Assembly (NCBI GenBank): GCA_017520505.1
Contig: JAFXFN010000018.1
Coordinates: 184,061 to 248,060, forward strand
DNA length: 64,000 bases
Source: Clostridia bacterium
Lineage (GTDB): Bacteria; Bacillota; Clostridia; Oscillospirales; CAG-272
Direction: 5' to 3'
Numbering within the stretch: the first letter of the stretch is position 1; each line of letters starts with the position of its first letter. Both the position numbers and the translations under genes were made by a program. Below are positions 1 to 64,000 of this stretch, one piece after another. The notes under the pieces are model-generated. The model saw only the letters and a list, made by a program, of their open reading frames with translations. It was not told the origin of the DNA and did no database searches.

Positions 1-297
1 AAGAAAGGCGGAAATCTTTCACGCTCATCCCTTGAGGTGCTTGCTATCATTGCTTATAATCAGCCCGTGACAAAATCATATATTGAAAGTGTCAGAGGTG
101 TTGACTGTACGTACACGGTCACGTCTCTTCTTGAAAAGGATCTTATTGAAAACTGCGGCACACTTGATGCTCCCGGTCGTCCGTCGCTTTACAAAACGAC
201 ACCCGATTTTCTTCGTATTTTCGGAATATCGGATATTTCAGAGCTGCCGCCGTATCAGCTTGTCGGCGCTGACGGACAAGTTGTTATCAAGCCGTAA
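1..297 (+). CDS. scpB: Segregation and condensation protein B, C-terminal part; the 5' end lies outside the window
   Basis: Frame 1 is open from base 1 (KKGGNLSRSSLEVLAIIAYNQPVTKSYIESVRGVDC...). It shows the ScpB winged-helix signature. Downstream synteny (ytfI, ytfJ, dacB, rluB) is typical of Firmicutes. Confidence 0.85.
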   Translation, partial: KKGGNLSRSSLEVLAIIAYNQPVTKSYIESVRGVDCTYTVTSLLEKDLIENCGTLDAPGRPSLYKTTPDFLRIFGISDISELPPYQLVGADGQVVIKP

Positions 298-306
298 GGA
301 TAAAGT

Positions 307-984
307 ATGGTATTTTTATACATTTTTCTCGGTATACTTGCTTTTTTCACCCTTATAATGTTTATACCCGTTAAATTCGGTATACAGTATAAGGAAAATG
401 CGGAAATTTATTTAAAGGTACTTTTTATTAAAATAAAGCTTTCGCCAAGAAAAAAGAAGGTAAACATAAAAAAATATTCACCCCGTGCTATGGAAAAGGC
501 ACGGAGGAAAAAAATCAAACAGCAGATCAAAAAAGAACAAAAGCTTATAAAAAAATCCAACAAGAAAAAAAAGAATGCGGAAAAGAAAGTATCGAAGATA
601 AAGGATATTTTAAGCCATCCTACCGATATACCGTCTTTTATAACCGATATTTACGACATTTTATCGATCGTCACGGACAAGTTCACAAAGAGGCTTAAAA
701 TAAAGATACTTTCTTGTAACGTTGACATAGGTTCAGACAATGCGGCAAAGACGGCCGTTCTTTACGGCTCTGTGTGCGCAGGTATAAATGCACTTTTGTC
801 AGCACTCGTTCAGTTTACAAGATATAACGAAAAAGACAATGAAAACATAACGGTAACACCGAATTTCATAAGCGAAAAGACGGTGTGCGATCTCCATTTG
901 CAGGTATCGCTAAGACCGGGACAGCTTTTCACTTTTCTCATTTCGTCAATTCCCGAAATATTCAGAATACTTGATTATATATAA
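307..984 (+). CDS. DUF2953 family membrane protein (YtfI-like, sporulation-associated)
   Basis: N-terminal TM segment (MVFLYIFLGILAFFTLIMFIPVKF) followed by a Lys-rich linker. It sits immediately upstream of a GerW/YtfJ gene, which is the usual ytfI-ytfJ pair. Confidence 0.65.
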   Translation: MVFLYIFLGILAFFTLIMFIPVKFGIQYKENAEIYLKVLFIKIKLSPRKKKVNIKKYSPRAMEKARRKKIKQQIKKEQKLIKKSNKKKKNAEKKVSKIKDILSHPTDIPSFITDIYDILSIVTDKFTKRLKIKILSCNVDIGSDNAAKTAVLYGSVCAGINALLSALVQFTRYNEKDNENITVTPNFISEKTVCDLHLQVSLRPGQLFTFLISSIPEIFRILDYI

Positions 985-998
985 ACCTGGAGGAAATT

Positions 999-1478
999 AT
1001 GGCAGAACAAAAATTTTCCGATGCGCTCAGAACATCGCTTGAAAACATCAAGAATATCGTTGAGGCCGATACGATAATCGGCGAGCCTATTGTGACGTCT
1101 TCCGGCGTTACTATCATTCCCGTATCAAAAATTATGGTCGGACTTGCCACAGGCGGCGTTGATTATATCGGCAAGCACACAAAGGGACAGAACGACCGTG
1201 CCAACAGCTTTACGGGTGCGGGCGGATCGGGTGTTACGGTATCCCCTGTTGCATTTCTCGTAATAAAGCCCGACGGCGACGTATCAATGATGAGCATAAA
1301 CAATCCGCAGGATTCGGCAAACGACCTCGGCTCAAGCGTACTTTCCCTGCTCAACAAAACACCCGATATTGTCGGCAAGGTAAAGGACATCGTTAAGTCC
1401 GTAAAGAAAAACAAAAAGGAAGATGCATCAACCGTTGAGGAGCTTGATCTTTCCGAAATAATGAATACAGAAGAATAA
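999..1478 (+). CDS. ytfJ: GerW/YtfJ family sporulation protein
   Basis: The sequence ...IVEADTIIGEPIVTSSGVTIIPVSKIMVGLATGGVDY...GAGGSGVTVSPVAFLVI is the characteristic GerW pattern. RBS GGAGG lies upstream. Confidence 0.8.
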   Translation: MAEQKFSDALRTSLENIKNIVEADTIIGEPIVTSSGVTIIPVSKIMVGLATGGVDYIGKHTKGQNDRANSFTGAGGSGVTVSPVAFLVIKPDGDVSMMSINNPQDSANDLGSSVLSLLNKTPDIVGKVKDIVKSVKKNKKEDASTVEELDLSEIMNTEE

Positions 1479-1545
1479 TTCTTTCTTTTACCTCATATTA
1501 TCTAACACGGTGTCATCACCAAATATGATATACTGCGGAGTTAAT

Positions 1546-2697
1546 ATGAGAAAAGCATTTAATATCTGTATTTCAATATTTGCAGCATTTTGTCTTACGC
1601 TGTGCCCCTACGCTTCAAGCGACGGAGAGGTGTCGGTCAACACCGATGCAAATTTTCCTGCCGTATCAGCGGCCTCGGCTTGCATCATTGAATGTGATTC
1701 GGGCGACGTAATATATGAGAAAAACTCAAATAAGACGATGGCAATGGCAAGCACGACGAAGATAATGACAGCGATCGTCGCCATTGAAAACGCACCGATG
1801 AAAAAGATAATAACCGTTTCATCGGAGGCAGTCGGTATTGAAGGCTCGTCAATATACCTTTGCGAAAACGAACGCCTTACAACAGAGGAGCTTTTGTACG
1901 CTCTTATGCTTGAATCGGCAAACGATGCCGCCTGTGCACTCGCCATTGAAATAGGCGGAAGTGTTGAGGGATTCGTTGATATGATGAATGACAAGGCATC
2001 AAGCCTCGGACTTCGAAACACACATTTCACAAATCCTCACGGTCTTTCTGACACCGAGCATTACAGCACAGCGCAGGACTTGGCAACGCTTATGGCTTAC
2101 TGTATGAAAAACGAAACGTTTGCAAAGATAACATCGACAAAGAAATTCTCTCTTGACGGCTCAGACGATTCGTATTCAAGGCTTCTTGTAAACCACAACC
2201 GTCTTCTCGGAACTTACGACGGTATTACAGGCGGTAAAACAGGTTACACGAAGAATGCAGGCAGATGTCTTGTCACAGCGTGCGAAAGAAACGGCGTGAC
2301 GCTTTGCGCAGTTACGCTTAACGCACCCGATGATTGGAACGACCACAAGAGTATGTATTCATACGGATTCACCTTATACAAGCGTGTTGTGCTTGAATCC
2401 GCAGGACAGTTTGAATACACAGCACCCGTATGCGGCGGCGACAAAGAAAGCATCACCGCACACACACGTGAAAATACCTCTGCGGTCATAAGAATAAACG
2501 GCTGTGACCTGCGCCGAGTCGTTTATATGAGGAGATTTTATTATCCCGAAATAGAAGACGGCGACATAATCGGATACGTCAATTACTTTAACGGCGATCT
2601 TATTATTGCATCATCTGCAATATACGCTGGCTACAGCATCGGAGAAGCTATCGATGACCGTGGATTTTTTGAAAAATTAAAGGATCTTATAAACTAA
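1546..2697 (+). CDS. dacB: D-alanyl-D-alanine carboxypeptidase (peptidase S11, PBP5/DacB-like)
   Basis: SxxK active-site motif ASTTK and a signal peptide MRKAFNICISIFAAFCLTLC. I chose the ATG at 1546 (GGAG 6 nt upstream) over the GTG at 1510 in the ORF track. Synteny matches B. subtilis scpB...dacB. Confidence 0.8.
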   Translation: MRKAFNICISIFAAFCLTLCPYASSDGEVSVNTDANFPAVSAASACIIECDSGDVIYEKNSNKTMAMASTTKIMTAIVAIENAPMKKIITVSSEAVGIEGSSIYLCENERLTTEELLYALMLESANDAACALAIEIGGSVEGFVDMMNDKASSLGLRNTHFTNPHGLSDTEHYSTAQDLATLMAYCMKNETFAKITSTKKFSLDGSDDSYSRLLVNHNRLLGTYDGITGGKTGYTKNAGRCLVTACERNGVTLCAVTLNAPDDWNDHKSMYSYGFTLYKRVVLESAGQFEYTAPVCGGDKESITAHTRENTSAVIRINGCDLRRVVYMRRFYYPEIEDGDIIGYVNYFNGDLIIASSAIYAGYSIGEAIDDRGFFEKLKDLIN

Positions 2698-3422
2698 TGG
2701 AAAAAATGAGGATACAAAAATATCTGTCGCTTTGCGGTGTTACATCGCGCAGGGCGGCAGAGGACGATATAAAAAACGGCATAGTTTACGTAAACGGAAA
2801 GGTGTGCGAAATCGGTCAGGTGATCGATCCTGCCGTTGACACCGTTACATATAAAGGCAAAAAGGTAATTGCAAAGCGTGAAAGCGACCGCATTTACGTA
2901 ATACTTAACAAACCGAGGGGATATATAACAACCTCAAGTGATGAGCTTGGACGTAAGACCGTGCTTGATCTTGTATCCGACATTTCCGAAAGAATATACC
3001 CCGTCGGACGTCTTGACCGTGATTCGGAGGGACTTTTGCTTCTGACAAATGACGGTGAGCTTACAAATATTCTCACCCACCCCACGCACAAGATACCGAA
3101 AATATACCACGTCAAATTTGCAGGAAAGATAACAGAAGAACAGCTATCCACGCTTCGCAGTCCTCTTGTCATTGACGGATATAAAATCAAGCCCGTACAA
3201 ACTGATGTTATCCGAATGACTGACAACGAAACCGTGCTTGAATTCACCTTATTTGAGGGCAGAAACCGACAGATAAGAAAAATGGCAGAGGCGGCAGGAC
3301 TTCGTATTATAAGACTGACGAGAATTGCGATAGGCAACATAAAGCTCGGCAATTTAGCCCCCGGCAAATATAAATATCTTACGGGCAAACAAGTTCAATA
3401 TTTAAAGGAAAAGGGTATATAA
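2697..3422 (+). CDS. rluB: Pseudouridine synthase, RsuA/RluB family with N-terminal S4 domain
   Basis: S4 motif (RIQKYLSLCGVTSRRAAE) and catalytic motif GRLDRDSEGLLLLTNDG. The start overlaps the dacB stop (TAATG). Confidence 0.85.
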   Translation: MEKMRIQKYLSLCGVTSRRAAEDDIKNGIVYVNGKVCEIGQVIDPAVDTVTYKGKKVIAKRESDRIYVILNKPRGYITTSSDELGRKTVLDLVSDISERIYPVGRLDRDSEGLLLLTNDGELTNILTHPTHKIPKIYHVKFAGKITEEQLSTLRSPLVIDGYKIKPVQTDVIRMTDNETVLEFTLFEGRNRQIRKMAEAAGLRIIRLTRIAIGNIKLGNLAPGKYKYLTGKQVQYLKEKGI

Positions 3423-3423
3423 A

Positions 3424-3801
3424 ATGCTTACCGTAAAACCGATACAGGACAAGCAGGTACAAAAGGACATCTGCAATTTATGCGGTGTTGAATATAATGA
3501 AGCGCATTTTTGCTACGGCGGTTATGATGACGGTGTGCTTACAGCCTGCTGTCAGTTTTATTTAAACGGCGAACACGGAATGATAGATGAAATTGCGTAC
3601 GTTCCGGGCAAAGAAAACCGTGATATGATAATTCTTTTAGGAATGTCAGCTGTCAGCTTTATAGACATTTGCGGCGTCAAACGTGTGATATATACCGGCG
3701 AAAATGATGAGCTTATCAAAATGCTCGGCTTTACCAAAAACGAAAACGGTGTTTACACATACAACATCGTTCCTCACAAATGCTGTGGAGAAAATCATTG
3801 A
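3424..3801 (+). CDS. Hypothetical small cytoplasmic protein (125 aa)
   Basis: ORF tightly packed after rluB. I recognise no motif. Confidence 0.45.
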   Translation: MLTVKPIQDKQVQKDICNLCGVEYNEAHFCYGGYDDGVLTACCQFYLNGEHGMIDEIAYVPGKENRDMIILLGMSAVSFIDICGVKRVIYTGENDELIKMLGFTKNENGVYTYNIVPHKCCGENH

Positions 3802-4748
3802 AGCCTTTCATTTTTGTCGTTTTGGCAATACTGCTATTTTATTTTATACTGTGCCTGTACATTGCCTTTGTTGCCGTAGGAAAGAAGAAAAAAAGAACAA
3901 GACAATCACTTGAAAAAGTACTTTCCAACCCTTCCCTTTCATCAGAACACGAGCACGCACGCAGGTATATTGAAAGAATTGAAACACTTGAAAATGCCGT
4001 AAGCAAAACGCTAATCGTTGAAAGCTTTGATGGACTTAAACTGAAAGCATATTATGCTCCCTGCGGGAAGTCAACCGATACTTTTGTTTTGCTCGTGCAC
4101 GGATATGATTCAGATGCCTATACCGCTTTCGGCTCGCAGATAAAATTCTATAAAGACCTTGGATATGACGTCATCGTTATTGATCAAAGAGCGTGCGGAA
4201 ATTCCGAGGGTAAATTCGTTACCTTTGCGGTGAATGAAAGCCGTGATGTTGCCGATTGGTGTCATTATATAGCAAGCGAATTTAAAAATTGCAAAAATAT
4301 CGTTTTACACGGAATATCTCTCGGAGGAGCAAGCGTTTTGCTGTCCTTGGACAAGCAGCTGCCGAGCGAGGTAAAATGCGTAATTGACGATTGCGGCTTT
4401 GACAGTCCTGAGGGAATACTGCAACACGTGCTGAAAAAAGACTATCATCTTCCCTCCTTTATCAGAAAAACCGCAATCATCTTCTGTGAAATACTTTGCA
4501 AATGCAGATTCCGTGGTGTAAACACCGAAGACGTTTTAAAAAATACAGATCTGCCTGTGCTTTTTATCCACGGTGCGCTTGATACTTACGTACCGTATTA
4601 TATGAGCGAGGACAATTACAAAGCCGCTAAAAATCCATTTGAATTTTATACGGTTGCTGATGCTCACCACGCAAATTCATTTATACTTGACGAAAGCGGA
4701 TGCTTCAGCGCTGTAAAACGGCTGCTTGAACGAGCGTTACAGAATTGA
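3780..4748 (+). CDS. Membrane-anchored alpha/beta hydrolase
   Basis: N-terminal TM helix, nucleophile elbow GISLGG, and a downstream Asp/His region (FIHGALDT...ADAHH). Confidence 0.7.
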   Translation: MLWRKSLKPFIFVVLAILLFYFILCLYIAFVAVGKKKKRTRQSLEKVLSNPSLSSEHEHARRYIERIETLENAVSKTLIVESFDGLKLKAYYAPCGKSTDTFVLLVHGYDSDAYTAFGSQIKFYKDLGYDVIVIDQRACGNSEGKFVTFAVNESRDVADWCHYIASEFKNCKNIVLHGISLGGASVLLSLDKQLPSEVKCVIDDCGFDSPEGILQHVLKKDYHLPSFIRKTAIIFCEILCKCRFRGVNTEDVLKNTDLPVLFIHGALDTYVPYYMSEDNYKAAKNPFEFYTVADAHHANSFILDESGCFSAVKRLLERALQN

Positions 4749-5230
4749 GGAAAAATATGAACGATGAATATTTAGAAAAAACAAAGCTTCTGAATCTGTG
4801 CCGTGACATCAACAAAGGATTGTTTTCAGAAAACGCTGTTGACGATATAAAAGAGCTTCTTGTACTCTACAACAAATGCGGAAACAGAACAGACAAGGAC
4901 AACGTCAAGAACATCGCTTTAAAAAACAAAGCTGATAAAAAACAGCTTTTGAAGATCATTTACATCTGCTTTGTCAATATGTGGGAGCTTGACCTTAATT
5001 CCTCAGAACGCCTTGTGTTTGCCGAGGAAATAATAAAAGACGGCGGATTTCTCTATAAGTCAGAAAAATACGGAACGAGAAGCATCACAATGGAGCTTTT
5101 GCGTTTGGCAAAAAACGCTTTGAGCGACACATTTGACGATAGCAAGGAAGAAAAAAAGCGGGAAGAACTTTTGACACTTGCCAAAAAATTCTCCCGCTTA
5201 AAGATAATTTTATTAAATAAAGTCAGTTGA
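4745..5230 (+). CDS. Hypothetical protein (161 aa)
   Basis: The ORF has a 4-nt start/stop overlap with the upstream hydrolase. No recognised motif. Confidence 0.4.
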   Translation: MRKNMNDEYLEKTKLLNLCRDINKGLFSENAVDDIKELLVLYNKCGNRTDKDNVKNIALKNKADKKQLLKIIYICFVNMWELDLNSSERLVFAEEIIKDGGFLYKSEKYGTRSITMELLRLAKNALSDTFDDSKEEKKREELLTLAKKFSRLKIILLNKVS

Positions 5231-6167
5231 CAACATTTACAGGCGTACCGTTCTGGTATGCCTTTATATTTTCCGCAACTATATTTATGAGCCTTATACG
5301 TGACTCAAGAGATGCCCACGCAACGTGTGGGGTGATCGTGCAGTTTTTCGCCTTGAGCAAGGGATTTCCCTCTTTCATAGGCTCAACCGTCAGAACATCG
5401 AGCGCCGCACCTGCTATTTTACCGTTATTAAGCGCATCTGCAAGGTCAGCCTCGTTTATGACACCGCCTCGTGACGTGTTAATAAGATACGCTGTGGGCT
5501 TCATCAAGGAAAGCGTTTTTTCAGAAACAATCTCACGGTTGTCAGCCGTCAAGGGAGCGTGAAGTGTAAGATAATCGCTTCTTTTAAAAAGCTCCTCGAC
5601 ACTTACGTATTCATAGTCGTTGTCACGTACGGTTCTTGTGCACGCTATTACGTTCATTCCTAAAACACGTGCGCACTCTGCCACTTTTCTTCCTATAGCA
5701 CCCATTCCGTAAACTCCAAGTGTTTTACCGTAAAGCTCCGTGATAGGATACGGAAAATACGAAAACGCATAAGACTTTATCCATTCACCGCTGTGAGTGG
5801 ATTCGTTGTAGTTATGAAGTGACGTTGCGTGTGAAAGAATAAACGCCATCGTAAGCTGTGCAACAGAATAAGTTGAATAACCGGGAACGTTGACAACAAC
5901 GATTCCCCTTTTTCTTGCTTCATCCGTGGATATATTATTGTAACCCGTTGCAAAAAGCCCGATATATTTGAGATTTTTGCATTTGTCCATAATATCCGCA
6001 TCAATTACAGCCTTGTTGCAAATTAACACCTCGGCATCCTTTGCGGCATCTATAATTTCTTCATGCGGTAAAATATCGTAATAAGACACTTCACCGAGCG
6101 CTTCGATGGGGGAAAAATCAATATCCCCCACCGTAAGCGTACATTTATCAAGCACGGTTATTTTCAT
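5223..6167 (-). CDS. D-isomer-specific 2-hydroxyacid dehydrogenase (glycerate/hydroxypyruvate reductase-like)
   Basis: NAD-binding fingerprint GVYGMGAIGRKVA. Catalytic-domain motifs TSRGGVINEADL and TPHVAW. Confidence 0.8.
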   Translation of the reverse strand: MKITVLDKCTLTVGDIDFSPIEALGEVSYYDILPHEEIIDAAKDAEVLICNKAVIDADIMDKCKNLKYIGLFATGYNNISTDEARKRGIVVVNVPGYSTYSVAQLTMAFILSHATSLHNYNESTHSGEWIKSYAFSYFPYPITELYGKTLGVYGMGAIGRKVAECARVLGMNVIACTRTVRDNDYEYVSVEELFKRSDYLTLHAPLTADNREIVSEKTLSLMKPTAYLINTSRGGVINEADLADALNNGKIAGAALDVLTVEPMKEGNPLLKAKNCTITPHVAWASLESRIRLINIVAENIKAYQNGTPVNVVN

Positions 6168-6622
6168 AAGTATCTTCCGAACTCCTCTTTTGTTATTGCA
6201 ACTGCCGAATAAAACAGTAAAAATGCATACATTAATACCGTAAGAACCAGCGCAACGATTACAAGAACGTTGTTATACAAAAGCGCTGTTTTCTGTTCAA
6301 ATGCAGAGCTTGCACATACAAACATCATAAGCATCGCCACAAGCGACACTATATGAGAAGCGGAAGCAAAATTGCTTTTATCCTTGAAAATAACAACTGT
6401 TATAAATATCGCCGCCATAAGCAATACGACAAGTGTCAGGATCGTGAAGAAATAATCTGTCCACTTTGGATCGCCAAGCTTTGATACAAGCTCCTTTTCT
6501 TCCTCTGTAAGAGTTACAGAGTCGAGCAAAGTCTTGCTTATACCTCCTAAAAGTGTTATGAGCATTACAATGAATGACGCAACACCCGAAAGCGCAGACA
6601 AAGATATCAACAATTTTTTCAT
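6164..6622 (-). CDS. Hypothetical integral membrane protein (about 4 TM)
   Basis: Hydrophobic ORF. I chose the ATG at 6622 (MKKLLISLSAL...), 7 nt after the purL stop, over 6661, which would overlap purL by 32 nt. It has an ATGA overlap with the downstream dehydrogenase. Confidence 0.5.
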   Translation of the reverse strand: MKKLLISLSALSGVASFIVMLITLLGGISKTLLDSVTLTEEEKELVSKLGDPKWTDYFFTILTLVVLLMAAIFITVVIFKDKSNFASASHIVSLVAMLMMFVCASSAFEQKTALLYNNVLVIVALVLTVLMYAFLLFYSAVAITKEEFGRYL

Positions 6623-6629
6623 AAACACC

Positions 6630-9600
6630 TTAGATCTTGAAATATTTAACTGCAGATTCAAACAGCTTCATATCGTAGTTTCCGGGAACGTTCTTATAAA
6701 GTCCCTCGCTGTATCTTTCGGTATGTCCCATCTTACCTAAAATTCTTCCGTCGGGTGATGTGATACCCTCTACAGCATAATATGAGCCATTGGGATTATA
6801 CGCTATATCAAACGTAGGCTTACCGTCCATATCAACGTACTGCGTTGCTATCTGTCCGTTTTCCACGAGCTTTGCAAAAAGGTCATCAGGACAGATAAAT
6901 CTACCCTCGCCGTGAGATATCGGCACAGCGTATATCTCGTCGGGTGATGTTGCAGACAGCCACGGTGATTTATTGGAAGCCACACGCGTGTTTACGATCT
7001 TCGACTGGTGGCGTCCGATCGTGTTGAACGTAAGTGTGGGACAGTTGACGTCAGTTTCGACTATCTTACCAAACGGAACGAGTCCGAGCTTGATAAGCGC
7101 CTGGAAGCCGTTACAGATACCTGCCATAAGTCCGTCACGGTTATTGAGCAATTCGTCAACCTTTTCGTGAATAAGGGGATTGCGGAAGAAGGCAGTAATG
7201 AATTTACCTGAACCTTCGGGCTCGTCACCTCCCGAAAATCCTCCGGGAACGAATATAACCTGTGACTTTGCAATTTTTTCTGCAAATGCTTCGGCACTTG
7301 CCGTAACGTCAGATGCTGTCATATTGTTGATTACAAATATTTCAGCCTCACCGCCTGCAAATGCTATTGCCTTTTCGGTATCGTATTCACAGTTTGTACC
7401 GGGGAATACGGGAATGAGGAATTTCGGCTTTGAAATACCGACTTTAGGTGACGGATACGTGCTTGCCTTATATGAATATGCCTTGATTTCCTCTTTTTTG
7501 CTTTCTATATTGCAGGAGTAAACATCCTCAAGCTCATCTTCATAAAGCTTTTCAAGTGTGCAAAGGCATATCTTTTCACCGCTGTACGAAATAGCATATT
7601 CCTCTGTTGTGTAACCGAGTGTTTTTCCGATATCACACGTACAGTCAAGCTCGATTATGAAGCTTCCGTAAGAATAGCCGAATATCTCGTCCATTGTTAC
7701 AGCATCATCATAAGCAAAGCCTATCTTATTGCCGAGTGACATTTTCATTATACCCTCTGCAACACCGCCGTATACAGGTGTGTAAGCGGAAAGAACCTTG
7801 CCCTCTTTTATAAGCTTTGCAACGAGTGCAAAGTTATTTTTGAGTGATTCAACCGTGGGAAGACCGTTTTTACGGTATTCGGGATTGATTATAACTACCT
7901 TTGAGCCTGCCTTCTTGAATTCGGGAGAAATTGCATTTCTGCAGTCACCGCATCCGACAGCATAGGAAACGAGTGTCGGGGGAACGTCGATATTTTCAAA
8001 CGTACCGCTCATTGAGTCCTTACCGCCGATAGATGCAATTTCGAAGTCAAGCTGTGCTTTGAGTGCGCCGAGAAGGGCCGCAAACGGCTTGCCCCAACGT
8101 GCAGGATCATCCTTCGGCTTTTCAAAATATTCCTGGAACGTAAGGTACATATCAGGGCTTTCAACACCGCTGCAAGCGAGCTTACAGAGTGATTCCACAA
8201 CAGAAAGATATGCGCCTACGTACTGATTTTCAGACATTATAAAGGGATTGTAGCCCCACGCAATGACAGATGCCGTATTCGTCTTATGAGGACCTACGGG
8301 AAGCTTTGCGATCATCGTCTGCGCAGGTGTGCGCTGATACTTACCGCCAAAGGGCATAAGCACGGTTGCCGCACCGATCGTCGAGTCAAATCTTTCGGAA
8401 AGTCCACGCTTGGAGCAAACGTTGTAATCACTTGCAAGCTTCTTATATTCATCTGTAAACGATCCGTTTACAGTCTTTTTGCTTATTTTCTTGTCAGCGA
8501 CGGAAACGCCTATATGCTTTTCAGCACCGTTTGAGTTCAAGAAATCACGGGAAATGTCAACGATGACCTTACCGCACCATTCCATTTTAAGACGTTTTTC
8601 TTCCGTTACAGTTGCAACTATTGTCGATTCGAGATTTTCTTCCTTTGCAATAGCGATGAATTTTTCAACGTCTTCAGGATCAAGCACGACTGCCATTCTT
8701 TCCTGCGATTCACTTATTGCAAGCTCTGTACCGTCAAGACCGTCATATTTTTTCGGAACGGCATCGAGATTTATATAAAGACCGTCTGCAAGCTCACCTA
8801 TAGCAACGGAAACACCGCCTGCGCCGAAGTCATTACATCTCTTGATAAGCGTTGATGCTTCGGGATTTCTCATAAGTCTTTGCAGCTTTCTTTCCTCAGG
8901 CGCATTACCCTTCTGGACCTCAGCACCGCAGGTGTGGATAGATTCCGCTGTGTGTGATTTTGACGAGCCTGTTGCACCGCCGCAACCGTCACGGCCCGTT
9001 CTGCCTCCGAGAAGAACAACGATGTCACCGGGGGCGGGTACTTCACGTACAACGTTCTTTTCGGGAGCCGCACCTACGACAGTACCTATTTCAAGTCTTT
9101 TCGCGACGTAACCGGGATGGTAAATTTCATCTACCTGACCTGTTGCAAGACCTATCTGGTTACCGTAGGAAGAATAGCCTGCCGCCGCTGTTGTAACGAT
9201 CTTTCTTTGCTGAAGCTTACCGGGGATAGTATCCTCAACGGAAACGTGAGGATCAGCCGCACCCGTTACACGCATTGCCTGATAAACGTATGCACGTCCG
9301 GAAAGCGGGTCACGGATAGCACCGCCGATACACGTTGCCGCACCGCCGAACGGCTCAATTTCCGTCGGGTGGTTGTGTGTTTCGTTCTTGAAAAGAAGAA
9401 GCCACTTCTGTATTTCTCCGTCAACGTCAACGTCTACCTTGACAGTACAAGCGTTTATTTCTTCACTTTCGTCAATTTTAGGAAGCTTTCCTTTAACCTT
9501 GAGATATCTTGCGCCGATAGTTGCAATATCCATAAGGTTTATGGGCTTTGTGCGTCCAAGCTCTGCTCTTATTTTTATGTATTCGTCATACGTATTTTTA

Positions 9601-10331
9601 ACGTCCTCGTCGTCAATATCGGCAGAATCGATAGTTGTCAAAAACGTTGTATGACGGCAATGGTCAGACCAGTATGTGTCGATCATTCTGATCTCGGTTA
9701 TAGTGGGATCTCTTTTTTCACTTCTGAAATAGTCACGGCAGAAGCGGATATCATCCGCATCCATTGCAAGAGAGTATTTCTTTACAAACTCCGCAAGCTC
9801 ATCCCCCTCCATATCGATAAAGCCGTCAAGTGTTTCAACCGACGTCGGAATATCGTATATATCCTTCAACGTGTTTTTCGTTTCAAGGCTTGCCTTTCTC
9901 GATTCAACGGGGTTGATGATATATTTTTCAATTTTTGCCTTTTGCTCATCTGTAAGCTCACCGTCAAGATAATAAACTCTTGCCGTTCTTACAACGGGAC
10001 GTTCAGCCCCTGTCAAAAGCTGTATGCACTGTGCGGCGGAGTCTGCTCTCTGGTCAAACTGACCGGGGAGATATTCAACTGCGAAAACGTACGCACCGCC
10101 GTCGTCGGGCAGGGTTCTGTAAACGTAGTCAAGCTGAGGCTCTGAAAAAACTGTATTGATACTCTTTTCGAAAAGAGCCTCGTCAAGATTTTCAACGTCG
10201 TATCTGTTAAGCAATCTCACACCCTTGAGTGAAGCTATACCAAGCTGTGCGGAAAGCTCTGCGCAAAGCGATGACGCTTCATTTGAAAGGGCGGGATTTT
10301 TTTCTGTATATATTCTGTAAACCATATTCAA
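6630..10331 (-). CDS. purL: Phosphoribosylformylglycinamidine synthase, single-chain large type (synthetase plus glutaminase domains)
   Basis: 1233 aa. It has PurL AIR-synthase-like repeats and a C-terminal class I amidotransferase motif (GICNGFQAL...SHGEGRF). Confidence 0.92.
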   Translation of the reverse strand: MNMVYRIYTEKNPALSNEASSLCAELSAQLGIASLKGVRLLNRYDVENLDEALFEKSINTVFSEPQLDYVYRTLPDDGGAYVFAVEYLPGQFDQRADSAAQCIQLLTGAERPVVRTARVYYLDGELTDEQKAKIEKYIINPVESRKASLETKNTLKDIYDIPTSVETLDGFIDMEGDELAEFVKKYSLAMDADDIRFCRDYFRSEKRDPTITEIRMIDTYWSDHCRHTTFLTTIDSADIDDEDVKNTYDEYIKIRAELGRTKPINLMDIATIGARYLKVKGKLPKIDESEEINACTVKVDVDVDGEIQKWLLLFKNETHNHPTEIEPFGGAATCIGGAIRDPLSGRAYVYQAMRVTGAADPHVSVEDTIPGKLQQRKIVTTAAAGYSSYGNQIGLATGQVDEIYHPGYVAKRLEIGTVVGAAPEKNVVREVPAPGDIVVLLGGRTGRDGCGGATGSSKSHTAESIHTCGAEVQKGNAPEERKLQRLMRNPEASTLIKRCNDFGAGGVSVAIGELADGLYINLDAVPKKYDGLDGTELAISESQERMAVVLDPEDVEKFIAIAKEENLESTIVATVTEEKRLKMEWCGKVIVDISRDFLNSNGAEKHIGVSVADKKISKKTVNGSFTDEYKKLASDYNVCSKRGLSERFDSTIGAATVLMPFGGKYQRTPAQTMIAKLPVGPHKTNTASVIAWGYNPFIMSENQYVGAYLSVVESLCKLACSGVESPDMYLTFQEYFEKPKDDPARWGKPFAALLGALKAQLDFEIASIGGKDSMSGTFENIDVPPTLVSYAVGCGDCRNAISPEFKKAGSKVVIINPEYRKNGLPTVESLKNNFALVAKLIKEGKVLSAYTPVYGGVAEGIMKMSLGNKIGFAYDDAVTMDEIFGYSYGSFIIELDCTCDIGKTLGYTTEEYAISYSGEKICLCTLEKLYEDELEDVYSCNIESKKEEIKAYSYKASTYPSPKVGISKPKFLIPVFPGTNCEYDTEKAIAFAGGEAEIFVINNMTASDVTASAEAFAEKIAKSQVIFVPGGFSGGDEPEGSGKFITAFFRNPLIHEKVDELLNNRDGLMAGICNGFQALIKLGLVPFGKIVETDVNCPTLTFNTIGRHQSKIVNTRVASNKSPWLSATSPDEIYAVPISHGEGRFICPDDLFAKLVENGQIATQYVDMDGKPTFDIAYNPNGSYYAVEGITSPDGRILGKMGHTERYSEGLYKNVPGNYDMKLFESAVKYFKI

Positions 10332-10337
10332 ACTTCC

Positions 10338-11615
10338 TTATTTAAGTGCTTTGAGCGCTGTCTGTCCGATATCCGAACGCATATGCTTCTTTTCGAAATT
10401 TATCATTTCTGCGCCCTCATAAGCCTTTTTAATTGCATTTTCAAGCGTGTCAGCGACCGCTGTAACACCGAGAACACGACCGCCTGAGGTCAGTATTTCA
10501 CCGTTCTCGGAAAGCTTCGTGCCTGCGTGGTAAACTGTAACGTTATCAAGAGTGTCAACTTTTCCGAAGTCGATTACCTTACCCGTTTCGTATTTTTTCG
10601 GATAACCGCCCGATGCGACTACCACACAGCAAGCACAGCCACCATCAAACTCAACGTTTATTTCATCAAGTCTTTCATCCTCGACCGCCTTCATAATTTC
10701 AAAAAGATCGGTTTTCAAAAGCGGTAAAACGACCTGTGTTTCGGGATCTCCGAAACGGCAGTTGTATTCAATCACGTACGGCTTGCCGTCGCATATCATA
10801 AGCCCGAAGTAAAGACAGCCTTTAAAGGTTCTTCCCTCTTTCTTCATCGCTTCAATAGTCGGGATGAATATTTCCTTCATACAGACATCGGCAACGTCGG
10901 GTGTATAATAGGGGTTAGGTGCTATCGTACCCATTCCGCCCGTGTTGTCACCCTTGTCATTATCAAGCGCACGCTTGTGGTCCATAGACGAAACCATAGG
11001 AACAACTGTCTTACCGTCGGTAAACGCCAAAACGGAAACCTCAACACCCTTCAAAAACTGTTCAATTACGATATTTGAACCGCTTTCGCCGAATATTTTA
11101 TCCTCCATCATTGAAATGACAGCCGCTTTTGCAGAATCAAAATTTTCTGCAATTACAACACCTTTTCCGAGAGCAAGACCGTCAGCCTTGATAACTATCG
11201 GATATGATGACTTTTCAAGATAATCGATGGCTGACTTCTTATCGGTAAACACCTCATAGAATGCTGTGGGTATTCCGTATTTCTTCATAAGGTCCTTTGA
11301 AAAGACCTTACTACCCTCTATTATTGCGGCATCCGCACACGGACCGAAGCATTTGATGCCGACCTTGTGAAGTGCATCAACAGCACCCAAAACAAGCGGA
11401 TCGTCGGGTGCTACCACCGCAAAATCTATTTTATTTTCGGTAGCAAATTTAACGATGCCGTCAATATCCTTTGCGCCTATATTTACACATTCCGCATCAC
11501 GTGATATACCGCCGTTACCGGGAAGTGCGTAAAGCTTCGTTATTTCTTTGTTTTCCTTGAGCTTTTTTATAATCGTATGCTCACGGCCGCCGCCGCCTAC
11601 AACAAGTACGTTCAT
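10338..11615 (-). CDS. purD: Phosphoribosylamine--glycine ligase
   Basis: The N-terminus MNVLVVGGGGREHTI... and the ATP-grasp core are the canonical PurD pattern. Confidence 0.93.
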   Translation of the reverse strand: MNVLVVGGGGREHTIIKKLKENKEITKLYALPGNGGISRDAECVNIGAKDIDGIVKFATENKIDFAVVAPDDPLVLGAVDALHKVGIKCFGPCADAAIIEGSKVFSKDLMKKYGIPTAFYEVFTDKKSAIDYLEKSSYPIVIKADGLALGKGVVIAENFDSAKAAVISMMEDKIFGESGSNIVIEQFLKGVEVSVLAFTDGKTVVPMVSSMDHKRALDNDKGDNTGGMGTIAPNPYYTPDVADVCMKEIFIPTIEAMKKEGRTFKGCLYFGLMICDGKPYVIEYNCRFGDPETQVVLPLLKTDLFEIMKAVEDERLDEINVEFDGGCACCVVVASGGYPKKYETGKVIDFGKVDTLDNVTVYHAGTKLSENGEILTSGGRVLGVTAVADTLENAIKKAYEGAEMINFEKKHMRSDIGQTALKALK

Positions 11616-11630
11616 TTTATCACCCTTTCA

Positions 11631-12815
11631 TCAATGGTGGAACAGACGTATCTTTGTAAACGCCATTGCCATACCGTATTTATCAGCACATTCAATTACA
11701 AGATCGTCACGGATAGAGCCGCCCGGCTCTGCAATATATTCAACACCGCTTCTTCTTGCACGCTCAATGTTATCGGAGAACGGGAAGAATGCATCGGAAC
11801 CGAGTGAAACACCCGACATAGTTGCAAGATACGCTTTCTTTTCCTCACGTGTGAGGGGTTCGGGGCGTACGGCGAAGAAATTCTGCCATACGTCATCGCC
11901 GAGAACATCCTCATAATCCTCTGAAACGTATACGTCTATGCAGTTGTTTTTATCTGCAAGCGCCATTCCTTCTTTGAACTGAAGGCCAAGCGTCTTGGGA
12001 TGCTGACGCAAAAACCAAACGTCTGCTTTGTTTCCTGCAAGTCTTGTACAGTGAACTCTTGACTGCTGACCCGCACCGACACCTATCGTCTGACCGCCCT
12101 TTGCATAGCAAACGGAGTTTGACTGTGTGTATTTAAGCGTAATAAGGGAAATTATAAGGTCACGCTTTGCATCCTCGGGAATTTCCTTTTTAGCTGTTAC
12201 AACATCGGAAAGAATGTCGTTGTCTATTTTCAGCTCATTTCTTCCCTGCTCAAACGTAATGCCGTATACCTGCTTGCGTTCGATGGGATCGGGTGTGTAA
12301 TTTTCATCTATCTTTACGATGTTGTATGCGCCCTTACGCTTTAATTTGAGAATTTCAAGTGCTTCGTCTGTGTAGCCGGGAGCAATAACACCGTCGGACA
12401 CCTCACGCTTGATTATGAGAGCTGTTGCCTTGTCGCAAACGTCGGAAAGTGCTATCCAATCACCGAATGATGACATTCTGTCAGTTCCTCTTGCTCTTGC
12501 ATATGCCCAAGCTAAAGGTGATTCATCAAATCCGGGGATATCCTCAACGAAGTATATCTTCTTGAGTATATCGTCAAGCGGTACTGCAACTGCCGCACCT
12601 GCGGGAGAAACATGCTTGAATGATGCCGCTGACGGAAGCTTTGTAGCTACCTTCAATTCTTTTACAAGCTGATAGGAGTTAAATGCATCAAGAAAGTTTA
12701 TGTACCCCGGACGTCCCGAAAGAACCTCAATGGGAAGCTCTGAGCCGTTATCCATATATATTTTAGACGGCTTCTGGTTGGGGTTACAGCCGTATTTAAG
12801 TTCAAATTCCTTCAT
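11631..12815 (-). CDS. purH: AICAR formyltransferase (stand-alone PurH transformylase domain, no MGS-like IMPCH domain)
   Basis: 394 aa starting MKEFELKYGCNPNQKP. This is the AICARFT domain only, within the pur operon. Confidence 0.85.
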   Translation of the reverse strand: MKEFELKYGCNPNQKPSKIYMDNGSELPIEVLSGRPGYINFLDAFNSYQLVKELKVATKLPSAASFKHVSPAGAAVAVPLDDILKKIYFVEDIPGFDESPLAWAYARARGTDRMSSFGDWIALSDVCDKATALIIKREVSDGVIAPGYTDEALEILKLKRKGAYNIVKIDENYTPDPIERKQVYGITFEQGRNELKIDNDILSDVVTAKKEIPEDAKRDLIISLITLKYTQSNSVCYAKGGQTIGVGAGQQSRVHCTRLAGNKADVWFLRQHPKTLGLQFKEGMALADKNNCIDVYVSEDYEDVLGDDVWQNFFAVRPEPLTREEKKAYLATMSGVSLGSDAFFPFSDNIERARRSGVEYIAEPGGSIRDDLVIECADKYGMAMAFTKIRLFHH

Positions 12816-12829
12816 TTCAAATTCTCCCT

Positions 12830-13540
12830 TTATTTGTTTTTGTTTTCGATTATCGTTTTAGTTTCACCCGTTGCAAGGTCTGTATAACGCACAAACAAAG
12901 ATACTTTATTGTCTTCGTTGAGGTTCTCCCACAAAAGCTTTGTAAATTCTTCAATGTCCTCACCGATCGTGATTCTTTCAGGCTCACCCTCAAACGTGGG
13001 AATGGGATCACCGTCGTGCATATACGTATGAATGAAGTGTGCAACACCGCTTATAGGCTCATACTCATAAAAATATCTGTTGCAGGCAGAACCGTTTTCG
13101 TCAGCACTCTTCAAAATACTCATTTTGTAAGTGAAGTCACCGTCTTTGAATGTAAGCATACCGCTTATTCTGGGTGTGAAGTTGGGTGCATCAGGCTCAA
13201 ACTCACGTGTGCGGAGCGCCTTGCAGAAGCAACCGCCCTCTTTAAGCGATTCGTATACTGTATCAGTCTGGTCACCGTTTGTAACGATAAGCTTATTTTC
13301 GTATTTTCTTACGGGGTAGTAAATAATGAGAGAGGGATCTTTGAGCTTTGAGGGATCGTATGCCTTTGTTCTTACGTCCTCGCCCTCGGCAACGAATACT
13401 CTGTTTCTTGAGTTTTCGCTTCTGCCCATTATAAAGTATGCACTTACCGCATATTTACCGTCTGAGGATTTTCCGATTATAATACCTCTTCCCGGATACG
13501 TATTTTCCGAAAGTAATTTTTTAATATCGTACGTTGTCAT
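12830..13540 (-). CDS. IMP cyclohydrolase, PurO-like (non-PurH type)
   Basis: The sequence ENTYPGRGIIIGKSSDGKYAVSAYFIMGRSENSRNRVF is characteristic of the PurO-like IMP cyclohydrolase family. It lies between purN and the AICARFT gene. Confidence 0.75.
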   Translation of the reverse strand: MTTYDIKKLLSENTYPGRGIIIGKSSDGKYAVSAYFIMGRSENSRNRVFVAEGEDVRTKAYDPSKLKDPSLIIYYPVRKYENKLIVTNGDQTDTVYESLKEGGCFCKALRTREFEPDAPNFTPRISGMLTFKDGDFTYKMSILKSADENGSACNRYFYEYEPISGVAHFIHTYMHDGDPIPTFEGEPERITIGEDIEEFTKLLWENLNEDNKVSLFVRYTDLATGETKTIIENKNK

Positions 13541-14142
13541 TATTTACTCTCCTTTATTTGCTTACATATTTTTTCTGCCGCTTCGGGCAAAATTATCCAT
13601 TCCGCATTTTCCATTACACGCTTTTGCAAAATTTCGGGTGTATCACCGTCCAAAATTTCGACCGCCTTTTGTGCGATTATCTTACCGCCGTCGGGTATTT
13701 CGTTAACGAAATGCACCGTTGCACCCGTGACCTTGACACCGTAATTCAGTGCCGCCTCGTGCACGTGAAGACCGTAAAAGCCCTCACCGCAAAATGACGG
13801 AATCAGTGACGGATGCACGTTTATAATTCTGTTTTCGTATCTCTTTGTGAAATCAGCACTTAGTATGCACATAAAGCCTGCAAGGATTATAAGCTCAATT
13901 TCATTTTCTTCAAGAAGCTTTATTATCTTTTCTTCAAATTCTCTTGCATCCCTGCACTCTTTTTTGAGAACAACAGCTGTTTTGATACCGTTATTTTCAG
14001 CACGAGTAAGCGCATACGCATCTTTTTTGTTTGAAATAACAAGGCTTATTTCACCGTTTTTGATTATGCCCGACTTTTCAGCATCGATAAGCGCTTGAAG
14101 ATTTGTGCCTCCGCCTGAAACGAGCACGCCTATCTTTACCAT
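13540..14142 (-). CDS. purN: Phosphoribosylglycinamide formyltransferase
   Basis: [20 protein letters not shown]...NVHPSLIP...G matches the PurN formyltransferase motifs. Confidence 0.92.
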
Positions 14143-15173
14143 ATCTTAACGCCCTCGATACCTGCTTTGACTTCGCCCATAATATACGCTTTTTCACCGT
14201 TTTCGTTGAGAATTTCAACAGCCTTGTCAGCATCCTCGGGAGAAACGACGACACACATACCTACACCCATATTGAACGTATTGAACATATCACGCTTGGG
14301 AATGTCGCCCTCTTTCTGAATGAGTGAGAAGATGGGAGGTATCTTTACCTTTGCTTCTTCGATAGATGCGCCGAAGCCCTCGGGAATAGTTCTCGGAATA
14401 TTCTCGTAAAATCCACCGCCGGTTATGTGGGAAATTCCCTTTACATCAACCTTTTCAAGAAGTGAAAGTATGGGCTTTACGTATATCTTCGTAGGCGTCA
14501 AGAGGGATTCACCTATCGTCATTCCAAGCTCATCGGAATGAGTAAATGCGTTCTTCTCATCTTTAAGAAGCACACGTCTTACAAGAGAAAAGCCGTTTGA
14601 GTGTACACCGCTTGACGGAATTGCAATAATAACGTCACCGTCTTTGATCTTTGAGTTGTCGATTATCTTCGATTTATCGACCATACCTACAGTAAAGCCT
14701 GCAAGGTCGTATTCGTCTATCGGATAAAATCCGGGCATTTCGGCAGTTTCGCCGCCTATGAGTGCGGCACCTGACTGACGGCATCCGTCAGCAATACCCG
14801 AAACGATTGCGGCAATTTTTTCCGGAACGTTCTTACCGCAAGCGATATAGTCAAGGAAAAACAAAGGAGCAGCACCGCAGCAAATAACATCATTTACACA
14901 CATCGCAACGCAGTCAATGCCGACAGTATCGTGCTTATCGAGAATGAACGCAAGCTTGAGCTTCGTACCGACCCCGTCTGTACCCGAAACAAGCACGGGG
15001 GATGACATTCCCTTTATATTCGGCTCAAAAAGTCCGCCGAATCCGCCTATACCCGAAACAACGCCTGACGTTGTCGTGGATGCAATATGCTTCTTCATAA
15101 GCTCAACAGCACGGTATCCCGCTGTTATATCAACGCCTGCCTGCTTGTAGCTTTCACTGTAACTTTTACTCAT
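14136..15173 (-). CDS. purM: Phosphoribosylformylglycinamidine cyclo-ligase (AIR synthetase)
   Basis: SYKQAGVDI...GIGGFGGLF...[10 protein letters not shown] matches the PurM signature. Confidence 0.93.
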
Positions 15174-15187
15174 TTTTTACACCATCC

Positions 15188-15676
15188 TTATATTTTTTCC
15201 TGGAGTTCTTTATCTTTTTTAAGTACGTCTTCTCTCATTTTTTCTCTTGATGCAACAAGCTTTTCGGAAAGCTCGTCATCTGTTAAAGCAATTATCTGAA
15301 GCGCTAAATGTGCGGCGTTTTTCGCACCGTTTATTGCAACCGTTGCCACGGGAAGTCCTGTCGGCATCTGTACGGTTGACAAAAGTGCGTCCATACCGTC
15401 AAGCGCTGCTGACTTCATCGGTATACCTATTACGGGAAGCGTTGTATTTGCCGCCGCCGCCCCTGCAAGATGCGCCGCCATACCTGCCGCACAGATTATA
15501 ACGCCGAAACCATTTTCACGTGCAGAGGAGAAAAACTCCTTTGCCTCTACGGGTGTTCTGTGTGCAGAATAGATATGCGCCTCATAAGGAACACCGTATT
15601 CCTTCAAAACCTTGACAGTACCCTCAACAACGGGAAAGTCACTGTCCGAACCCATAATTACCGCAACCTTTTTCAT
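15188..15676 (-). CDS. purE: 5-(carboxyamino)imidazole ribonucleotide mutase / AIR carboxylase catalytic subunit
   Basis: [13 protein letters not shown]...SAHRTP...AGMAAHLAG matches the PurE signature. It is the first gene of the operon. RBS GGAGG lies upstream. Confidence 0.92.
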
Positions 15677-15715
15677 AAATCCTCCAAAAGCTTAAACAAG
15701 AGTTTTTTTATAAGT

Positions 15716-15756
15716 AAAAACAGCCTAAAGCAGTACGAAATGTACGCCTTTAGGCT
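15716..15756 (-). terminator. Intrinsic terminator inside the pur operon leader (attenuator)
   Basis: On the minus strand, AGCCTAAAG (15756-15748) pairs with CTTTAGGCT (15730-15722), with an inner GTAC/GTAC extension. A TTTTT run (15720-15716) follows. The hairpin lies between the promoter and the purE start. Confidence 0.7.
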
Positions 15757-15864
15757 GTAAATGTGCGCAATAATCCCGAAGAAAAAAGCAATTTTGTCTT
15801 AACGATACGTTTAATCATATCCTTTGCCTTCCTTTCTTCGGAAAGTACCTATAATAATATATAT

Positions 15865-15893
15865 AATATATCATAAAAATTGTTTTATTGCAA
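15865..15893 (-). promoter_or_regulatory. Sigma-A-type promoter of the pur operon
   Basis: Minus strand TTGCAA (15893-15888), 17-nt spacer, TATATT (15870-15865). Confidence 0.55.
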
Positions 15894-15924
15894 TAGCTAT
15901 TGACGTTTTTTTGTAAATAATTTT

Positions 15925-15954
15925 AAAAAGCGATATGCAATTTTGCACATCGCT
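15925..15954 (-). terminator. Intrinsic terminator downstream of the GDPD lipoprotein gene
   Basis: Minus strand AGCGATGTGCA/TGCATATCGCT hairpin (one G-U pair) followed by a T-run. Confidence 0.6.
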
Positions 15955-15963
15955 TAATAAATA

Positions 15964-18594
15964 TTATCCCGCTGACACCGTAACAGGCTGTGAATACACA
16001 CAAACAAGCTTGCCACTGCCATTGATCTTATATTTTGCTTTGAAAATGACCACAGCATCTCCTGCTTCATTTGCTGTAAACGTACCGTCTTCATACTTGA
16101 CCGTACCGTTTCCGTCAATCACCGTCATTTCAACATCGGGTGTAATTACATCACCCGAATAAGTCAGCGCTTTTATATCAGCTTTCAATTCTTCGCCGAC
16201 GGTTATTGAATATGATTCTTCGGGAGTTAAAAACTTGATATAATCCTTTACAAAATCTGCTCTGTTAGTCGTTATTCCCCAAGTGCCTGCAAGATAGAAG
16301 TCTGCAAAGGATCTTGCATCATTGACCGTCCACGGCCATATTGAAACACCTCTGTGTGAAGCGGACTGCATAAGCTCTGCATTGACTCTGCCATAGCTTG
16401 GATTGAACGTGCTGTCATAATTTGACACCTTGTTCAGAATATTTGAAAGCGACGATGCATCATCGTTGAGGTATCCGCACGAAAGCTCGGGGATGCTTTT
16501 TCTGACCTGATTTATCTGCTGTGCATGGAATGATATAACACAGCACTGATCCATAATATCATACTGCTCAATGAGCTTTTTGAGTTCTCTCACTATCCTC
16601 GTCTGCGTGCTTTTGATTTCGATAAACAAATTAACGCCCGTCCCCTTGAACGTCTTGAAGTAATCCTCAAGCGTCGGTATCGGTTGCGGTGCAACACCGC
16701 CGAAATAATCAACAGAATACTGTGAAAGCTGTGCATAAGTCATCGACTCTATACTGCCTGCACCGTTTGTTGTTCTGTCGATAGTGCCGTCGTGCATAAC
16801 GACGATGACATCATCTTTCGTTATGTATATGTCGTTTTCAATGATGCTTGCACCGTATTCTGATGCCAAAAGTGAGCCGTATATCGTATTTTCGGGAGCT
16901 GACTGAGGTATACCTCTGTGCCCTATTATCAGCACGGGACGGACAAGAGAATTCCGTGAAAATACGGAGCTTGTCAAGCAATCCTCAAGAAGATGTCTGT
17001 CAGTTGTAAGTATTCCGTTAGCACCTGAGGTTATAAGCTTATAAAGCTCAACCTTATCATTTTTATCCGCCTTATACCATACGGTTATGGCGAGAGAGTT
17101 GAGATAATTCGTGTTTTCCGACGTTGCCAAAGCTACCGGAAGCAGACAAACTCTGCTTGTGCTTCTGTTTGTCATATCACGTATATCGGAGGTAGAAAGC
17201 TTTGAAACATCTTCATTGGTAAGATCAAGTATACTCTTTGCAAGCTTGTGATATCTTTTAAACTCACCTATTACATCAGAGTTACCTATAACCATTACGT
17301 CATTATATTTGTTTTCTTTAAGATGCTCTGCGGTTATCTTTGCGGAATTTTTGTCAACAGGTCTGAAAACAGGTATAATTTTCCCGTCAAGATACGACAT
17401 TGCTTCGTCAATGCTTGCGATCTTTTCACCGTTTTTATTTATCACCGACACCTCACCGTTCATTTCAGACGTGGAAAGTATGGCGTTTGAGGGTGAATTT
17501 TCAAGAATTTTTTCAAACTCCTCAATGCTTGTTATTTCGGTTATGACAGATGAATAAAGTGCTATTTTTGTATCAAGCTGCCGCACATCGGCAAAGCCCT
17601 TTTCGAGAATGAATTTTTCAGCTTCATAAAAATCGACTGTAATCTTAACGTCCTCTATCTGTGCTGTTGCACCGCACACCTGAAAGCCCACTCTGCCTGT
17701 CGGGAAGTCTGAAAGCCCATCGGTCGTTTCTATTATTTTCTCACCGTTAACGTATGCAGCCCCGTAATATCCGTGAACATCTGCTGTAAACTCGTACATT
17801 TTGTCGGGTGAAAGCGCCTCGTTGAATGATCCCTTACCGTTATATGACCACTCAGCACGTTCATTTCTGTGCGCAAGCTCAATCCCATCGGAAAGAGATG
17901 CATTGGCTCTGACACAAAGCTGATAATACGGAGCATCATTATTCTGCACCCTGTACATAAGAGACATCCATCTTTTTTCATCAGCCTTCTGCGTGATGGT
18001 AGCATTTGCCTTTATTTTATAATCGCCGAATTCTCCTATAAAATCGGGAAGCAAAACTCTAACATAGTCAGAGCTTGCACGTGGTGCTGAAAGCACCATT
18101 TTTCCGTCTTTTACATCAAACGTACCGTTTGTTTTTTGTATAACATTAAAGTCCTCTGCCTTGGCATTTTCAAAATCGTTTGAATAAAGCACGTATTCAT
18201 CCGACTCGCTTGCCCTTACTATGAGGTAAATATTTTTGCTTTTTTCGCCGTACTGTGCTTTGAGTGTATACACCCCTGGATTTGCGGGGGTAACACAGCA
18301 GTTTTCATCTATTTGTATTTCCTCTGATAACCAAACTATTTTTTCACGTGTGGTCGTAACACCGAGCGAAAGCTGAACGTCATACGACAAAAGATTTATC
18401 TCTTTTCCAACGTCTGCAGGGATTGCAGGTGTTGTGAACCACACAACTCCCAGCCTTTCGGGCAGATTTTCATCAAGTGATTCTGTAGTTATTCCGCTTG
18501 TGTCTGTAGTTATCGTTCCATTATTTTCCGCCGTACACGATGCAAGTGTAAGCAAGGCGAGAAAAAGTGAAAATGTTTTAAGTATTTTTTTCAT
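15964..18594 (-). CDS. Large multidomain lipoprotein with a glycerophosphodiester phosphodiesterase (GDPD) domain
   Basis: Lipobox LALLTLASC. GDPD motifs IIGHRGIPQSAPENT...ENDIYITKDDVIVVMHDGTIDRTTNG. N- and C-terminal beta-rich (Ig-like or lectin-like) regions are not assigned. Confidence 0.75.
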   Translation of the reverse strand: MKKILKTFSLFLALLTLASCTAENNGTITTDTSGITTESLDENLPERLGVVWFTTPAIPADVGKEINLLSYDVQLSLGVTTTREKIVWLSEEIQIDENCCVTPANPGVYTLKAQYGEKSKNIYLIVRASESDEYVLYSNDFENAKAEDFNVIQKTNGTFDVKDGKMVLSAPRASSDYVRVLLPDFIGEFGDYKIKANATITQKADEKRWMSLMYRVQNNDAPYYQLCVRANASLSDGIELAHRNERAEWSYNGKGSFNEALSPDKMYEFTADVHGYYGAAYVNGEKIIETTDGLSDFPTGRVGFQVCGATAQIEDVKITVDFYEAEKFILEKGFADVRQLDTKIALYSSVITEITSIEEFEKILENSPSNAILSTSEMNGEVSVINKNGEKIASIDEAMSYLDGKIIPVFRPVDKNSAKITAEHLKENKYNDVMVIGNSDVIGEFKRYHKLAKSILDLTNEDVSKLSTSDIRDMTNRSTSRVCLLPVALATSENTNYLNSLAITVWYKADKNDKVELYKLITSGANGILTTDRHLLEDCLTSSVFSRNSLVRPVLIIGHRGIPQSAPENTIYGSLLASEYGASIIENDIYITKDDVIVVMHDGTIDRTTNGAGSIESMTYAQLSQYSVDYFGGVAPQPIPTLEDYFKTFKGTGVNLFIEIKSTQTRIVRELKKLIEQYDIMDQCCVISFHAQQINQVRKSIPELSCGYLNDDASSLSNILNKVSNYDSTFNPSYGRVNAELMQSASHRGVSIWPWTVNDARSFADFYLAGTWGITTNRADFVKDYIKFLTPEESYSITVGEELKADIKALTYSGDVITPDVEMTVIDGNGTVKYEDGTFTANEAGDAVVIFKAKYKINGSGKLVCVYSQPVTVSAG

Positions 18595-18606
18595 AACAAC
18601 TCCTTT

Positions 18607-19509
18607 TTATGTCGATGGAAGCTCGGAAACATTGTCAACATATCTGTATGCGTGCATAAAGCTTGTTATCGTTTCATTAAACGGCTGACCGCTTGTATTG
18701 TACGCTGAATAATCCGCACCGAAATTCGGAACATTTTCACATCTTATTCTGTTCTGACTTCCCGCATCGTAACGGTAGAATTTACCGTCAGATGATTTAC
18801 CTGCACACAGAAACACGTGTGCGGGATAAGTTTTACCGGAGGATGACGTTGCGGGAATTACAAACACTATGTCCCCTGCCTGAAGTCCCCTTGCATTTTC
18901 TATTTTCTCAAAACCTTTTCCCTCAAGGTACGTATTCATATCGTGCACGCTTCCGTTATTCCATACAAACAGACCCGAATTTGTGGGCTGATCCTTATAT
19001 CCGAGATTATACAGCGCCCAACCTACGAAACGGTCACACGAAACGATCTTTTCGCGAAGCTGGCTTCCGCCGAGAAATCTTTCATACGTAACACCGGGAT
19101 TTGTTTTGGCATCACCGTAAGCATACTGTTTCATTTTCATAAAATCGGCAACGTGCTTCGCTTCGCCTAAAAGCTTCGTTACAAATTCGCTGTACTTACC
19201 GTAAACAAAATTGCCCTCTTCGTCATATACAGCGTATCCGAGTGCGGCATTATACGGATCGTCAACGTACAAGCGTGCCGCATCAAGATCCTTATATTCA
19301 AAAATGTCAAGTCTTAGTTCTTCCTCTTTCGGCTCTGCATAGCGGCGTACATAATAAACAGTTTCCACCTTTTCAGTTTCCTTTGTTGTCATTTCAGCCT
19401 CCGTAACTGTATCTGTATCTGTATTTTCCGTACTTGTATTATTTTTATCAGTTGAGCAACCACCGAGAAAAAGCGATAAAGCAAGCAAAAAAACAAATAT
19501 TTTTTTCAT
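18607..19509 (-). CDS. Lipoprotein, possible papain-fold (NlpC/P60- or CHAP-like) cysteine hydrolase
   Basis: Lipobox LFLGGCS. A Cys context (VSCDRFVGWALY) and a later His context (YPAHVFLCAG) resemble a Cys-His hydrolase, but the assignment is tentative. Confidence 0.4.
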   Translation of the reverse strand: MKKIFVFLLALSLFLGGCSTDKNNTSTENTDTDTVTEAEMTTKETEKVETVYYVRRYAEPKEEELRLDIFEYKDLDAARLYVDDPYNAALGYAVYDEEGNFVYGKYSEFVTKLLGEAKHVADFMKMKQYAYGDAKTNPGVTYERFLGGSQLREKIVSCDRFVGWALYNLGYKDQPTNSGLFVWNNGSVHDMNTYLEGKGFEKIENARGLQAGDIVFVIPATSSSGKTYPAHVFLCAGKSSDGKFYRYDAGSQNRIRCENVPNFGADYSAYNTSGQPFNETITSFMHAYRYVDNVSELPST

Positions 19510-19588
19510 AGTAAAAATTACCTTTCGAATTAAGTTATTTTAATTATATCATACACTTTTGATAAAATCAACACGCAAGACGAAATTT

Positions 19589-19622
19589 AAAAAGCAGACA
19601 CACCGAACGATGTGTCTGCTTT
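19589..19622 (-). terminator. Intrinsic terminator downstream of hppA
   Basis: Minus strand AAAGCAGACACA-TCGTTCGG-TGTGTCTGCTTT followed by TT and an A/T-rich tail. Confidence 0.75.
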
Positions 19623-19634
19623 AAATTCTGCAGA

Positions 19635-21740
19635 TTATTTAATAAAGAGATCAACGATATTGTAGTTTGCGATTATATATGCAAATACAATGGAAACGAT
19701 TGAAAGAAGCTTAATAAGAATGTTTATAGAAGGTCCGCTTGTATCCTTGAAGGGGTCGCCGACTGTATAACCGACAACTGCTGCCTTATGCTGTTCGCTT
19801 CCCTTACCGCCGTGGTTACCGCCTTCGATGTACTTCTTTGCATTATCCCATGCGCCGCCTGCGTTTGACATAAGAATCGCAAGAAGGAATCCCGAAACGA
19901 CAGCACCGCAAAGCATACCTGCAATACCGGAAGGACCGAGGATGATACCTACAACGATAGGCGTTACAACCGCAAGAACTGAAGGAAGTATCATATAATG
20001 GAGTGAAGACTTTGTACAAAGGTCAACGCACTTTCTGTAGTCGGGCTTCGCTGTGCCCTCCATAATACCTGTGATCTCTTTGAACTGACGTCTTACTTCA
20101 ACAACGATACTCTGTGCGGCGTTGCCGACAGCTTCCATTGTCAAAGCCGCGAATACGAACGGAAGCATAGCTCCTACAAACACACCGATGATAACAACGG
20201 GGTTTATGATCTCTGTCATAAGCTCAACACCCATTGCCTCGATCTGCTGCTTGAATGCAACTATGAGCGAAAGCGCTGTGAGTGCGGCAGAGCCTATTGC
20301 AAAGCCCTTACCTGTTGCGGCTGTTGTGTTACCGAGAGAGTCAAGTGCGTCTGTTCTTTCTCTTACAACTTCGTCAAGACCTGCCATCTGTGCAATACCG
20401 CCTGCATTGTCTGCGATAGGTCCGTAAGCATCCGTTGCAAGTGTGATACCAAGGGTTGAAAGCATACCGACAGCGGAAATAGCAATTCCGAAAAGTCCCA
20501 TATTCATACCGTCGCCGAGGTTACCGCCTGAAACAACGAATGATGTAAGAACCGAGATTGCAACTATAACGATGGGGGCAACACAGCTCTTAAGACCGAG
20601 TGAGAAACCGCCGATGATTATTGTAGCAGAACCTGTTTCGGAAGTTGCTGCCAATTTCTGTGTGGGCTTGTATGTGTCAGATGTGAAATATTCTGTGAAA
20701 TAGCCTATGAGAACACCTGCGAGAAGTCCCGAAACAACTGCGCCGTATATGCCGATATATTCCTTACCGAGAATAAACCAGATAAGCGGAAACGCACCGA
20801 CCGCAAATGCAATAGCACTAATGTATGTGCCGCGTCTTAAAGCGGAAAGGAGCACCTTTTGGTCTGTGCTTTCTCCGCAACGTACAAAGAACGTACCAAC
20901 GACCGAGCAAACAACGCCGAGAACTGCAAGAAGCAACGGAAGCACCATTTTATCAAATGATGTAAAGCCTGCCGCAACTGCAAGGGAAAGTGCGGAAACG
21001 ATAGAACCTACATACGACTCGTAAAGGTCAGCGCCCATACCTGCAACGTCACCAACGTTATCACCAACGTTATCTGCAATCGTTGCGGGGTTTCTTGCGT
21101 CGTCTTCGGGAATACCTGCTTCAACCTTGCCGACAAGGTCAGCGCCGACGTCTGCCGCCTTTGTGAAGATACCGCCGCCGACACGTGCGAAAATAGCCAT
21201 AGTCGAAGCACCGATACCGAATGTGATCATATTTGCGGCAATTTCAGTTGTTGTGAGCTTGAATGCAAATCTGAGCAAAAGATACCAGATCGAAATATCG
21301 AGAAGACCGAGACCTACAACAACGAATCCCATAACGGAGCCTGCCGAAAACGCAACACGGAGACCCTTGTTAAGGCTCTTTTGTGCGGCTGTTGTTGTTC
21401 TGCCGTTACCCATTGTGGCGATCTTCATTCCGAGATATCCCGACAAAGCGGAAAATGTACCGCCTGTAAGGAAAGCAAAGGGTGTATATTTGGATATAAG
21501 TGCATTTCCATCGGGTTTAATAAACGAAAGAACGAGAAAAGCAACAAATGCAAACGCAAAGAAAATTATGACAGTTTTGTACTGTCTTTTCAAATACGCA
21601 TTTGCGCCCTGACTTATTGATTTTGAAAGTTCTCTTACCTTTTCACTGCCTTCATCAGCCTTCTTCACCTTCATCGCATTGTAAAAAGCGAAAAGCAAGG
21701 CGATAACTGCACCAACAGGCGCCAAGAATGACAAATCCAT
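19635..21740 (-). CDS. hppA: Membrane-bound ion-translocating pyrophosphatase (K+-dependent type)
   Basis: Motifs DNVGDNVGDVAGMGADL and GNTTAATGKGFAIGSAAL. I chose the start at 21740 (MDLSFLAPVG..., AAAGGAGG 8 nt upstream). The 51 extra N-terminal codons in the ORF track are read-through of the leader. Confidence 0.9.
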   Translation of the reverse strand: MDLSFLAPVGAVIALLFAFYNAMKVKKADEGSEKVRELSKSISQGANAYLKRQYKTVIIFFAFAFVAFLVLSFIKPDGNALISKYTPFAFLTGGTFSALSGYLGMKIATMGNGRTTTAAQKSLNKGLRVAFSAGSVMGFVVVGLGLLDISIWYLLLRFAFKLTTTEIAANMITFGIGASTMAIFARVGGGIFTKAADVGADLVGKVEAGIPEDDARNPATIADNVGDNVGDVAGMGADLYESYVGSIVSALSLAVAAGFTSFDKMVLPLLLAVLGVVCSVVGTFFVRCGESTDQKVLLSALRRGTYISAIAFAVGAFPLIWFILGKEYIGIYGAVVSGLLAGVLIGYFTEYFTSDTYKPTQKLAATSETGSATIIIGGFSLGLKSCVAPIVIVAISVLTSFVVSGGNLGDGMNMGLFGIAISAVGMLSTLGITLATDAYGPIADNAGGIAQMAGLDEVVRERTDALDSLGNTTAATGKGFAIGSAALTALSLIVAFKQQIEAMGVELMTEIINPVVIIGVFVGAMLPFVFAALTMEAVGNAAQSIVVEVRRQFKEITGIMEGTAKPDYRKCVDLCTKSSLHYMILPSVLAVVTPIVVGIILGPSGIAGMLCGAVVSGFLLAILMSNAGGAWDNAKKYIEGGNHGGKGSEQHKAAVVGYTVGDPFKDTSGPSINILIKLLSIVSIVFAYIIANYNIVDLFIK

Positions 21741-21818
21741 ACAGTAAACCTCCTTTAACCGCTGAACGGTCAAGACATATTTTAAGTATTTACAGTTTTT
21801 TATAACTGTATTGAAGTA

Positions 21819-21847
21819 AGTATAGCAAAATGGGTCGATTTTGTCAA
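21819..21847 (-). promoter_or_regulatory. Sigma-A-type promoter of hppA
   Basis: Minus strand TTGACA (21847-21842), 17 nt, TATACT (21824-21819). Confidence 0.6.
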
Positions 21848-22053
21848 TAGAAAACGCAATAATTTTAACAAAAATGTTATTTTTCACACCCAATGAAGAT
21901 TCAAATATTACATTTTAACATCTTTTTATCTCAAAATAACATTATTTTCTTTTAATCAAAGCGAAAATAATTAAATTAGTCATCATAGTGCAAAATTAAC
22001 ATTACACGAGAATGAATTTTAACAACAGGAAATCACGAATTATTAATACCGTA

Positions 22054-22082
22054 TTGACATAACAAGGAAATTATTTTATAAT
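22054..22082 (+). promoter_or_regulatory. Consensus sigma-A promoter of the solute-binding protein gene
   Basis: TTGACA (22054-22059), 17 nt, TATAAT (22077-22082). Confidence 0.65.
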
Positions 22083-22115
22083 TATCATACAACATAAAAG
22101 GAGGGATCAGTAAAA

Positions 22116-23588
22116 GTGAAAAATAAAAGGCTTTTGGCATTTATAACCGCTTGTATTGCGGTATTTCCTGTTTTGTCAGCTTGCGGTGGTAATTCACAGC
22201 AAACAAGCGCTCCTTCAAGCGGGGTTGTCGCAGAACAAACGCAAGACGATAAAAATTATACGATAGAGCTTCCCGAAGAATCGTATGAAAACCGTGATTT
22301 TGTTATCCTTTGTGAGGGCGGCGCAGGCTCGCTTTGGGCAAATAATGAGGATTTTTTTCTTGAAGAAGACTCCGACGACGGTGTAAAAAGCGCAATATAT
22401 CAGCGTGTGCAGATAATGAAAGAAGAGTATGGAATAAACATTATTCCTCATTTAAGCACCTCGACAACAGAAGCCTTACACACGAGCATACAATCAGGCG
22501 ACAACGCTTACAATGCAATTTTTGCAATGCAGTCAAAAATTACGACGAGTGCGGCAAACGGCGATCTTATGGACCTTTTTGAAGCTGAAAATATCGACCT
22601 TTCAAAGCACTATTGGGATCAGAACGTTCCGGAGCTTCTTTCAATATCAAATCAGCTTTTCTTTACAACGGGTGATATTCTCACAATGGAGGAGCTTGCC
22701 TCTTGGGTACTTACCTTCAACAAAAAAATGGCTAAAATGAATGATCTGCCCGATCTTTATCAGCTTGTCCGTGACAACGAATGGACGATTGATAAATTCA
22801 ATGAGCTGCTTGCCGGGATTTCAGTCGATAACGGCGACGGCATCTGGGATCACACCGATACATACGCACTTGCAACACATAATGACAACGCTTACGGTTT
22901 ATTTTACTCCTGCGGTTTGAGATTTGTCACGAAGGACAAGGACGATATTCCGATAATGAATATTGACGAAATGAGCAAAATCGTCAAGGTTGCCGAAATG
23001 ACTGTTGAGATGCAGGAACGTGAAAATAAAACAATAAATGCGCACGACTGGATAAATGTAAATCCCCTGGCACACGAAATAACCATCGAAGCATTTCAGG
23101 AGGACCGTGCCTTGTTCTTCGCCGAAACACTCGATGCAGTCATAAAATTACGTGATATGGAAACTGATTTCGGTATAATTCCCTTGCCGAAATATGATAC
23201 ACAGCAGGAAAATTACATCACCTTTGTTAATCCCGCAGGTTCATTTGTAGGTATACCGAAATCCGAGCAAGCACGTGACGGCGGATATTTTGCAAGCTAT
23301 GCGCTCGAGGCGATGGCTTATCTCGGTTACAAGCACATAACACCTCAATTTATAGAAAAAGCAGTTATGGGCAAATCAACAAGAGATGATGAATCGGTCG
23401 ATATGCTCCGCATCATATTTGCAAACAGAACATACGATCTCGGTATAATATGCGGATTCGGAGATATTGCAACCGATTATTCGGAGCTTATCAACGGCGG
23501 CAAGAGTGCTGTGAACTCTGCATTTGCCAGAAAGCAAAAAAGAGCCGCACAGGAAATAAAAGATTTTGTATCAAAAATAACCGAATAA
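22116..23588 (+). CDS. ABC-type extracellular solute-binding lipoprotein (sugar/oligosaccharide family 1-like)
   Basis: GTG start with AGGAGGG upstream. Lipobox VLSACGG. The size and composition are typical of carbohydrate SBPs. No adjacent permease genes. Confidence 0.7.
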   Translation: MKNKRLLAFITACIAVFPVLSACGGNSQQTSAPSSGVVAEQTQDDKNYTIELPEESYENRDFVILCEGGAGSLWANNEDFFLEEDSDDGVKSAIYQRVQIMKEEYGINIIPHLSTSTTEALHTSIQSGDNAYNAIFAMQSKITTSAANGDLMDLFEAENIDLSKHYWDQNVPELLSISNQLFFTTGDILTMEELASWVLTFNKKMAKMNDLPDLYQLVRDNEWTIDKFNELLAGISVDNGDGIWDHTDTYALATHNDNAYGLFYSCGLRFVTKDKDDIPIMNIDEMSKIVKVAEMTVEMQERENKTINAHDWINVNPLAHEITIEAFQEDRALFFAETLDAVIKLRDMETDFGIIPLPKYDTQQENYITFVNPAGSFVGIPKSEQARDGGYFASYALEAMAYLGYKHITPQFIEKAVMGKSTRDDESVDMLRIIFANRTYDLGIICGFGDIATDYSELINGGKSAVNSAFARKQKRAAQEIKDFVSKITE

Positions 23589-23591
23589 ATC

Positions 23592-23620
23592 AAAAAGCGT
23601 TGTCGCTGACAACGCTTTTT
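23592..23620. terminator. Bidirectional intrinsic terminator between convergent genes
   Basis: AAAAA-GCGTTGTC-GCT-GACAACGC-TTTTT. Confidence 0.8.
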
Positions 23621-23629
23621 ATTTATATT

Positions 23630-24901
23630 CTATATTCCGTAAACGAGCCAGATGTAAATATATGCAGGTATGATTGCCGCCAACGTAAAGGGGATTCCTA
23701 TTTTGAAGAAGTCACTGTTTTTGACTTCGTATCCCTCACGGCGGAGTATTCCGATACCTGTGATATTTGCAGATGCACCGATGGGTGTGCAGTTACCGCC
23801 GAGTGTTGCACCTGAAAGCAGACCGAACAAGAACGGTGTGGGATCAACTCCGAGTGTTGTTGCAAGTCCCATCAAAACGGGGATCATTGTTGCAACATAA
23901 GGAATGTTATCAATAAACGCCGAAATAACAACAGATGCCCATACGATTATCGTATAAAGCACGAAGAGATTTCCGCCTCCCGCTTTTGCAAGAAGATCGG
24001 CTGCCGCTTTGATAACTCCCTGTTCTTCAATTGCACCTATCATTAAAAACAGACCTACAAGAATACCTATTGTTTCAAAATCTATTTCTTTAAGATGAGC
24101 TGTAACAGCTGAAAATGTTTTCTTTCTTACAAACGAAATAACAAGACCTACCGCAAAGAGAATACAGCATATAACACCGTTTGTAATGTAAGGCTTTTCG
24201 GGAATAAACGATGCGATTATAAGCAGTAAGAGCGTACCGCACAAAAGGTATGTGGGGATAAGATCCGTAACGACCGTGCGTGTGCCCGATTTGGGTATGC
24301 GGTCTTTTTTATTGTTAAACTGAATGAAAAGTATCAGCGCAGAGATAACAGCGCCAAGTTCAACAGCGAAGAATATACTTGCCTTTCCGTGATAAACAAA
24401 GAAATCAACGAAGCTCATATCAAGAGCCGAACCGAGCATAATCGCCGTAGTATCGCCGACAAGCGTTGCCGCACCCTGCAAATTTGACGAAACTGCAATG
24501 GCAATTATAACAGGAACAGGGTTCGTCTTGAGCTTTTTGCATATTTCCAAAGCGATGGGGGCTATCATCAAAACAGTTGCAACATTATCAACGAATGCCG
24601 AAATCACTCCTGCAAAAAGCGACAGCGAAACTGCAGCCATCTGAACCGTTTTGACACGCTCCATAAGAAGATCAGCAAGAAGCGACGGCATTTTACTTTC
24701 GATAAACAGCGAAACAAGTCCCATTGTACCCGCTATCATCAATATAACATTAAAATCAAATGCGCCGATGATATTTCCAAAAGGAAGCATACCCGTGGCA
24801 ATAAAAACAATGCCGGATGCAAGAGCAATATAACACCTGTATTTACTGAATACAAGCATCAAAACGTAGGTAACTGCAAAAATAATAAGTGCCGGGATCA
24901 T
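23630..24901 (-). CDS. ArsB/NhaD-superfamily (SLC13/CitMHS-like) anion permease
   Basis: 423 aa polytopic membrane protein with an internally duplicated architecture and motifs such as GDTTAIMLG and GGNCTPIGASAN. Confidence 0.65.
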   Translation of the reverse strand: MIPALIIFAVTYVLMLVFSKYRCYIALASGIVFIATGMLPFGNIIGAFDFNVILMIAGTMGLVSLFIESKMPSLLADLLMERVKTVQMAAVSLSLFAGVISAFVDNVATVLMIAPIALEICKKLKTNPVPVIIAIAVSSNLQGAATLVGDTTAIMLGSALDMSFVDFFVYHGKASIFFAVELGAVISALILFIQFNNKKDRIPKSGTRTVVTDLIPTYLLCGTLLLLIIASFIPEKPYITNGVICCILFAVGLVISFVRKKTFSAVTAHLKEIDFETIGILVGLFLMIGAIEEQGVIKAAADLLAKAGGGNLFVLYTIIVWASVVISAFIDNIPYVATMIPVLMGLATTLGVDPTPFLFGLLSGATLGGNCTPIGASANITGIGILRREGYEVKNSDFFKIGIPFTLAAIIPAYIYIWLVYGI

Positions 24902-24917
24902 AAAAACTCCTTTAATT

Positions 24918-25817
24918 TTATTTCTTTATCTTTTTTGAAAAAACATTGAGTAAAACATATATAACAGTAAATACGACAACCGATGCTATAAGCACAAAAA
25001 GCATTACATCCGTACCGACAGCCGTATCTGCAAAATAAATATTACAGTCCACCGAATCCTTCAAAGAAGCTACAGCCTCATTCGGCACACCGATATTTTT
25101 CATTTCTTCAAAAGCACCGTTCATACAGTGGTTTCGCAAAAGCGACGTGCCGTAAGTGAACGGTAAAAATGACAACGCATCACGAAGTCCTTCGGGAAAT
25201 TGCGACATCGGCATATAAGCGCCGCATATAAATCCGTATCCTGCGCTTATTATTGCGCTGACGGCTGACATTTGTCCCTGTGTTGACAGAAAAAAGCTTA
25301 CAACTGAGGAAAGCGAAGCGCCAAGCAGTGAAAGCAATAAAACATCTGCCAATATGAGAAGAACATCAGAAAAGCTTAAATACCAACCAACGGAATAAAC
25401 ATAAATAAATCCCACGGCCGTTGTAACAAGGCAAACAATAACAGTTATAAAAAACGTTGCAATATAATATCCGAGGGCAAGCTTTGAAGACTTCAAGGGT
25501 GATATGAGCATATCATTTACAGTTTTATTTGCTTTATCCTGCACAGAGAGAAGATTTGAGCAAAATGCAACCGTAATACAACTCACAGCCAACAGCGATG
25601 ACAAAAGCTGAGAAGCAACAGTACCGTTTATAAGCTTTTCATCGAATTTGATAAAATCGGGAATTCCCGATGTAAACGCATCACGGTAAACATTTGAAAG
25701 AAATGTCGCATACAAAACGAGAAGAATTAGCGGTGTTATAAGCGAGGTGAAAAACATTCCCTTATCACGGAAGAACATTTTGACATTTCTCAATGTGATA
25801 TACATAAGTGTGTTCAT
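24918..25817 (-). CDS. ABC-2 type transporter permease
   Basis: Six-TM hydrophobic profile. 4-nt overlap with the upstream ABC ATPase. Confidence 0.75.
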   Translation of the reverse strand: MNTLMYITLRNVKMFFRDKGMFFTSLITPLILLVLYATFLSNVYRDAFTSGIPDFIKFDEKLINGTVASQLLSSLLAVSCITVAFCSNLLSVQDKANKTVNDMLISPLKSSKLALGYYIATFFITVIVCLVTTAVGFIYVYSVGWYLSFSDVLLILADVLLLSLLGASLSSVVSFFLSTQGQMSAVSAIISAGYGFICGAYMPMSQFPEGLRDALSFLPFTYGTSLLRNHCMNGAFEEMKNIGVPNEAVASLKDSVDCNIYFADTAVGTDVMLFVLIASVVVFTVIYVLLNVFSKKIKK

Positions 25818-26713
25818 CGGCTGACACCTCCGTGAAGCTCTTTTCCCGTTACGGCAAGAAAAACATCGTCCATTTTTCCCTTTGTTATCTCAAAATCAAC
25901 AAAAAGCTCACGGTTATTTCCGATAAGCTCAGCCGCTTTGCTTGTATTTTCGATAAATAACTTACAGTATGAATCATCGAAAATGTAAGGCAAACCAAGC
26001 TTTTTTACGTCTTTTTCATCAACACCGTAAAGAGTAACGGTATCTTTTGTATACTTATTTTTAAGTTCAAGAGGTGTGCCTTCGGCAATTATTTCCCCGC
26101 TGTCGATAATAACGATGTGATCGGAATCTGCCGCCTCTTCCATATAGTGTGTAGTGAGTAAGACAGTAAGTCCTTCTCTGCGGAGATCTTCGATCACCTG
26201 CCACAGAGTTTTTCTTGTTTGCGGATCGAGTCCCGTCGTCGGTTCATCGAGTATAAGAAGTGATGGAGAGTGAAAAAGCGCACGGGCAATATCAGCCTTT
26301 CTTCGCTGACCGCCTGAAAGCTTGCCAACCGGTCGGTTTAATATTTCGCCCATATCAAGAAGCCCTGACAGTTCATTCAGTCTTTTTTGAAACCTTTCGC
26401 CCGTTATACCGTAAAAAGATGCTCTGTATTTCAGATTATCATAAACGGAAAGAGGCATATCAAGCACAGATGACTGAAAAACAACACCTATTTTATCTTT
26501 AACCTTTTCAGAACTTTGACCGCATACGTTAATTGTTCCAAAGTCGGGTGTCAAAAGTCCGCACAGCATCGATATGGTCGTAGATTTTCCCGCACCGTTA
26601 ACACCTAAAAATGAAAAAAGACTTCCCTTTTCAACGGAAAAACTGATATTTTTAACCGCCTTTACTTCTCCAAAGCTTTTCGATAGATTTTCTATTTCAA
26701 TTATTTTTTCCAT
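25814..26713 (-). CDS. ABC transporter ATP-binding protein (DrrA/CcmA-like)
   Basis: Walker A GVNGAGKST, signature LSGGQRRK, Walker B LLILDEPTTGLD. Confidence 0.9.
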   Translation of the reverse strand: MEKIIEIENLSKSFGEVKAVKNISFSVEKGSLFSFLGVNGAGKSTTISMLCGLLTPDFGTINVCGQSSEKVKDKIGVVFQSSVLDMPLSVYDNLKYRASFYGITGERFQKRLNELSGLLDMGEILNRPVGKLSGGQRRKADIARALFHSPSLLILDEPTTGLDPQTRKTLWQVIEDLRREGLTVLLTTHYMEEAADSDHIVIIDSGEIIAEGTPLELKNKYTKDTVTLYGVDEKDVKKLGLPYIFDDSYCKLFIENTSKAAELIGNNRELFVDFEITKGKMDDVFLAVTGKELHGGVSR

Positions 26714-26740
26714 ATTTTCTCCCGAAACAAAATCTTTACT

Positions 26741-26769
26741 ATTATACTACCTATGTCGTTTTTTGTCAA
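26741..26769 (-). promoter_or_regulatory. Consensus sigma-A promoter of the ABC-2 exporter operon
   Basis: Minus strand TTGACA (26769-26764), 17 nt, TATAAT (26746-26741). Confidence 0.65.
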
Positions 26770-26790
26770 TTATAATTTTGAAAACATTGC

Positions 26791-26834
26791 AAAAAATAAT
26801 CCGAGGCTCATAAAATAATGAACCTCGGATTATT
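26791..26834 (-). terminator. Intrinsic terminator downstream of the LRR-dockerin gene
   Basis: Minus strand AATAATCCGAGG...CCTCGGATTATT hairpin followed by TTTTTT. Confidence 0.75.
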
Positions 26835-26862
26835 TAAATCATTTAAAATTCACTTGTTCAAA

Positions 26863-28341
26863 TCATTTCCAAGAGCCGAAAGCCAAGAATGTTTCCAGTG
26901 CGTTTACGTCAGCACCACCAAGTCTTGTATTACCGTCGCAGTTGGCTGCAAAGAATTCAACCGTTCCCTTATCAGGAGCAGATTCAAGCGCCAGATTAAG
27001 CGAATTAACGTCAGCACCCGTGAAACGTCCGTTTCCATCAAGGTCACCTACAAGTACAAGCTGGTATGTCTTTGCAACATTGCCTTCAGCATCAAGAAGC
27101 TGTACGGAATACTTGGAAGAAAGTCTTGATGTTGATGTTACAACTTCGTTTGCAGCATCAACAACCTGAATGAATCCGGCATCTGTTGCGATATTAGCCA
27201 TAAATGCTTCCAAGCTTTCACCAGCATTGGATCCGGCTTTTATAATCACAGCGCCCACAGTTTCATCAACTGAATATGCACTATTTTCTATAAGCTCAAT
27301 AGCTTCGGGGGCTGTTACAACATCGTCGCCGCTTTCATTATCGTCTTCTGTATAGTTGTAAGTAACTGTAGCTGTCGCGAGGACATCGTTACCTGTGTTT
27401 ATGTGAGTGGAAGTCCAAGCTTCTTCTGTTGATCTGCAGTAGATATTGGCAAGAGCTGTACAACCGTCAAAAGCATTATTATAAATTACAGCAACGCCTT
27501 CGATCTCAGTCTTTGTGGGATCCTTTACCGCAAGCTGTGCAATAGAATACTGAGCCTTTGATATGTTGCTATACGCATAACATCTGATATCTTCTCTATT
27601 GGACTTTGTATCTGTGGAAAGATATCTGTTGTTCCAAGCGGGAGAGAGCCATGCGCCTGTGTTTTCTTCGTATACCCAAACAGTGGAAATTTCATCGCCC
27701 TGAACCGTTTCGCCGGTCGTTTCGTCTACAACTTTCTTATAGAGAGGAACTGTATCTGTCCACTGGATATCTGTAGTACTGCTACTTGCAAGATAGAAGT
27801 ATTCCTTTACCTCGCCGTAATAGTAGTAGAAACGGTAAGCAGGTTCACCGTCTGCCGTTGTAGCAGCTTCAAGATAGTAATCACGTGCGTTTGTTGCACT
27901 GGGAGTAGCCTTGAGAGACTTGGAAACAGAATTTGCAAAAACAGTACCGTTCATGTTAGTAGCCATAAGTTTGTATGGAGTGTCTACTTCAAATTCAGTA
28001 ACAGGAATATAGGGATGATATGCAGCAGTCAACACAACGCTTTCAAGCGCTGTACAGCCTGCAAAAGCATACGCACCGATAGAAAGAATGTCATCGCCGA
28101 TAACAACTTTCTTGATATCCGCTGCATAGCTTGCCCAAGGAGCAGGCTCCGTATCGGTGTACGAATACATATAGCCCTCACCGCTTATAGTGAGTGTACC
28201 GGCATCATCAAGTGTCCATGTAAGATTGCTTCCGCATTCGCCGTTTGCAACTTCCGCTGCAGTTACAGCAGATATGGAAAGGATCGCTGTTGCAATCATT
28301 GCAACACAAAGAACGAGTGATAAAAACCTTTTCATTTTCAA
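26863..28341 (-). CDS. Secreted BspA-type leucine-rich-repeat protein with C-terminal dockerin (non-catalytic cellulosomal component)
   Basis: Signal peptide MKMKRFLSLVLCVAMIATAILSISA. LRR units IGAYAFAGCTALESVVL and NNAFDGCTALANIYC. The C-terminal duplicated Ca-binding segments DLDGNGRFTGADVNSL and CDGNTRLGGADVNAL form a dockerin. Confidence 0.8.
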   Translation of the reverse strand: MKMKRFLSLVLCVAMIATAILSISAVTAAEVANGECGSNLTWTLDDAGTLTISGEGYMYSYTDTEPAPWASYAADIKKVVIGDDILSIGAYAFAGCTALESVVLTAAYHPYIPVTEFEVDTPYKLMATNMNGTVFANSVSKSLKATPSATNARDYYLEAATTADGEPAYRFYYYYGEVKEYFYLASSSTTDIQWTDTVPLYKKVVDETTGETVQGDEISTVWVYEENTGAWLSPAWNNRYLSTDTKSNREDIRCYAYSNISKAQYSIAQLAVKDPTKTEIEGVAVIYNNAFDGCTALANIYCRSTEEAWTSTHINTGNDVLATATVTYNYTEDDNESGDDVVTAPEAIELIENSAYSVDETVGAVIIKAGSNAGESLEAFMANIATDAGFIQVVDAANEVVTSTSRLSSKYSVQLLDAEGNVAKTYQLVLVGDLDGNGRFTGADVNSLNLALESAPDKGTVEFFAANCDGNTRLGGADVNALETFLAFGSWK

Positions 28342-28452
28342 ATTTCTCCTTTTTTGGTGATATTTTTTAGGCTTACTGACAAATTATATCATCGTACGCA
28401 ATTATACATATATACTAACTGTAAACTTTCAGTTAATACCGTTTTTGACACA

Positions 28453-29808
28453 TCAAGAGAAATTAATAAGCACAGATCCGTCGTTGTTATATTTGACAGC
28501 ATCACAGTCAAGCGATATACTGTCGACCGTTTTGAAATAATCGTCAACCGATTCAAAAACAGGCTTATAATTTGTAATTATTCTTTCTGCATTTTCAGCA
28601 TCGTTCTTCAACAGCTCGTACGCAATAAGCAGTTGTGCGGCGGCTGAATTCTTGCAAAAGCGCCACGGCTCAGTCATTGTAAAATGTATGCTGTGACAAT
28701 CACCGAGAGCGCCTGCGGCATTGAACTGAAGTCCCGGCATTACTGCTGTTATATCACCGAAGTCCGAGCAGGATGAGCCCCACGCATCGTAGGTAAATTC
28801 GACCTTATCTTCTCCGACAAGCTTTGCACAGCATTCTTCTGCAAGCTCCATTAAATTTTTATCGTGATACTCGGGTGATGAGCCGTGTCTGTCGTGAAGC
28901 TCGACACTTGCACCGAGTGCTGCTGCAGCCCCTGCCAAAGCACGGTTTATTTTCTTATTTTCACGTATCATTCCACCGAGCGTTTTGCTTCTCACATAGC
29001 TTTCAACAACCATTTCATCGGGGATAATATTAACAGATGACTGCACGCCCTTCATTATCGGATGGAATTTTGTACGCTCACTGTCAACGAACGTTTCACG
29101 CAAGTCATTACAAGCCTGAAGTCCGAGCATTGCGGCATATTCGGCATTCACGCCGAGATGTGCGGCACAGCCTGCGTGGCTTGCAACACCCTTATATTTA
29201 ATTGTTTTAAGTATACAGCCGTGATATCCGAGTGATGCTTTAAATTCTATTCCGTCGTTGTTGGTGTTTGTGTGTATCATGACCGCAAGGCCTCGTTCAT
29301 TAAAGAAGCCTCGTCTCATCATCTCAACCTTACCCGCCATATATGAGATCTCGCCTTTTTGCAAAAGCGATTCACGGTAATCAAGCTGTATCATTTCCTC
29401 CGCAGGTACTGCGACAAGACGGATCTTTCCGCACATTCCGTCAAGCATTCCGTCTTCTTTAAGTGCGGCGGCGATACCGAGAAGCGCTGACACCTGTGCG
29501 TGATGTCCGCAAGCGTGTGACATTCCGTCAACTGCTTCCTTGTGGTTGGATATGTCAAGCGCATCAAGCTCACCCATAATATAAAGTGTAGGCCCTTTTT
29601 TCCCCGTCTCCACATCGGTATAAAACCCCGGAATGTTTCCTGCGGGTATTACTTCATATCCAAGCTGTTGGAATTTTGACGCCAAATATTCATGCGCCTG
29701 CCATTCTGTATAGCCTGTCTGCGGATGTGTCCAAAGCCATCTTTCGGCATTCAGGACAAGCTCTTTATTCTTTTCAACAGCATCTAAAATGATATCTTTT
29801 CTTTCCAT
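28453..29808 (-). CDS. Peptidase M20 family amidohydrolase (AbgB-like)
   Basis: Metal-ligand contexts HACGHHAQ and GELDAL. I chose the start at 29808 (MERKDIILD..., GAGGG 6 nt upstream) over 29832. Confidence 0.75.
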   Translation of the reverse strand: MERKDIILDAVEKNKELVLNAERWLWTHPQTGYTEWQAHEYLASKFQQLGYEVIPAGNIPGFYTDVETGKKGPTLYIMGELDALDISNHKEAVDGMSHACGHHAQVSALLGIAAALKEDGMLDGMCGKIRLVAVPAEEMIQLDYRESLLQKGEISYMAGKVEMMRRGFFNERGLAVMIHTNTNNDGIEFKASLGYHGCILKTIKYKGVASHAGCAAHLGVNAEYAAMLGLQACNDLRETFVDSERTKFHPIMKGVQSSVNIIPDEMVVESYVRSKTLGGMIRENKKINRALAGAAAALGASVELHDRHGSSPEYHDKNLMELAEECCAKLVGEDKVEFTYDAWGSSCSDFGDITAVMPGLQFNAAGALGDCHSIHFTMTEPWRFCKNSAAAQLLIAYELLKNDAENAERIITNYKPVFESVDDYFKTVDSISLDCDAVKYNNDGSVLINFS

Positions 29809-29856
29809 ATTCATCCCTCGATATACGCACATATATCTTATTATTTTACATTTAAA

Positions 29857-31077
29857 TTATGCGCCTCTGATTATATCGCCCTTTTTGACCTCAAACGGCA
29901 TAGCTATACTGAATATCATACCGGGATGGGGAGCTGATTCTATTCTCTGCCCCTCCTCGTTATACATTTCGCCGACATCGAATATTTTGCCGGGCTGACC
30001 GGGTGTCATAAGCTCGGCACGTTGACCGCTTATGACCTTGTTTTTCTGCAAAAATACTGCTCTTTTTGTTTCGCTGTCATAGGATAAAGCGGTGGCAATA
30101 TACGATTTTTCACGCAGATACCCGCCCTCTGTAACAGTCTTTGCATCCTTCATCGGCTCATCAAAAAAGTATCCCGTGTCATATTCTCTGCGGCTTACCG
30201 AGGAAAGCTCATAACCCCAGACGGGATCGTATTTGTAGCTTTCGGGAGAGTTGAGATAACTGTCAAGCGCCATACGGTATGTATTTGTGACAACAGCTGC
30301 ATAATATGCGCTTTTCATTCTTCCCTCGATTTTAAGAGAGTCAACGCCCGCTTCAAAAAGCTCGGGAATATGCTCTATCATACACATATCCTTTGATGAA
30401 AATATAAACGAGCCTTCATCGGTCTGCATTATTTCGGGAACATCATCGGGACGTTTTTCCTCTTCAAGTCTGTAAAGCTTGTAATTCCAGCGGCACGGCT
30501 GTGTGCAAGCACCTCTGTTTGCATCACGCTTAACAAAATGGTTTGATATAAGACAACGTCCGCTATAGGAAATACACATTGAGCCGTGTATAAACACCTC
30601 AAGCTCAAGCTCCTTCGGAATACTCGCTCTTATTCTTTTAATTTCGTCAATATTAAGCTCACGGCTTAATACTATTCGTTTTGCGCCAAGTGCCATATAC
30701 ATACGGCAAGCCTCGCTGTTGACAACACTTGCCTGCGTCGAGATGTGTATTTCAGAGTCGGGTATAACACGCTTCAAAAGCGACATAACACCGAGATCGG
30801 CAACGATAAAAGCATCGATACCGAAATCCTTTATTTCATTCAAAAATGCTTCAAGGCGTTCAAATTCATCATCTCTCGGCATTGTGTTGAGCGTAAGATA
30901 TACCTTAACGCCTCTTTCATGTGCATATATGCACGCTTCTTTAAGCTCATCGTTATCGAAATTGTCAGCGGCAGAGCGCATACCGAACATATGTCCTGCA
31001 AGGTATACCGCATCCGCCCCATACAAAATAGCCGCTTTTAATTTTTCAAAATTTCCTGCGGGAGATAAAAGCTCCAT
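29857..31077 (-). CDS. Peptidase U32 family protein (YrrO/TrhP-like)
   Basis: MELLSPAGN...LKAAILYGADAVY and a U32 signature region (E..IHGSMCISYSGRCLIS). It is adjacent to mltG, as in Bacillus yrrL-yrrO. Confidence 0.85.
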   Translation of the reverse strand: MELLSPAGNFEKLKAAILYGADAVYLAGHMFGMRSAADNFDNDELKEACIYAHERGVKVYLTLNTMPRDDEFERLEAFLNEIKDFGIDAFIVADLGVMSLLKRVIPDSEIHISTQASVVNSEACRMYMALGAKRIVLSRELNIDEIKRIRASIPKELELEVFIHGSMCISYSGRCLISNHFVKRDANRGACTQPCRWNYKLYRLEEEKRPDDVPEIMQTDEGSFIFSSKDMCMIEHIPELFEAGVDSLKIEGRMKSAYYAAVVTNTYRMALDSYLNSPESYKYDPVWGYELSSVSRREYDTGYFFDEPMKDAKTVTEGGYLREKSYIATALSYDSETKRAVFLQKNKVISGQRAELMTPGQPGKIFDVGEMYNEEGQRIESAPHPGMIFSIAMPFEVKKGDIIRGA

Positions 31078-31078
31078 A

Positions 31079-32329
31079 TCAGTTCTCCGATTCTATTTCT
31101 TTGATATTTTTGTTATGCTCCGCAAGCGTTGTGGCGTAGAGCATTTCTCCGTTTGCTCTGGAAACAAAGTAATAGCAGTTCGTTTCAGCAGGCTGAAGCG
31201 CTGTCAAAATTGCAGTCGCGCCGGGATTGCAAACAGCACTCGGTGTAAGTCCCGGACGAAGGTAGGTATTATACGGATGATCTATTTTAAGATCCTCGGG
31301 AGTTATCTGGTTTTTGTGTGCGGGAAACGCATACTGTATCGTTGCATCGCTTTCAAGATACGGATACTTATCAGGCTTTGCAAGTCTGTTATGGAAAACG
31401 CTTGAAACAAGCTCGAAGTCAGTTGAATATTTCGCTTCTGCCTGTATCATAGATGCAATGATTATATAATCATCAAGTGTATACTTCGACTTTTCAATAA
31501 CATCGTAGTATTCCTCATTGAAGCGTGCTTCAAATCCGTCAAGAAGTGTTCTGATGATCCTTGTTTCGCTCCAATCCTTGAAAAACTCATACGTATCGGG
31601 GAAAAGATATCCCTCAAGACGGTATTTGCGTTCAGGTGAAAGCTTCTTTTCGCTCAAAAGCTGAATGAATTTATAATCGCTGAAATCACCGTTCTGAATA
31701 GCATCAACGAAGCCTTCTTCACTTCCCATTCCGTTTGATATGAAGAGGTCTATTATTTCATCTACAGTATAGCCCTCGGGAATTGTCAATGTTATTATTT
31801 CACGGTTGATAGTCTGATTCTGGAAAAAGTCGAGAAGCGCATCATAATTCATATTGGATGCGACCTCGTACTTACCGGGTAAAAATCCGTCAGTTTCCTC
31901 TTTAAGCTGTGCGTAATACTTAAAGATGGTGGGGTATTTTATAATACCTTCATCGCCCAAAAGCGTTGCAAGCTCATTAACGGTTACATAATTACCGAGT
32001 GATATCTCGGCTGTAACCTCTTTTTTCTGAAATGCAAAGACATCATTTGCAATGGACACAGCAAAAAAGCTGCAGACACCCGATGCGATAAGAACGAATA
32101 CAATGTAGATAACAGCCATAACGGCACTGTATACAGAGCTTGCGGTTTTTACAACGTAAGGCCGTCCAAGCTCGTCTGTTTTTACATTTGCATTCTTCTT
32201 CTCGATTTTCTTTTGTCTTTTCTTTTCTTTCTTATCCAGCAGTTTATTTACATCGGGTGTTTCCTGTGTATCCGAATGCTTATAATCTGCCGTGCTTTTT
32301 TTCTCCATATCATTGCCGTTATTTTTCAT
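31079..32329 (-). CDS. mltG: Endolytic murein transglycosylase MltG (YceG family)
   Basis: N-terminal TM anchor plus YceG motifs (LASMIQAEA, YNTYLRPGLTPSAVCNPG). Confidence 0.85.
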   Translation of the reverse strand: MKNNGNDMEKKSTADYKHSDTQETPDVNKLLDKKEKKRQKKIEKKNANVKTDELGRPYVVKTASSVYSAVMAVIYIVFVLIASGVCSFFAVSIANDVFAFQKKEVTAEISLGNYVTVNELATLLGDEGIIKYPTIFKYYAQLKEETDGFLPGKYEVASNMNYDALLDFFQNQTINREIITLTIPEGYTVDEIIDLFISNGMGSEEGFVDAIQNGDFSDYKFIQLLSEKKLSPERKYRLEGYLFPDTYEFFKDWSETRIIRTLLDGFEARFNEEYYDVIEKSKYTLDDYIIIASMIQAEAKYSTDFELVSSVFHNRLAKPDKYPYLESDATIQYAFPAHKNQITPEDLKIDHPYNTYLRPGLTPSAVCNPGATAILTALQPAETNCYYFVSRANGEMLYATTLAEHNKNIKEIESEN

Positions 32330-32363
32330 AAAACATACCTTTCTTCAGCAAACGGACTTATCA

Positions 32364-33269
32364 TTAAAGCTTTATAATTGATGCGACGGCGAAATACACC
32401 ACGCACATCAAAAACGAAGGCGACAAGACCGATATCAAAAAATCACGTGCGGTAAGAGCGAATTCCCTTTTCGGGGGATTTTCTTTTTCATCTATATGCG
32501 AGGAATATCTGTATACGATCTGCTCGGCGTGCGAAAGACATATAAACAGAAGAAGCAAGAACAAAGCACCTATAATAAAGATAAACAAGGCGATATTTTT
32601 AGGTCTTACTATCATCTGCCACAAAAAGTCCTCAAAAAATATAACGAACGCATTGTTGAGAAAATGCATTATCATACACGGAAAAACAGATCTTGTTATC
32701 AAAGCCACCGATGCTAAAATTATTCCCGAAACAAAATACAGGAAAAAATCTGTTATCGAGAAATGAAGCATCGCAAACAGCGCCGCTGATACTACTACAG
32801 AACAAACGATACCGTATTTTCTGTATGATGACAAAACTATTCCTCTGAAAACAAACTCCTCACACAAAGCGGGACAAGCACAGTACACGAGCAAAATAAA
32901 TATCGCATCTGAAGGTGAAATACCGCCGACTGAAACGGTTGGCGTGTATTGACCGCTTGAAAAATATATTCCGAGCAATCTTATAAGTGCGTTTGAAAGA
33001 AACATCAGAAGCGATGCGGGAATAACAAACAAAAGCGATCTTACGCCGAACGGCCTTAAATTGAGCCTTTTAATGTAATCCTCACCGTTTAATCTGCAAT
33101 AGAATATACCCGGCAGAACGAATGTTATTATCTGCAATATAAGCACCGCAAAGAATATCTGTGTTCCGTACTGACCGCTCTCGACCGTCACAAGTCCCGA
33201 AAGCGATGTGAGAATATACGTTGCAAGAACGAGAAGCGGAACACTGTGAAACGGTTTAAACACGTGCAA
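32364..33269 (-). CDS. CPBP family intramembrane glutamic endopeptidase (CAAX protease-like)
   Basis: Motifs EEFVFRG, FAMLHF and HFLNN in a polytopic membrane protein. Confidence 0.8.
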   Translation of the reverse strand: MHVFKPFHSVPLLVLATYILTSLSGLVTVESGQYGTQIFFAVLILQIITFVLPGIFYCRLNGEDYIKRLNLRPFGVRSLLFVIPASLLMFLSNALIRLLGIYFSSGQYTPTVSVGGISPSDAIFILLVYCACPALCEEFVFRGIVLSSYRKYGIVCSVVVSAALFAMLHFSITDFFLYFVSGIILASVALITRSVFPCMIMHFLNNAFVIFFEDFLWQMIVRPKNIALFIFIIGALFLLLLFICLSHAEQIVYRYSSHIDEKENPPKREFALTARDFLISVLSPSFLMCVVYFAVASIIKL

Positions 33270-33852
33270 CTGAGTATACCCCTTCCTCGGTCACTATGGC
33301 ATTTGCGTGTACGTCGAACCTTCCCCTCGGCAGAGGTGTGTCCGATATAAGACTTTTATAAACTATACCAATGACGGAGCCTGAAAAATACGAAAGGTAT
33401 CTGTCATAAAATCCCTTGCCGTATCCTATTCTGTAACCGAATTTATCGTATGTCAATGCAGGTACAAGACAAACTACACAGCCGCTTGATCTTTTGCTGA
33501 ATCTTTCGTTGGTCTCCGGCGGTTCGGCAATGCCGAATGTTCCCTTTTCAAGCTCATCAAGTGATGATACAAAATGGAAATTCATCTTGTTTGTTCCGGG
33601 TATACATCTCGGATATGCAACACGCTTGCCGTCCTCCAAAGCCTTGATGGCGATTGCATCTACGTTTATTTCATCTCTTACGGGAGAATACATAAGTATA
33701 GTATCGCAGTATCTGTACGAAACGCAGGAAAGGAATTTTTCGCATATTTTTCTGTCAAGCTCTTTTTTCTCTTCTTGTGATACAGATGAGCGTATTTGCT
33801 TATACTTCTGTCTTATTCTCGACTTTTCTTCTCTCAATTCATACACGGGCAT
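33256..33852 (-). CDS. 5-formyltetrahydrofolate cyclo-ligase
   Basis: Size and motifs (LVPALTYDKFGYRIGYGKGFYDRYL) are typical of MTHFS. Confidence 0.85.
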   Translation of the reverse strand: MPVYELREEKSRIRQKYKQIRSSVSQEEKKELDRKICEKFLSCVSYRYCDTILMYSPVRDEINVDAIAIKALEDGKRVAYPRCIPGTNKMNFHFVSSLDELEKGTFGIAEPPETNERFSKRSSGCVVCLVPALTYDKFGYRIGYGKGFYDRYLSYFSGSVIGIVYKSLISDTPLPRGRFDVHANAIVTEEGVYSVARV

Positions 33853-34393
33853 ACATTATTTCCTCAAGTATTCTGTCAGCTGTCGGCTTGTCTTTAAGTG
33901 CTTCTGTTATAGCGTGCGAAAACTCAATGGCGCATCCCATTCCCTTTGCGGTTATTATATTGCCGCAAACAGTCACGCTTTCGCCTGTGTATCTGCATCC
34001 GTCGAGATATTTCTCAAACCCGGGATAGCACGTAGCGCATTTACCGTTCAAAAGTCCGTTTATACCAAGTACAGACGGTGCGGCGCATATTGCCGCAATT
34101 ATTATTCCTTTTTCGTTTGCCGCTTTAAGATATTCGGCAACGTCAGCACTTTTTGAAAGTGTTTGCGTACCGACACCGCCGCCCGGAAGCATAACGCATT
34201 CCGCATTGGCAATATCAGACACCGTTATATCCGAATTCATAACATCGGCATCAAAATCTATACCGTGTGCGCCCTTTATCTTTTTTTCTGAAAGCGACAC
34301 GGTTTTCACATCGATACCCGCACGGCGAAGCATATCGAGCGTTATAAGCGCTTCACATTCTTCAAGTCCGTCGGCGCAAAGCATATATACCAT
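33839..34393 (-). CDS. DJ-1/PfpI family protein
   Basis: Nucleophile-elbow context IIAAICAAPSVLG. I chose the start at 34393 (MVYMLCADG, AGGA 7 nt upstream) over 34414. Confidence 0.8.
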   Translation of the reverse strand: MVYMLCADGLEECEALITLDMLRRAGIDVKTVSLSEKKIKGAHGIDFDADVMNSDITVSDIANAECVMLPGGGVGTQTLSKSADVAEYLKAANEKGIIIAAICAAPSVLGINGLLNGKCATCYPGFEKYLDGCRYTGESVTVCGNIITAKGMGCAIEFSHAITEALKDKPTADRILEEIMYARV

Positions 34394-34450
34394 AAAGTTT
34401 TCCTTTCTGTACATTGTACTCGGAGCATAGCTGTCATTCTTGAATATAGA

Positions 34451-35170
34451 TCAGTCAAGATAGACAGCCTCGTATATTTCCTCTGTATTTTTTCCGTTTT
34501 CAACGGCAAGAGCAAAAACCTCACTGCCGACAATGCGGAAAAATCCTTCGTGTCTGCAGTATATCTCATACGGAGCTATACCGTCTGAAAGCATATAACC
34601 GCAAACACCGTCTTTATCCTTAATAAATTCAACACTTCTGTCAGATTCATTTATATAAAGCTCAAAAAGCTCATAGGGGAGCCGTACCATGCTTTTGTTT
34701 TTTTCAAGATACAGCTCATATAAAAGGCGCATATCGTCAACAGGCTCTGTTTTGAAATCCGGGCTATGAGTCAACTCATACACATTTTTGCAGACCTCTG
34801 TGTTTATATCGAATTTTTTGTATATATCATAGTGGAAGCTTTCCTGCGGAACTGTAAATATCAGCTTATCACCCTTTTGTATACACATTTTTACACATTC
34901 GGATATAAGCACACGGAAAACACCCTTAAGTCTGTATTTACTTAAAACACCTGCGCCGTATATATACGATACGTCATCACATCTTACGACGTGTACAACG
35001 CTTACAGGCTCATCATTATATTTTCCGATAATAACGTCAACATCATCTCTGTTATTTATGAGCGCATAGAACTTCTCGGCAAAATCACGTGAAGAAAATA
35101 TTTCGCCGAAAAGCCTTTTTGCAGAATTAAGCTCATCGGAATTTTTACAGTAATCAACTGTAATGGACAC
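34451..35170 (-). CDS. Hypothetical protein, possibly GNAT-like acetyltransferase fold
   Basis: The segment GAGVLSKYRLKGVFRVLISECVKMC resembles a degenerate GNAT motif A. The assignment is tentative. Confidence 0.4.
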   Translation of the reverse strand: MSITVDYCKNSDELNSAKRLFGEIFSSRDFAEKFYALINNRDDVDVIIGKYNDEPVSVVHVVRCDDVSYIYGAGVLSKYRLKGVFRVLISECVKMCIQKGDKLIFTVPQESFHYDIYKKFDINTEVCKNVYELTHSPDFKTEPVDDMRLLYELYLEKNKSMVRLPYELFELYINESDRSVEFIKDKDGVCGYMLSDGIAPYEIYCRHEGFFRIVGSEVFALAVENGKNTEEIYEAVYLD

Positions 35171-35172
35171 TT

Positions 35173-37809
35173 TTAATCATTATCTCCTTTCATCATTTCA
35201 AGATATTCTTCCTTTGTCATCAGAAGCTCACGGGGTTTATTGCCCGACGGGGCGCTGCATATTCCAAGCTCCTCCATACGGTCAATTATTTTAGCCGCTC
35301 TGCCGTAACCGACAGACAGCTTTCTCTGGAAAAGCGAGGTAGACACCTTGCCCGATTCGAACGCAAATTCAATTGCGGGCTGAAGCATTTCATCCTCTTC
35401 TCCGACCTTGTCAGAATCAAAGACATCAAACGCCGCTTGCTTTCCTGCATTGATCTGTGATGCTTCTCTGTCTATTTTTTCCTTGATACCTTCATCAAAA
35501 GATACCTTGCCGTATGTTTTCTTGATGAATGACGTAACGGCTTCGACCTCAGAATCACTTACAAAAGCGCCTTGCAAACGTATGGGCTTTGCGATTCCGA
35601 CGGGAGCATAGAGCATATCACCCCTGCCTATGAGCTTTTCAGCACCTGCGACGTCAATTATCGTTCTTGAGTCTACCTGTGAGGAAGTCTTGCAAGCAAT
35701 TCTTGACGGGATATTTGCTTTGATCGTTCCCGTTACTATGTCAACAGACGGTCTTTGTGTACCGATTATCAGGTACATACCTGCCGCACGTGCCTTCTGA
35801 GCTATACGGCAAATGGAGCTTTCAACATCGTTCTTCGCCGTCATCATAAGGTCTGCAAGCTCGTCTATAACGATAACGATCTGAGGCAGGTGTTCCTTTT
35901 CGGGATCGCTTGCCGTTACCTCGTTATATCCGAATATATTTCTGCATCCGACCTCTTCTATAAGCGTATATCTTCTTTCCATTTCCTCAACCGCCCAATG
36001 AAGCGCACCTGCCGCCTTTTTGGGGTCGGTAACAACAGGAACGAGCAAATGAGGAATTTCGCTGTACGGTACAAACTCAACCTTCTTCGGGTCAATGAGC
36101 ATTATACGCACATCGTCGGGGGATGCCTTACACAAAAGGCTGACAAGAAGGCTGTTGATACATACAGATTTACCCATACCCGTAGCACCCGCAACAAGCA
36201 TATGCGGCATTTTTGCAATGTCGAGATATACCGGCTCGCCGACAACGTCAACACCGAGTGCACACGTGAGCTTACTGTCCGCTTTTCTGAATCTGTCAGT
36301 ATCAAGAAGCTCTCTTATTCTTACAATTCTTATGTCCTTATTCGGTACTTCAACACCTACTGCATCCTTGCCGGGGATAGGCGCTTCGATACGCACACCC
36401 GTTGAAGCAAATGCCATTGCAATATCGTCAACGAGCTTTGATATTGCCGTAACACGGACACCGGGGGCAAGCTTCAACTCATATCTCGTTATCGTAGGAC
36501 CTCTTGAAATATGCGCAACGCTTGCGTTTACGTTAAAGCTTGCAAGGGTGCTTATAAGCTTTTTGGAGTTTTTCTCAAGATCTGCCGAAACGTCTACAGA
36601 CTGTTGATTTTCATCGTATTTCAAAAGTGACATCGGGGGCAGACGGTACACGGGCTTACCGGGATCGGGAAGCTCGGAGGCAGGTGTGCCCACCACCGTC
36701 TTTTCGATTTTCAACTCTTTTTCATCAGCCGTCTCGTTTTGTTCAAGTATCGGCACAGCCCTCGAATTATCCTCAAATATTTCATCAAGGTCAAAATCCG
36801 CATCGGGATTTTTTTCTTCTTTGGGAATTATAACAGGCGGAGTTTTTTTCTTTGCCTTTGTGTCTTCAAATTCGTTAAAATCAAACGCCTTTTTTCCCTG
36901 CTTGTCCTCTTTGTCGGAATCTGTATGCTTTGTGCTTATTTTTTTGCCGTTATTATCGACCATATCTATTCTTTCGCTGTTATCGATAGGATCATCGGAA
37001 ATATCGTCATCTTCTTTTTCCGTATCAAGCGAATAATCAAGAGGATCTTTGCGTTTTATCTTTTTATCCTTTAATTCTTTTTTTGCTTTTTTAGGTTCTT
37101 TTACGATTATTTCAGGCAGATCATCATCTTCATCATCTGTATCGAAGGGAAGATCGTCGTCATCGTCATCCTTTTCGGGTCTGTTTTGTCTTTTTGTCTT
37201 GATAGTATCATACAGCTTATACGGTGTAAGACCGAATGTAAGTATAGCAAGCACAAACGTTGACAAGAACATCAGAAACAGTGCGAATATGCCTATGTAT
37301 TTACAAAGGAATTCCGCAATTACACCGCCGATGAAGCCGCCTCCTCTGAGCATCTTTCCCTTTTCATACATTTCCGATACCGTAAGCGAAAGCTCCGAGC
37401 CGAAGAAGATTATCGACAAAAGCGTGGAAAGAGATATAACGCTCGCCAATCCTAAAGATGAACGGATATATATCTTTGCACGAGGCTTGTCGGAGGTGGT
37501 ATTCAGAAATCTGAGGTAAAAAATACCGAGAAGTATCATAAGCACGGGTATCGGCAATGCGCCTGCCCCGAACACACCGAAAATGCCGTTTCTGACTGCG
37601 CCGCCGATAGAACCGCAGACACTCGGAAACACAAGACAAAGTGCGAAAAATGAACCTATGATAACAAACACAAACGGTAATATCTTATCGCACGTAGTCG
37701 GCGCTGCACTTTTGGGTGCAGGCTTCACAGCCGTTTTCTTCGCACCGTTCTGTGTATTCGTTGTTTTCTTATATTGTTTTTTATTTTTAACAGGTGTACC
37801 TTTTGACAT
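35173..37809 (-). CDS. ftsK: DNA translocase FtsK/SpoIIIE
   Basis: N-terminal TM domain, acidic/Lys-rich linker, motor domain with Walker A GATGMGKS and Walker B VIVIDELADL, and a C-terminal gamma (winged-helix) domain. Confidence 0.92.
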   Translation of the reverse strand: MSKGTPVKNKKQYKKTTNTQNGAKKTAVKPAPKSAAPTTCDKILPFVFVIIGSFFALCLVFPSVCGSIGGAVRNGIFGVFGAGALPIPVLMILLGIFYLRFLNTTSDKPRAKIYIRSSLGLASVISLSTLLSIIFFGSELSLTVSEMYEKGKMLRGGGFIGGVIAEFLCKYIGIFALFLMFLSTFVLAILTFGLTPYKLYDTIKTKRQNRPEKDDDDDDLPFDTDDEDDDLPEIIVKEPKKAKKELKDKKIKRKDPLDYSLDTEKEDDDISDDPIDNSERIDMVDNNGKKISTKHTDSDKEDKQGKKAFDFNEFEDTKAKKKTPPVIIPKEEKNPDADFDLDEIFEDNSRAVPILEQNETADEKELKIEKTVVGTPASELPDPGKPVYRLPPMSLLKYDENQQSVDVSADLEKNSKKLISTLASFNVNASVAHISRGPTITRYELKLAPGVRVTAISKLVDDIAMAFASTGVRIEAPIPGKDAVGVEVPNKDIRIVRIRELLDTDRFRKADSKLTCALGVDVVGEPVYLDIAKMPHMLVAGATGMGKSVCINSLLVSLLCKASPDDVRIMLIDPKKVEFVPYSEIPHLLVPVVTDPKKAAGALHWAVEEMERRYTLIEEVGCRNIFGYNEVTASDPEKEHLPQIVIVIDELADLMMTAKNDVESSICRIAQKARAAGMYLIIGTQRPSVDIVTGTIKANIPSRIACKTSSQVDSRTIIDVAGAEKLIGRGDMLYAPVGIAKPIRLQGAFVSDSEVEAVTSFIKKTYGKVSFDEGIKEKIDREASQINAGKQAAFDVFDSDKVGEEDEMLQPAIEFAFESGKVSTSLFQRKLSVGYGRAAKIIDRMEELGICSAPSGNKPRELLMTKEEYLEMMKGDND

Positions 37810-37835
37810 CCCGTTTCCGTCCTTTCTTAAACGCT

Positions 37836-38666
37836 TCAGCGTACAAATGTATAGATTATCGCCGCAAGTCCTACAGCGAAGCAGTAATAAGCAAAATAAG
37901 TGAAGTTAGCCTTTTTTGATATGTATATCAGTAATTTCATCGCCAGAAATCCGAATACTGCGGCGAAGAGCATACCGACTCCGTAGTTTATCCACTGTTC
38001 TGTCGAAATGGCAGACGAAGTAAGGTCATCTATCTTAAGAACAGCTGCCCCGAGTATGGCAGGAATTGAAAGGATAAACGAAAACTTAACGGCATATTCT
38101 CTGTTGTAGTTACAAAGAAGTCCTCCCGTTATTGTCGAGCCTGAGCGTGAAAGACCGGGAAGCGTTGCAAACATCTGGCAGATACCGACGAGAAATGCAC
38201 TTTTCGGCTTAACATTTGTGCCGTCAACGCTGCCCTGCGACAGTCTGTCGCTTATCATAAGCACAAGACCGTTGAAGATAAGTATTCCGCCTACTGCCGC
38301 AGGATAATTCTTAACCAAATCTATCTTATCCTCAAGACCTGTCAGGGCGATGAAAACAAGCGGAAGCGTTGCAACGATTATACACATAACAAATCTTTCG
38401 TTGACCGTATATTCGGAAAGCTTGAACTTTCTTTGGAATATTTTTTTAACCATCGTAAAGAAAGCAGGGATAAGCGGAAAAATATCACGTCTGTAAACAA
38501 TAAACACCGCAAGCAGCGTACCGAGGTGCAAAAGCACGTCAAACGCAGGTGCTTCATCAGCCGAAAATCCCCAGAACGATGACACAAGTGCAAGATGTCC
38601 CGAGGAGGAAATAGGCAAAAACTCACCCAAGCCCTGGACTATTCCCATAATGATATAAAACAGCAT
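37836..38666 (-). CDS. uppP: Undecaprenyl-diphosphate phosphatase
   Basis: GLGEFLPISSSGHL...PGLSRSGSTI are the BacA/UppP signature motifs. Confidence 0.92.
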   Translation of the reverse strand: MLFYIIMGIVQGLGEFLPISSSGHLALVSSFWGFSADEAPAFDVLLHLGTLLAVFIVYRRDIFPLIPAFFTMVKKIFQRKFKLSEYTVNERFVMCIIVATLPLVFIALTGLEDKIDLVKNYPAAVGGILIFNGLVLMISDRLSQGSVDGTNVKPKSAFLVGICQMFATLPGLSRSGSTITGGLLCNYNREYAVKFSFILSIPAILGAAVLKIDDLTSSAISTEQWINYGVGMLFAAVFGFLAMKLLIYISKKANFTYFAYYCFAVGLAAIIYTFVR

Positions 38667-38753
38667 ATTGTAAAAACCTCACTGTATAAAAACTAATATT
38701 TTATATATATTATCATATAACGCATAATATTTCAAGGGGAAAGGATAAAAAAT

Positions 38754-39143
38754 ATGAAAATTAAAAATAATTCACTTATACCGCTTTGCGGAATAACAGC
38801 TATATTCGGCGGTATGCTCAACGGCATTATCGGAACGGGTGCAGGTATCGTTTACACATTTCTCTTTTCTCTGCTTTATTCAGATGACGGTAAATATGAG
38901 AAAAAGGACATTTTTGCCTCCTGTCTTATAACGACGCTTCCCGTTTGCGCTATGTCATTTTCCGCATATTTGAAAAACGATATTTCCATACTTTATTCGT
39001 CACTCCCGCTATTGCCTGCGGCACTTCTCGGCGGTATCGTCGGCGGAATATTGCTTGACAAGGTGAAGAACGGTGTGCTTATAAAAATATTCGCCTTGAT
39101 AACTGCAATATCGGGAGGTCTTATGATATGGAAAGCACTTTGA
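38754..39143 (+). CDS. Half-size (4-TM) TSUP/TauE-SafE family membrane protein, unit 1
   Basis: 129 aa. Gly-rich TM1 motif FGGMLNGIIGTGAGIV is typical of one TauE repeat. Confidence 0.65.
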   Translation: MKIKNNSLIPLCGITAIFGGMLNGIIGTGAGIVYTFLFSLLYSDDGKYEKKDIFASCLITTLPVCAMSFSAYLKNDISILYSSLPLLPAALLGGIVGGILLDKVKNGVLIKIFALITAISGGLMIWKAL

Positions 39144-39490
39144 GCGATCTTATTTTCGTTTTTTTATTCTGCGCTTTGTCGGGTATGGGCATCGGCGGAG
39201 GAGGCCTTTTTGTCGTATATTTGTCTGTTTTCAGAAGTATTCCGCAGTTTCTTTGTCAGGGTATAAATCTTGCGGTATTCATTTTTTCATCTGCTTTTTC
39301 GGGAATCGTGAATATTAAAAAAAGACATATAAACTATCCGCTTTGTCTTTTTTTATCCGTGTGCGGATGCGTCGGTGCAGTTATCGGCGGAGGCTTTGCG
39401 GGAATGATAAGCGATAATATATTAAGACTGGCATTCGGAATCTTTCTTCTTACCGTATCGATAATTTCGATTTATATTAACAGAAAATAA
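39128..39490 (+). CDS. Half-size (4-TM) TSUP/TauE-SafE family membrane protein, unit 2
   Basis: 120 aa with motif LSGMGIGGGGLFVVYL. It overlaps unit 1 by 16 nt in a different frame. Confidence 0.65.
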   Translation: MESTLSDLIFVFLFCALSGMGIGGGGLFVVYLSVFRSIPQFLCQGINLAVFIFSSAFSGIVNIKKRHINYPLCLFLSVCGCVGAVIGGGFAGMISDNILRLAFGIFLLTVSIISIYINRK

Positions 39491-39515
39491 TTAACAATTT
39501 TTGTTGTTTATATTC

Positions 39516-39582
39516 TTGAAAATGCACAAATTTTGTGATATGATAATCAGAAAATGTGACTTTTTCACATATATACTGTGAT
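39516..39582 (+). promoter_or_regulatory. Promoter and candidate operator array upstream of the DeoR regulator gene
   Basis: TTGAAA (39516-39521), 17 nt, TATGAT (39539-39544). TGTGAY repeats start at 39534, 39555 and 39577 (spacing 21 and 22 nt). The middle repeat is part of the palindrome ATGTGA-N5-TCACAT (39554-39570). Confidence 0.45.
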
Positions 39583-39632
39583 TTATGCACCGTATGAAAT
39601 CGATTATTTAACAATCTGAAAGGATATAAAAA

Positions 39633-40400
39633 ATGAATACTGCAAGACGTGATATTATCCGCCGTATACTTCAATCAAAGCCCTTTGTTTCTTTGCATGA
39701 GCTTGAGGATGCTTTCCCCGATGTTTCGAGCATGACGCTCCGCCGTGACATCGAATACTTCGAAAAGTCGGGCGAAGCCATAAAAGTAAGAGGCGGCGCA
39801 AGAAGTATGAAGTTCATCACAACATCTATGGAGGATGCCTTCAGCCTGCGCTTGAACTCAAATATGACAGCTAAAGAAAGAATTGCAATGGCGGCTGTCA
39901 ATTACATTGAAACAGGCCGTTCTATCTTTCTTGACTCCGGTACTACAATACTCAAAATGGCATCTATTATGCCTGACGAAAGACTGTCTATCCTTACGAC
40001 AGGTCCTAACATAGCTCTTGAGCTTGTTAAGAAAAATCTTCCCATAATCAACCTTGTCGGCGGTATGATAAACCGTGACAACATTTCAATTTCAGGTAAT
40101 CAGGCAATATCCTTTATTGAGGGTATAAATATAGATACGGCTTTCCTCGTTCCCTCGGGATTTTCGCTTGACAACGGCTTTACAAGCGGTAACTACAGCG
40201 AATGTGAGCTGAAAAGCCTTATATGCGAAAAGGCACGCAGAACGATAATTCTTGCCGATGCCTCAAAGCTTGACAGAAGCTTGCCCTACACATTTGCAAA
40301 GCTTTCGCAGATAGATATGATAATAACAAGCGGTCCTCTTTCCGATGAATTCAAGCAAGCTGTAAAAGAAGCAGGCGTTGAGCTTGTAATTGCCGACTGA
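39633..40400 (+). CDS. DeoR/GlpR family transcriptional regulator
   Basis: N-terminal HTH (RRDIIRRILQSKPFVSLHELEDAFPDVSSMTLRRDIEYF) plus a C-terminal DeoR sugar-phosphate sensor domain. Confidence 0.88.
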   Translation: MNTARRDIIRRILQSKPFVSLHELEDAFPDVSSMTLRRDIEYFEKSGEAIKVRGGARSMKFITTSMEDAFSLRLNSNMTAKERIAMAAVNYIETGRSIFLDSGTTILKMASIMPDERLSILTTGPNIALELVKKNLPIINLVGGMINRDNISISGNQAISFIEGINIDTAFLVPSGFSLDNGFTSGNYSECELKSLICEKARRTIILADASKLDRSLPYTFAKLSQIDMIITSGPLSDEFKQAVKEAGVELVIAD

Positions 40401-40411
40401 GGAGAAGAAAA

Positions 40412-41425
40412 ATGAGCTACATAGAAGAAAAAAAATATGCAGGTCATATAAACCAGCTCTTCAGTGTCAAGGAATACAGATTTTGCGGAGGCTGGGCAGA
40501 CGGTGTGCGTGCAGTTGATGTTTCAAACGGCGCAGGTCTTACGTTCACTGTTCTCGTTGACAGAGCAATGGATATTTTCAGTATGTCCTACAAAGGAAAA
40601 AATCTTTGCTATCAGACTCCTGTCGGTGTTAAAGCACCGCAGTATTTCGATGTCGAGGGTATCGACTGGATGCAGAGCTTCGGCGGCGGATTTTTCGTCA
40701 CCTGCGGACTTGACAACATCGGAAGCCCTTGTGTCGATGACGGCAGTAAATTACCCTGCCACGGCCGCCTTTCAAGCACTCCTGCTGAAAATTTCAGAAT
40801 AGAGCGAGGAATGGATAACGGCACGCCTTACGTTACGCTTATAGGCGATATGACACAAATGGTAATGTTCGGTGCACAGCTTACCCTTACAAGAAAGATC
40901 ACCTGCAGATATATGGAAAACAAAGTAACGGTTGAAGATGTTGTTTCAAACGGCTGTGCACGTGAAACACCCGAAATGATACTTTACCATTTCAATATGG
41001 GTTATCCGCTTTTCGACGAAAACGCAGAGGTGGTCATTCCTTCGAAAAAACGCATACCGAGAAGCGATATTGCAGCCCAAGAGCTCGATATGTGGGACAA
41101 GTTCACCCCGCCTGTATTCGGATATGACGAAAGATGCTACTATCATGAGGATATGGAATCCGAAAACGGTGTCGTTACATTCGGAATGAAAAACAAAAAT
41201 TCCGACCTTTCCGTTAAAATTGCATACGAAAACAAAAATCTTCCTCACTTTTTGCAGTGGAAAATGACGGGCGTTGAAGAATATGTGTGCGGTCTTGAGC
41301 CGGGAAATGCAACCGTTGACGGCCGTGCAAATGCACGTGAAAACGGAACGCTCAAAATTTTGAAGCCGGGCGAAAGTGTAGACTACAGGCTCGAAATATC
41401 CGTTGGAGAATACAACGAATTTTAA
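40412..41425 (+). CDS. DUF4432 / aldose-1-epimerase-like family protein
   Basis: The mutarotase-like sequence (RAVDVSNGAGLTFTVLVDRAMDI...HGRLSSTPA...YHFNMGYP) is typical of DUF4432. Confidence 0.65.
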   Translation: MSYIEEKKYAGHINQLFSVKEYRFCGGWADGVRAVDVSNGAGLTFTVLVDRAMDIFSMSYKGKNLCYQTPVGVKAPQYFDVEGIDWMQSFGGGFFVTCGLDNIGSPCVDDGSKLPCHGRLSSTPAENFRIERGMDNGTPYVTLIGDMTQMVMFGAQLTLTRKITCRYMENKVTVEDVVSNGCARETPEMILYHFNMGYPLFDENAEVVIPSKKRIPRSDIAAQELDMWDKFTPPVFGYDERCYYHEDMESENGVVTFGMKNKNSDLSVKIAYENKNLPHFLQWKMTGVEEYVCGLEPGNATVDGRANARENGTLKILKPGESVDYRLEISVGEYNEF

Positions 41426-41441
41426 TTAAGAGGTCATTAAT

Positions 41442-43364
41442 ATGAATATGCAGCCGGGAGGCCCTCACGGCAGAGGAAGCAAAGTAAACGATCAGTACAG
41501 AATACCGAAGCCGAAAAAAATAAAAGAAATTCCCGCATATATAAAGACACTGCTTTCCACGTTTATTTTCAGACTTACATATATTTTCAAGCTTGTGTGG
41601 GAAGCAAGTCCCGTCATACTTTTTGTTATGATATTTATGTCGGTGTTCAACGGTCTTATGCCTGTTATAGGCTCACTTATCGGCAAAGAGCTTTTGAACA
41701 GTCTTGCACGTGCATATAACGGTGAGATAACGACATTTACGATAATACTTTCTCTTTTGATACTTCAGTTTGCATATCTTTTTATTTCCGATATTGTCGG
41801 AAGAATTTCGGGAATGATAACGAGAATATGCAGTGAAATCGTTTCCAATCACATAAAACTCAAGATAATAGATAAGTCAAAAGAAGTTGATATTTCCAGC
41901 TACGACAGCCCCGAATTTTACGCAAAAATGGAAAATGCAAACCGTGAGGCGGGAAGCCGTCCCATTGCGGTTTTGTCTTCATTCTTTTCTGTGTTCAGCT
42001 CCGCTATAAGCATTATAAGCTTTATTGCGATCTTGTTTGCAGTAAGTCCCTGGGCGCCTTTTGTTATGATACTCGTTTCTCTTCCCTCTACCGTTATCAG
42101 CTTTGTTTACAGACGTAAAAACGTTGATTTTATGTTCAGGAGAAGTAAGGAAAGACGTCAGATGTCATATTACTCCGACGTTATCGTAAATAAGGACCTC
42201 GCAAAAGAAATACGTATTTACAACCTTGCCGATACCTTCAAGGAAAAATATAAAACTGTTTTTGACAGATACTTCAAGGGACTCAAAAAGCTTATTATGA
42301 ATGAGTTCTGGCTGAATCTCATTGCAGGTATAGTTGCTACTGCCGTTAACTGCTTACTCTTTATTTATATTGCTAACGGAGTTTTCAAGGGAAGCTATGA
42401 GGTGGGTGACTATTCACTATATACGGGTGCTTTGAATACAATATCCGCAAGACTTTCTTCTATCATCTCTACAACTGCAATGATATACGAGGGCACATTG
42501 TTCATAAACAATATGATTGCATTTATGAATGAAGAAAAACGCATTAAGCCCACGATCGATCCTCCGAGAAAACCGGAAAGGCATATTGCACACGAAATAA
42601 AGCTTGAAAATGTTTCGTTTAAATATCCGGGAACAGAGCGTTACGTCATAAAAAATATGTCCTTGACGATAAAGCCGGGCGATACAGTCGTACTTGTCGG
42701 ACTCAACGGTGCGGGCAAAACGACACTCGTTAAGCTTCTTATAAGACTTTACGATCCGACGGAGGGCAGAATATTGCTTGACGGATACGATCTTCGTGAA
42801 TACGATACGCAGTCGCTTTACGAAATGTTCGGCATAATATTCCAGGATTACGGCAAATACGCTGTATCAGTAAGTGAAAACATTATGTTCGGGGACATCG
42901 ACAAGACGCCCGATCACAGCCACATTAAAATGTCGGCTGAACGAAGCGGCGCTGATGATTTCATAAAAGATCTTCCCAACGATTACGATACACCGCTGAT
43001 GCGTTATTTTGAGGACAACGGAATCGAGCTGTCGGGCGGTCAATGGCAGAAGCTTGCTATCGCAAGAGCTTTTTACGGAGATTCCGACATACTCGTGCTT
43101 GACGAGCCGACAGCCTCACTTGACCCGATAGCAGAAGCTGAAATATTCAATAAGTTTGACGAGCTTCGTCACGGCAAAACATCTGTTTTCGTTTCTCACA
43201 GGCTTTCAAGCGCAACGACTGCAAACTGCATAATCGTAATTGAAGACGGTCAGCTTTGCGAAATGGGAAGCCACAAAGAGCTTATGGAAGCAAAAGGAAA
43301 ATATCACGAGTTATTTACAACCCAGGCAAAGCGTTATGCCTCCGGTGTTGCATGCGATGAATAA
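41442..43364 (+). CDS. ABC exporter, fused permease/ATPase (MsbA/type I exporter-like)
   Basis: N-terminal 6-TM domain. Walker A GLNGAGKTT, signature LSGGQWQK, Walker B ILVLDEPTASLD. Confidence 0.88.
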   Translation: MNMQPGGPHGRGSKVNDQYRIPKPKKIKEIPAYIKTLLSTFIFRLTYIFKLVWEASPVILFVMIFMSVFNGLMPVIGSLIGKELLNSLARAYNGEITTFTIILSLLILQFAYLFISDIVGRISGMITRICSEIVSNHIKLKIIDKSKEVDISSYDSPEFYAKMENANREAGSRPIAVLSSFFSVFSSAISIISFIAILFAVSPWAPFVMILVSLPSTVISFVYRRKNVDFMFRRSKERRQMSYYSDVIVNKDLAKEIRIYNLADTFKEKYKTVFDRYFKGLKKLIMNEFWLNLIAGIVATAVNCLLFIYIANGVFKGSYEVGDYSLYTGALNTISARLSSIISTTAMIYEGTLFINNMIAFMNEEKRIKPTIDPPRKPERHIAHEIKLENVSFKYPGTERYVIKNMSLTIKPGDTVVLVGLNGAGKTTLVKLLIRLYDPTEGRILLDGYDLREYDTQSLYEMFGIIFQDYGKYAVSVSENIMFGDIDKTPDHSHIKMSAERSGADDFIKDLPNDYDTPLMRYFEDNGIELSGGQWQKLAIARAFYGDSDILVLDEPTASLDPIAEAEIFNKFDELRHGKTSVFVSHRLSSATTANCIIVIEDGQLCEMGSHKELMEAKGKYHELFTTQAKRYASGVACDE

Positions 43365-43416
43365 ATACAACCAAAACAATATATTTATCCCTGCGTACCG
43401 TTTATACTTTTAACAT

Positions 43417-43458
43417 AAAATACACCTTTGAAATAAGCTTTCAAAGGTGTATTTTTTT
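43417..43458. terminator. Bidirectional intrinsic terminator between convergent genes
   Basis: AAAA-TACACCTTTGA-loop-TCAAAGGTGTA-TTTTTTT. Confidence 0.8.
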
Positions 43459-43472
43459 CTCTTTTCGGGTTA

Positions 43473-43904
43473 TTATTTACTTTGTTTTTGTCTGAGCTTT
43501 TCATTAAGCTTTGACGTATTTTTCCTGATTATAAAATAAATAATTATCCAGATTATGAAATAACCGACGGCAAATATTGCAGAAAATACAAAAATCGGTG
43601 TTTTTCCCCAAGGAAGCCAGCCGTTGAGTAGATACGTTATAAAATAGCTTACGTACAATACAGAGCCGTGTATAAGAATTGCCGCCATAAGCGGAAGCTG
43701 TTCTATCTGATATATCGAATTCATACCGCCTGCAATAAAAGCAAGAGCTGTGAGGGAAAATATCCCAACACAAACCTCATTCACGGTAAGAGTGTCTATC
43801 TTTCCCTGCTGATCGAGAATAAGGTATAATACCGCAAGAATGACAGGACCGATGCCTGAGGCGATGACGCCTCTGCGGCAAAACTCCGAAATATACTTTT
43901 TCAT
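43473..43904 (-). CDS. DUF3021 family membrane protein (putative partner or inhibitor of the adjacent LytTR regulator)
   Basis: 143 aa, 4 TM. 4-nt overlap with the upstream LytTR gene. LytTR-DUF3021 is a recurrent pair. Confidence 0.65.
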   Translation of the reverse strand: MKKYISEFCRRGVIASGIGPVILAVLYLILDQQGKIDTLTVNEVCVGIFSLTALAFIAGGMNSIYQIEQLPLMAAILIHGSVLYVSYFITYLLNGWLPWGKTPIFVFSAIFAVGYFIIWIIIYFIIRKNTSKLNEKLRQKQSK

Positions 43905-44344
43905 ATTTTTTCATACCTCCGTTTAATTTCTGCGAAGCACCGTCTTGAAACATAGTCCTTATATCCGCACTCAAACACGGCATCGACTCCACCGCTGAAC
44001 GCCGCATTAAAGCGCAATATTTTATGTTCGTTTGCAAGCGTGGATTTATTGATGCGAATGAAATAAGAAGGCAGTATATCTTCAAGCTCTCTGAGCCTGT
44101 CTTGTATTTTATACTCGCATCCGTCGGTGTCAATGGCTATAACACGTCGGTCAATAACGGTGATACATTCAATTTCAGAAAACGCAAGCTTTCTCATTTC
44201 GTCATTTTTGTACCCTATAATGTAATCATCACCTGAAAACCCGCAGACGAGATTTTCTATCTGCTCTGTAAGAGATGACGGAGAGTGAACCTTTACAATT
44301 ATCTCTTCATCTGCATTTTTGTCGATAATAAGCTTATATTTCAT
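43901..44344 (-). CDS. Stand-alone LytTR-family DNA-binding protein (no receiver domain)
   Basis: 147 aa. The C-terminal region FIRINKSTLANEHKILRF is typical of the LytTR domain. Confidence 0.75.
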   Translation of the reverse strand: MKYKLIIDKNADEEIIVKVHSPSSLTEQIENLVCGFSGDDYIIGYKNDEMRKLAFSEIECITVIDRRVIAIDTDGCEYKIQDRLRELEDILPSYFIRINKSTLANEHKILRFNAAFSGGVDAVFECGYKDYVSRRCFAEIKRRYEKI

Positions 44345-44353
44345 ATTTATTCC

Positions 44354-45085
44354 TTACTGTTTTTTCATTTGCCTTAAAAAGCATAAGACAGCCAGGGCTG
44401 TTATAACTGCGCTATATATGATAATGGGCAAAATATGCGCTTTTGAAAGCGCAAAATCACCGCAAAACAACGCTTTTTCGAATTCTACGGCATGCAAAAA
44501 AGGAAATACGTTTGCAATTTTTTCAAATACTCCGCCTACAAGCTTCAAATCAAACCACACACCCGAAAGCCAAGCCGAAAGATTTGTAAGCAATGCCCCG
44601 CAAATACCGCCGACCTGCTTGACATTCAAAACGCTTCCGCACAAAAGTCCGAGAGAAATATTGAAAACAGCTATGGGAATTATACCTATAACAGCATAAA
44701 TAATATTTACACTAACTGTAAGTCCCAACGGAATTGCAACGATATAACAAATGACAGTCTGAGCTATGGCAATCGGCAAAAGCGGCAGCATATACCCGAT
44801 TATAAAATCAAATCCCGAAAGAGGTGTTGTGTACAGTCTTTGCAAAAATGCGCTTTCACGGTCTTTTGCAACGAGCGTGGCTGAAAAAAGCGTTATAAAC
44901 GAAAGACCGAATACTGTAATTCCCGGTGTAAGCGTATCTATTTCAAAAAGACTTACCGGAATATTTTTTTGCAGTGCGCTGAGAAGCAGTAAAAGCACCA
45001 AAGGAAAACCGATGCCGAAGATGAGATTTATAGGATCACGCAAAATTTCTTTTGCGCATCTTTTGGAAAAAGCCAATGTCTTCAT
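44354..45085 (-). CDS. ABC-2 type transporter permease
   Basis: Six-TM profile. 4-nt overlap with the upstream ABC ATPase. Confidence 0.75.
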   Translation of the reverse strand: MKTLAFSKRCAKEILRDPINLIFGIGFPLVLLLLLSALQKNIPVSLFEIDTLTPGITVFGLSFITLFSATLVAKDRESAFLQRLYTTPLSGFDFIIGYMLPLLPIAIAQTVICYIVAIPLGLTVSVNIIYAVIGIIPIAVFNISLGLLCGSVLNVKQVGGICGALLTNLSAWLSGVWFDLKLVGGVFEKIANVFPFLHAVEFEKALFCGDFALSKAHILPIIIYSAVITALAVLCFLRQMKKQ

Positions 45086-45810
45086 TTTATCCCTCCCCGG
45101 ACTATACTCACAAAAGCATTTTCGAAGCTGTCAGCGCCTGCTTTGCTTTTCAGCTCCTCTACTGTACCTATAGCAAGAAGCACACCGTTTTTCATAATGC
45201 CCACCCTGTCGGAAAGCGCCTTTGCTTCCTCCATATAGTGCGTTGTCAGAACGATGGTGACCTTACCTTTTAAGGTGCGTATAACCTCCCACAGTTCATG
45301 CCTTGCGATCACATCAAGTCCTAATGTAGGTTCATCGAGAAAAAGCAGCTCAGGCTCGCTTATAAGCGCCATTGCGATACTGACACGGCGTTTATAACCG
45401 CCCGATAACTTTCCTGCTTTTCTTTTCAAAACTTCATCAAGTGCGAATATTTTTGAAAGCTCTTTGATTTTCTTTTCGGTTTTTGCTTTTGAAAAGCTGT
45501 GAATACCGCATATAAGCTCCAGATTTTCTTTTACGGAAAGATTTTCCGCAACTGCTGTTTCCTGCGGTGAAACGGCTATAATGCGTTTTGCTTCATCAGA
45601 CTGCTTCGTGATACTGAAATCACCGACAAACGCATCTCCGTCTGACGGCTTTGAGAGACACGAAAGCATTTTTATAACTGTGGTCTTTCCTGCGCCGTTG
45701 ACACCGAGCAGTGAAAAAAGCTCTCCCTTTTCAATTTCCAGATCAAGATCTTTGACCGCTGTCACGTCTTTATACCGTTTTGAAAGCCCTACCGCTTTTA
45801 TCGCCTTCAT
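45082..45810 (-). CDS. ABC transporter ATP-binding protein
   Basis: Walker A GVNGAGKTT, signature LSGGYKRR, Walker B LLFLDEPTLGLD. Confidence 0.9.
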   Translation of the reverse strand: MKAIKAVGLSKRYKDVTAVKDLDLEIEKGELFSLLGVNGAGKTTVIKMLSCLSKPSDGDAFVGDFSITKQSDEAKRIIAVSPQETAVAENLSVKENLELICGIHSFSKAKTEKKIKELSKIFALDEVLKRKAGKLSGGYKRRVSIAMALISEPELLFLDEPTLGLDVIARHELWEVIRTLKGKVTIVLTTHYMEEAKALSDRVGIMKNGVLLAIGTVEELKSKAGADSFENAFVSIVRGGIK

Positions 45811-45839
45811 TTTTCTTTCCTCCGTACTTATTTTTTATG

Positions 45840-45909
45840 ATTATACCATATATAAACAAAGAAATGATGTTTTTTTGTCTGTTCGGTCATATTCGGTGTC
45901 TTATCGGTT
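45840..45909 (-). promoter_or_regulatory. Extended -10 promoter with weak -35 and three phased ACCGA repeats upstream (candidate LytTR sites)
   Basis: Minus strand TGGTATAAT (-10 at 45845-45840). ACCGA lies at 45908-45904, 45897-45893 and 45887-45883 (spacing 11 and 10 nt). There is no good -35 hexamer. Confidence 0.4.
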
Positions 45910-45924
45910 AAGACGCTTGTTTTT

Positions 45925-45956
45925 AAAAATATGCGCCGAGCCTATTGACTCAGCGC
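45925..45956 (-). terminator. Intrinsic terminator ending the riboswitch-led four-gene operon
   Basis: Minus strand GCGCUGAG-loop-CUCGGCGC (one G-U pair) followed by ATATTTTT. Confidence 0.65.
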
Positions 45957-45963
45957 ACAGATA

Positions 45964-46839
45964 TTAAAATTCATTTTCGTGTGATTTGAAAAAATCACGG
46001 TAGAGCTTGACATTTTCAAACTCGCTCCAGCGTTTCGTCACTATTGGATAGCCGTCCATATCGTAAATTTTCGCACCCTTAACAGACATTAAAAACGGGC
46101 AATGCGTGCAGATGATAAACTGACAGTTATAAAACCGTGCAGAATCCTCGATGAATTTAGCGAGCTCGATACGTCTTTCGGGGCTGAGGCTGTTTTCAGG
46201 CTCATCAAGTAAGTACAGCGCATTTTCCTTTATTTCCTTTGTGAAATACGAAAACGCACTTTCTCCGTTCGATGCGGTATACAGATCCTTTTTAGCAAGT
46301 CTTGCTGTGACGTATGAGTTTTTTGTCCCGCGCTTTGCGTTCATTACACGCTTGAATTCTTCGTAATCATCAAGGGACGTGAGATTTTCAAGCGGTGTTT
46401 TTCGGGTAATGTAATACTCATAAAACAGCTCCTCACGCCGTCTGTCAACACCCTTGTTTATCGCACGTATGTCAAGCATAAAATCAAACACGTCATCACT
46501 TGAAATATACTTGCTTCCGTCGGGAATATCCACAGCATAATATTTGCACATATCTGTGTATGTTTTAAAAAGCGGTGCATCGTTAAAAAGCGACGTTCGT
46601 TCAAGCCTCAGCTTTTCGCATATTACATTCAATAGCGTTGATTTACCCGAGCCGTTACTGCCGCAGAACATCGTCACAGGCTCAAATTCAATGCTTTGCA
46701 GCTGCTTCTTCGGAAAAAGCTTGAACGGATATGGAGTGTCCGTATAACAGCTCATATTAAGCTGATGCGTTCCGGTATTTAAAATAACGCCGTCTTCGTC
46801 CTTTTCGCTCGGCAGCTTAAATGATTTCAAATAAACCAT
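45964..46839 (-). CDS. Stand-alone ABC/SMC-like AAA ATPase (no transmembrane or nuclease domain)
   Basis: Walker A GSNGSGKST, signature-like SNGESAF, Walker B LYLLDEPENSLS, H-loop CTHCP. Confidence 0.7.
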   Translation of the reverse strand: MVYLKSFKLPSEKDEDGVILNTGTHQLNMSCYTDTPYPFKLFPKKQLQSIEFEPVTMFCGSNGSGKSTLLNVICEKLRLERTSLFNDAPLFKTYTDMCKYYAVDIPDGSKYISSDDVFDFMLDIRAINKGVDRRREELFYEYYITRKTPLENLTSLDDYEEFKRVMNAKRGTKNSYVTARLAKKDLYTASNGESAFSYFTKEIKENALYLLDEPENSLSPERRIELAKFIEDSARFYNCQFIICTHCPFLMSVKGAKIYDMDGYPIVTKRWSEFENVKLYRDFFKSHENEF

Positions 46840-47060
46840 TACTCACCTATATACGTAAATCTTTTGTATTCAACACCGTCTTTGATTACGGTTTCAGACC
46901 ACATTGAAAGCGGTCGTACCCAGATGTCTCCATCGCCGTAAAGCGCCTTATACACGACCATTTCTTCAAGCGTTTCGGAGTGGCGAGCCGTACCTATCAC
47001 CTCATATTCATTACCCTTGAAATGTCTGTATTTGCCTTTTTTAATTTCACTCACGGTCAT
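46839..47060 (-). CDS. DUF1653 domain protein
   Basis: 73 aa. GKYRHFKGNEYEVIG...VVYKALYGDGDIWVRP matches the DUF1653 pattern. Confidence 0.7.
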   Translation of the reverse strand: MTVSEIKKGKYRHFKGNEYEVIGTARHSETLEEMVVYKALYGDGDIWVRPLSMWSETVIKDGVEYKRFTYIGE

Positions 47061-47905
47061 CTTCCCCTCAAATATTCAATGACGGAAAACGCACACTTCA
47101 TTCCCGAATATACTGCTGTTGCAATTTGTTTTGGTGCTATCGTACAATCTCCTGCGGCAAATATACCGGGAACTGATGTTTTCATATTTTCATCGGTAAC
47201 AATAACACCACGGTTTTCCGAAATACCTGTACGCAATGCAAAATCAGCGGCACTCGGCACACCGTTTGCGATAAATACGCCGTCAAACGGAATTTTCTCA
47301 CCGTTTTCAAGCACAACACCGCTTACCGTATTTTCACCGATAATATGCGATATTTTATCGGTTATGACCTTGAATTTATCACTTGTTATATCCTTGCCGT
47401 TTGACAAAAGCGTGACGCTTCCGCATACACCCAACAGCACATCTGCTTCGTGGAGTGCAAATTCACCGTCACCGATAACGGCAACATTTTTGCCCTTGAA
47501 GAAAAATCCGTCACAAACAGCGCATCGGCTCACACCTCTGCCTTCAAATTCTTCCTCACCTTTTATTTTCTTGCCCTTGATACCGCTTCCCGTGGCGATA
47601 ACGACCGTCTTTGCGTAAAGCTTTTCTTCACTTGTCAAAACAGCAAACATATCCTCGAAATCAACAGAGAGAACTTGTGCTTTTTGAACCTTTACACCGA
47701 GCCTTTCAGCTTGGGCGATTCCTTTTTCGAAAAGCTCTTTGCCCGAAACGGTATCGAAACCGTAGTAATTTTCAATTTTATCTGTTTTCAAAAGTGACGA
47801 GCGTCCGTCGTCGATAACTGCGCAGGAAAAGCCTGCACGTGCAATATAAACTGCGGCGGTGATTCCCGCAGGACCACCGCCGATTATAATAGAGTCAAAT
47901 CTCAT
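47057..47905 (-). CDS. Thioredoxin-reductase-like flavoprotein disulfide oxidoreductase lacking the NADPH-specificity motif
   Basis: FAD motif GGGPAG, redox CxxC (CAVCDG), and a second Rossmann GDGEFA. No HRRxxxR motif. C-terminal GDC motif (AAGDCT). Confidence 0.75.
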   Translation of the reverse strand: MRFDSIIIGGGPAGITAAVYIARAGFSCAVIDDGRSSLLKTDKIENYYGFDTVSGKELFEKGIAQAERLGVKVQKAQVLSVDFEDMFAVLTSEEKLYAKTVVIATGSGIKGKKIKGEEEFEGRGVSRCAVCDGFFFKGKNVAVIGDGEFALHEADVLLGVCGSVTLLSNGKDITSDKFKVITDKISHIIGENTVSGVVLENGEKIPFDGVFIANGVPSAADFALRTGISENRGVIVTDENMKTSVPGIFAAGDCTIAPKQIATAVYSGMKCAFSVIEYLRGR

Positions 47906-50562
47906 TTTCTTATCCTTCTCTGAACAAATTTAACCGTTTCAACTATCGGTATAACGATTATAGCCAGTGCGAGCGCAACACCGTATTCAGCAAGGCTTAT
48001 GTGTTCAAAGCCGAACGCTGTGCTGATGCCAGGCAGATAAATAACCGCTGTTGTAAGGATAAACGAAAGCAGCATAGCACCGTAAAGGAACAGGTTATGA
48101 GTCTTTATTGAGAAAACGGATGCTTTTACTGAGCGCATATTGAACGAATGGAATATTTCAGCCATTGACATCGTCAAAAATGCCATTGTCATACCGTGAG
48201 AGCTTGTTTCAAGCGACCAGACGCCTGCTTCCATATAATGTCCAACAAGATAGGAAATAACTGTGATAGCGGCAACCATAACGCCCTGATAAACAACGTC
48301 AACACCGACACCGCCTGAGAAGATTCCGTCCTTGGGATTTCTCGGCTTGCGCTTCATAACGTCAGCCTCACCCTTTTCCATACCGAGAGCAAGTGCAGGG
48401 AAACAGTCTGTTATGAGGTTTATCCAAAGCAAATGTATAGGCTTGAGAAGTGTAAAGCCGAGAAGCGTTGCCGTGAAAATTGCCACGACCTCGGAAAGGT
48501 TTGAGGAAAGCAAGAACTGAATAGACTTTCTGATGTTGTCGTATATTCTTCTTCCTTCTCCGACAGCTGTAACTATAGTTGCAAAGTTATCGTCAGCCAA
48601 AACCATATCGGCAACATTCTTTGTAACGTCAGTACCTGTGATACCCATACCGATACCGATATCGGCACTCTTTATTGAAGGCGCATCGTTTACACCGTCG
48701 CCCGTCATTGCGGTTATAAAGCCGCGTGAGCGCCAAGCGTTTACTATCTTGACCTTGTGTTCGGGCTGAACACGTGCATATACAGAATATCTGTCAACGA
48801 TCTTCGCAAATTCTTCGTCGGTATATCCGTCGAGCATAGCGCCTGTGATAGCCTGCGATGCATCTGTGATTATTCCAAGCTCCTTGGCGATCGCCACAGC
48901 TGTGTTTATATGGTCACCTGTTATCATAACAGGACGGACACCTGCTTCCTTACACTGTGCAATAGCTGCCTTTACCTCGGGACGGACAGGGTCTATCATT
49001 CCATAATGACCGATGAATATAAGGTCGTTTTCGTTGTTCTCACAAGTGAGCTCTTCAGGCATTTCATCATACACTCTGTAAGCGCCCGAAAGCACACGCA
49101 AAGCGGAGTCTGCCATAGCCTTATTTTCGCCCGCAACTCTTGCAATTATGTCATCAGTAAGTGGAATAACATTTTCGCCGTCAAGATAATATTTGCAATG
49201 CTTCAGTATTTCATCGGGTGCACCCTTTGTAAACTGAATGTATTTTTCACCGTTTTTGTGAACGGTCGTCATCATTTTTCTGTTGGAATCAAAGGGAAGC
49301 TCGCCAACTCTCGGCATATCAACTTCTATAATTCCCTTTTCAAGTCCGAGCTTATATGCATAATTTACAAGCGCACATTCTGTAGGCTCGCCTGTTGCGT
49401 TCTTGGTTTCATCAAGAACGGCATCGGAGCAAAGCGCCATACATTTTGCAAGGAGCGTGGGATTTTCCGTTACTTCCTTGACAACGGTCATCTTATTCTG
49501 TGTAAGCGTACCCGTTTTGTCAGAGCAGATTATCTGTGTACAACCAAGTGTTTCAACCGCTGTGAGCTGTCTTATAACAGCATTTCTCTTTGACATCTTC
49601 GTAACGCCCATTGAAAGAACGATGGTTACAACTGTCGCAAGACCTTCGGGTATTGCGGCAACCGCAAGAGAAACGGCAACCATAAATGAATCAAGAAGAA
49701 CATCAAGCTTACCGTTCATAAGCTCATTCCAAGCGTTTTCCGTTGTGAAAAATCCGAACAGGAATATGAATATACTGATACCTATAACGAGATATGTCAG
49801 AATTTTTGAAAGCTCCGCAAGCTTCATCTGAAGGGGTGTTTTACCGTCCTTTGCATTTGCAAGCGCATCAGCGATCTTACCCATTTCGGTGTTCATACCG
49901 GTTTCGGTAACGACCGCAACGCCTCTGCCGTATACGACAGTCGAGCCCATATATACCATATTTTTTCTGTCGCCGAGGGGCACATTGTCACAAACAGGAA
50001 GCGCATCCGCTGTCTTGTTAACGGGAACACTTTCACCCGTCAGAGCCGCTTCCTCAGCCTTGAGGCTCGCACTTTCAATAAGTCTTGCATCCGCTGGAAC
50101 GGAGTCGCCTGCTTCGAGGATTATGATATCACCGGGTACAAGCTCATCTGTCTTTACGTGCATCAAAATGCCGTCACGCATTACCTTTGCGTTTGCGGCT
50201 GTCATTTCCTGAAGCGCCTCTATTGCCGCCTCAGCCTTACTTTCCTGAACAACACCGAGGACCGCATTTATGATAACAACGGCACCGATGATGAAAACGT
50301 CGGTAAAGCCTTCGCCGCCCTCACCCTCAACAATGGCAAGAAATGCGGAAACTGCCGCCGCAACAATAAGAATTATTGTCATCGGATCGGCAAGCTGTTT
50401 TAAGAATCTGTGAATGAGAGATTCTTTTTTTGCTTCCTTTAATTTGTTTTTTCCGTACTTTTCAAGTCTTTTCTGTGCCTCGCCTGCCGTAAGACCGCCC
50501 TTTGTACTTTCAAGCGACTTTAACGACTCGTCAGCACTTTTAAAATAATACTGCATTGTCAT
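47902..50562 (-). CDS. P-type IIA cation-transporting ATPase (Ca2+/Mn2+ exporter type)
   Basis: Phosphorylation motif CSDKTGTLT, hinge TGDGVNDAPS, TM4 IPEGL, TGES-like TGESVP. An alternative start lies 6 nt downstream (50556). Confidence 0.9.
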   Translation of the reverse strand: MTMQYYFKSADESLKSLESTKGGLTAGEAQKRLEKYGKNKLKEAKKESLIHRFLKQLADPMTIILIVAAAVSAFLAIVEGEGGEGFTDVFIIGAVVIINAVLGVVQESKAEAAIEALQEMTAANAKVMRDGILMHVKTDELVPGDIIILEAGDSVPADARLIESASLKAEEAALTGESVPVNKTADALPVCDNVPLGDRKNMVYMGSTVVYGRGVAVVTETGMNTEMGKIADALANAKDGKTPLQMKLAELSKILTYLVIGISIFIFLFGFFTTENAWNELMNGKLDVLLDSFMVAVSLAVAAIPEGLATVVTIVLSMGVTKMSKRNAVIRQLTAVETLGCTQIICSDKTGTLTQNKMTVVKEVTENPTLLAKCMALCSDAVLDETKNATGEPTECALVNYAYKLGLEKGIIEVDMPRVGELPFDSNRKMMTTVHKNGEKYIQFTKGAPDEILKHCKYYLDGENVIPLTDDIIARVAGENKAMADSALRVLSGAYRVYDEMPEELTCENNENDLIFIGHYGMIDPVRPEVKAAIAQCKEAGVRPVMITGDHINTAVAIAKELGIITDASQAITGAMLDGYTDEEFAKIVDRYSVYARVQPEHKVKIVNAWRSRGFITAMTGDGVNDAPSIKSADIGIGMGITGTDVTKNVADMVLADDNFATIVTAVGEGRRIYDNIRKSIQFLLSSNLSEVVAIFTATLLGFTLLKPIHLLWINLITDCFPALALGMEKGEADVMKRKPRNPKDGIFSGGVGVDVVYQGVMVAAITVISYLVGHYMEAGVWSLETSSHGMTMAFLTMSMAEIFHSFNMRSVKASVFSIKTHNLFLYGAMLLSFILTTAVIYLPGISTAFGFEHISLAEYGVALALAIIVIPIVETVKFVQRRIRK

Positions 50563-50594
50563 ACCCTTTCACAAATTAATTTGTTATGATATTT

Positions 50595-50710
50595 AAAAAG
50601 ACTCATACATCTTTCAATGTATGAGTCTCATTTTTTAATGATAAACCAAGCTTTCGCCGGAAATGTTGACTTACCAAACGCCGCACGGCGCAAACTACTC
50701 CCTCAAAAAT
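50595..50710 (-). promoter_or_regulatory. Candidate yybP-ykoY (Mn2+) riboswitch with terminator expression platform
   Basis: The minus strand has the ordered blocks GAGGGAGUAG (50706-50697), GUCAACAU, a GAAA-capped hairpin, and UUUAUCA...UGAGAC. GACUCAUACAU (50627-50617) pairs with AUGUAUGAGUC (50610-50600), followed by UUUUU (50599-50595). The element lies directly upstream of a P-type ATPase. Confidence 0.6.
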
Positions 50711-50720
50711 ATTAAATTTT

Positions 50721-50795
50721 TGGAGCTGGTGGAGGGATTTGAACCCTCGGCCTATTGATTACGAATCAATTGCGCTACCCCTGCGCCACACCAGC
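50721..50795 (-). tRNA. tRNA-Thr (anticodon CGU), CCA encoded
   Basis: Manual cloverleaf: acceptor GCTGGTG/CACCAGC, D stem GCGC/GCGC, anticodon stem ATTGA/TCAAT with loop TTCGTAA, T arm GAGGG-TTCAAAT-CCCTC, discriminator T, then CCA. Confidence 0.9.
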
Positions 50796-50805
50796 AAATT
50801 TAGTG

Positions 50806-50833
50806 TTGACAAATTTAAAATACGTGGTATAAT
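50806..50833 (+). promoter_or_regulatory. Near-consensus sigma-A promoter reading toward rsmA
   Basis: TTGACA (50806-50811), 16 nt with TG extension, TATAAT (50828-50833). Confidence 0.6.
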
Positions 50834-50849
50834 CTTTACAACGGAATAA

Positions 50850-50878
50850 ATTATATCATCTTTTTTCAGTTTTGTCAA
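50850..50878 (-). promoter_or_regulatory. Consensus sigma-A promoter reading toward tRNA-Thr, the riboswitch and the ATPase operon
   Basis: Minus strand TTGACA (50878-50873), 17 nt, TATAAT (50855-50850). Confidence 0.65.
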
Positions 50879-50916
50879 TATTATTTCGGAAAATTGTGTA
50901 AAAAACAAGGAGCATT

Positions 50917-51794
50917 ATGCCAAAACTCACAGATATATCATACGTCAAAAAACTGATGGAAGAAAACGGTCTTACATTTTTAAAAAAATACGGTCAGAAT
51001 TTTCTTATTAACGAGAGCGTGCCTTTAAGAACTGCAGAAATGTGTGAGGATGACACATCCTGCGGTGTTATAGAAATAGGTCCCGGAATCGTACACTTAC
51101 CTCAAAGCTTGCCGAAAGATTCAAAAAGGTCGTGGCAATAGAGATCGATACAAGACTTATCCCCGTGCTTGATACGACACTTGCCGAATACGATAATGTA
51201 ACCGTCATAAACGGTGACGTTATGGACTTTGATATAAATGACCTTATAAATGAACATTTCGAGGGAATGGACGTTTGCGTGTGCGCAAATCTTCCCTACT
51301 ACATAACAACACCCATCGTTATGAAGCTTCTGGAATCCTCTGCAAGGCTCAAAAGCATAACCATACTTATACAAAAAGAGGTTGCGGACAGACTTTGCGC
51401 AAAGGCAGGAAGCGCCGAATACGGCGCAATAACGGCATCTGTTGCATATTATGCATAGGCGAAAAAGCTGTTTAACGTATCGGCAGGCTCGTTTATGCCC
51501 GCACCCAAGGTAGATTCCACCGTTGTCAAGCTGTCGCTTTACCCCGAAAAACCCGTAAAGCCGCAAAATGAAGAGCTGATGTTCAAAATAATAAAGGCGG
51601 CATTTTTACAAAGAAGAAAAACACTTTCAAATGCCGTTTCAAACACAGTAGGCATTTCAAAATCAACCGTCGGCGATATTCTTGAAGAAATGAACCTTTC
51701 ACGTGACATAAGAGGCGAAAAGCTTTCTATATCCGAATTTGCACAATTTTCCGACATTTTAATCACGTATATGAAAAATTCCTCCGACACATAA
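50917..51794 (+). pseudogene. rsmA: 16S rRNA (adenine1518/1519-N6)-dimethyltransferase RsmA/KsgA, disrupted by a 1-nt deletion and an in-frame TAG
   Basis: Three collinear ORF fragments carry KsgA sequence. Frame 1 reads ...EIGPGIVHLP...*, while frame 0 from 51090 reads (R)TLTSKLAERFKKVVAIEID. Adding one G at about 51091 restores GPGIGTLT. A TAG at 51456-51458 interrupts ...SVAYYA*AKKLFNVSAGSFMPAPKVDS. Confidence 0.8.
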
Positions 51795-51812
51795 TATTGT
51801 CGGAGGTTTTTT

Positions 51813-52088
51813 ATGCGGTTATTCGTTATTTTATTTACTCTTATATTTTTATTTTCGCTTACAGGGTGCAAAAACAAGTCCTCGGACATCGACGGACAGT
51901 GGCAACGCTTTGACACCGTGTGGAAATTTGAAAACGGCAAAGCACATATAAACGGAACAGAATATGAATTTTCTACAGACGGTGAAAAATTATTTCTAAA
52001 AAACAAAGTCAGACAAGTAGAGATACCGTATACGCAAAACGGTAACATGCTTGAAATAAACGGATCTAAATTCATCAGAAAAAACTGA
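51813..52088 (+). CDS. Small lipoprotein, function unknown
   Basis: Lipobox LFSLTGC after a hydrophobic signal. 91 aa. Confidence 0.55.
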   Translation: MRLFVILFTLIFLFSLTGCKNKSSDIDGQWQRFDTVWKFENGKAHINGTEYEFSTDGEKLFLKNKVRQVEIPYTQNGNMLEINGSKFIRKN

Positions 52089-52276
52089 CAGTATTACCCG
52101 AAAATAATTTACTTTTTTATGAAGAAATTTAACATCAAATGTAAGAAATAAAAAATTGTTGCGGGTAATATTGTATATATTAGAAATTTAATTTATTCTT
52201 AATCATTTCTCTTCTTGAAACTTAATACTATGTATGGTACAGTTTTAAAAAAAGATGTAGATGTAAAGGTAACACA

Positions 52277-54268
52277 ATGACTGATAGCATTAAACAGAAA
52301 GACTTTAAATTGCCCGGAGTTATTTACATTGCTCTGTGTATAATATATATGGAAGTTCTCGTGAAGTTATTCACACACAACACGTTTTTCAACATAGGAC
52401 TTTTGTTCATGCCGATATTTTCGTTTGCAACTTCATTTATCATATACGGATTTTCATTCCTTTTTAAAGAAAAAAACAGGCGCCTGTTTGTCGGCGGTTG
52501 CATTTGCCTTTTGCTGGTACTTTTTGCAACACAGACGATATACCACCGTTTTTTCAACAGGTATCTTATCGTTTATTCCATAACCGGCGGCGGCATAGGT
52601 CAGGTGCTTTCGGGAGATATTGCAAGAAATACTCTCAGCGCCGTTTTGATATCAACACCGCTTGTGCTCGCACTTGCCGTACCAACGGTCATTACATTTA
52701 TTTTTTATGACAAAATAACAGTATGTAAGGTGCCGAACAAAAAATGGTACATTTATCTTGTACCAACGGTAATATTACATATTACAGCTTTGAGCGTAAT
52801 ATCCCTGATTCCGTCAACATCGGTAATTCATTCGGGGCTTTTTGACCCCAATCACTCCATTGAAAGCTTCGGTGTACTTTATACCGAGGTGCTCGATATT
52901 AAATACAACATATTGAACTTCCCCCAAAAGCTTGTTATAGAAGACGAGGATGACTCGCAACTTGTGCAGTCCTCCGCATACAATATTTCAAATTTCGACT
53001 TTGAAAAGCTTTATGAAAATGAAGAAGACGAAACGCTGAAGACCATGCATAAATATTTCAGCGAAAAATCGCCCACGCATCAGAATGAATATACGGGAAT
53101 GTACAAGGGGTATAACCTCATAACCGTTGTAGCCGAAGCCTTTTCACCGTATGCTATAAGCGAGGAGCTTACACCTACGCTGTATAAAATGAAGACTGAC
53201 GGTTTTGATTTTACAAGCTTCTACACACCCATCTGGGGTGTTTCAACGTCAGACGGTGAGTATATAGTGTCAACAGGGCTTATACCGAAGTCGGGGGTAT
53301 GGAGCTTTTACGAATCCTCCGAAAATTATATGCCGTACTGTCTTGGCAATATGTTCCGTGCTGATGGGGTAAAAAACGTTTATGCTTACCATAACAACAG
53401 CTATACATATTACCGCCGTGACCTTTCGCATACTAATATAGGATATAACTACAAGGCATTGGGCAACGGTGTCGAAAAATACGTTGAAAACGTTTGGCCG
53501 CAATCCGATCTCGAAATGGTAAGCGGCTCTGTATCGGATTACATAAGTTCCAATGAGCGTTTTCATGCCTACTATATGACCGTAAGCGGTCATCTTGAAT
53601 ATGAAAAAGACAAAAATGCAATGGCATCAAAAAACTGGGAGTATGTCAAGGATCTGAAGTGCAGTGAGCAGCTTAAAGGATACTACGCCTGTAACATAGA
53701 GCTTGACCGTGCAATGGAAAAGCTGCTTTCCGAGTTAGAAAAAGCCGGAGTCGCCGACAAGACCGTAATTATGATAACCCCTGACCACTATCCATACGGA
53801 CTTGAGGCGGATATTGGTGATGAATATTCAGTATGGCGTGAGATATTAGGACGTGATGTGGAAACGGAATTCGAGCTATACAAGAGCTGTCTTTTGCTCT
53901 ACTGTCCTTCGACAAAAAATGCGCCGACGGTTGAGAAGCCCTGTTATTCAGCGGATATTTTGCCGACGCTTTTGAACCTTTTCGGATTTGAATACGATTC
54001 ACGCTTGCTTATGGGAAGTGATATTCTTTCTCAAAGCGAAGGACTTGCCGTAATGTCAAATCACTCGTTTATAAGCGAGCTCGGAAGGTATAATGCAACG
54101 ACCGAGGAATTTATTCCGAATGACGAAAACACCTTCGTATCAGAGGAAGAAAAGGAAGAATACATACAGGACATGAACTCAAGAATAAATAATATTTTCA
54201 AAATATCCGCAAAAATACTTGAAACCGATTATTACGGATATGTTTTGAGGGATAATAATGCAAATTAA
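52277..54268 (+). CDS. LtaS-type (sulfatase-fold) polytopic membrane phosphotransferase
   Basis: N-terminal multi-TM region followed by an extracytoplasmic alkaline-phosphatase/sulfatase-fold domain. The candidate nucleophile context is WGVSTSDGEY. Confidence 0.7.
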   Translation: MTDSIKQKDFKLPGVIYIALCIIYMEVLVKLFTHNTFFNIGLLFMPIFSFATSFIIYGFSFLFKEKNRRLFVGGCICLLLVLFATQTIYHRFFNRYLIVYSITGGGIGQVLSGDIARNTLSAVLISTPLVLALAVPTVITFIFYDKITVCKVPNKKWYIYLVPTVILHITALSVISLIPSTSVIHSGLFDPNHSIESFGVLYTEVLDIKYNILNFPQKLVIEDEDDSQLVQSSAYNISNFDFEKLYENEEDETLKTMHKYFSEKSPTHQNEYTGMYKGYNLITVVAEAFSPYAISEELTPTLYKMKTDGFDFTSFYTPIWGVSTSDGEYIVSTGLIPKSGVWSFYESSENYMPYCLGNMFRADGVKNVYAYHNNSYTYYRRDLSHTNIGYNYKALGNGVEKYVENVWPQSDLEMVSGSVSDYISSNERFHAYYMTVSGHLEYEKDKNAMASKNWEYVKDLKCSEQLKGYYACNIELDRAMEKLLSELEKAGVADKTVIMITPDHYPYGLEADIGDEYSVWREILGRDVETEFELYKSCLLLYCPSTKNAPTVEKPCYSADILPTLLNLFGFEYDSRLLMGSDILSQSEGLAVMSNHSFISELGRYNATTEEFIPNDENTFVSEEEKEEYIQDMNSRINNIFKISAKILETDYYGYVLRDNNAN

Positions 54269-55811
54269 CCTACTTTTTACGATAGATGAAAAGTACATAT
54301 CACCGCTTGTAGGTGCACTCGATTCATTTTACAAGGCTCACAAGGGTATAAAAACGAAGGTATTTATTGCACACTCTTCAATACCGAACGGTGAATTTGA
54401 CAAACTGCAAGAAAGATTTTCTCCGTTCGATGCGGAAATAATAAGTGTAAAAATAACAGAAAGATGGTTTTCGGATACACCGGTATTGGAACGGTTGCCC
54501 GAAGAATCGTTCTACAGACTTTTATCCTTTGACTATTTACCGAAGGACATTGACAAATGCCTTTACCTTGATCCGGATATTTTCATAAATAAACCCGTCA
54601 CAGAGCTTTATAATATGAATCTTGACGGCAAGTATCTTGCCGCGGCAAGCCATACATACGGAATAAAAAGCACCCTTAACAGGATAAGATTGGGTATAAA
54701 GCACCGATATTTCAACTCAGGTGTCATGCTTATGAATCTCGATGAAATAAGACGTGATTTCACCGTACAAAAAGTTATTGACTGCTTAAATGATAATATG
54801 CAGAAGCTCATCATGGGAGATCAAGACCTTGCAAATATTCTGTTCGGTGAAAAATCTGTATCTTTAGACGAGATGATATACAATCTTGACGAGCGTACGT
54901 TTAAGCATAACAGAAAGAAATACAGTCTCGACTGGGTTAAAGAAAATACCGCTGTAATACACTATAACGGAAAATTCAAGCCATGGCTTGACGGATATGA
55001 GGGTGAGCTTGATGTTCTCTATCCGAATGTGCCGTCAAAGGGTGCGGCTCCTAAAACAGATCCCAAAAAAAGAATAAAAACGATTCAAACAATAATCAAG
55101 CTCAAGCCACGCCAAAAAATAGTTATAGCAGGATTTCTTTTTGTTGTCATTTTGTGCATTGTGAGCTATCTGACTGTAGGAAAGGAGCTTATCAAGATCG
55201 TTTCCGATCCTGTCATTTTCCGTTCTTGGCTCGACAGATTCGGAAGCTTTGATGAGCTTGTATTCATTGCCATTCGTTCCGTGCAAACCATTATAAAGTT
55301 TATACCCGCCGAGCCGCTTGAGATAGGTTCAGGATACGCTTGGGGAGCTGTTCCGGGAATGTTATACTGTGTTTTTGCAAATATGATAGGCACGGTATTC
55401 ATATGGGTATTTACGAAAAAATACGGAAGAAAGTTTGTTGAATTTTTCATACCCATAAAACACATCGAAGCATTTTTTACGTTTAAAAATTCTTCTCATA
55501 TATATCTTCTGTTATTTCTTTTCTACCTGATTCCCGGTTCACCCAAGGACGGCTTTACTTATATTGCAGGTCTTCTGCCGATAAAGTTCGTACCATTTAT
55601 GATAGTGACAAACATTGCAAGAATGCCGTCTGTGCTTTCCTCAACAATGTGCGGTGCAACGCTTGCAAATAAAAATTATCTCATATCGGGGCTTATACTG
55701 TTACTTACCGCTGTATTGGCTGTTTTGGGAAGTGTAGCATACGTTTTTTACATTAAGAGAAACAAGAACAAACAAACAGCAACAGACAGCAAGGTTTTGC
55801 AAAAGCTTTGA
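54258..55811 (+). CDS. Fusion protein: GT8 glycosyltransferase (N-terminal) plus TVP38/TMEM64 (DedA-superfamily) membrane domain (C-terminal)
   Basis: GT8 motifs YLDPDIFI (DxD), FNSGVMLMNL and HYNGKFKPW. After a TM segment come the two DedA-type re-entrant motifs FIPAEPLEIGSGYAWG and LIPGSPKDGFTYIAG. The gene overlaps the LtaS-like gene by 11 nt. Confidence 0.7.
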   Translation: MQINLLFTIDEKYISPLVGALDSFYKAHKGIKTKVFIAHSSIPNGEFDKLQERFSPFDAEIISVKITERWFSDTPVLERLPEESFYRLLSFDYLPKDIDKCLYLDPDIFINKPVTELYNMNLDGKYLAAASHTYGIKSTLNRIRLGIKHRYFNSGVMLMNLDEIRRDFTVQKVIDCLNDNMQKLIMGDQDLANILFGEKSVSLDEMIYNLDERTFKHNRKKYSLDWVKENTAVIHYNGKFKPWLDGYEGELDVLYPNVPSKGAAPKTDPKKRIKTIQTIIKLKPRQKIVIAGFLFVVILCIVSYLTVGKELIKIVSDPVIFRSWLDRFGSFDELVFIAIRSVQTIIKFIPAEPLEIGSGYAWGAVPGMLYCVFANMIGTVFIWVFTKKYGRKFVEFFIPIKHIEAFFTFKNSSHIYLLLFLFYLIPGSPKDGFTYIAGLLPIKFVPFMIVTNIARMPSVLSSTMCGATLANKNYLISGLILLLTAVLAVLGSVAYVFYIKRNKNKQTATDSKVLQKL

Positions 55812-55823
55812 AAACACGAAATC

Positions 55824-55861
55824 AAAAGCACTTATGATAGTCGTCATCATAAGTGCTTTTT
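55824..55861. terminator. Bidirectional intrinsic terminator between convergent genes
   Basis: AAAA-GCACTTATGAT-AGTCGTC-ATCATAAGTGC-TTTTT. Confidence 0.8.
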
Positions 55862-55868
55862 CATTACT

Positions 55869-58829
55869 TTATTTTCCGTACACGGATATCTCGTATATTG
55901 AGAAGAAGCCGCCCTCTTTGCCTTCCACTTTTACAAATCTTGCGTTTGTGTCTTTACATTCGTTGATCGTGATGGCACTATACGCAACTTTGTCAAGAGT
56001 CTTCCAGCTTTCGCCGTCATCAGATACCTTAACGGCAAAATTGCCTTTTGCGTTTGATTCCCAATTTATCTTCACCGTCGAAATTTCTTTGATCTCTCCA
56101 AGGTCTACTGTTATCCAATACGGTCCTGACGGTGTGCCCAAAGCACTCCATCTTGTTCCGGTGGAACCGTCTACAGCATATACGGCTTCGCATCCGGCTT
56201 CCTCGCCGCTTACACTCACCTGCTTGTCAAGTGCAAGATTTTCGCCCAAAGCCTCTACCTTTTTAGGTGTTTCCTTGGTGATGATATCAAAGCTTTCCAA
56301 AGGTACGCAAGCGTTCTCCGTATCAAAAACAAGAGCTTCCTCTGACTTTGTTACCGTCTTATCAAATTTGATATCATCCACAGATGCTCCGACAGAAAAT
56401 CTGTAATCACCCTTTTCAACGATCCAAGCAGAATCACTTGTAACATACGTCATAAGCTCTTTATCCGTGACCTTGACGGTGATAATTTCTTCGCTTCCCG
56501 CTTCAAGGACTGCTGTTTTTCCATATCCGACAAGCTCTGAAACAGGATGCTCATTTTTACCGTCGGGCTTTGTGACATAGAACTGTACTACTTCACTTCC
56601 CGCCGTATCTCCCGTGTTTTTGATTTTGACGGAAAGTGTTATGGCGTCGTCACCCTCTGTAACGGAAAAATCGGAATATTCAAATGTTGTATATGAAAGT
56701 CCGTAACCGAATTCATACGCTGTATCGATATTGAACGTTTTATAATAACGGTAGCCTACGTATATATCATCATAATAAACCGTTTCGGTCGTATTTCCGG
56801 GGAAATATTCAGAACACGGTGTATCCGAATACAACATAGGCCAAGTTGATGTGAGCTTACCCGACGGATTTACTCTGCCTGTCAAAATATCCGCTGCCGA
56901 GTTACCTATCTGCTCCCCTGCAAGACCTATATAAAGAATTGCGTCTGCCATATCTCTCCACGATGCAACCTCAATGGGATTACCCGTGTTTATAAGAACG
57001 ATAACCCTTTTGCCCTTTGCGTGAAATTCCTCGGAAATATATTTAAGAGTATCTTCTTCCACCTTATTAAGTCTGAAGTCGCCTCGTCTGTCCGTATGGT
57101 CAGCACCCTCCATCGTCATTCTCGACACGGTGAAGACAGCATATTCCGATTCTTCTGCCGCTTTCTTGGCGATATCACGTGTAATTACCACCTCAAGCTT
57201 ATCGTCCGTGGGATTCGCTTCGGGAGTGAGCACGTGCGGATGTCTTTTACACTTTGAATAAAGCGATGCAACATCATCATTTACCGTTATACCGTCAGCA
57301 TTTTTGAGTCCGTTGTAAACGGTTGTCACACCTGCTATCTTAACAGAGCCTGCGCCATATCCTCCGTGCTCCGTAACGTAAGAAGCATTTCCGAATACCG
57401 CAACAGACGTGTTGTTTATGGGCAATGTTTTTCCGTCATTCTTAAGAAGCACCATTCCCTCAGCACCTGCTCCTCTTACAGCGGTTATTTTCTCGCTTCT
57501 CTTTCTGGGCTGACCGGGGAATCTTTCATCGGAAAAGTCGGCACCCGTTTTTACAATAAGCTCAAGAACGTTTTTACAACAGCTGTTGAGATTTTCCGTC
57601 TTGATATTTCTTGATCTTACAAGCGCTATAATTTCCTTTACATCTGCTTTAACGTCTTTTGAACCGCAGTACATATCATTGCCTGCGTTTATCATTCCGT
57701 CTCTTGAGCCGCCTGCTTCCCAGTCGCTGAGAACACAGCCGTCAAAGCCGAATTCATTTCTGAGTATGGACAAAAGATCTTTACAAGTAGATGTATACTT
57801 ACCGTTTATTTTATTATACGACGTCATCACCGTATACGGATCTGAATTTTCAACAGCATAGCCAAACGCTTTCAAATACATCTCACGAAGGGCACGCTCC
57901 GTCACCTTTGACGATACCGAGCCTCTTGCCGTTTCCTGATTGTTTGCTGCAAAATGCTTTAAAGAAACGCCGACACCCTTGGACTGAATACCAAGTGTAT
58001 ATGCGCTTGCCATCATACCCGTGAGGTACGGATCCTCGGAGAAATACTCGAAATTACGTCCGCCGAAAACCTCTTTTTGTATATTCATACCCGGTGCAAG
58101 CAATATTTCAACGCCGAAGCAATCGGCATCATCACCGAGATACTCTGCTATCTTATTTACCGTTGCATCATTCCAGGTAGATGCAAGTGACGTGCCCGTG
58201 GGATATCCTATCGTTGCTATGTCAAGGCGAACACCTGCAGGGCCGTCCGCAAACTGAATAGACGGAACACCGAGACGTTTAATTTCATACGTATTTGCCG
58301 CCATTGCCCTTTCAGCAGGCAAAGATACGAGAAGTGCTGCCTTTTCTTCAAGCGTCATAGCATTTACTACAAGCTGAACGGAATCCTCAGAAAGCTGAAC
58401 AAGACCGTTTTTGAACTGTATCTTCACTTCATCGTCTTCCCCGCCGTTGGGCTTTGATGAAAGTGTCATTGTAAAGTCTGAGGAAAGGAATGATGCCTCC
58501 CCCGTAAACTCAAAAACATCTCCGTTTTTCAAGGATACCTGCTTTGAATCCGTAAATGTATCCGTGCCGTTTGTCAGGGAAAGTGAGATTTCACCGTCAA
58601 AATCGCCCTCTGCAGCAAATTTCGATGAAAATGCACCGTCGTTTACAGTAAACTCTTTTGCCGAAAATACAGCATCGGAGGTTATATTCTCGACACCTGC
58701 ATCAGTTACCTGCTCCGTCGCGGAAATGCTTTCGATATCCGTTGTGACATCATCACCACCCGTACACGATGTAAGCAAAAGCAACGCCATGGCTATAGAA
58801 ATCAATCTGTGCTTTTTCTTTATCTGCAT
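55869..58829 (-). CDS. Glycoside hydrolase family 3 lipoprotein with C-terminal F5/8 type C (discoidin/CBM32-like) domain
   Basis: Lipobox LLLTSCTGG. GH3 motifs (KHFAANNQE, GCVLSDWEA with the nucleophile Asp). FnIII-like domain, then the discoidin pattern AVDGSTGTRWSA...WITVDLG. Confidence 0.85.
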   Translation of the reverse strand: MQIKKKHRLISIAMALLLLTSCTGGDDVTTDIESISATEQVTDAGVENITSDAVFSAKEFTVNDGAFSSKFAAEGDFDGEISLSLTNGTDTFTDSKQVSLKNGDVFEFTGEASFLSSDFTMTLSSKPNGGEDDEVKIQFKNGLVQLSEDSVQLVVNAMTLEEKAALLVSLPAERAMAANTYEIKRLGVPSIQFADGPAGVRLDIATIGYPTGTSLASTWNDATVNKIAEYLGDDADCFGVEILLAPGMNIQKEVFGGRNFEYFSEDPYLTGMMASAYTLGIQSKGVGVSLKHFAANNQETARGSVSSKVTERALREMYLKAFGYAVENSDPYTVMTSYNKINGKYTSTCKDLLSILRNEFGFDGCVLSDWEAGGSRDGMINAGNDMYCGSKDVKADVKEIIALVRSRNIKTENLNSCCKNVLELIVKTGADFSDERFPGQPRKRSEKITAVRGAGAEGMVLLKNDGKTLPINNTSVAVFGNASYVTEHGGYGAGSVKIAGVTTVYNGLKNADGITVNDDVASLYSKCKRHPHVLTPEANPTDDKLEVVITRDIAKKAAEESEYAVFTVSRMTMEGADHTDRRGDFRLNKVEEDTLKYISEEFHAKGKRVIVLINTGNPIEVASWRDMADAILYIGLAGEQIGNSAADILTGRVNPSGKLTSTWPMLYSDTPCSEYFPGNTTETVYYDDIYVGYRYYKTFNIDTAYEFGYGLSYTTFEYSDFSVTEGDDAITLSVKIKNTGDTAGSEVVQFYVTKPDGKNEHPVSELVGYGKTAVLEAGSEEIITVKVTDKELMTYVTSDSAWIVEKGDYRFSVGASVDDIKFDKTVTKSEEALVFDTENACVPLESFDIITKETPKKVEALGENLALDKQVSVSGEEAGCEAVYAVDGSTGTRWSALGTPSGPYWITVDLGEIKEISTVKINWESNAKGNFAVKVSDDGESWKTLDKVAYSAITINECKDTNARFVKVEGKEGGFFSIYEISVYGK

Positions 58830-58866
58830 TATAAAATCTCCTTATTTGGATAATACCGACGGTCTT

Positions 58867-60159
58867 TTATGCTTTGTTTTTCTTTATTACCTTGTTATAT
58901 ACCAGCAGGAATACACCTGTGGCAAGCGACAATACGAGAGCCGCCGCAAATATATTGCTGTTGGGAATAAATGACGTTGTTCCGTCATTATTCGTAATGA
59001 TCTCTGCATTTGCAAGCACGGTCTTACCTATAAACGGGCCTACGATACCGGGAATAAGAACCTGAGAAAAGATTCGTACGCCCTGAAGCATACCCGCTTT
59101 ACCCTCAGGGATATAGCTTCTTATCTTTGCACCGAATACAGCCATACCGGAAAGATAACCGCACATCATAAGCAGTGAACCTACAAAAACCAACGCTGTA
59201 GATTTAAAGGCGAACAGAAGTATGTATCCGGCAGAAAGCCATACGAGTGAAAATACAGCTGAAATACCGAAGCCTTTTTTATCGTAAAATCTTCCCCAGA
59301 AGGCTGTAACGACAGATGCAAGAATTATTGCGGGTGCCATTATAAGAACGTAGTCCTTCATTCCGAGTGATACTTCGTAATAAATTATAAGGTAGGGCAT
59401 AAATATCTGTATTGATATATTGAACAGAATAAATGCCGCAAGGTAAACGTAAAGCGCAGGATTTGCTTTGATTGTCGAAGGACGGAAGCCGTATATAACC
59501 GTTTTAAAGTATTTTTCATCGGTTTTGACCGTCTTACTGTCATCTATCGTAAATATACCGATGATGCCCATAAGAGTTACGCATACACCGATAATGATGA
59601 ATATAAGCGTCCAGCTTTCGCTTTTGTCAAGATCAAATGCCATAAAACCGCCGAACACGGCAAGGATCGCCACAAGCGGCATCATTGCGTTTACACCCTC
59701 TGCCGCACCGCGGTTGAGGTCGTTGGCGCTTTCTGTAAGCCAAGCGTTGAATGCGGCATCGTTGGCTGTAGAGCCGAAAAACGTCATAACGCAGTCAAGC
59801 ACGACAGTCAGAGTGACACACACCGCAGCGGCTGACGTCACGAATGGGAAAGCTGATAAAATAAGATCTTCTTTTAAGAAAATAAAAGAAAATATCGATG
59901 CACCCCAGAGAATATATCCTCCGCAGATGAACATTTTTCTTTTGCCTATCTTATCGGAAAGCGCACCCATAAACACAGTTGTCAGCGTTGCGCACACAGC
60001 GCTTGCCGCAACCATAAGCGAGATATCCGAGGCACTTGCCGAAAACATCTTGTATATAAATACGTTGAAATACATATTTTCGATGACCCATGCGATCTGT
60101 CCCATAAGTCCGAAAAGTATAAGCGATATCCAAAAACGCCCTGAAAGTTTTTTTGTCAT
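58867..60159 (-). CDS. MFS transporter (probable glycoside/cation symporter)
   Basis: 12-TM profile. I chose the start at 60159 (MTKKLSGRFW..., AAGGAGG upstream) over 60228. It lies 37 nt upstream of the GH3 gene. Confidence 0.75.
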   Translation of the reverse strand: MTKKLSGRFWISLILFGLMGQIAWVIENMYFNVFIYKMFSASASDISLMVAASAVCATLTTVFMGALSDKIGKRKMFICGGYILWGASIFSFIFLKEDLILSAFPFVTSAAAVCVTLTVVLDCVMTFFGSTANDAAFNAWLTESANDLNRGAAEGVNAMMPLVAILAVFGGFMAFDLDKSESWTLIFIIIGVCVTLMGIIGIFTIDDSKTVKTDEKYFKTVIYGFRPSTIKANPALYVYLAAFILFNISIQIFMPYLIIYYEVSLGMKDYVLIMAPAIILASVVTAFWGRFYDKKGFGISAVFSLVWLSAGYILLFAFKSTALVFVGSLLMMCGYLSGMAVFGAKIRSYIPEGKAGMLQGVRIFSQVLIPGIVGPFIGKTVLANAEIITNNDGTTSFIPNSNIFAAALVLSLATGVFLLVYNKVIKKNKA

Positions 60160-60186
60160 ATTAATATCCTCCTTGTTAATATAGCA

Positions 60187-60215
60187 ATTATACAGCATAT
60201 TTCGTGATATTGCAA
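60187..60215 (-). promoter_or_regulatory. Sigma-A promoter of the MFS-GH3 operon
   Basis: Minus strand TTGCAA (60215-60210), 17 nt, TATAAT (60192-60187). Confidence 0.6.
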
Positions 60216-60254
60216 TAAAAAAAATCAATTTTAATATATTTTTTCATCAAATTA

Positions 60255-60283
60255 TTGAAAAGAAAAAAGAACTATGATATAAT
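60255..60283 (+). promoter_or_regulatory. Sigma-A promoter of ddh
   Basis: TTGAAA (60255-60260), 17 nt, TATAAT (60278-60283). Confidence 0.6.
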
Positions 60284-60315
60284 GACACATATATATTCAA
60301 TAACGGAGTAAAATT

Positions 60316-61302
60316 ATGAGCATTAAAATAGGCATTTACGGTTACGGAAATCTGGGTAAAGGTGTTGAATGCGCCATCAAGAATTCCCCTGATATGGAGC
60401 TTGTTGCGGTATTTACACGCCGTGATCCCGAAACGGTAAAAATAAACACAAAAACAGCCCTTGTATGTTCGGACGATAAAATTCCCGAATACAAGGACAA
60501 AATAGACGTTATGATACTTTGCGGAGGAAGTGCTAAGGACCTTCCGTTGCAGTCACCCGAAATTGCAAAAAGCTTCTGTCTTGTTGACAGCTTTGACACA
60601 CACACAAACATCCCCGTGCATTTTGCAAATGTCGATGCCGAGGCGCAAAAATCGGGTAAGGTCGCAATAATATCGGCAGGATGGGACCCCGGAATGTTTT
60701 CCGTCAACCGCCTTTATGCCGAAGCGGTGCTTCCCTGCGGTGCTGATTACACCTTTTGGGGAAAGGGCGTAAGTCAGGGACATTCAGATGCAATAAGAAG
60801 AATTGACGGTGTTGTTGATGCAAGACAGTATACAATACCGATAGATGAGGCACTTAATGCTGTAAGAAGCGGTGCGTGTCCTTCTCTTTCAACGGGTGAA
60901 AAACACAGACGTGAGTGCTTTGTAGTAGCCGAAGACGGCGCCGATAAGCAAAGAATAGAAAAAGAAATCAAAGAAATGCCCAATTATTTTGCGGATTATG
61001 AAACGACCGTGCATTTTATATCACTTGAAGAGCTTAAGCGTGACCACAGCAAAATCCCCCACGGCGGATTTGTTATCAGAAGCGGAAAAACGGGATTTGA
61101 TCTCGAGAACAGCCATATCATAGAATACAGCCTCAAGCTCGATTCAAACCCCGAATTTACAGCATCTGTTATAGTATCATTTGCACGTGCGGCTCACCGT
61201 ATGTACAACGAAGGCTTCAAGGGATGCAAAACGGTATTTGACATACCACCCGCATATTTAAGCCCCGAATCACACAGTGACATTATAAAGCGTCTTCTTT
61301 AA
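60316..61302 (+). CDS. ddh: meso-Diaminopimelate D-dehydrogenase
   Basis: MSIKIGIYGYGNLGKGVE..., 328 aa, with GWDPGMFS and QGHSDA motifs typical of Ddh. Confidence 0.88.
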   Translation: MSIKIGIYGYGNLGKGVECAIKNSPDMELVAVFTRRDPETVKINTKTALVCSDDKIPEYKDKIDVMILCGGSAKDLPLQSPEIAKSFCLVDSFDTHTNIPVHFANVDAEAQKSGKVAIISAGWDPGMFSVNRLYAEAVLPCGADYTFWGKGVSQGHSDAIRRIDGVVDARQYTIPIDEALNAVRSGACPSLSTGEKHRRECFVVAEDGADKQRIEKEIKEMPNYFADYETTVHFISLEELKRDHSKIPHGGFVIRSGKTGFDLENSHIIEYSLKLDSNPEFTASVIVSFARAAHRMYNEGFKGCKTVFDIPPAYLSPESHSDIIKRLL

Positions 61303-61308
61303 GCTCAA

Positions 61309-62019
61309 TCAGTTCAAAGAATAACCTTCAAGCGCATCATCAAGCGCTTGTTGGTTAAGACGTTCGACGTAATCGATAAACTCACTGAACATTTTTTTAC
61401 CTATTTCCCGGTAATCTATTGTGAGTATTCTTGCTATCGCATCTTGACGCTCATTCTTTGGAATTTCATATAATTTCAAAAGCGAATCAACCGTCAGTGT
61501 TATTTTATCTTCAAGCGGATATGCCTCTGAGCAAGGCTCTGTCAAGGCACTCATTTCAATGTGAGATGCAACATTTTCAACCAATTGGAAGCGTTCGGTT
61601 GTCCAATCGGGAACCTTATCGGAAAGCAAAGCCTCGTTTTTTACCGCTGTCCAATTTTTTATGTAGGAAAGCGTTGACGGATGTGAATATATCGCACGGT
61701 AAAAATCTTTTGCCTGCGGATGCTCCTCACACATTGCTATCTGCGCCGTTACTTCCCAACAGTATGCAAGCAGATTGTTAAGTCCCTCTGATTTTGCAAT
61801 GTTGATCTCTCTTGTGTGGAATTTCACAAGGTATTTCGTAAGCTCAAGAAGCAAATGCTCCTTTGTGGGAAAATGGAATGTAAAGTTTCCTTTGCTTATT
61901 TCAAGTTCCTCACTTATCGCCTGAACAGATGTTTCGGTAAAACCCTTTTCCAAAAACATACGTGTTCCGACCTGCATTATCTCAATTCGTGTTGTATTTG
62001 CACGGAATCTTTTTGTCAC
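61309..62019 (-). CDS. TetR/AcrR family transcriptional regulator
   Basis: N-terminal HTH (GFTETSVQAISEELEISKGNFTFHFPTKEHLL). I chose the GTG at 62019 (AAGGGGG 8 nt upstream). The ORF track extends to 62058, so the start is uncertain. Confidence 0.75.
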   Translation of the reverse strand: MTKRFRANTTRIEIMQVGTRMFLEKGFTETSVQAISEELEISKGNFTFHFPTKEHLLLELTKYLVKFHTREINIAKSEGLNNLLAYCWEVTAQIAMCEEHPQAKDFYRAIYSHPSTLSYIKNWTAVKNEALLSDKVPDWTTERFQLVENVASHIEMSALTEPCSEAYPLEDKITLTVDSLLKLYEIPKNERQDAIARILTIDYREIGKKMFSEFIDYVERLNQQALDDALEGYSLN

Positions 62020-62193
62020 GGCACAAACCCCCTTTATATCCGAAATTACGAACATCACGTAATATATTAGACCAAAAAACGCTGTTTGTCAAGCAATTTC
62101 GTGTAAATTCTGTAATTAATTTTTACGTTAAATTAAAATTGTTGTTATTAAAAATCATTTTTCACAGCCGCACTGCGGCAGATTGGAGTAAAT

Positions 62194-63138
62194 GTGCAAA
62201 AAACATCGAAAATTATCAAAAAAATTTGTATTATCACGATAATTATACTTTTAGCATTAATAATTCTTCTTTTAGGCGGTCTTAATATCGCAAAATATTT
62301 TATATATTCGGATTATTATTCCTTGAAAACTAACATTTGCAAAAACCCGGGACTTGGTGACGGATTTGTTTGCCAGGGCATCTGCGCAGATGAAGCTGAC
62401 AACAAAATATTCGTTTCAGGATATATGAATGACAACAGCGCATCACGTATATACGTAACGGATACGGACAACAATTCTTATTATGTTACACTTTCATCAA
62501 ACGGAAATGAATTCAACGGACACGCAGGCGGAATTTCGTTGTATAAAGATACCGTATATCTTGCGAACGATGAACGCCTTTATACTTTTCCCCTTTCTTC
62601 GCTCACCGAATCGGCAAATGCTGACACCGTTGATATTGGCGAGGGCATTTCCGTGAACAATCAGGCATCGTTCTGCTATGCTGACGAAAATTACGTTTAC
62701 GTTGGCGAATTTCACGACGGCGGTGCATACATTACAAATCACCCCTATGAAACATCAGACGGCACTTATTACGCAATAGTGTCGAGATATAAACACGATG
62801 ATCTCGAACACCCCGACAAAATTTATTCAATAAGAAATAAGGTTCAAGGTATATGCTTTACACCCGACGGAAAGGTCGTGCTTTCAACCTCATACGGTCT
62901 TACAGACAGCGTATATTACGTTTACAACGAAAGCAAAGCTGTTGACTCCGGAAAAACTTTTTATGATGCTCCCGTATATTACCTCACCGAATGTATACAG
63001 GAAATAAAAGGTCCTGCAATGGCTGAAGGACTTGACTATTATGATGGTAAGGTTATAACGCTTACAGAAAGCGCATCAGATAAATACATATTCGGCAAAT
63101 TCTTCTTTGCGAATAAGATAATAGGCTTTGATATATAA
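62194..63138 (+). CDS. Membrane-anchored extracytoplasmic protein, beta-rich (possibly propeller-like), function unknown
   Basis: GTG start with GGAG upstream and an N-terminal TM anchor. The region is Tyr/Asp/Gly-rich and repetitive. No recognised catalytic motif. Confidence 0.5.
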   Translation: MQKTSKIIKKICIITIIILLALIILLLGGLNIAKYFIYSDYYSLKTNICKNPGLGDGFVCQGICADEADNKIFVSGYMNDNSASRIYVTDTDNNSYYVTLSSNGNEFNGHAGGISLYKDTVYLANDERLYTFPLSSLTESANADTVDIGEGISVNNQASFCYADENYVYVGEFHDGGAYITNHPYETSDGTYYAIVSRYKHDDLEHPDKIYSIRNKVQGICFTPDGKVVLSTSYGLTDSVYYVYNESKAVDSGKTFYDAPVYYLTECIQEIKGPAMAEGLDYYDGKVITLTESASDKYIFGKFFFANKIIGFDI

Positions 63139-63143
63139 ATACG

Positions 63144-63178
63144 AACAGCACGGAATAAATGAATTCCGTGCTGTTTTT
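63144..63178 (+). terminator. Intrinsic terminator
   Basis: AACAGCACGGAAT-loop-ATTCCGTGCTGTT followed by TTT. Confidence 0.8.
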
Positions 63179-63324
63179 CAATGTTTAAATACGTAAAAGC
63201 TTGTATATACAGCAAACTTATGCCCTCCCCTCCCCTACAGTTGACATACGAAACAGCAGTTCGCCTCCTGCGAAAATATAATGTGAAATTTCAAATGTTT
63301 CATCCGATTAAAAAATCGTTATAT

Positions 63325-63366
63325 ACACAAATCCCCACAGCACGTTAATGCTGTGGGGATTATTAT
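63325..63366 (-). terminator. Probable terminator downstream of the hydrogenase gene
   Basis: CCCCACAGC-loop-GCTGTGGGG hairpin. The flanking U-tracts are weak on both strands. Confidence 0.5.
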
Positions 63367-63385
63367 TATACCATTAAGCTACAGC

Positions 63386-64000
63386 TTAGTGTGTGCCTCT
63401 CTTAACGTATGTTGTGTGGAGAAGCTCGTGAGCCTTGTGCTTACCGGGTGCTTCAAAATACTCATCATAGAGCATCTTGATAACAGGGCTTTCGTGTGAC
63501 TTTCTGAGGGTCATAGCAGCATCTGCATCGTAAAGCGCCTTTGCTCTCAACGTCTTGAGATCAACTGTGTTACGAACAGCATCGCTCTGTGTAGGCTGAC
63601 CGCCGCCGTTGATACAACCGCCGGGACAAGCCATAACCTCTACCATGTGATAGTTCTTTTCGCCTGCGTTGATAGCATCGATAACCTTTCTTGCATTTGC
63701 AAGACCTGAAACAACTGCGATATTGAGCTCAATTCCTGCAATCGTATACGTTGCTTCCTTGATGCCCTGTGTTCCTCTGACTTCCTTGAATTCGATAGCA
63801 TCAGCCGTACCGTCGAGCTTGTAAGCTGCTGTACGGAGAGCCGCTTCCATAACACCGCCTGTTGCGCCGAATATAGCCGCACCGCCGGAAGCTGTTTCAA
63901 AGGGATCGTCGAACTTTTCGTCAGCAAGCTCTGTGAAGTTGATGCCTGCTTCCTTGATCATTCTTGCAAGCTCACGTGTTGTGAGTGCTACATCGACATC
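63386..64000 (-). CDS. hydA: [FeFe]-hydrogenase catalytic subunit, C-terminal part; the 5' end lies outside the window
   Basis: H-cluster motif L3 VMACPGGCINGGGQP. The frame is open to base 64000 (...DVDVALTTRELARMIKEAG...). Confidence 0.85.
   Translation of the reverse strand, partial: DVDVALTTRELARMIKEAGINFTELADEKFDDPFETASGGAAIFGATGGVMEAALRTAAYKLDGTADAIEFKEVRGTQGIKEATYTIAGIELNIAVVSGLANARKVIDAINAGEKNYHMVEVMACPGGCINGGGQPTQSDAVRNTVDLKTLRAKALYDADAAMTLRKSHESPVIKMLYDEYFEAPGKHKAHELLHTTYVKRGTH

Follow-up and report, generated by a model that had tools for sequence, protein, structure and literature searches.

Whether four tightly coupled genes behind a Mn-riboswitch-like leader form a functional module is the question raised by a locus in Clostridia bacterium (GCA_017520505.1, JAFXFN010000018.1:184061-248060). 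The stretch of DNA analyzed, hereafter the window, is 64,000 nucleotides long. The genes encode a P-type ATPase (the pump), a thioredoxin reductase (TrxR)-like flavoprotein, a DUF1653 protein and a solitary ABC-type ATPase. An initial annotation had considered the last three to be unusual cargo for such a leader, and we agree. It had further proposed that the tight coupling reflects a functional module. Related loci are referred to by L numbers.

Organization of the four-gene unit

The open reading frames and junctions at 45964-50562 are exactly as annotated, and profile searches agree with the assigned domain identities (P-type ATPase, TrxR-like, DUF1653 and ABC-type ATPase; Table 1). The overlaps measure 4 nt (ATGA) between the pump and TrxR-like genes, 4 nt between the TrxR-like and DUF1653 genes, and 1 nt (TAATG) between the DUF1653 and ATPase genes. 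Shine-Dalgarno-like purine runs are found before all four starts (GAAAGGG, AGAAGGA, GAGGGGA and AGGTGAG). Overlaps of 4 or 1 nt occur in 9 of the 41 co-directional gene pairs in the window, and in 6 of 38 without this cluster. Since they are common in this genome, three in a row argue for one operon and are nothing exceptional. The terminator after the fourth gene is the sole strong one past the leader, as the annotation had stated; we place it at 45930-45959, and no second strong terminator is located between it and the leader. The ABC-2 transporter operon further downstream has its own extended -10, TGGTATAAT.

Table 1. Features of the four-gene unit and its upstream region, in order of transcription
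Feature	Position	Strand	Description
Sigma-70-type promoter	50850-50878	minus	TTGACA-17-TATAAT with TG; 12/12 consensus match; upstream of tRNA-Thr
tRNA-Thr (anticodon CGU)	50721-50795	minus	ARAGORN; Rfam tRNA 73 bits; CCA encoded; 17 nt upstream of leader
Aptamer-like leader	50623-50704	minus	Three-way-junction yybP-ykoY-like
Leader intrinsic terminator (putative expression platform)	50595-50629	minus	12-bp stem, T-run
Pump gene	47902-50562	minus	P-type IIA Ca2+/Mn2+-type ATPase (LMCA1/MgtA-like), 886 aa
TrxR-like flavoprotein gene	47057-47905	minus	282 aa; TRi/FFTR-like
DUF1653 gene	46839-47060	minus	73 aa; PF07866
Solitary ABC/SMC-head-like ATPase gene	45964-46839	minus	291 aa
Intrinsic terminator after ATPase gene	45930-45959	minus	13-bp GC-rich hairpin (13 pairs, 7 GC) and T-run; closes the four-gene unit

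A test of foreign origin found host-like GC and GC3 in all four genes, and none has a paralogue elsewhere in the 64-kb window. A chimeric assembly is ruled out, since four independent assemblies (L001, L002, L003 and L175) show the same arrangement. The four genes probably form a compact, co-transcribed unit behind the leader.

The promoter and the leader

We infer that the promoter at 50850-50878 is used by the operon, and it probably drives the whole unit. The tRNA-Thr gene sits between the promoter and the leader. No comparable promoter is found between the tRNA gene and the leader, and the gap from the leader terminator to the pump ATG is too short for one. The order tRNA-leader-pump is also observed in L163, L165 and L175.

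The leader contains, in order, GAGGGAGUAG (L1-like), the P2 hairpin, the P3 helix, UUAAA and GAGACUC. P3 encloses UCAACA (L3-like) and a GAAA-capped hairpin. The P1 helix and the leader terminator share GAGACUC, which serves the former as its 3' strand and the latter as its 5' arm. The leader motif is present in 12 of 177 loci, upstream of pump genes only, and the leader precedes pump orthologues in nine lineages. In an alignment of nine distinct leaders, 94.7% of cells are paired, compared to 31-57% in slid controls. Seven pairs changed on both sides, and none of 500 shuffles attains such values. The terminator is conserved with compensatory changes (RNAalifold).

RF00080 (yybP-ykoY) has no match in the window at gathering or at E<=10, and the same holds for eight related loci. 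The only match to the leader is SSRC10 (RF02617), with 28.6 bits against a gathering threshold of 56, E=0.0024 and a full-length alignment (1-113); the L165 leader obtains the same 28.6-bit score. In S. pyogenes, the SSRC10 leader precedes a gene for a Ca transporter (PMC3675131). In the mgtA riboswitch subtype, a three-way junction is followed by UNAAA after P3 in place of P4, and then by a terminator (PMC6649816). Comparison by inspection, made without a covariance model of that subtype, found in our leader L1 GGGAGUAG, a UCAACA-like L3, P2 and P3, UUAAA for P4 and a terminator overlapping the P1 3' strand.

Because RF00080 gave no match, we do not file the leader as a member of that family and rely on anatomy and covariation instead. 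Judged by these, it is a real structured element of the three-way-junction yybP-ykoY type. Its riboswitch function, including the logic of an ON switch, is suggested by analogy.

The encoded proteins

All Pfam domains of the pump score above cutoff (Cation_ATPase_N, E1-E2_ATPase, Cation_ATPase, Hydrolase and Cation_ATPase_C). It passes NCBIfam TIGR01517 (510.7, cutoff 507.05) and falls below the cutoffs of TIGR01522 (638, cutoff 798) and TIGR01116 (621, cutoff 703). Listeria LMCA1 (PDB 6zhf) is matched over the full length at 1.5e-211. By domain set and equivalog cutoff, the pump is assigned as an IIA/IIB Ca2+-type P-type ATPase.

The TrxR-like protein matches Pyr_redox_2. Its best PDB match is 5nii (2.6e-47), followed by 6gnc, 6gna and 6gnd. 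In Desulfovibrio, TRi acts in the response to oxidative or disulfide stress. The FAD motif GxGxxG, CAVC and GDGEFA (GxGxxA) are present, and SNGK is found where HRRxxxR is expected. The missing HRRxxxR and a TIGR01292 score of 233 bits, under the cutoff of 343, argue against an NADPH-dependent thioredoxin reductase (TIGR01292/NTR). With criteria from PMC10880999 for sorting NADPH-dependent from NAD(P)H-independent enzymes, these sequence features point to a thioredoxin-reductase homologue that resembles TRi and FFTR and is probably NAD(P)H-independent.

The DUF1653 protein matches PF07866 with 105.8 bits (gathering 23.5; 1.4e-30) over 61 of 62 profile positions. Its PDB match, 3be3, is an uncharacterized protein. 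Our literature search found DUF1653 mentioned in a single proteomics paper, which gives no data on its function.

The ATPase matches AAA_15, AAA_21 and ABC_tran. It carries Walker A (GSNGSGKST), a signature-like SNGES, Walker B (LYLLDEPE), an H-loop TH and a short helical-hairpin insert. Its AlphaFold model (pLDDT 80) finds by Foldseek only generic OLD, SMC, Rad50, PtuA and ABC-F heads, at TM 0.3-0.44. We rejected an ABC transporter ATP-binding subunit, since the ABC_tran match is gapped and reaches only 31.7 bits, and the unit contains no permease. Permeases are not recurrent neighbors of its homologues in 73 loci, and the ABC-2 operon downstream, with its own ATPase and promoter, is separate from the 291-aa ATPase. 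Septu PtuA, PARIS AriA and Gabija GajA were also rejected: similarity extends only over residues ~46-81 and ~185-260, PtuB, AriB and GajB are missing, and TM is at most 0.44. We likewise rejected a defense-system reading in general, since PADLOC, PDB profiles, Foldseek, PHROGs and a scan of viral contigs gave nothing beyond generic similarity in the P-loop and Walker B and four full-length viral relatives plus one partial.

Comparison with related loci

Neighborhood data were taken from the pump, ATPase and DUF1653 sides. The ATPase family is large (at least 7999 matches). In a sample of the best 80 of at least 491 matches, a pump, TrxR-like or DUF1653 gene is found within 10 kb of the homologue in 0 of 79 species-level loci (47-58% identity). 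No neighbor is common to more than 4 of ~73 loci (Bacillota, mostly Clostridia). Similarly, DUF1653 is accompanied by another gene of the unit, such as the ATPase or a TrxR-like gene, in 0 of 80 metagenome loci, a redundant sample that forms 25 groups at 93% identity. DUF1653 is linked weakly to a YgjP/DUF45-like gene (6 of 25 groups) and to a NUDIX gene (6 of 25 groups), both absent here. No loci other than the window, L001, L002, L003 and L175 have it at this operon position. At 84% identity it occurs in two further contexts, both unrelated to this unit and without an ATPase or TrxR-like neighbor.

Gene content is graded with pump identity. L175, with a pump 89% identical, has all four genes. 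The same gene order is found in L001, L002 and L175, and in part in L003; all four are close relatives (pump at least 89%). In L163/L164 (pump 87%) only the pump and TrxR-like genes are present, directly followed by a terminator. In L165 (pump 79%) the pair is followed by an unrelated 180-aa lipoprotein-like gene. At 67-73% identity the pump stands alone (L166-L168, L169/170, L171/172, L176 and L177). These monocistronic pumps represent six lineages, and the leader is present in five. The pump and reductase are found together only at pump identities of at least 79%, and all four genes only at 89% or above.

The pump-TrxR junction in relatives is tight, with a 4-nt overlap or a 0-nt gap. Syntenic orthologues of the TrxR-like gene are located in L175, L003, L163 and L165. 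In the TrxR tree, the carriers of DUF1653 and the ATPase (window, L003 and L175; 82-88%) are placed apart from L163 (70%) and L165 (55%), a grouping compatible with one gain of the two genes. No decayed remnants of DUF1653 or the ATPase are found in L163-L165. The two genes may instead have been lost in L163 rather than gained in the clade of the window.

On these counts (0/79 and 0/80) and with the pump alone at 67-73%, the inference from tight coupling to a functional module largely fails. Neighborhood conservation, the check that the initial annotation had called for, is largely lacking: the four-gene set is confined to close relatives, and only the pump and TrxR-like pair persists over appreciable divergence, to a pump identity of 79% and a reductase identity of 55%. 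We favor, with moderate confidence, the reading that the pump is the only conserved partner of the leader, and that the remaining three are recent additions, confined to a narrow set of gut Clostridia. Most likely, DUF1653 and the ATPase are mere passengers on the read-through transcript of the pump. The link between pump and reductase is possibly real.

Alternative explanations

The pump and the putatively NAD(P)H-independent reductase could form a two-gene functional module, with DUF1653 and the ATPase as later passengers. For example, an Mn2+/Ca2+ signal inducing efflux could also switch on disulfide/thiol repair in these anaerobes. In three lineage groups, namely the clade of the window, L163/164 and L165, the two genes are in synteny and closely joined. 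The reductase diverges to 55-70% identity and yet keeps CAVC and GxGxxA, with the CAVC site intact down to the 55% of L165, which hints at selection for togetherness. TRi/FFTR enzymes also serve the oxidative/disulfide stress response in anaerobes (PMC10880999). However, the six monocistronic lineages, five bearing the leader, do without the reductase, and the 64-kb window contains no thioredoxin (CxxC) gene. In addition, the clade is narrow (pump at least 79%), and common descent by itself can account for the synteny. We consider this module a tentative possibility. An extended form, in which metal overload induces thiol-disulfide repair through reductase and efflux pump under an Mn2+/Ca2+ riboswitch, and DUF1653 and the ATPase are recruited accessories (e.g. 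a chaperone or loader that serves the reductase or pump), appears unlikely.

A dedicated metal-stress or redox-repair module of all four genes, as initially proposed, is quite improbable. Translational coupling, the single terminator and the recurring gene order (L001, L002, L175, partly L003) would fit it. However, the recurrences are limited to pumps of at least 89% identity, co-occurrence elsewhere is nil from both the ATPase and DUF1653 sides (0/79 and 0/80), the sister at 87% has a terminator in place of the two genes, and DUF1653 at 84% identity is found in unrelated contexts.

Finally, DUF1653 and the ATPase could be a small mobile cassette with a toxin-antitoxin or anti-phage role (AAA_21/AbiEii-like, PtuA/AriA-like) that entered the operon at its end, but this is hardly credible. 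PADLOC and PDB matches of the ATPase to PtuA, AriA, MADS3 and GajA and the presence or absence of the two genes among close relatives speak for it. However, the matches are confined to the Walker A and Walker B/D-loop regions and in no case span the whole protein, there is no nuclease or other partner gene, the ATPase is never paired with DUF1653 elsewhere (0/79 loci) and has no conserved neighbor, 2.9 million viral contigs contain four full-length relatives and one partial, and GC and GC3 are host-like.

Proposed mechanism and history

In the mechanism we propose, transcription would proceed from 50878-50850 through tRNA-Thr into the three-way-junction yybP-ykoY-like leader. By analogy to the Streptococcus mgtA riboswitch, binding of metal (Mn2+, possibly Ca2+) would allow the P1 helix (GAG/CUC) to keep GAGACUC from the terminator. 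With GAGACUC held in P1, RNA polymerase would read into the pump gene. The TrxR-like, DUF1653 and ATPase genes, whose arrangement is directly seen, would be co-expressed with the pump, because transcription would meet no terminator ahead of the one at 45930-45959 and each stop codon overlaps the next start.

The ancestral and conserved cargo of this riboswitch-gated unit would be the metal pump alone. The three downstream genes would have been appended at the variable 3' end of the operon in two recent steps. The TrxR-like gene, putatively of the NAD(P)H-independent kind, probably joined first, in the clade with at least 79% pump identity. DUF1653 and the ATPase would have followed only in the sub-clade with at least 89%. 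In sister lineages the operon ends otherwise, either with a terminator right after the reductase or with the lipoprotein-like gene. The graded gene content among relatives suggests that DUF1653 and the ATPase are most likely incidental, while the reductase may or may not be co-opted.

If our main reading is true, overlapping stop and start codons and a common terminator indicate co-expression, not common function, and the neighborhood test tells the ancestral unit of riboswitch and pump apart from genes that joined it recently. The leader would represent a class in Clostridia that is supported by covariation, precedes IIA P-type ATPases in nine lineages and is missed by current Rfam models. 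If the pump-reductase link is functional, it would join Mn2+/Ca2+ sensing to ferredoxin-/TRi-type thiol redox control in anaerobes. To our knowledge, such a link has not been described before.

Comparison with known systems

The DUF1653 protein matches its family (PF07866; 3be3) over the full length and differs in lacking the usual YgjP/DUF45-like or NUDIX neighbors. The ATPase shares with PtuA, AriA, GajA, OLD and the SMC/Rad50 heads the Walker A, signature-like, Walker B, D-loop and H-loop motifs and an ABC-head fold with a helical insertion. Unlike them, it is only 291 aa long, contains no nuclease or TOPRIM domain, has no partner gene and is located in variable neighborhoods (~73 loci).

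The TrxR-like protein resembles D. vulgaris TRi (5nii) and the clostridial FFTR, which depends on ferredoxin (6gna-6gnd), in its low-molecular-weight TrxR fold, FAD motif and CxxC (CAVC). As in TRi/FFTR, HRRxxxR is lost, S/T-N/Q-G-K is found at that position, and the length is ~280-290 aa. In C. difficile, FFTR genes form pairs with trxA (PMC10880999). The reductase gene of the window instead lies behind a metal pump and has no thioredoxin gene in its vicinity.

The closest parallel for the leader and pump is S. pneumoniae mgtA (caxP), in which an Mn2+ riboswitch accompanies a PII-type Mn2+/Ca2+ ATPase (Martin et al., 2019; PMC6649816). Our leader differs from the mgtA and SSRC10 leaders in its Rfam scores (no RF00080 match; RF02617 28.6/56 bits), in the tRNA-Thr gene embedded between it and the promoter and in the three extra genes after the pump. 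It shares with the S. pneumoniae riboswitch a GGGAGUAG-type L1, a UCAAxA-type L3, a three-way junction with UNAAA for P4 and a terminator 5' arm in common with P1, and likewise the gene that directly follows it encodes an LMCA1/MgtA-like IIA P-type ATPase. Overall, the four-gene unit looks like ordinary operon growth and not a new conserved system.

Organization of the four-gene unit

Re-examination of the window reproduced exactly the four ORFs of the initial annotation, their positions and their junction overlaps (4, 4 and 1 nt, in gene order). It also confirmed a single strong terminator after gene 4. Each start codon is preceded by a purine-rich Shine-Dalgarno sequence located within the preceding gene. 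Overlaps of 4 or 1 nt occur in 9 of the 41 co-directional gene pairs in the window, and in 6 of 38 without the cluster. Because such junctions are frequent in this genome, they support one operon and nothing beyond. GC and GC3 are host-like for all four genes. The arrangement is seen again in the near-identical contigs L001 and L002, in the more distant locus L175 and partially in locus L003, and is thus not an assembly artefact.

Features of the leader-pump unit
Feature	Position	Strand	Description
Consensus sigma-70 promoter	50878-50850	minus	upstream of tRNA-Thr
tRNA-Thr(CGU)	50721-50795	minus	between promoter and leader, 17 nt from leader
Leader	50704-50595	minus	GAGGGAGUAG, hairpin, UGGUAAG UCAACA..., GAAA-capped hairpin, UUUAUCA UUAAA ... 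GAGACUC
Gene 1, pump	47902-50562	minus	ORF, 886 aa
Gene 2, TrxR-like flavoprotein	47057-47905	minus	ORF, 282 aa
Gene 3, DUF1653	46839-47060	minus	ORF, 73 aa
Gene 4, ABC/SMC-head-like ATPase	45964-46839	minus	ORF, 291 aa
Intrinsic terminator	45959-45930	minus	13-bp hairpin and T-run; sole strong one 3' of leader

A separate operon lies downstream (43473-45810, minus strand). It encodes a DrrA-like ABC ATPase, an ABC-2 permease, a LytTR-domain protein and a DUF3021 protein, has its own extended -10 promoter, and also shows 4-nt overlaps among its junctions. Immediately upstream of the unit, the 16S rRNA dimethyltransferase gene ksgA/rsmA (50917-51794, plus strand) is doubly disrupted. Window positions 43001-56000 are 99.98% identical to L001 over 13 kb, and the only three differences are all in this gene. 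G to T at 51092 and a 1-nt deletion at 51094 shift the reading frame within the GxGxG SAM motif; G to T at 51456 changes GAA to TAA. The L001 gene is intact (292 aa). Loss of KsgA confers kasugamycin resistance, and the break reflects either selected loss of KsgA or local sequence errors.

The encoded proteins

Gene 1 contains the complete P-type IIA/IIB domain set and clears the PMCA-type equivalog cutoff. The Listeria Ca2+-ATPase LMCA1 aligns with it end to end (1.5e-211). Gene 2 encodes a homologue of low-molecular-weight thioredoxin reductases; its 233 bits fall below the TrxB equivalog cutoff of 343. It retains the FAD motif, the CAVC redox centre and GDGEFA, and lacks HRRxxxR, with SNGK in its place. 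Among solved structures it is closest to 5nii and to the clostridial 6gna-6gnd. 5nii is a Desulfovibrio TRi, and by comparison with it and with the FFTRs gene 2 is probably an NAD(P)H-independent enzyme of TRi/FFTR type. No ORF with a thioredoxin-type CxxC was found within the 64-kb window. Gene 2 is non-NTR by the criteria for clostridial TrxBs (PMC10880999).

Gene 3 matches DUF1653 over its full length. Its sole solved relative, 3be3, is uncharacterised, and a literature search on DUF1653 found no functional data. Gene 4 encodes a compact ATPase resembling ABC/SMC heads. Its AlphaFold model (pLDDT 80) retrieved only generic OLD, SMC, Rad50 and PtuA heads, at TM 0.3-0.44.

A structured leader precedes the pump

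At the gathering threshold, Rfam reported tRNA-Thr alone and no riboswitch family, and the yybP-ykoY model (RF00080) gave no match to the leader even at E<=10. The sole relevant match is a full-length alignment to SSRC10 (RF02617) at 28.6 bits, half the gathering score. SSRC10 was defined in S. pyogenes, where a gene for a putative calcium transporter directly follows it (PMC3675131). The leader core pattern is present in 12 of the 177 fetched loci, every time just upstream of a pump orthologue. Across nine distinct leaders, hand-drawn helices are paired in 94.7% of cells, versus 31-57% with partners slid. Seven pairs change on both sides, and none of 500 shuffles reached the observed values. 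P2, P3 and the terminator were recovered independently by RNAalifold. GAGACUC doubles as the 5' arm of the 12-bp terminator. No room for a promoter exists between this terminator and the pump start, so the pump can be expressed by read-through only.

The tRNA-leader-pump order is repeated in loci L163, L165 and L175; in more distant lineages the promoter directly precedes the leader. The position of the tRNA behind the promoter implies a putative tRNA-riboswitch-mRNA co-transcript. A second perfect promoter (TTGACA-16-TATAAT, 50806-50833, plus strand) is directed towards ksgA, so the 355-nt intergenic region contains a back-to-back pair of consensus promoters. The leaders in the window, L163, L165, L166, L168, L171, L175, L176 and L177 make up a yybP-ykoY-like class with a three-way junction, covariation-supported in nine lineages of Clostridia. 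It is unseen by RF00080 and only half-scored by SSRC10.

Neighbourhood comparison

Neighbourhoods were compared from three sides: the pump, the ATPase and DUF1653. On the pump side, L175 (pump 89% identical to that of the window) contains all four genes. L163/L164 (87%) have pump and reductase only, followed at once by a strong terminator. In L165 (79%), an unrelated lipoprotein-like gene comes after pump and reductase. No trace of a decayed DUF1653 or ATPase gene was found in L163-L165. The pump stands alone in six lineages at 67-73% (L166/167, L168, L169/170, L171/172, L176 and L177), five of which still have the leader; in L. phytofermentans (L169) this leader is missing from the pump locus. 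The reductases of the window, L003 and L175 group at 82-88% identity, apart from L163 (70%) and L165 (55%), which is compatible with one gain of DUF1653 and the ATPase in the window sub-clade. A sub-threshold Gut-1 RNA match (RF01706, 41.8 bits vs 50) lies at 5444-5515 (minus strand) of L163, in a 790-nt gene-free stretch after the pump-reductase operon.

These distributions probably reflect stepwise accretion at the variable 3' end of the operon. A real, more than incidental, pairing of pump and reductase is a less likely reading. The two stayed tightly joined, with the catalytic CAVC kept, while the reductase fell to 55% identity; however, within so narrow a clade, common descent is enough to explain the synteny.

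The ATPase side covered species-representative genomes, with up to 10 kb each side of the top 80 among at least 491 matches. In 79 of these 80 (homologues at 47-58% identity), DUF1653, a TrxR-like gene and a IIA pump are all absent; only L003 (ATPase 86% identical) keeps TrxR, DUF1653 and ATPase. Clustering three genes per side revealed no family in more than four loci. The gene 4 family is a widespread solitary gene. It is well conserved (L004-L082, 47-62% identity) in Clostridia, Paenibacillus, Peptoniphilus and Syntrophomonas, with no conserved neighbour among the loci compared. The DUF1653 side comprised 80 metagenome loci (L083-L162, 64-78% identity, mostly human-gut contigs; 25 groups once dereplicated), none with an ATPase or TrxR-like neighbour. 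The most frequent neighbours, each in 6 of the 25 groups, are a YgjP/DUF45-like protein of 171 aa directly downstream and a NUDIX hydrolase upstream. Two DUF1653 homologues at 84% identity adjoin a MatE gene and a VanY gene.

The functional module proposed initially went mostly unsupported as a conserved one, and it is very unlikely that all four genes form such a module. As far as these comparisons reach, no evolutionary evidence ties DUF1653 or the ATPase functionally to the pump, the reductase or each other. A defence or TA cassette of these two genes is scarcely credible, since the profile and PADLOC matches of gene 4 to AriA, PtuA and ABC-F are partial (Walker A and Walker B/D-loop segments only), partner genes are absent, and the ATPase family is nearly absent from viral contigs.

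Discussion

Under stepwise accretion, leader and pump would be ancestral. A TRi-type reductase would have joined them, and DUF1653 and the ATPase would have been added last, in the window sub-clade, with sister lineages ending the pump unit in different ways. Read-through of the leader would co-express all downstream genes with the pump because of their position.

The Streptococcus mgtA riboswitch is described as a three-way-junction member of yybP-ykoY; it has an invariant UNAAA instead of P4, then a terminator, and drives a PII-type Mn2+/Ca2+ ATPase (PMC6649816). The window leader likewise has a UNAAA-type segment (UUAAA) followed by a terminator. The riboswitch call of the initial annotation therefore holds for a structured, covarying leader of mgtA-type architecture, and fails for RF00080 membership. 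On comparative grounds, this is a genuine structured leader of mgtA-type yybP-ykoY architecture, below formal Rfam membership and with predicted metal binding. A candidate leader class invisible to Rfam, with an embedded tRNA, deserves note as an aside, as does the disrupted ksgA/rsmA gene. The locus itself belongs to a known kind, the P-type ATPase behind a riboswitch, and carries passenger genes specific to its lineage.

Follow-up and report, generated by a model that had tools for sequence, protein, structure and literature searches.

The minus strand of the window (the whole stretch of DNA analysed here, 64,000 nucleotides) carries a tRNA-Thr(CGU) gene directly followed by the leader of a P-type ATPase operon. 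Is this leader a Mn2+ riboswitch, and is it produced as a part of the tRNA transcript? A preliminary description of the sequence had proposed both. The comparative analysis reported here suggests that a transcriptional ON Mn2+ riboswitch, at 50707-50595, is probably transcribed from the promoter at 50878-50850, as a 3' trailer of tRNA-Thr(CGU). We judge the riboswitch to be of a known kind and its transcription-unit arrangement to be new and apparently undescribed: a keyword search of a limited literature collection found no description of a tRNA-riboswitch co-transcript, and the preliminary description likewise knew of none.

Organization of the Locus

The features of the locus are collected in Table 1. 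The tRNA, with the encoded 3' CCA ending at 50721 that had been noticed before, is recovered by ARAGORN at 50795-50721 and scores 73 bits with the Rfam tRNA model. The promoter upstream, described earlier as the only convincing one, matches the sigma-70-type consensus at 12/12 positions, and a promoter scan of 50300-51300 found it to be the sole strong promoter of the minus strand. Transcription is predicted to start at about 50843, which would leave a 5' leader of about 48 nt on the tRNA precursor. The upstream neighbour, rsmA, is on the opposite strand, and therefore no other minus-strand transcript enters the region. The opposing plus-strand promoter of rsmA is located inside the predicted tRNA 5' leader.

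Downstream, the ATPase begins with an ATG at 50562, 32 nt after the U-run of the terminator, close to the 30 nt or so estimated previously. Its product matches NCBIfam TIGR01522 (638 bits) and TIGR01116 (621 bits). The ATPase gene opens an operon which continues with genes for a TrxB-like protein, a DUF1653 protein and an AAA ATPase, the stops and starts of which overlap. The gap between the CCA and the first aptamer block had been put at about 10 nt. This is the distance to the start of the covariance model match, whereas the first P1.1 base is 13 nt away and the GAGGGAGUAG block 16 nt away.

Table 1. Position and basis of the features of the tRNA-Thr(CGU), riboswitch and ATPase locus.
Feature	Position	Strand	Basis or detail
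Promoter TTGACA-17-TATAAT, extended -10 (TGaTATAAT), sigma-70-type	50850..50878	-	12/12 match
tRNA precursor 5' leader, ~48 nt, predicted	50796..50843	-	inferred from promoter position and tRNA start
tRNA-Thr(CGU), CCA encoded	50721..50795	-	ARAGORN; Rfam RF00005, 73 bits
AU-rich spacer AAAAUUUAAUAUU, 13 nt, CCA to first P1.1 base	50708..50720	-	sequence
Putative Mn2+ (yybP-ykoY) aptamer, P4-less three-way-junction form, 88 nt	50620..50707	-	model R2, RNAalifold, pair counts, SSRC10 match
P1.1	50707-50702/50625-50620	-	aptamer helix
GAGGGAGUAG block	50704-50695	-	sequence
L1 5' side, GGAGUA	50701-50696	-	aptamer loop
P1.2	50695-50692/50633-50630	-	aptamer helix
P2, GC hairpin CGCCG-UG-CGGCG at 50690-50679	50690-50686/50683-50679	-	sequence
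P3.1	50675-50670/50645-50640	-	aptamer helix
GUCAACAU block	50670-50663	-	sequence
L3, UCAACA, between P3.1 and P3.2	50669-50664	-	sequence
P3.2, GAAA-capped hairpin at 50660-50646	50660-50656/50651-50646	-	sequence
UUUAUCA block	50645-50639	-	sequence
Junction UUAAA, in place of P4	50638-50634	-	sequence
UGAGAC block	50630-50625	-	sequence
L1 3' side, GAGA	50629-50626	-	sequence
Intrinsic terminator, 12-bp stem AGACUCAUACAU/AUGUAUGAGUCU, 6-nt loop, U-run	50595..50628	-	terminator scan and fold
Type IIA (PMR1/SERCA-like) Ca2+/Mn2+ P-type ATPase, 886 aa	47902..50562	-	TIGR01522, TIGR01116, Pfam domains, ORF table

Probable Co-Transcription of the tRNA and the Riboswitch

Of the 80 loci of relatives, 64 carry the leader ahead of the ATPase. 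In 62 of these 64 there is no tRNA at this place, only the 90-100-nt structure; the tRNA-bearing loci are those of the window and of two related species (L001 and L002). The relatives lacking the tRNA have a promoter of their own: 57/62 show a site of at least 9/12 within 110 nt upstream of the aptamer, and its -10 element mostly ends 0-19 nt before the aptamer.

The situation is different where the tRNA is present. The tRNA-Thr(CGU) is kept in L001 and L002, with a compensatory change in the T-stem of L002 (GAGGG/CCCTC to GGGGG/CCCCC), and the consensus promoter upstream of it is kept in all three loci. The gap between the tRNA and the aptamer is 10-14 nt long and varies in both sequence and length; the terminator scan found no terminator in it. 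In the window, the promoter and terminator scans gave no match in the 13-nt spacer, which is too short for either element. The best promoter-like sites inside the tRNA reach 8/12, 6/12 and 6/12 in the window, L001 and L002, respectively, and are not conserved. The earlier statement that neither a promoter nor a terminator separates the tRNA from the aptamer is thus upheld, the one promoter being upstream of the tRNA. The riboswitch and the ATPase are most probably co-transcribed with tRNA-Thr, because in three loci the tRNA takes the place of the promoter, without a conserved internal promoter or terminator.

The same Mn2+ riboswitch could also have a weak promoter of its own in the 3' half of the tRNA, in which case the tRNA and the riboswitch-ATPase operon would be separate, abutting units. 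The 8/12 site of the window, TTCAAA-16-AAAAAT, stops 5 nt short of the model match; its -35 element is the T-loop TTCAAA, which is always present as a part of the tRNA, and its -10 element is the AAAAAT over the CCA. Such a promoter is nevertheless unlikely, since L001 and L002 do not keep the -10-like hexamer, the site lacks a TG extension and falls under the threshold of the promoter scan, and the other members of the family use near-consensus promoters. Even if it fired, the tRNA transcript would still enter the riboswitch, as no terminator lies between them.

Co-transcription of the tRNA and the riboswitch requires that the tRNA be released from the precursor. RNase P would remove the 5' leader, and a cut in the AU-rich spacer, the likely site of endonucleolytic cleavage, would free the 3' end. 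Since tRNA-Thr encodes its CCA, RNase Z would, by analogy with Bacillus subtilis, be an improbable enzyme for this 3' cleavage, and an endonuclease together with 3' exonucleases is the more likely combination.

The thrU-tyrU-glyT-thrT-tufB operon of E. coli is a tRNA-mRNA co-transcription unit. In units of this type, as proposed for the window, a tRNA and a downstream protein gene depend on one promoter, and RNase P, together with cleavage beyond the CCA, frees the tRNA. The processing of tRNA operons has been described (PMC2190699). In the window, by contrast, a ligand-controlled terminator separates the tRNA from the mRNA: synthesis of the tRNA would be constant, that of the mRNA would depend on an ON state of the riboswitch, and the tRNA transcript, too, would end at the riboswitch terminator.

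Other explanations of the juxtaposition were considered. The insertion of a genomic island at the tRNA was rejected: the tRNA 3' end is not duplicated anywhere in the window, so that an att-site signature is lacking. Among the relatives, rsmA adjoins the locus only in L001 and L002, and the relatives are therefore uninformative as to whether an insertion of the tRNA separated the aptamer from an older promoter. A metagenome scan for exact matches to the tRNA-Thr 3' end followed by GAGGGAGTAG within 5-30 nt gave 8 loci, all of them lacking both a tRNA and an aptamer; they were discarded as chance matches rather than wider cases of the fusion. In the fold of the full transcript, the tRNA 3' end pairs with the aptamer (CUCCAAAAAU with AUUUUUGAGGGAG), and this was dismissed as a coincidence, the A-run being missing in L002.

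Fold and Class of the Aptamer

All the aptamer blocks listed in the preliminary description are found on the minus strand, at 50704-50625. They are arranged on five helices, and there is no room for a P4 hairpin: the junction UUAAA fills the gap between the 3' strand of P3.1 and the 3' strand of P1.2, where the relatives have UUAAA, UGAAA or GUAAA. The residues which are invariant in the family are all found in the window aptamer. GGGAGUA is invariant in 45/45 aligned leaders, and the L1 5' side expected right after the P1.1 5' strand, GGGAGUAG, is represented in the window by GAGGGAGUAG. CAACA of L3 is invariant in the family, and its C and A are present in the window. On the 3' side of L1, the A, G, then C and U are invariant in 45/45 and the preceding base is A, G or C; the window has G-AGA at 50629-50626. 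In the clade of the window, P1.1 contains a U-U mismatch (UUUGAG/CUCAUA) and is a weak helix, which counts against the proposed reading.

A covariance model (R2) was constructed from 53 leaders of other genomes, from which the window, L001 and L002 were left out. It matches the window over its full length at 50710-50618 (71.7 bits, E 3.4e-16), and this is its sole match in the 64 kb. In a 10 kb region around E. coli mntP, the only significant match of R2 is the proven aptamer (28.7 bits, E 6.8e-6), at the position of the RF00080 match.

The preliminary description had named the lack of a significant match to the Rfam yybP-ykoY model, RF00080, as a refutation, and RF00080 gives no match to the window at the gathering score, nor at E <= 10 on 361 nt. 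This negative is not decisive, because with the same Rfam copy the positive control, the proven E. coli mntP riboswitch, scores 41.6 bits and is itself under the gathering score of 45. RF00080 was for this reason dropped as an arbiter; leaders of relatives that look like the canonical four-way-junction form escaped it as well. The best non-tRNA Rfam match is RF02617 (SSRC10), which aligns from end to end with 28.6 bits (E 0.0014) against a gathering score of 56, the sequence identity being low; the window thus stays under the gathering score of both models. SSRC10 is the leader of a calcium-transporter gene of Streptococcus pyogenes, as reported by Tesorero et al. in 2013 (PMC3675131). When rebuilt from probe sequences, it threads onto the same helices as the window element, and a sequence-only profile of the family aligns it in the right register, though weakly, with 5.3 bits, a score exceeded by 1/2000 shuffles.

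Martin et al. (2019) have described a yybP-ykoY Mn2+ riboswitch with a P4-less three-way junction in the mgtA leader of Streptococcus pneumoniae (PMC6649816). The features of this subclass are UNAAA in place of P4, an AGA on the L1 3' side after a variable base, an invariant C and A in L3 (the metal-coordinating C49 and A50 of S. pneumoniae) and a terminator directly after the aptamer (PMC6649816); all of them are found in the window element. The mgtA riboswitch (SN44) and SSRC10 have the same context as the window element, ahead of a gene for a type II Ca2+/Mn2+ P-type ATPase, the same succession of P1.1, L1, P1.2, P2 and P3.1-L3-P3.2, with UNAAA (UUAAA in the window) for P4, the same signature residues in L1 and L3, and the same ON-type platform, in which an intrinsic terminator overlaps the 3' part of the aptamer. 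They differ in their host, Streptococcus versus an uncultured gut Clostridia lineage, and for streptococcal SSRC10 a separate promoter and start site have been mapped (PMC3675131), whereas the window has the tRNA gene at that place.

The canonical four-way-junction yybP-ykoY riboswitches (RF00080; L. lactis yaoB, E. coli mntP, B. subtilis yybP and ykoY) have the same L1 and L3 consensus. The RF00080 consensus reads GGGGAGUAG and GCGUCAACAUAC...UGGC, versus GAGGGAGUAG and AAGUCAACAUUU...UUGG in the window; GAGGGAGUAG matches GGGGAGUAG, and GUCAACAU appears in the consensus at L3. The two forms also have the two-leg fold and the P1.1 switching helix in common, both are tied to genes of Mn2+ exporters (mntP, GDT1/UPF0016, P-type ATPases), and the clostridial R2 finds E. 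coli mntP. In contrast, the canonical form has P4, which the three-way window element lacks, and RF00080 does not detect the latter. The control of E. coli mntP and alx is exerted on translation or by Rho-dependent termination and not by a simple intrinsic terminator (described in part in PMC12153347).

The sequence comparisons thus support the assignment of the window element to the yybP-ykoY class, in the P4-less three-way-junction form of Streptococcus mgtA. On this point the covariation, the leave-out model, the cross-detection of E. coli mntP and the linkage to mntP and GDT1 genes agree with what had been proposed from the order of the blocks.

Nature of the Ligand

We infer from homology and gene linkage that the ligand is Mn2+. 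The gene downstream of the window aptamer, a PMR1/SERCA-like ATPase, is of a kind involved in Mn2+ efflux or tolerance. Mn2+ is further supported as the ligand because elsewhere the aptamer precedes Mn2+ exporter genes: the same aptamer is found ahead of mntP-ATPase operons in 7 loci of relatives, and a weaker copy is found ahead of GDT1/UPF0016 genes (PF02659, 174 bits, and PF01169, 160 bits, respectively). With the streptococcal homologue, Mn2+ is the best activator in vitro and in vivo (PMC6649816).

The physiological signal could instead be Ca2+, or Ca2+ and Mn2+ jointly, which would fit a pump resembling Ca2+-ATPases. Indeed, the best matches of the ATPase are models of PMR1-type and SERCA-type Ca2+ pumps, and the homologous streptococcal aptamer has a higher affinity for Ca2+ than for Mn2+ (PMC6649816). 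This is nonetheless quite improbable for a real aptamer of this kind. Mn2+ promotes streptococcal read-through at an approximately 5-fold lower concentration than Ca2+ and to a greater extent, and Mn2+ alone induces expression in vivo (PMC6649816). The mntP and GDT1/UPF0016 genes driven by the aptamer in relatives, and the cross-match of R2 to the E. coli Mn2+ riboswitch, also argue against a Ca2+ signal.

Conservation of the RNA Structure

In a MAFFT alignment which was not fitted to the model, RNAalifold recovers P1.1, P1.2 and P3.1. In this alignment, 91.9% of the cells are paired, compared to 29-48% when the partners are slid, and 14/16 pairs show compensatory changes; 0/500 shuffles reached the observed values. 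In the alignment fitted to the model, which covers P1.1, P1.2, P2, P3.1 and P3.2, 87.4% of the cells are paired and 24/25 pairs are compensatory. The P2 and P3.2 hairpins are formed in 45/45 sequences. Judged by its match to the leave-out model R2, the window element is far beyond chance.

It is therefore scarcely credible that there is no riboswitch here, only a tRNA trailer and a terminator before an unrelated ATPase gene, with a coincidental likeness to the yybP-ykoY blocks: RF00080 has no match and the tRNA needs a terminator, the first one downstream being that at 50628-50595, but the comparative data have already refuted this reading, the structure standing upstream of the ATPase in relatives most of which have no tRNA there, with covariation in all five helices, an E of 3e-16 from the leave-out model and a cross-match to E. 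coli mntP.

Terminator and Proposed Mechanism

The arms of the terminator, 50628-50617 and 50610-50599, form a stem of about -18.7 kcal/mol, and the U-run extends to 50595. As the preliminary description had noticed for the last block, the aptamer runs into the terminator: the 5' arm includes the entire P1.1 3' strand (50625-50620) and the AGA of L1, so that only one of the two structures, aptamer or terminator, can form at a time. The overlap of the terminator with P1.1 is found in 56/58 members of the family. An intrinsic terminator in competition with P1.1 is the arrangement of an ON-type platform.

In the proposed mechanism, at high Mn2+ the ion would bridge L1 (GGAGUAG...GAGA) and L3 (UCAACA), the two helical legs would dock and the weak P1.1 would be stabilised. 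P1.1 would then sequester the CUCAUA that the terminator needs, and RNA polymerase would continue into the Ca2+/Mn2+ P-type ATPase operon, whose product would export the metal. At low Mn2+, the 12-bp terminator would form in place of P1.1. Having no promoter of its own, the riboswitch would be made as the tRNA trailer, so its terminator would double as the terminator of the tRNA gene.

Implications

The layout does not change how Mn2+ riboswitches are understood to work. It appears doubtful that the fusion of the tRNA and the riboswitch is functional, rather than a neutral capture of a promoter. If it were, Mn2+ status would set the tail of the tRNA precursor, either a compact, terminated trailer of 125 nt or a multi-kilobase mRNA, because the riboswitch terminator is the sole terminator of the tRNA-Thr(CGU) gene. 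The type of tail could alter how fast the 3' end of the tRNA matures. The pump operon, for its part, would depend on a strong promoter, that of the tRNA, which is probably under growth-rate or stringent control, and the 5' end of the pump mRNA would be processed instead of carrying a triphosphate, which would alter its stability. The riboswitch and the tRNA would then regulate each other's biogenesis.

The locus offers a natural case of a riboswitch that would fold and decide with about 135 nt of RNA, an entire tRNA among them, attached at its 5' side. In the 62 relatives lacking the tRNA, by contrast, no more than a few bases separate the aptamer from the 5' end of the transcript. The layout therefore tests how well a riboswitch is insulated from an adjoining domain that folds strongly on its own. 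It also raises the question of how a CCA-encoding tRNA is matured when its trailer is a structured aptamer and a terminator.

The comparison also points to a gap in annotation. Rfam 15 misses a large set of clostridial Mn2+ riboswitches (64/80 of the ATPase loci sampled), and the streptococcal member, SSRC10, is filed in Rfam as an 'sRNA' and not as a riboswitch.

Anatomy of the locus

All the aptamer blocks listed in the preliminary description of this DNA are found on the minus strand, below position 50880, as is the P-type ATPase gene which it placed after the terminator. The product of this gene is a type IIA enzyme whose top profile matches are Ca2+ pumps of the PMR1 type (638 bits) and of the SERCA type (621 bits). 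The sole correction concerns the distance between the CCA end of the tRNA and GAGGGAGUAG, which is 16 nt instead of about 10 nt.

Features of the tRNA-riboswitch-ATPase locus and of related loci
Feature	Position or length	Strand	Details
tRNA promoter	50878-50850	minus	perfect TTGACA-17-TATAAT (promoter scan); predicted start ~50843
Leader before tRNA	~48 nt	minus	
tRNA-Thr(CGU)	50795-50721	minus	CCA encoded; ARAGORN; Rfam tRNA, 73 bits
tRNA-aptamer spacer	13 nt	minus	AU-rich
Aptamer blocks, in order		minus	GAGGGAGUAG, GC hairpin, GUCAACAU, GAAA-capped hairpin, UUUAUCA, UGAGAC
L3	50669-50664	minus	UCAACA
Junction	50638-50634	minus	UUAAA, exactly at the P4-replacement position
3' side of L1	50629-50626	minus	GAGA
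3' strand of P1.1	50625-50620	minus	CUCAUA
Terminator stem	50628-50617 with 50610-50599	minus	12 bp; U-run to 50595
ATPase ORF	ATG at 50562	minus	886 aa
Genes after the ATPase	45964-47905	minus	thioredoxin-reductase-like (short, 282 aa); DUF1653 (73 aa); AAA_15/ABC-like ATPase (291 aa)
rsmA promoter	50806-50833	plus	TTGACA-16-TATAAT with TG extension; predicted start ~50840; toward rsmA ATG 50917
rsmA ORF pieces	50917-51141, 51132-51458, 51495-51794	plus	profile positions 3-52, 56-155, 171-254
Weaker aptamer-like matches (Phascolarctobacterium)	L040 2072-2171; L046 1736-1835; L068 1747-1843	minus	28-33 bits

The three genes which follow the ATPase gene have overlapping or abutting stops and starts. 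If the four genes form one operon, all would be under riboswitch control, and such a cargo is unusual for a Mn2+ switch.

Identity of the riboswitch

Scanning genomes with the ATPase protein gave 80 loci, mostly from uncultured gut Clostridia. The ATPases of the two closest loci, L001 and L002, are 88-89% identical to that of the window, and the remaining ones 64-69%. Most of the 80 loci have GGAGTA 140-260 nt upstream of the ATPase gene, and the leaders are visibly homologous. In a MAFFT alignment of 45 aptamers (A1), GGGAGUA, CAACA and AG·CU (A, G, one near-invariant base, then C and U, at the 3' side of loop L1) are invariant. RNAalifold, used unguided, recovered helices P1.1, P1.2 and P3.1: 91.9% of their cells hold standard pairs, versus 29-48% after a shift of the 3' partners by 1-3 columns, both sides change in 14 of the 16 pairs (158 cells), and none of 500 shuffles equals the real alignment in pairing or in covariation score. 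Hairpins P2 and P3.2, too variable for MAFFT to register, were folded separately; each forms in 45/45 sequences, with mean energies of -5.9 and -6.0 kcal/mol, versus -1.3 and -2.7 for shuffles.

At E <= 0.01, a first covariance model (R1) detects the element ahead of the ATPase gene in 64 of the 80 loci; the window has one match. In the model-fitted alignment 87.4% of the cells of the five helices are paired, with compensatory changes in 24 of 25 pairs, but these counts weigh less than the MAFFT-based ones because that alignment leans towards structure. A second model (R2) was built from 53 matches (alignment A3), the window, L001 and L002 being left out. It matches the window over its full length at 50710-50618 (71.7 bits, E 3.4e-16), with no second match anywhere in the 64 kb. 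On a 10-kb stretch of E. coli, its sole significant match is the mntP aptamer (28.7 bits, E 6.8e-6), at 5463-5550, where the Rfam yybP-ykoY model RF00080 aligns at 5462-5558, with L1, P2, P3.1, L3 and P3.2 in register. R2 thus ties the window to a validated Mn2+ riboswitch by way of the clostridial family.

Martin et al. showed that SN44 of S. pneumoniae, a homologue of SSRC10, is a yybP-ykoY riboswitch upstream of mgtA (PMC6649816). It has a three-way junction with an invariant UNAAA in place of the fourth arm, P4, a terminator directly behind the aptamer, an invariant AGA at the 3' side of L1, and an invariant C and A in L3. The window shares with this mgtA type the UUAAA junction, the GAGA of L1 and the UCAACA of L3. 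The S. pyogenes SSRC10 sequence, rebuilt from published Northern probes, aligns to the sequence-only profile of the family end to end and in the right register, at 5.3 bits only, a score just consistent with this likeness. Together, the R2 score, the covariation, the mntP cross-match and the signature residues bear out the yybP-ykoY identity first proposed for the element. The window riboswitch adds a new member, from an unannotated lineage, to a subclass which is already known and has been characterised by experiment.

Comparison with Rfam

RF00080, the check suggested in the preliminary description, gives no match in the window at its gathering score and none at E <= 10 over 361 nt; it is silent on 19 related loci too. 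The E. coli mntP leader, used as positive control, is found with 41.6 bits, below the model's own gathering score of 45, and about half of the 177 model positions lie in the long 3' P4 region. The negative result is therefore a poor test, which says little about a P4-less element. In the mntP alignment, the RF00080 consensus reads GGGGAGUAG and GCGUCAACAUAC...UGGC, the same blocks as in the window.

The ATPase leaders of seven related loci (L004, L007, L013, L018, L057, L065 and L076) have an additional hairpin at the place of P4 (AAAAGGGAGUAG...GCAAGACUUUUAC) and resemble canonical yybP-ykoY elements with a four-way junction, that of L007 looking like the textbook form. RF00080 reports none of L004, L007, L013 and L018 at its gathering score, and L007 is missed even at E <= 10.

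The top non-tRNA Rfam match is RF02617 (SSRC10, 'Streptococcus sRNA 10'), at 50707-50593 over its full 113 positions, with 28.6 bits (E 0.0014), below its gathering score of 56. SSRC10 was described as a short terminated transcript just ahead of SPyM3_0440, a 'putative calcium transporter' gene of S. pyogenes (PMC3675131). In reality this transcript is the terminated leader which precedes the Ca2+/Mn2+ ATPase gene of streptococci, namely the Mn2+ riboswitch with a three-way junction from PMC6649816. Rfam 15 fails on a large clostridial group, and its streptococcal relative is typed as an sRNA ('Gene; sRNA' for RF02617, a curation issue).

Proposed switching mechanism and probable ligand

The 5' arm of the terminator includes both the 3' strand of P1.1 and the AGA of L1, which makes aptamer and terminator mutually exclusive; this overlap is found in 56/58 family members. 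In the window clade P1.1 is weak (UUUGAG/CUCAUA, with one U-U mismatch), as expected of a helix which needs ligand-driven docking of L1 and L3 to persist. The anatomy suggests an ON switch with the standard logic of the class, in which ligand-docked L1-L3 would keep P1.1 and exclude the terminator. The terminator hairpin (50595-50637) lies between an A6 run and, downstream, a U5 run, and also scores as a plus-strand terminator (tail CATTTTTTAA), so that it is potentially bidirectional.

In seven related loci (L059, L060, L051, L077, L061, L075 and L070) a gene of about 186 aa, mntP (PF02659, 174 bits), lies between the aptamer and the ATPase gene. The L070 operon has two aptamer copies (1584-1677 and 2328-2420), one before mntP (75.8 bits) and one between mntP and the ATPase gene (70.2 bits), hence each gene has its own switch. 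In three Phascolarctobacterium loci a weaker aptamer copy precedes, on the other strand, a GDT1/UPF0016 gene (PF01169, 160 bits); the Mn riboswitches are back to back and the divergent gene encodes a Mn2+/Ca2+ antiporter. MntP and GDT1/UPF0016 are established Mn2+ exporter families under yybP-ykoY control. On the strength of this linkage and of the streptococcal experiments, Mn2+ is the most likely signal. Ca2+ may contribute, as it binds the streptococcal aptamer tighter than Mn2+ does, but Mn2+ is the best activator of SN44 in vitro and its sole inducer in vivo (PMC6649816).

A predicted tRNA-riboswitch transcription unit

A tRNA gene precedes the aptamer only in the window, L001 and L002, and in 0/62 other family members. 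In 57 of these 62, the 110 nt ahead of the aptamer hold a promoter scoring at least 9/12, usually TTGACA-17-TAnnnT; its -10 ends 0-19 nt ahead of the model start in about 46, so the aptamer normally starts at the very 5' end of its own transcript. In the three tRNA-bearing loci (window, L001 and L002), the sites most like a promoter over these 110 nt fall within the tRNA gene, score 8/12, 6/12 and 6/12, respectively, and are unconserved, and the terminator scan found none ahead of the riboswitch's own. The distances from CCA to model start are 10, 13 and 14 nt, and the AU-rich spacers differ in sequence. The promoter upstream of the tRNA, TG extension included, is kept in all three, and in the window it is the sole 12/12 minus-strand site in 50300-51300. 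The initial claims that neither promoter nor terminator separates tRNA and riboswitch, and that the only convincing promoter lies upstream of the tRNA, thus stand. A compensatory T-stem change in L002 indicates selection on the tRNA. Because rsmA, the neighbour upstream, is encoded on the opposite strand, the region receives no other transcript of the minus strand. These sequences are most simply read as one transcription unit (promoter, tRNA-Thr, riboswitch, ATPase operon), in which the riboswitch terminator would also end the tRNA transcript.

The minimum-energy fold of the predicted 254-nt terminated transcript has separate D, anticodon, T-arm, P2, P3 and terminator hairpins and lacks the acceptor stem. 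In it, the stretch from the 3' end of the tRNA through the spacer (CUCCAAAAAU) is paired with P1.1 and L1 (AUUUUUGAGGGAG; 50695-50727, minus strand). If real, this interaction would keep the aptamer blocked until the tRNA had folded or been cleaved off; it is probably a coincidence, since the A-run is missing in L002. The preliminary description proposed processing by RNase P/Z; of the two, RNase P would be expected to act on the tRNA precursor. In B. subtilis an encoded CCA makes a 3' cut by RNase Z unlikely and, by analogy, RNase Z is unlikely to cleave this precursor, whose CCA is encoded; cleavage within the AU-rich spacer, with exonucleases then trimming the end, is the more plausible route.

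Three genomes at species level, all from one lineage, have the layout, and an exact-match scan of metagenomes for the tRNA-aptamer junction gave chance matches only. The window has no att-like repeat of the tRNA end, and the relatives compared do not tell insertion of the tRNA from fusion of two units by deletion. Co-transcription of tRNA and mRNA is known, for example in the E. coli tufB operon. In contrast to that operon, the predicted unit has a ligand-gated terminator between tRNA and mRNA and an aptamer made from the tRNA's trailer. It is this combination that is new: our literature search found no description of such a terminator, nor of the tRNA-riboswitch-mRNA layout, as the preliminary description had supposed. 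The predicted arrangement is mechanistically unsurprising and limited to one small clade.

Facing promoters and rsmA

Within 50806-50878 two perfect consensus promoters, those of the tRNA and of rsmA, face each other on opposite strands, and both are kept in L001 and L002. Mutual interference is likely, because each transcript crosses the other's promoter and the polymerase footprints would overlap. The rsmA/ksgA gene (16S rRNA dimethyltransferase, 50917-51794, plus strand) is broken into three ORFs, which reflects either a pseudogene with two frameshifts or assembly errors (indels); its orthologue in L001 is an intact 301-aa ORF.

What the first reader, a model, noticed from the sequence alone, without database searches (positions are those of the whole stretch)
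52277..55811. LtaS-type transferase translationally coupled to a GT8 glycosyltransferase fused to a TVP38/DedA domain
The second gene joins a cytoplasmic GT8 domain (DxD LDPD, HYNGKFKPW) to a C-terminal TVP38/TMEM64 membrane domain with both DedA-type re-entrant motifs. Its start overlaps the stop of an LtaS-like polytopic sulfatase-fold enzyme by 11 nt. DedA-superfamily proteins have been implicated in flipping or recycling lipid carriers such as undecaprenyl phosphate. LtaS-type enzymes act on the outer face. Together the pair looks like a compact 'glycosylate inside, flip, transfer outside' module for a glycolipid or (lipo)teichoic-acid-like polymer. I am not aware of a characterised GT8-DedA fusion.
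Basis: inference. Interest (0 to 1): 0.6.

Follow-up and report, generated by a model that had tools for sequence, protein, structure and literature searches.

The report
Sugar-transferase/lipid-flippase fusion beside LtaS-like enzyme
An uncultured gut Clostridia bacterium carries a real, conserved but unstudied gene that joins a cytoplasmic sugar-adding enzyme to a membrane lipid-flipping domain, next to a lipoteichoic-acid-synthase-like enzyme, so it is a testable candidate for how such bacteria make a sugar-lipid and move it to the outer face of the membrane.

Summary
Two + strand ORFs, 52277-54268 (663 aa) and 54258-55811 (517 aa), overlap by 11 nt. The first is an LtaS-family enzyme with all catalytic residues. 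The second is GT8 fused to a VTT/DedA domain.

The fusion is not an assembly join. More than 200 full-length homologues exist. A second, independent fused clade exists. In more distant relatives (33-45% identity) GT8 and VTT are separate, abutting genes. GT8-VTT coupling is therefore strongly supported.

The LtaS adjacency is not family-wide. It occurs in two branches of the fused clade, in opposite gene orders. LtaS orthologues elsewhere stand alone. More frequent partners are a PgsA/ClsA-like CDP-alcohol phosphatidyltransferase (fused once, adjacent once, nearby four times) and two-component systems. Split relatives sit by Wzy_C ligase-like genes or GT2+GtrA.

The VTT domain is YdjX/YdjZ (COG0398) type, not the UptA type that flips undecaprenyl phosphate.

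Best reading (about 0.4): a make-and-flip glycolipid enzyme feeding outer-face transferases such as LtaS. No paper describing this fusion was found. It is a new variant of the published enzyme-DedA fusion theme. Interest 0.55.

The parts
51813..52088 (+). Small ORF (91 aa) with a lipoprotein-type signal (MRLFVILFTLIFLFSLTGC), directly upstream. Whether it belongs to the unit is uncertain.
   Evidence: ORF. It is conserved next to rsmA in L005, L007 and L033. No Pfam hit is on record.
52215..52243 (+). Promoter-like site (TTGAAA-17-TACAGT with an extended TG) in the 188-nt gap before the LtaS-like gene.
   Evidence: This is a consensus match only. The region holds fewer such matches than its shuffles, so the evidence is weak.
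52277..54268 (+). LtaS-family polytopic transferase (663 aa): five N-terminal hydrophobic segments, then an extracellular sulfatase-fold domain.
53162..53986 (+). Sulfatase-fold catalytic domain (aa 296-570). The predicted Thr nucleophile T324 is encoded at 53246-53248.
   Evidence: Pfam PF00884. Alignment to LtaP and LtaS structures. E287, T324, H372, Y379, R381, H439, D503 and H504 are invariant in 35 homologues.
54247..54251 (+). GAGGG Shine-Dalgarno-like site for the second gene, lying inside the first gene.
   Evidence: Sequence read.
54258..54268 (+). 11-nt overlap between the start of GT8-VTT and the end of the LtaS-like gene.
54258..55811 (+). GT8-VTT fusion protein (517 aa).
54267..54992 (+). 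GT8 (GT-A fold, retaining type) domain, aa 4-245. DxD is encoded at 54570-54578, HYNGKFKPW at 54960-54986, and the GDQD motif covers aa 187-190.
   Evidence: Pfam. Invariant columns. Foldseek matches to 3TZT, LgtC and GlyE.
55110..55178 (+). First transmembrane helix (about aa 285-307), preceded by a basic linker (KKRIKTIQTIIKLKPRQK). This corresponds to the N-terminus of the stand-alone VTT proteins in split relatives.
   Evidence: AF2 secondary structure, helix 284-316. N-termini of split VTT genes.
55302..55658 (+). VTT/DedA-superfamily domain (aa 349-467), YdjX/YdjZ (COG0398) type. Conserved PAEPLEIGSGYAWG and YLIPGSPKDGFTY segments mark the two predicted re-entrant regions.
55824..55860 (.). 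Bidirectional terminator-like hairpin (15-16 bp stem) between GT8-VTT and the convergent GH3 gene. It marks the 3' end of the unit.

Best explanation
The second gene encodes a 'make-and-flip' membrane enzyme.

1. The cytoplasmic LgtC-like GT8 domain transfers an alpha-linked hexose from a UDP-sugar onto a glycerolipid-anchored acceptor at the inner leaflet. The most likely acceptor is a mono- or diglycosyl-diacylglycerol, or another glycerolipid head group.
2. The fused TVP38/YdjX-type VTT domain moves that lipid to the outer leaflet. It may also equilibrate related glycerolipids such as PG and DAG.
3. In this organism the upstream gene is co-transcribed and probably translationally coupled. 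Its product, an LtaS-family enzyme, then works on the outer face. It would transfer glycerol-phosphate from phosphatidylglycerol onto the exported glycolipid, as a primase or as a polymerase. The pair would be a compact lipoteichoic-acid-type or glycerophosphoglycolipid module.

Shown here: the gene structure, the domains, the catalytic residues, the conservation of GT8-VTT coupling, and the lineage-specific LtaS linkage.

Inferred: the acceptor, the flipped substrate, and the use of that substrate by the LtaS-like enzyme.
For: GT8-VTT coupling:
- At least 120 full-length fused homologues.
- A second fused clade nested among split lineages in a GT8-domain tree of 46 representatives.
- In the 33-45% identity relatives, GT8 (about 272-282 aa) and VTT (about 240-264 aa) are abutting or overlapping separate genes.
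- The split VTT N-terminus corresponds to the fusion linker, which places GT8 in the cytoplasm.

GT8 competence:
- D105/D107, N153, D188-Q189-D190 and H235...K241-P242-W243 are invariant.
- The best structural matches are 3TZT and LgtC. The best NCBIfam match is an LPS alpha-galactosyltransferase. These enzymes act on lipid-anchored glycans at the inner leaflet.

VTT domain:
- It is COG0398 type, the subfamily closest to the eukaryotic phospholipid scramblases (PMC10127716).
- DedA domains fused to lipid-synthesis enzymes have already been read as 'synthesise then flip' (PMC10193950).

Glycerolipid context:
- The PgsA/ClsA-like CDP-alcohol phosphatidyltransferase is fused to GT8-VTT in P0087, 12 nt downstream in L103, and within 3.6-6.6 kb in L008, L010, L014 and L016.
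- UgtP-like GT28, DegV, FakA and PlsY lie nearby in L014. DAG kinase and CdsA lie nearby in L008 and L010.

LtaS link:
- The orthologous LtaS-like gene (60-71% identity) is upstream in W, L001 and L002 and downstream in L012/L013, always 31 nt or less away.
- Its catalytic residues are invariant.
- In split relatives the immediately downstream gene in 27 loci is a Wzy_C protein. This is the family of the pneumococcal LTA ligase TacL, which also needs a glycolipid anchor on the outer leaflet (PMC5727136).
Against: - There is no biochemical evidence. All members come from uncultured MAGs.
- LtaS adjacency is limited to two branches. The LtaS-like family is large and usually stands alone, so it may simply be the housekeeping LTA synthase.
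- GT8 enzymes are not known to make diacylglycerol glycolipids. The known synthases are GT4 and GT28.
- The VTT domain has invariant acidic residues (E352, E355) and K430/D431 in the predicted re-entrant regions. These are absent from E. coli YdjX and YdjZ, so inferring the substrate from COG0398 membership is unsafe.
- PetA shows that DedA clade does not predict substrate (PMC10193950).
- Wzy_C and GT2+GtrA neighbours are equally typical of undecaprenyl-linked pathways.
- The AF2 interdomain geometry is uncertain (pTM 0.60).
Confidence: 0.4

Rival explanations
1. Regulated membrane-lipid remodelling, unrelated to LtaS. GT8-VTT, working with the PgsA/ClsA-like phosphatidyltransferase, makes and exposes a glycosylated phospholipid or glycolipid that changes surface properties under envelope stress. 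This would be analogous to HexRK-HexSDF or MprF. The LtaS-like gene would be the housekeeping LTA synthase that happens to lie alongside in this lineage.
For: - OmpR-type RR+HK genes lie directly downstream in six fused lineages. In L105 they come with a Bce-like FtsX/ABC pair.
- A LytTR-type two-component system lies upstream in 13 split loci.
- The phosphatidyltransferase is the most frequent partner, including a fusion.
- LtaS orthologues stand alone in other genomes.
- HexSDF is a precedent in Clostridia: a glycolipid synthase plus a flippase under a two-component system (PMC10128005).
Against: - The 11-nt overlap with an internal SD, and no terminator between the genes, argue for co-expression with LtaS here.
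- The same orthologous pair has been assembled in the opposite order in L012/L013, which is unlikely without selection.
- The window carries no two-component system or phosphatidyltransferase orthologue.
Confidence: 0.22
2. Undecaprenyl-phosphate-linked pathway. GT8 glycosylates a C55-P or C55-PP-linked intermediate. VTT either translocates it or recycles C55-P. An outer-face enzyme (LtaS-like, Wzy_C or GT-C) transfers the glycan to a polymer.
For: - Split relatives sit next to Wzy_C (27 loci) and next to GT2+GtrA, which are classical C55-P-dependent partners.
- DedA-family UptA flips C55-P (PMC10193950, PMC10127716).
- The family has conserved acidic and basic residues in the re-entrant regions, reminiscent of proton-coupled DedAs.
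Against: - The VTT profile matches YdjX/YdjZ, not DedA. COG0398 proteins are argued not to flip UndP (PMC10127716).
- GT8 enzymes are retaining. To my knowledge, polyprenyl-phosphate sugar synthases are inverting GT2 enzymes.
- The phosphatidyltransferase fusion and the fatty-acid and phospholipid gene context point to glycerolipids.
- LtaS-type enzymes use phosphatidylglycerol, not C55-linked donors (established knowledge of the family).
Confidence: 0.15
3. PG-supply and DAG-recycling device for LTA synthesis. VTT scrambles phosphatidylglycerol outward (the LtaS donor) and diacylglycerol inward. GT8 converts the returned DAG or glycolipid into new anchor. The flipped species would be mainly the phospholipid rather than the GT8 product.
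For: - The PG and DAG flippases of the LTA pathway are unknown, and a DedA protein near pgpP has been proposed for PG (PMC11804483).
- The triple fusion GT8-VTT-PgsA-like followed by LtaS is seen in L012.
- DAG kinase and CdsA lie in the neighbourhood.
- A PgpP-like HAD phosphatase lies near an LtaS orthologue in L096.
Against: - The phosphatidyltransferase scores below the pgsA cut-off (76-91 against 109 bits) and equally resembles ClsA. NCBI names it only as a 'family protein'.
- This reading does not explain GT8-VTT pairs that lack both LtaS and the phosphatidyltransferase nearby (the Wzy_C and GT2/GtrA clades).
Confidence: 0.13
4. The VTT domain is only a membrane anchor. It positions a GT8 that glycosylates a protein or a cytoplasmic or cell-wall precursor, and no lipid is flipped.
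For: - Solved GT8 relatives include the protein glycosyltransferase GlyE.
- No direct evidence exists for lipid transport.
Against: - About 25 invariant residues are concentrated in the VTT motifs across 53 sequences.
- VTT persists as a separate, translationally coupled gene in split relatives.
- There have been two independent fusions.
- A mere anchor would not need a conserved DedA core.
Confidence: 0.07

Closest known systems
DedA-domain fusions to lipid-synthesis enzymes (LPG synthase, CDP-OH phosphatidyltransferase, phospholipase D) described by Roney & Rudner 2023 (PMC10193950)
   Same: A DedA/VTT domain is joined to an enzyme acting on a membrane lipid, which is read as 'synthesise then flip'. 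One relative here (P0087) also carries the CDP-OH phosphatidyltransferase domain.
   Different: The enzyme here is a GT8 glycosyltransferase, which is not among the fusions that paper lists. The VTT domain is COG0398 type. None of these fusions has been tested experimentally.
S. aureus YpfP (GT28) - LtaA (MFS flippase) - LtaS pathway for type I lipoteichoic acid
   Same: The proposed logic is the same: a cytoplasmic glycolipid synthase, a glycolipid flippase, and an outer-face LtaS enzyme with the same catalytic residues.
   Different: GT8 replaces GT28, and a DedA-family domain replaces the MFS transporter. Synthase and flippase are one polypeptide. The LtaS-like protein scores 95 bits against the 970-bit LtaS equivalog cut-off.
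C. difficile HexRK-HexSDF (PMC10128005)
   Same: A Clostridial glycolipid glycosyltransferase encoded together with a putative lipid flippase, under a two-component system. Many GT8-VTT relatives sit next to two-component systems.
   Different: HexS is MGDG-synthase-like and HexF is MprF-flippase-like, encoded as separate genes. No deacetylase is present here. No two-component system is present in this window.
LgtC and WaaI/WaaJ-type GT8 alpha-glycosyltransferases of LOS/LPS core
   Same: The closest characterised GT8 relatives by structure and profile. They share DxD, the D188-Q189 motif and the HxxGxxKPW motif. They act on lipid-anchored glycans at the cytoplasmic face before flipping.
   Different: Only 22-26% identity. 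Those enzymes are peripheral proteins with no fused transporter, and flipping is done by MsbA. The host here is Gram-positive-type Clostridia.
E. coli YdjX/YdjZ (COG0398, TVP38/TMEM64-type DedA proteins)
   Same: The VTT domain aligns over nearly its whole length with both (E 1.5e-16).
   Different: Their function is unknown. This family has extra invariant charged residues (E352, E355, K430) that YdjX and YdjZ lack.

Membership tests
Glycosyltransferase family 8 (PF01501, LgtC-like retaining GT-A) | Profile match above the curated threshold over the whole domain | tested here: met
   136.5 bits against a 24.3-bit cut-off; aa 4-245 cover profile positions 1-251 of 253.
Glycosyltransferase family 8 (PF01501, LgtC-like retaining GT-A) | DxD metal/nucleotide motif, the D-Q motif (LgtC D188/Q189) and the C-terminal HxxGxxKPW motif | tested here: met
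   D105/D107, D188-Q189-D190 and H235/K241/P242/W243 are invariant in 53 sequences.
Glycosyltransferase family 8 (PF01501, LgtC-like retaining GT-A) | GT-A fold superposable on solved GT8 structures | tested here: met
   The AF2 model has pLDDT above 90 over most of aa 1-230. Foldseek matches: 3TZT E 3.9e-15 (TM on target 0.88), LgtC 1G9R E 8.4e-13.
Glycosyltransferase family 8 (PF01501, LgtC-like retaining GT-A) | Retaining transfer from a UDP-sugar; identity of the acceptor | not testable with these tools
   Needs an enzyme assay.
DedA superfamily / VTT domain (PF09335) | Profile match above the curated threshold | tested here: met
   48.7 bits against a 33.9-bit cut-off; profile positions 1-122 of 123.
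DedA superfamily / VTT domain (PF09335) | Two re-entrant helix-loop segments flanked by transmembrane helices | tested here: inconclusive
   AF2 secondary structure shows short broken helices at 351-362 and 430-437, over the conserved P/G-rich motifs. Model coordinates and membrane topology could not be inspected. There is no solved homologue.
COG0398 (YdjX/YdjZ, TVP38/TMEM64) subfamily of DedA | Closer to YdjX/YdjZ than to COG0586 (DedA) or COG1238 (YqaA) representatives | tested here: met
   Family profile against the E. coli paralogues: YdjZ and YdjX E 1.5e-16; DedA E 0.083; YqaA E 0.11.
COG0586 UptA-type undecaprenyl-phosphate flippases | Sequence membership in the DedA/YqjA/UptA clade | tested here: not met
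   No significant match to E. coli DedA. B. subtilis UptA itself was not compared.
LtaS family (polytopic lipoteichoic acid synthase/primase, sulfatase fold) | Extracellular sulfatase-fold domain homologous to eLtaS/LtaP | tested here: met
   PF00884 E 4.6e-14. PDB matches 4UOP E 4.7e-18, 2W8D and 2W5Q.
LtaS family (polytopic lipoteichoic acid synthase/primase, sulfatase fold) | Catalytic Thr nucleophile and Mn ligands (S. aureus E255, T300, D475, H476), plus substrate residues H416 and R356 | tested here: met
   E287, T324, D503, H504, H439 and R381 are invariant in 35 homologues. The W354 equivalent is Y379 and the D349 equivalent is N374, as in Listeria LtaP. The S. aureus residue numbers are from memory.
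LtaS family (polytopic lipoteichoic acid synthase/primase, sulfatase fold) | Five N-terminal transmembrane helices placing the catalytic domain outside | tested here: inconclusive
   Five hydrophobic segments (about aa 13-31, 38-62, 70-88, 120-145, 157-178) were read by eye from the translation. No topology predictor was available. PF27449 LtaS_N is on record for several homologues.
LtaS family (polytopic lipoteichoic acid synthase/primase, sulfatase fold) | NCBIfam LtaS equivalog score (Bacillus/Staphylococcus-type LtaS) | tested here: not met
   95.2 bits against a 970-bit cut-off. It is a family member but not an equivalog, so glycerol-phosphate polymerase activity is not established.
PgsA (CDP-DAG:glycerol-3-phosphate phosphatidyltransferase): the partner gene in relatives | TIGR00560 equivalog cut-off | tested here: not met
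   76-91 bits against a 109.1-bit cut-off. Scores against the ClsA model are equal (79-91 against 240). Sources name it 'CDP-alcohol phosphatidyltransferase family protein'.

The most novel reading that the evidence does not exclude
GT8-VTT is a self-contained glycolipid synthase-flippase. It would be the first COG0398/TVP38-type bacterial DedA protein with a defined substrate. It would also be the missing route by which many Clostridia place glycolipid anchors (and perhaps PG and DAG) on the correct leaflet for LtaS-type and TacL/Wzy_C-type lipoteichoic acid assembly. The module would have been fused at least twice and recombined with different outer-face transferases.
Probability: 0.3. Interest if true: 0.75.

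Novelty: new variant of a known kind. Interest (0 to 1): 0.55.

Why it matters
How glycolipid anchors, phosphatidylglycerol and diacylglycerol cross the membrane during lipoteichoic acid synthesis is known only for staphylococcal LtaA. The PG and DAG flippases are explicitly listed as unknown (PMC11804483).

The COG0398 branch of the DedA superfamily includes the closest bacterial relatives of the human scramblases TMEM41B and VMP1. It has no assigned substrate in bacteria (PMC10127716).

A protein that covalently joins a glycosyltransferase to such a domain names both the likely substrate class and a direct experiment. The family recurs as fused or abutting genes next to LtaS, Wzy_C ligase-like, CDP-alcohol phosphatidyltransferase and stress-sensing two-component genes.

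It would also add a GT8 route to bacterial membrane glycolipids. That would be relevant to the envelope biology and antimicrobial-peptide tolerance of abundant, uncultured gut and rumen Clostridia.

Tried and rejected
- **Assembly join or frameshift: rejected.** At least 120 full-length fused clusters from independent assemblies. Identical architecture on 200-kb contigs.
- **Genome-contig scan with the single protein:** only 4 loci, 2 of them useful. The metagenome scan with alignment A1 made up for it.
- **LtaS-family genes near the 80 metagenome loci:** a family HMM found none.
- **afdb50 fold search:** library unavailable.
- **PDB sequence search with the VTT half:** no meaningful hit. Foldseek against PDB returned only GT8 matches in its top 50.
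- **MFS gene downstream (58867-60228, minus strand) as an LtaA-like flippase:** considered and rejected. It sits with a GH3 glycosidase, is convergent to the pair, and lies beyond the terminator.
- **266-aa Phosphodiest-like protein after GT8-VTT in L106 as a third LtaS-type partner:** rejected. It has no TM segment or signal and no similarity to the LtaS-like protein.
- **Literature searches for GT8/DedA, TVP38/glycosyltransferase and DedA/glycolipid/scramblase:** nothing on this fusion.
- **Inspection of the AF2 model for active-site orientation relative to the membrane:** not possible, because coordinates are not exposed.

Full report
**1. Observation**

The window has two + strand ORFs at exactly the stated coordinates:
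- 52277-54268, 663 aa.
- 54258-55811, 517 aa.

The ATG of the second gene (54258) lies 11 nt before the end of the first gene's TAA stop (54266-54268). A GAGGG site sits 6 nt upstream of that ATG. A strong hairpin at 55824-55860 separates the pair from a convergent GH3 gene. Another hairpin at 51781-51806 follows the upstream rsmA-like gene. The unit is therefore a two-gene operon. It may also include a 91-aa lipoprotein-like ORF at 51813-52088.

Pfam gives three domain hits:
- ORF1: Sulfatase, aa 296-570.
- ORF2: Glyco_transf_8, aa 4-245, E 1.5e-39.
- ORF2: VTT_dom, aa 349-467, E 1.3e-12.

The quoted LDPD and HYNGKFKPW motifs are present and invariant in the family.

**2. The LtaS-like protein**

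- It matches the solved ectodomains of Listeria LtaP and of B. subtilis and S. aureus LtaS (E 5e-18 to 4e-14).
- It has the catalytic set E287, T324, H372, R381, H439, D503 and H504, all invariant in 35 homologues.
- At two substrate-pocket positions it carries N374 and Y379, as LtaP does, rather than the D and W of LtaS. The S. aureus residue numbers are from memory.
- It scores far below the NCBIfam LtaS equivalog cut-off, 95 against 970 bits.
- It belongs to a very large Clostridial family, with 5240 hits at E 1e-10 or better. Sources name it 'LTA synthase family protein' or 'sulfatase-like hydrolase/transferase'.
- Three orthologues at 52-56% identity stand alone, with unrelated neighbours.

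**3. The fusion is real**

- All of the best 120 hits (50-98% identity) are full length and carry both Pfam domains.
- Near-identical copies lie on contigs of 200 kb or more.
- NCBI calls the protein 'VTT domain-containing protein [Clostridia bacterium]'.
- An exhaustive HMMER search of 1.84 billion cluster representatives shows that the close fused family collapses into one 50%-identity cluster. There is one further fused representative at 38% identity. After that come stand-alone GT8 proteins (about 270 aa) and stand-alone VTT proteins (about 240 aa).

**4. GT8-VTT coupling is the conserved core**

A metagenome scan with the family alignment returned 80 loci.
- Relatives at 33-45% identity mostly carry GT8 and VTT as separate genes. 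These abut or overlap, for example a stop and a start sharing position 10816.
- A neighbour-joining tree of 46 non-redundant GT8 domains puts the window in a monophyletic fused clade of 12 representatives.
- The same tree shows a second fused clade (L019, L021, L023, L024, from termite gut) nested among split lineages.
- Two independent fusions plus persistent adjacency are strong evidence that the two activities act together.
- The N-terminus of the split VTT proteins (basic stretch, then TM1) corresponds to the fusion linker. This places GT8 in the cytoplasm.

**5. Partners vary by clade**

In the fused clade:
- The LtaS-like orthologue is directly upstream in the window lineage, in L001 (80% identity; only the tail of the LtaS gene is on the contig) and in L002 (66%).
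- It is directly downstream in L012/L013 (51% identity; LtaS 60% identity).
- L012/L013 encode a triple fusion, GT8-VTT-CDP-alcohol phosphatidyltransferase (P0087, 721 aa).
- The orthologous phosphatidyltransferase is 12 nt downstream in L103. It lies behind an OmpR-type RR+HK pair in L008, L010, L014 and L016.
- L104 and L105 have other OmpR-type two-component systems. In L105 this comes with an FtsX/ABC pair.
- The phosphatidyltransferase scores below the pgsA cut-off and equally resembles ClsA. It is annotated only as a family protein in Ruminococcaceae and Clostridia MAGs.
- Nearby genes include a UgtP-like GT28, DegV, FakA, PlsY, DAG kinase and CdsA.

In split clades:
- The next gene is a Wzy_C/O-antigen-ligase-like protein in 27 loci, often followed by DUF4886.
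- In other loci the pair is preceded by a LytTR-type two-component system and followed by GT2+GtrA. Some of these are flanked by large serine recombinases.

No LtaS-family gene occurs in any of the 80 metagenome loci.

**6. The type of VTT domain**

- A profile of the family's VTT half matches E. coli YdjX and YdjZ (COG0398) at E 1.5e-16. It does not match DedA (COG0586) or YqaA (COG1238).
- Todor et al. argue that COG0398 proteins are unlikely UndP flippases and resemble the eukaryotic scramblases. They do not list a GT8 fusion (PMC10127716).
[quoted passage not shown] They also caution that clade does not predict substrate (PMC10193950).
- This family has invariant E352/E355 and K430/D431 in the predicted re-entrant regions, which YdjX and YdjZ lack. 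Its substrate cannot be read off from subfamily membership.

**7. Mechanism**

The GT8 half keeps every LgtC-type catalytic residue. Structurally it is closest to 3TZT and LgtC, and by profile to an LPS alpha-galactosyltransferase. These enzymes extend lipid-anchored glycans at the inner leaflet before export.

The explanation that accounts for the most observations is a make-and-flip enzyme:
- GT8 adds an alpha-hexose to a glycerolipid-anchored acceptor.
- VTT moves the product outward.
- An outer-face transferase uses it: here the LtaS-like enzyme, elsewhere a TacL-like Wzy_C ligase (PMC5727136).

LtaS-type and TacL-type enzymes share one requirement, a glycolipid anchor in the outer leaflet.

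I put this at about 0.4. The rivals are:
- Two-component-system-regulated membrane remodelling unrelated to LtaS, as in HexSDF (PMC10128005): 0.22.
- A C55-P-linked pathway: 0.15.
- PG supply and DAG recycling for LTA (PMC11804483): 0.13.
- VTT as a mere anchor: 0.07.

Gene structure, domains, residues and neighbourhood statistics are shown here. The acceptor, the flipped lipid and the link to LtaS chemistry are inferred.

**8. Novelty and verdict**

No paper in the searchable library describes a GT8-DedA/VTT fusion or pair. The concept of enzyme-DedA fusions is published, so this is a new variant of a known kind, not a new category.

Its interpretation is partly supported:
- The fusion and the make-flip-use logic stand.
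- The LtaS partnership is specific to two branches, not family-wide.
- The appeal to undecaprenyl-phosphate flipping is weakened.
- The more frequent partners (the phosphatidyltransferase and two-component systems) were missed.

Interest is 0.55. The find gives a concrete, testable candidate for an open question, lipid flipping in LTA and glycolipid biogenesis and the substrate of COG0398 DedAs. It rests entirely on sequence evidence from uncultured organisms.

Noticed in passing
L012:10001-14219 (also L013): Triple fusion GT8-VTT-CDP-alcohol phosphatidyltransferase (P0087, 721 aa). An orthologue of the window's LtaS-like gene (60% identity) follows 31 nt downstream. The gene order is opposite to that in the window.
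   Followed up: yes
L033:35-1489: This contig encodes an rsmA C-terminus matching the window's and a very similar small lipoprotein ORF. After them it carries a stand-alone VTT gene (about 65% identical to the window's VTT half) where the window has LtaS-like plus GT8-VTT. The locus is variable between close relatives.
   Followed up: partly
L035-L064, L077, L088-L095 (e.g. L060:2607-3929): In split GT8/VTT relatives the next gene is a Wzy_C (O-antigen-ligase/TacL-like) membrane protein of about 440 aa in 27 loci. It is often followed by a DUF4886 protein.
   Followed up: partly
L049-L058, L066-L072, L076, L085 (e.g. L052:11649-12944, minus strand): A conserved 432-aa protein with no Pfam hit lies divergently next to split GT8/VTT pairs. 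It has an FHAVTDGTG segment that resembles the HxxxDG motif of condensation/acyltransferase enzymes. GT2 and GtrA genes follow, and a LytTR-type two-component system lies upstream. Some loci are flanked by large serine recombinases, which hints at mobility.
   Followed up: partly
L105:9696-13866: GT8-VTT is followed by an OmpR-type RR, an HK, an FtsX permease and an ABC ATPase. This is a Bce-like antimicrobial-peptide sensing/detoxification arrangement and suggests envelope-stress regulation.
   Followed up: no
L106:9591-10391: A 266-aa cytoplasmic alkaline-phosphatase-superfamily protein (weak Phosphodiest hit) lies 37 nt after GT8-VTT. It has no similarity to the LtaS-like protein.
   Followed up: yes
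L096:11300-11806; L098:5672-6163; L099:10766-11254: Stand-alone orthologues of the LtaS-like protein lie near a PgpP-like HAD phosphatase (faint PGP_phosphatase hit) or near small PAP2 phosphatases. These are possible phosphatidylglycerol or lipid-phosphate links.
   Followed up: no
window 55869-60228 (minus strand): Convergent to the pair are a 986-aa GH3 glycosidase with F5/8 type C domains and an N-terminal lipoprotein-like signal, and an MFS transporter. This looks like a sugar-utilisation unit unrelated to the finding.
   Followed up: partly
window 54258-55811, aa 352, 355, 430, 431, 455: Invariant charged residues lie in the predicted re-entrant regions of the VTT domain: E352/E355 in PAEPLEI, K430/D431 in PGSPKDG, and R455. 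E. coli YdjX and YdjZ have uncharged residues at the E352, E355 and K430 positions. This is a family-specific signature of unknown meaning.
   Followed up: partly
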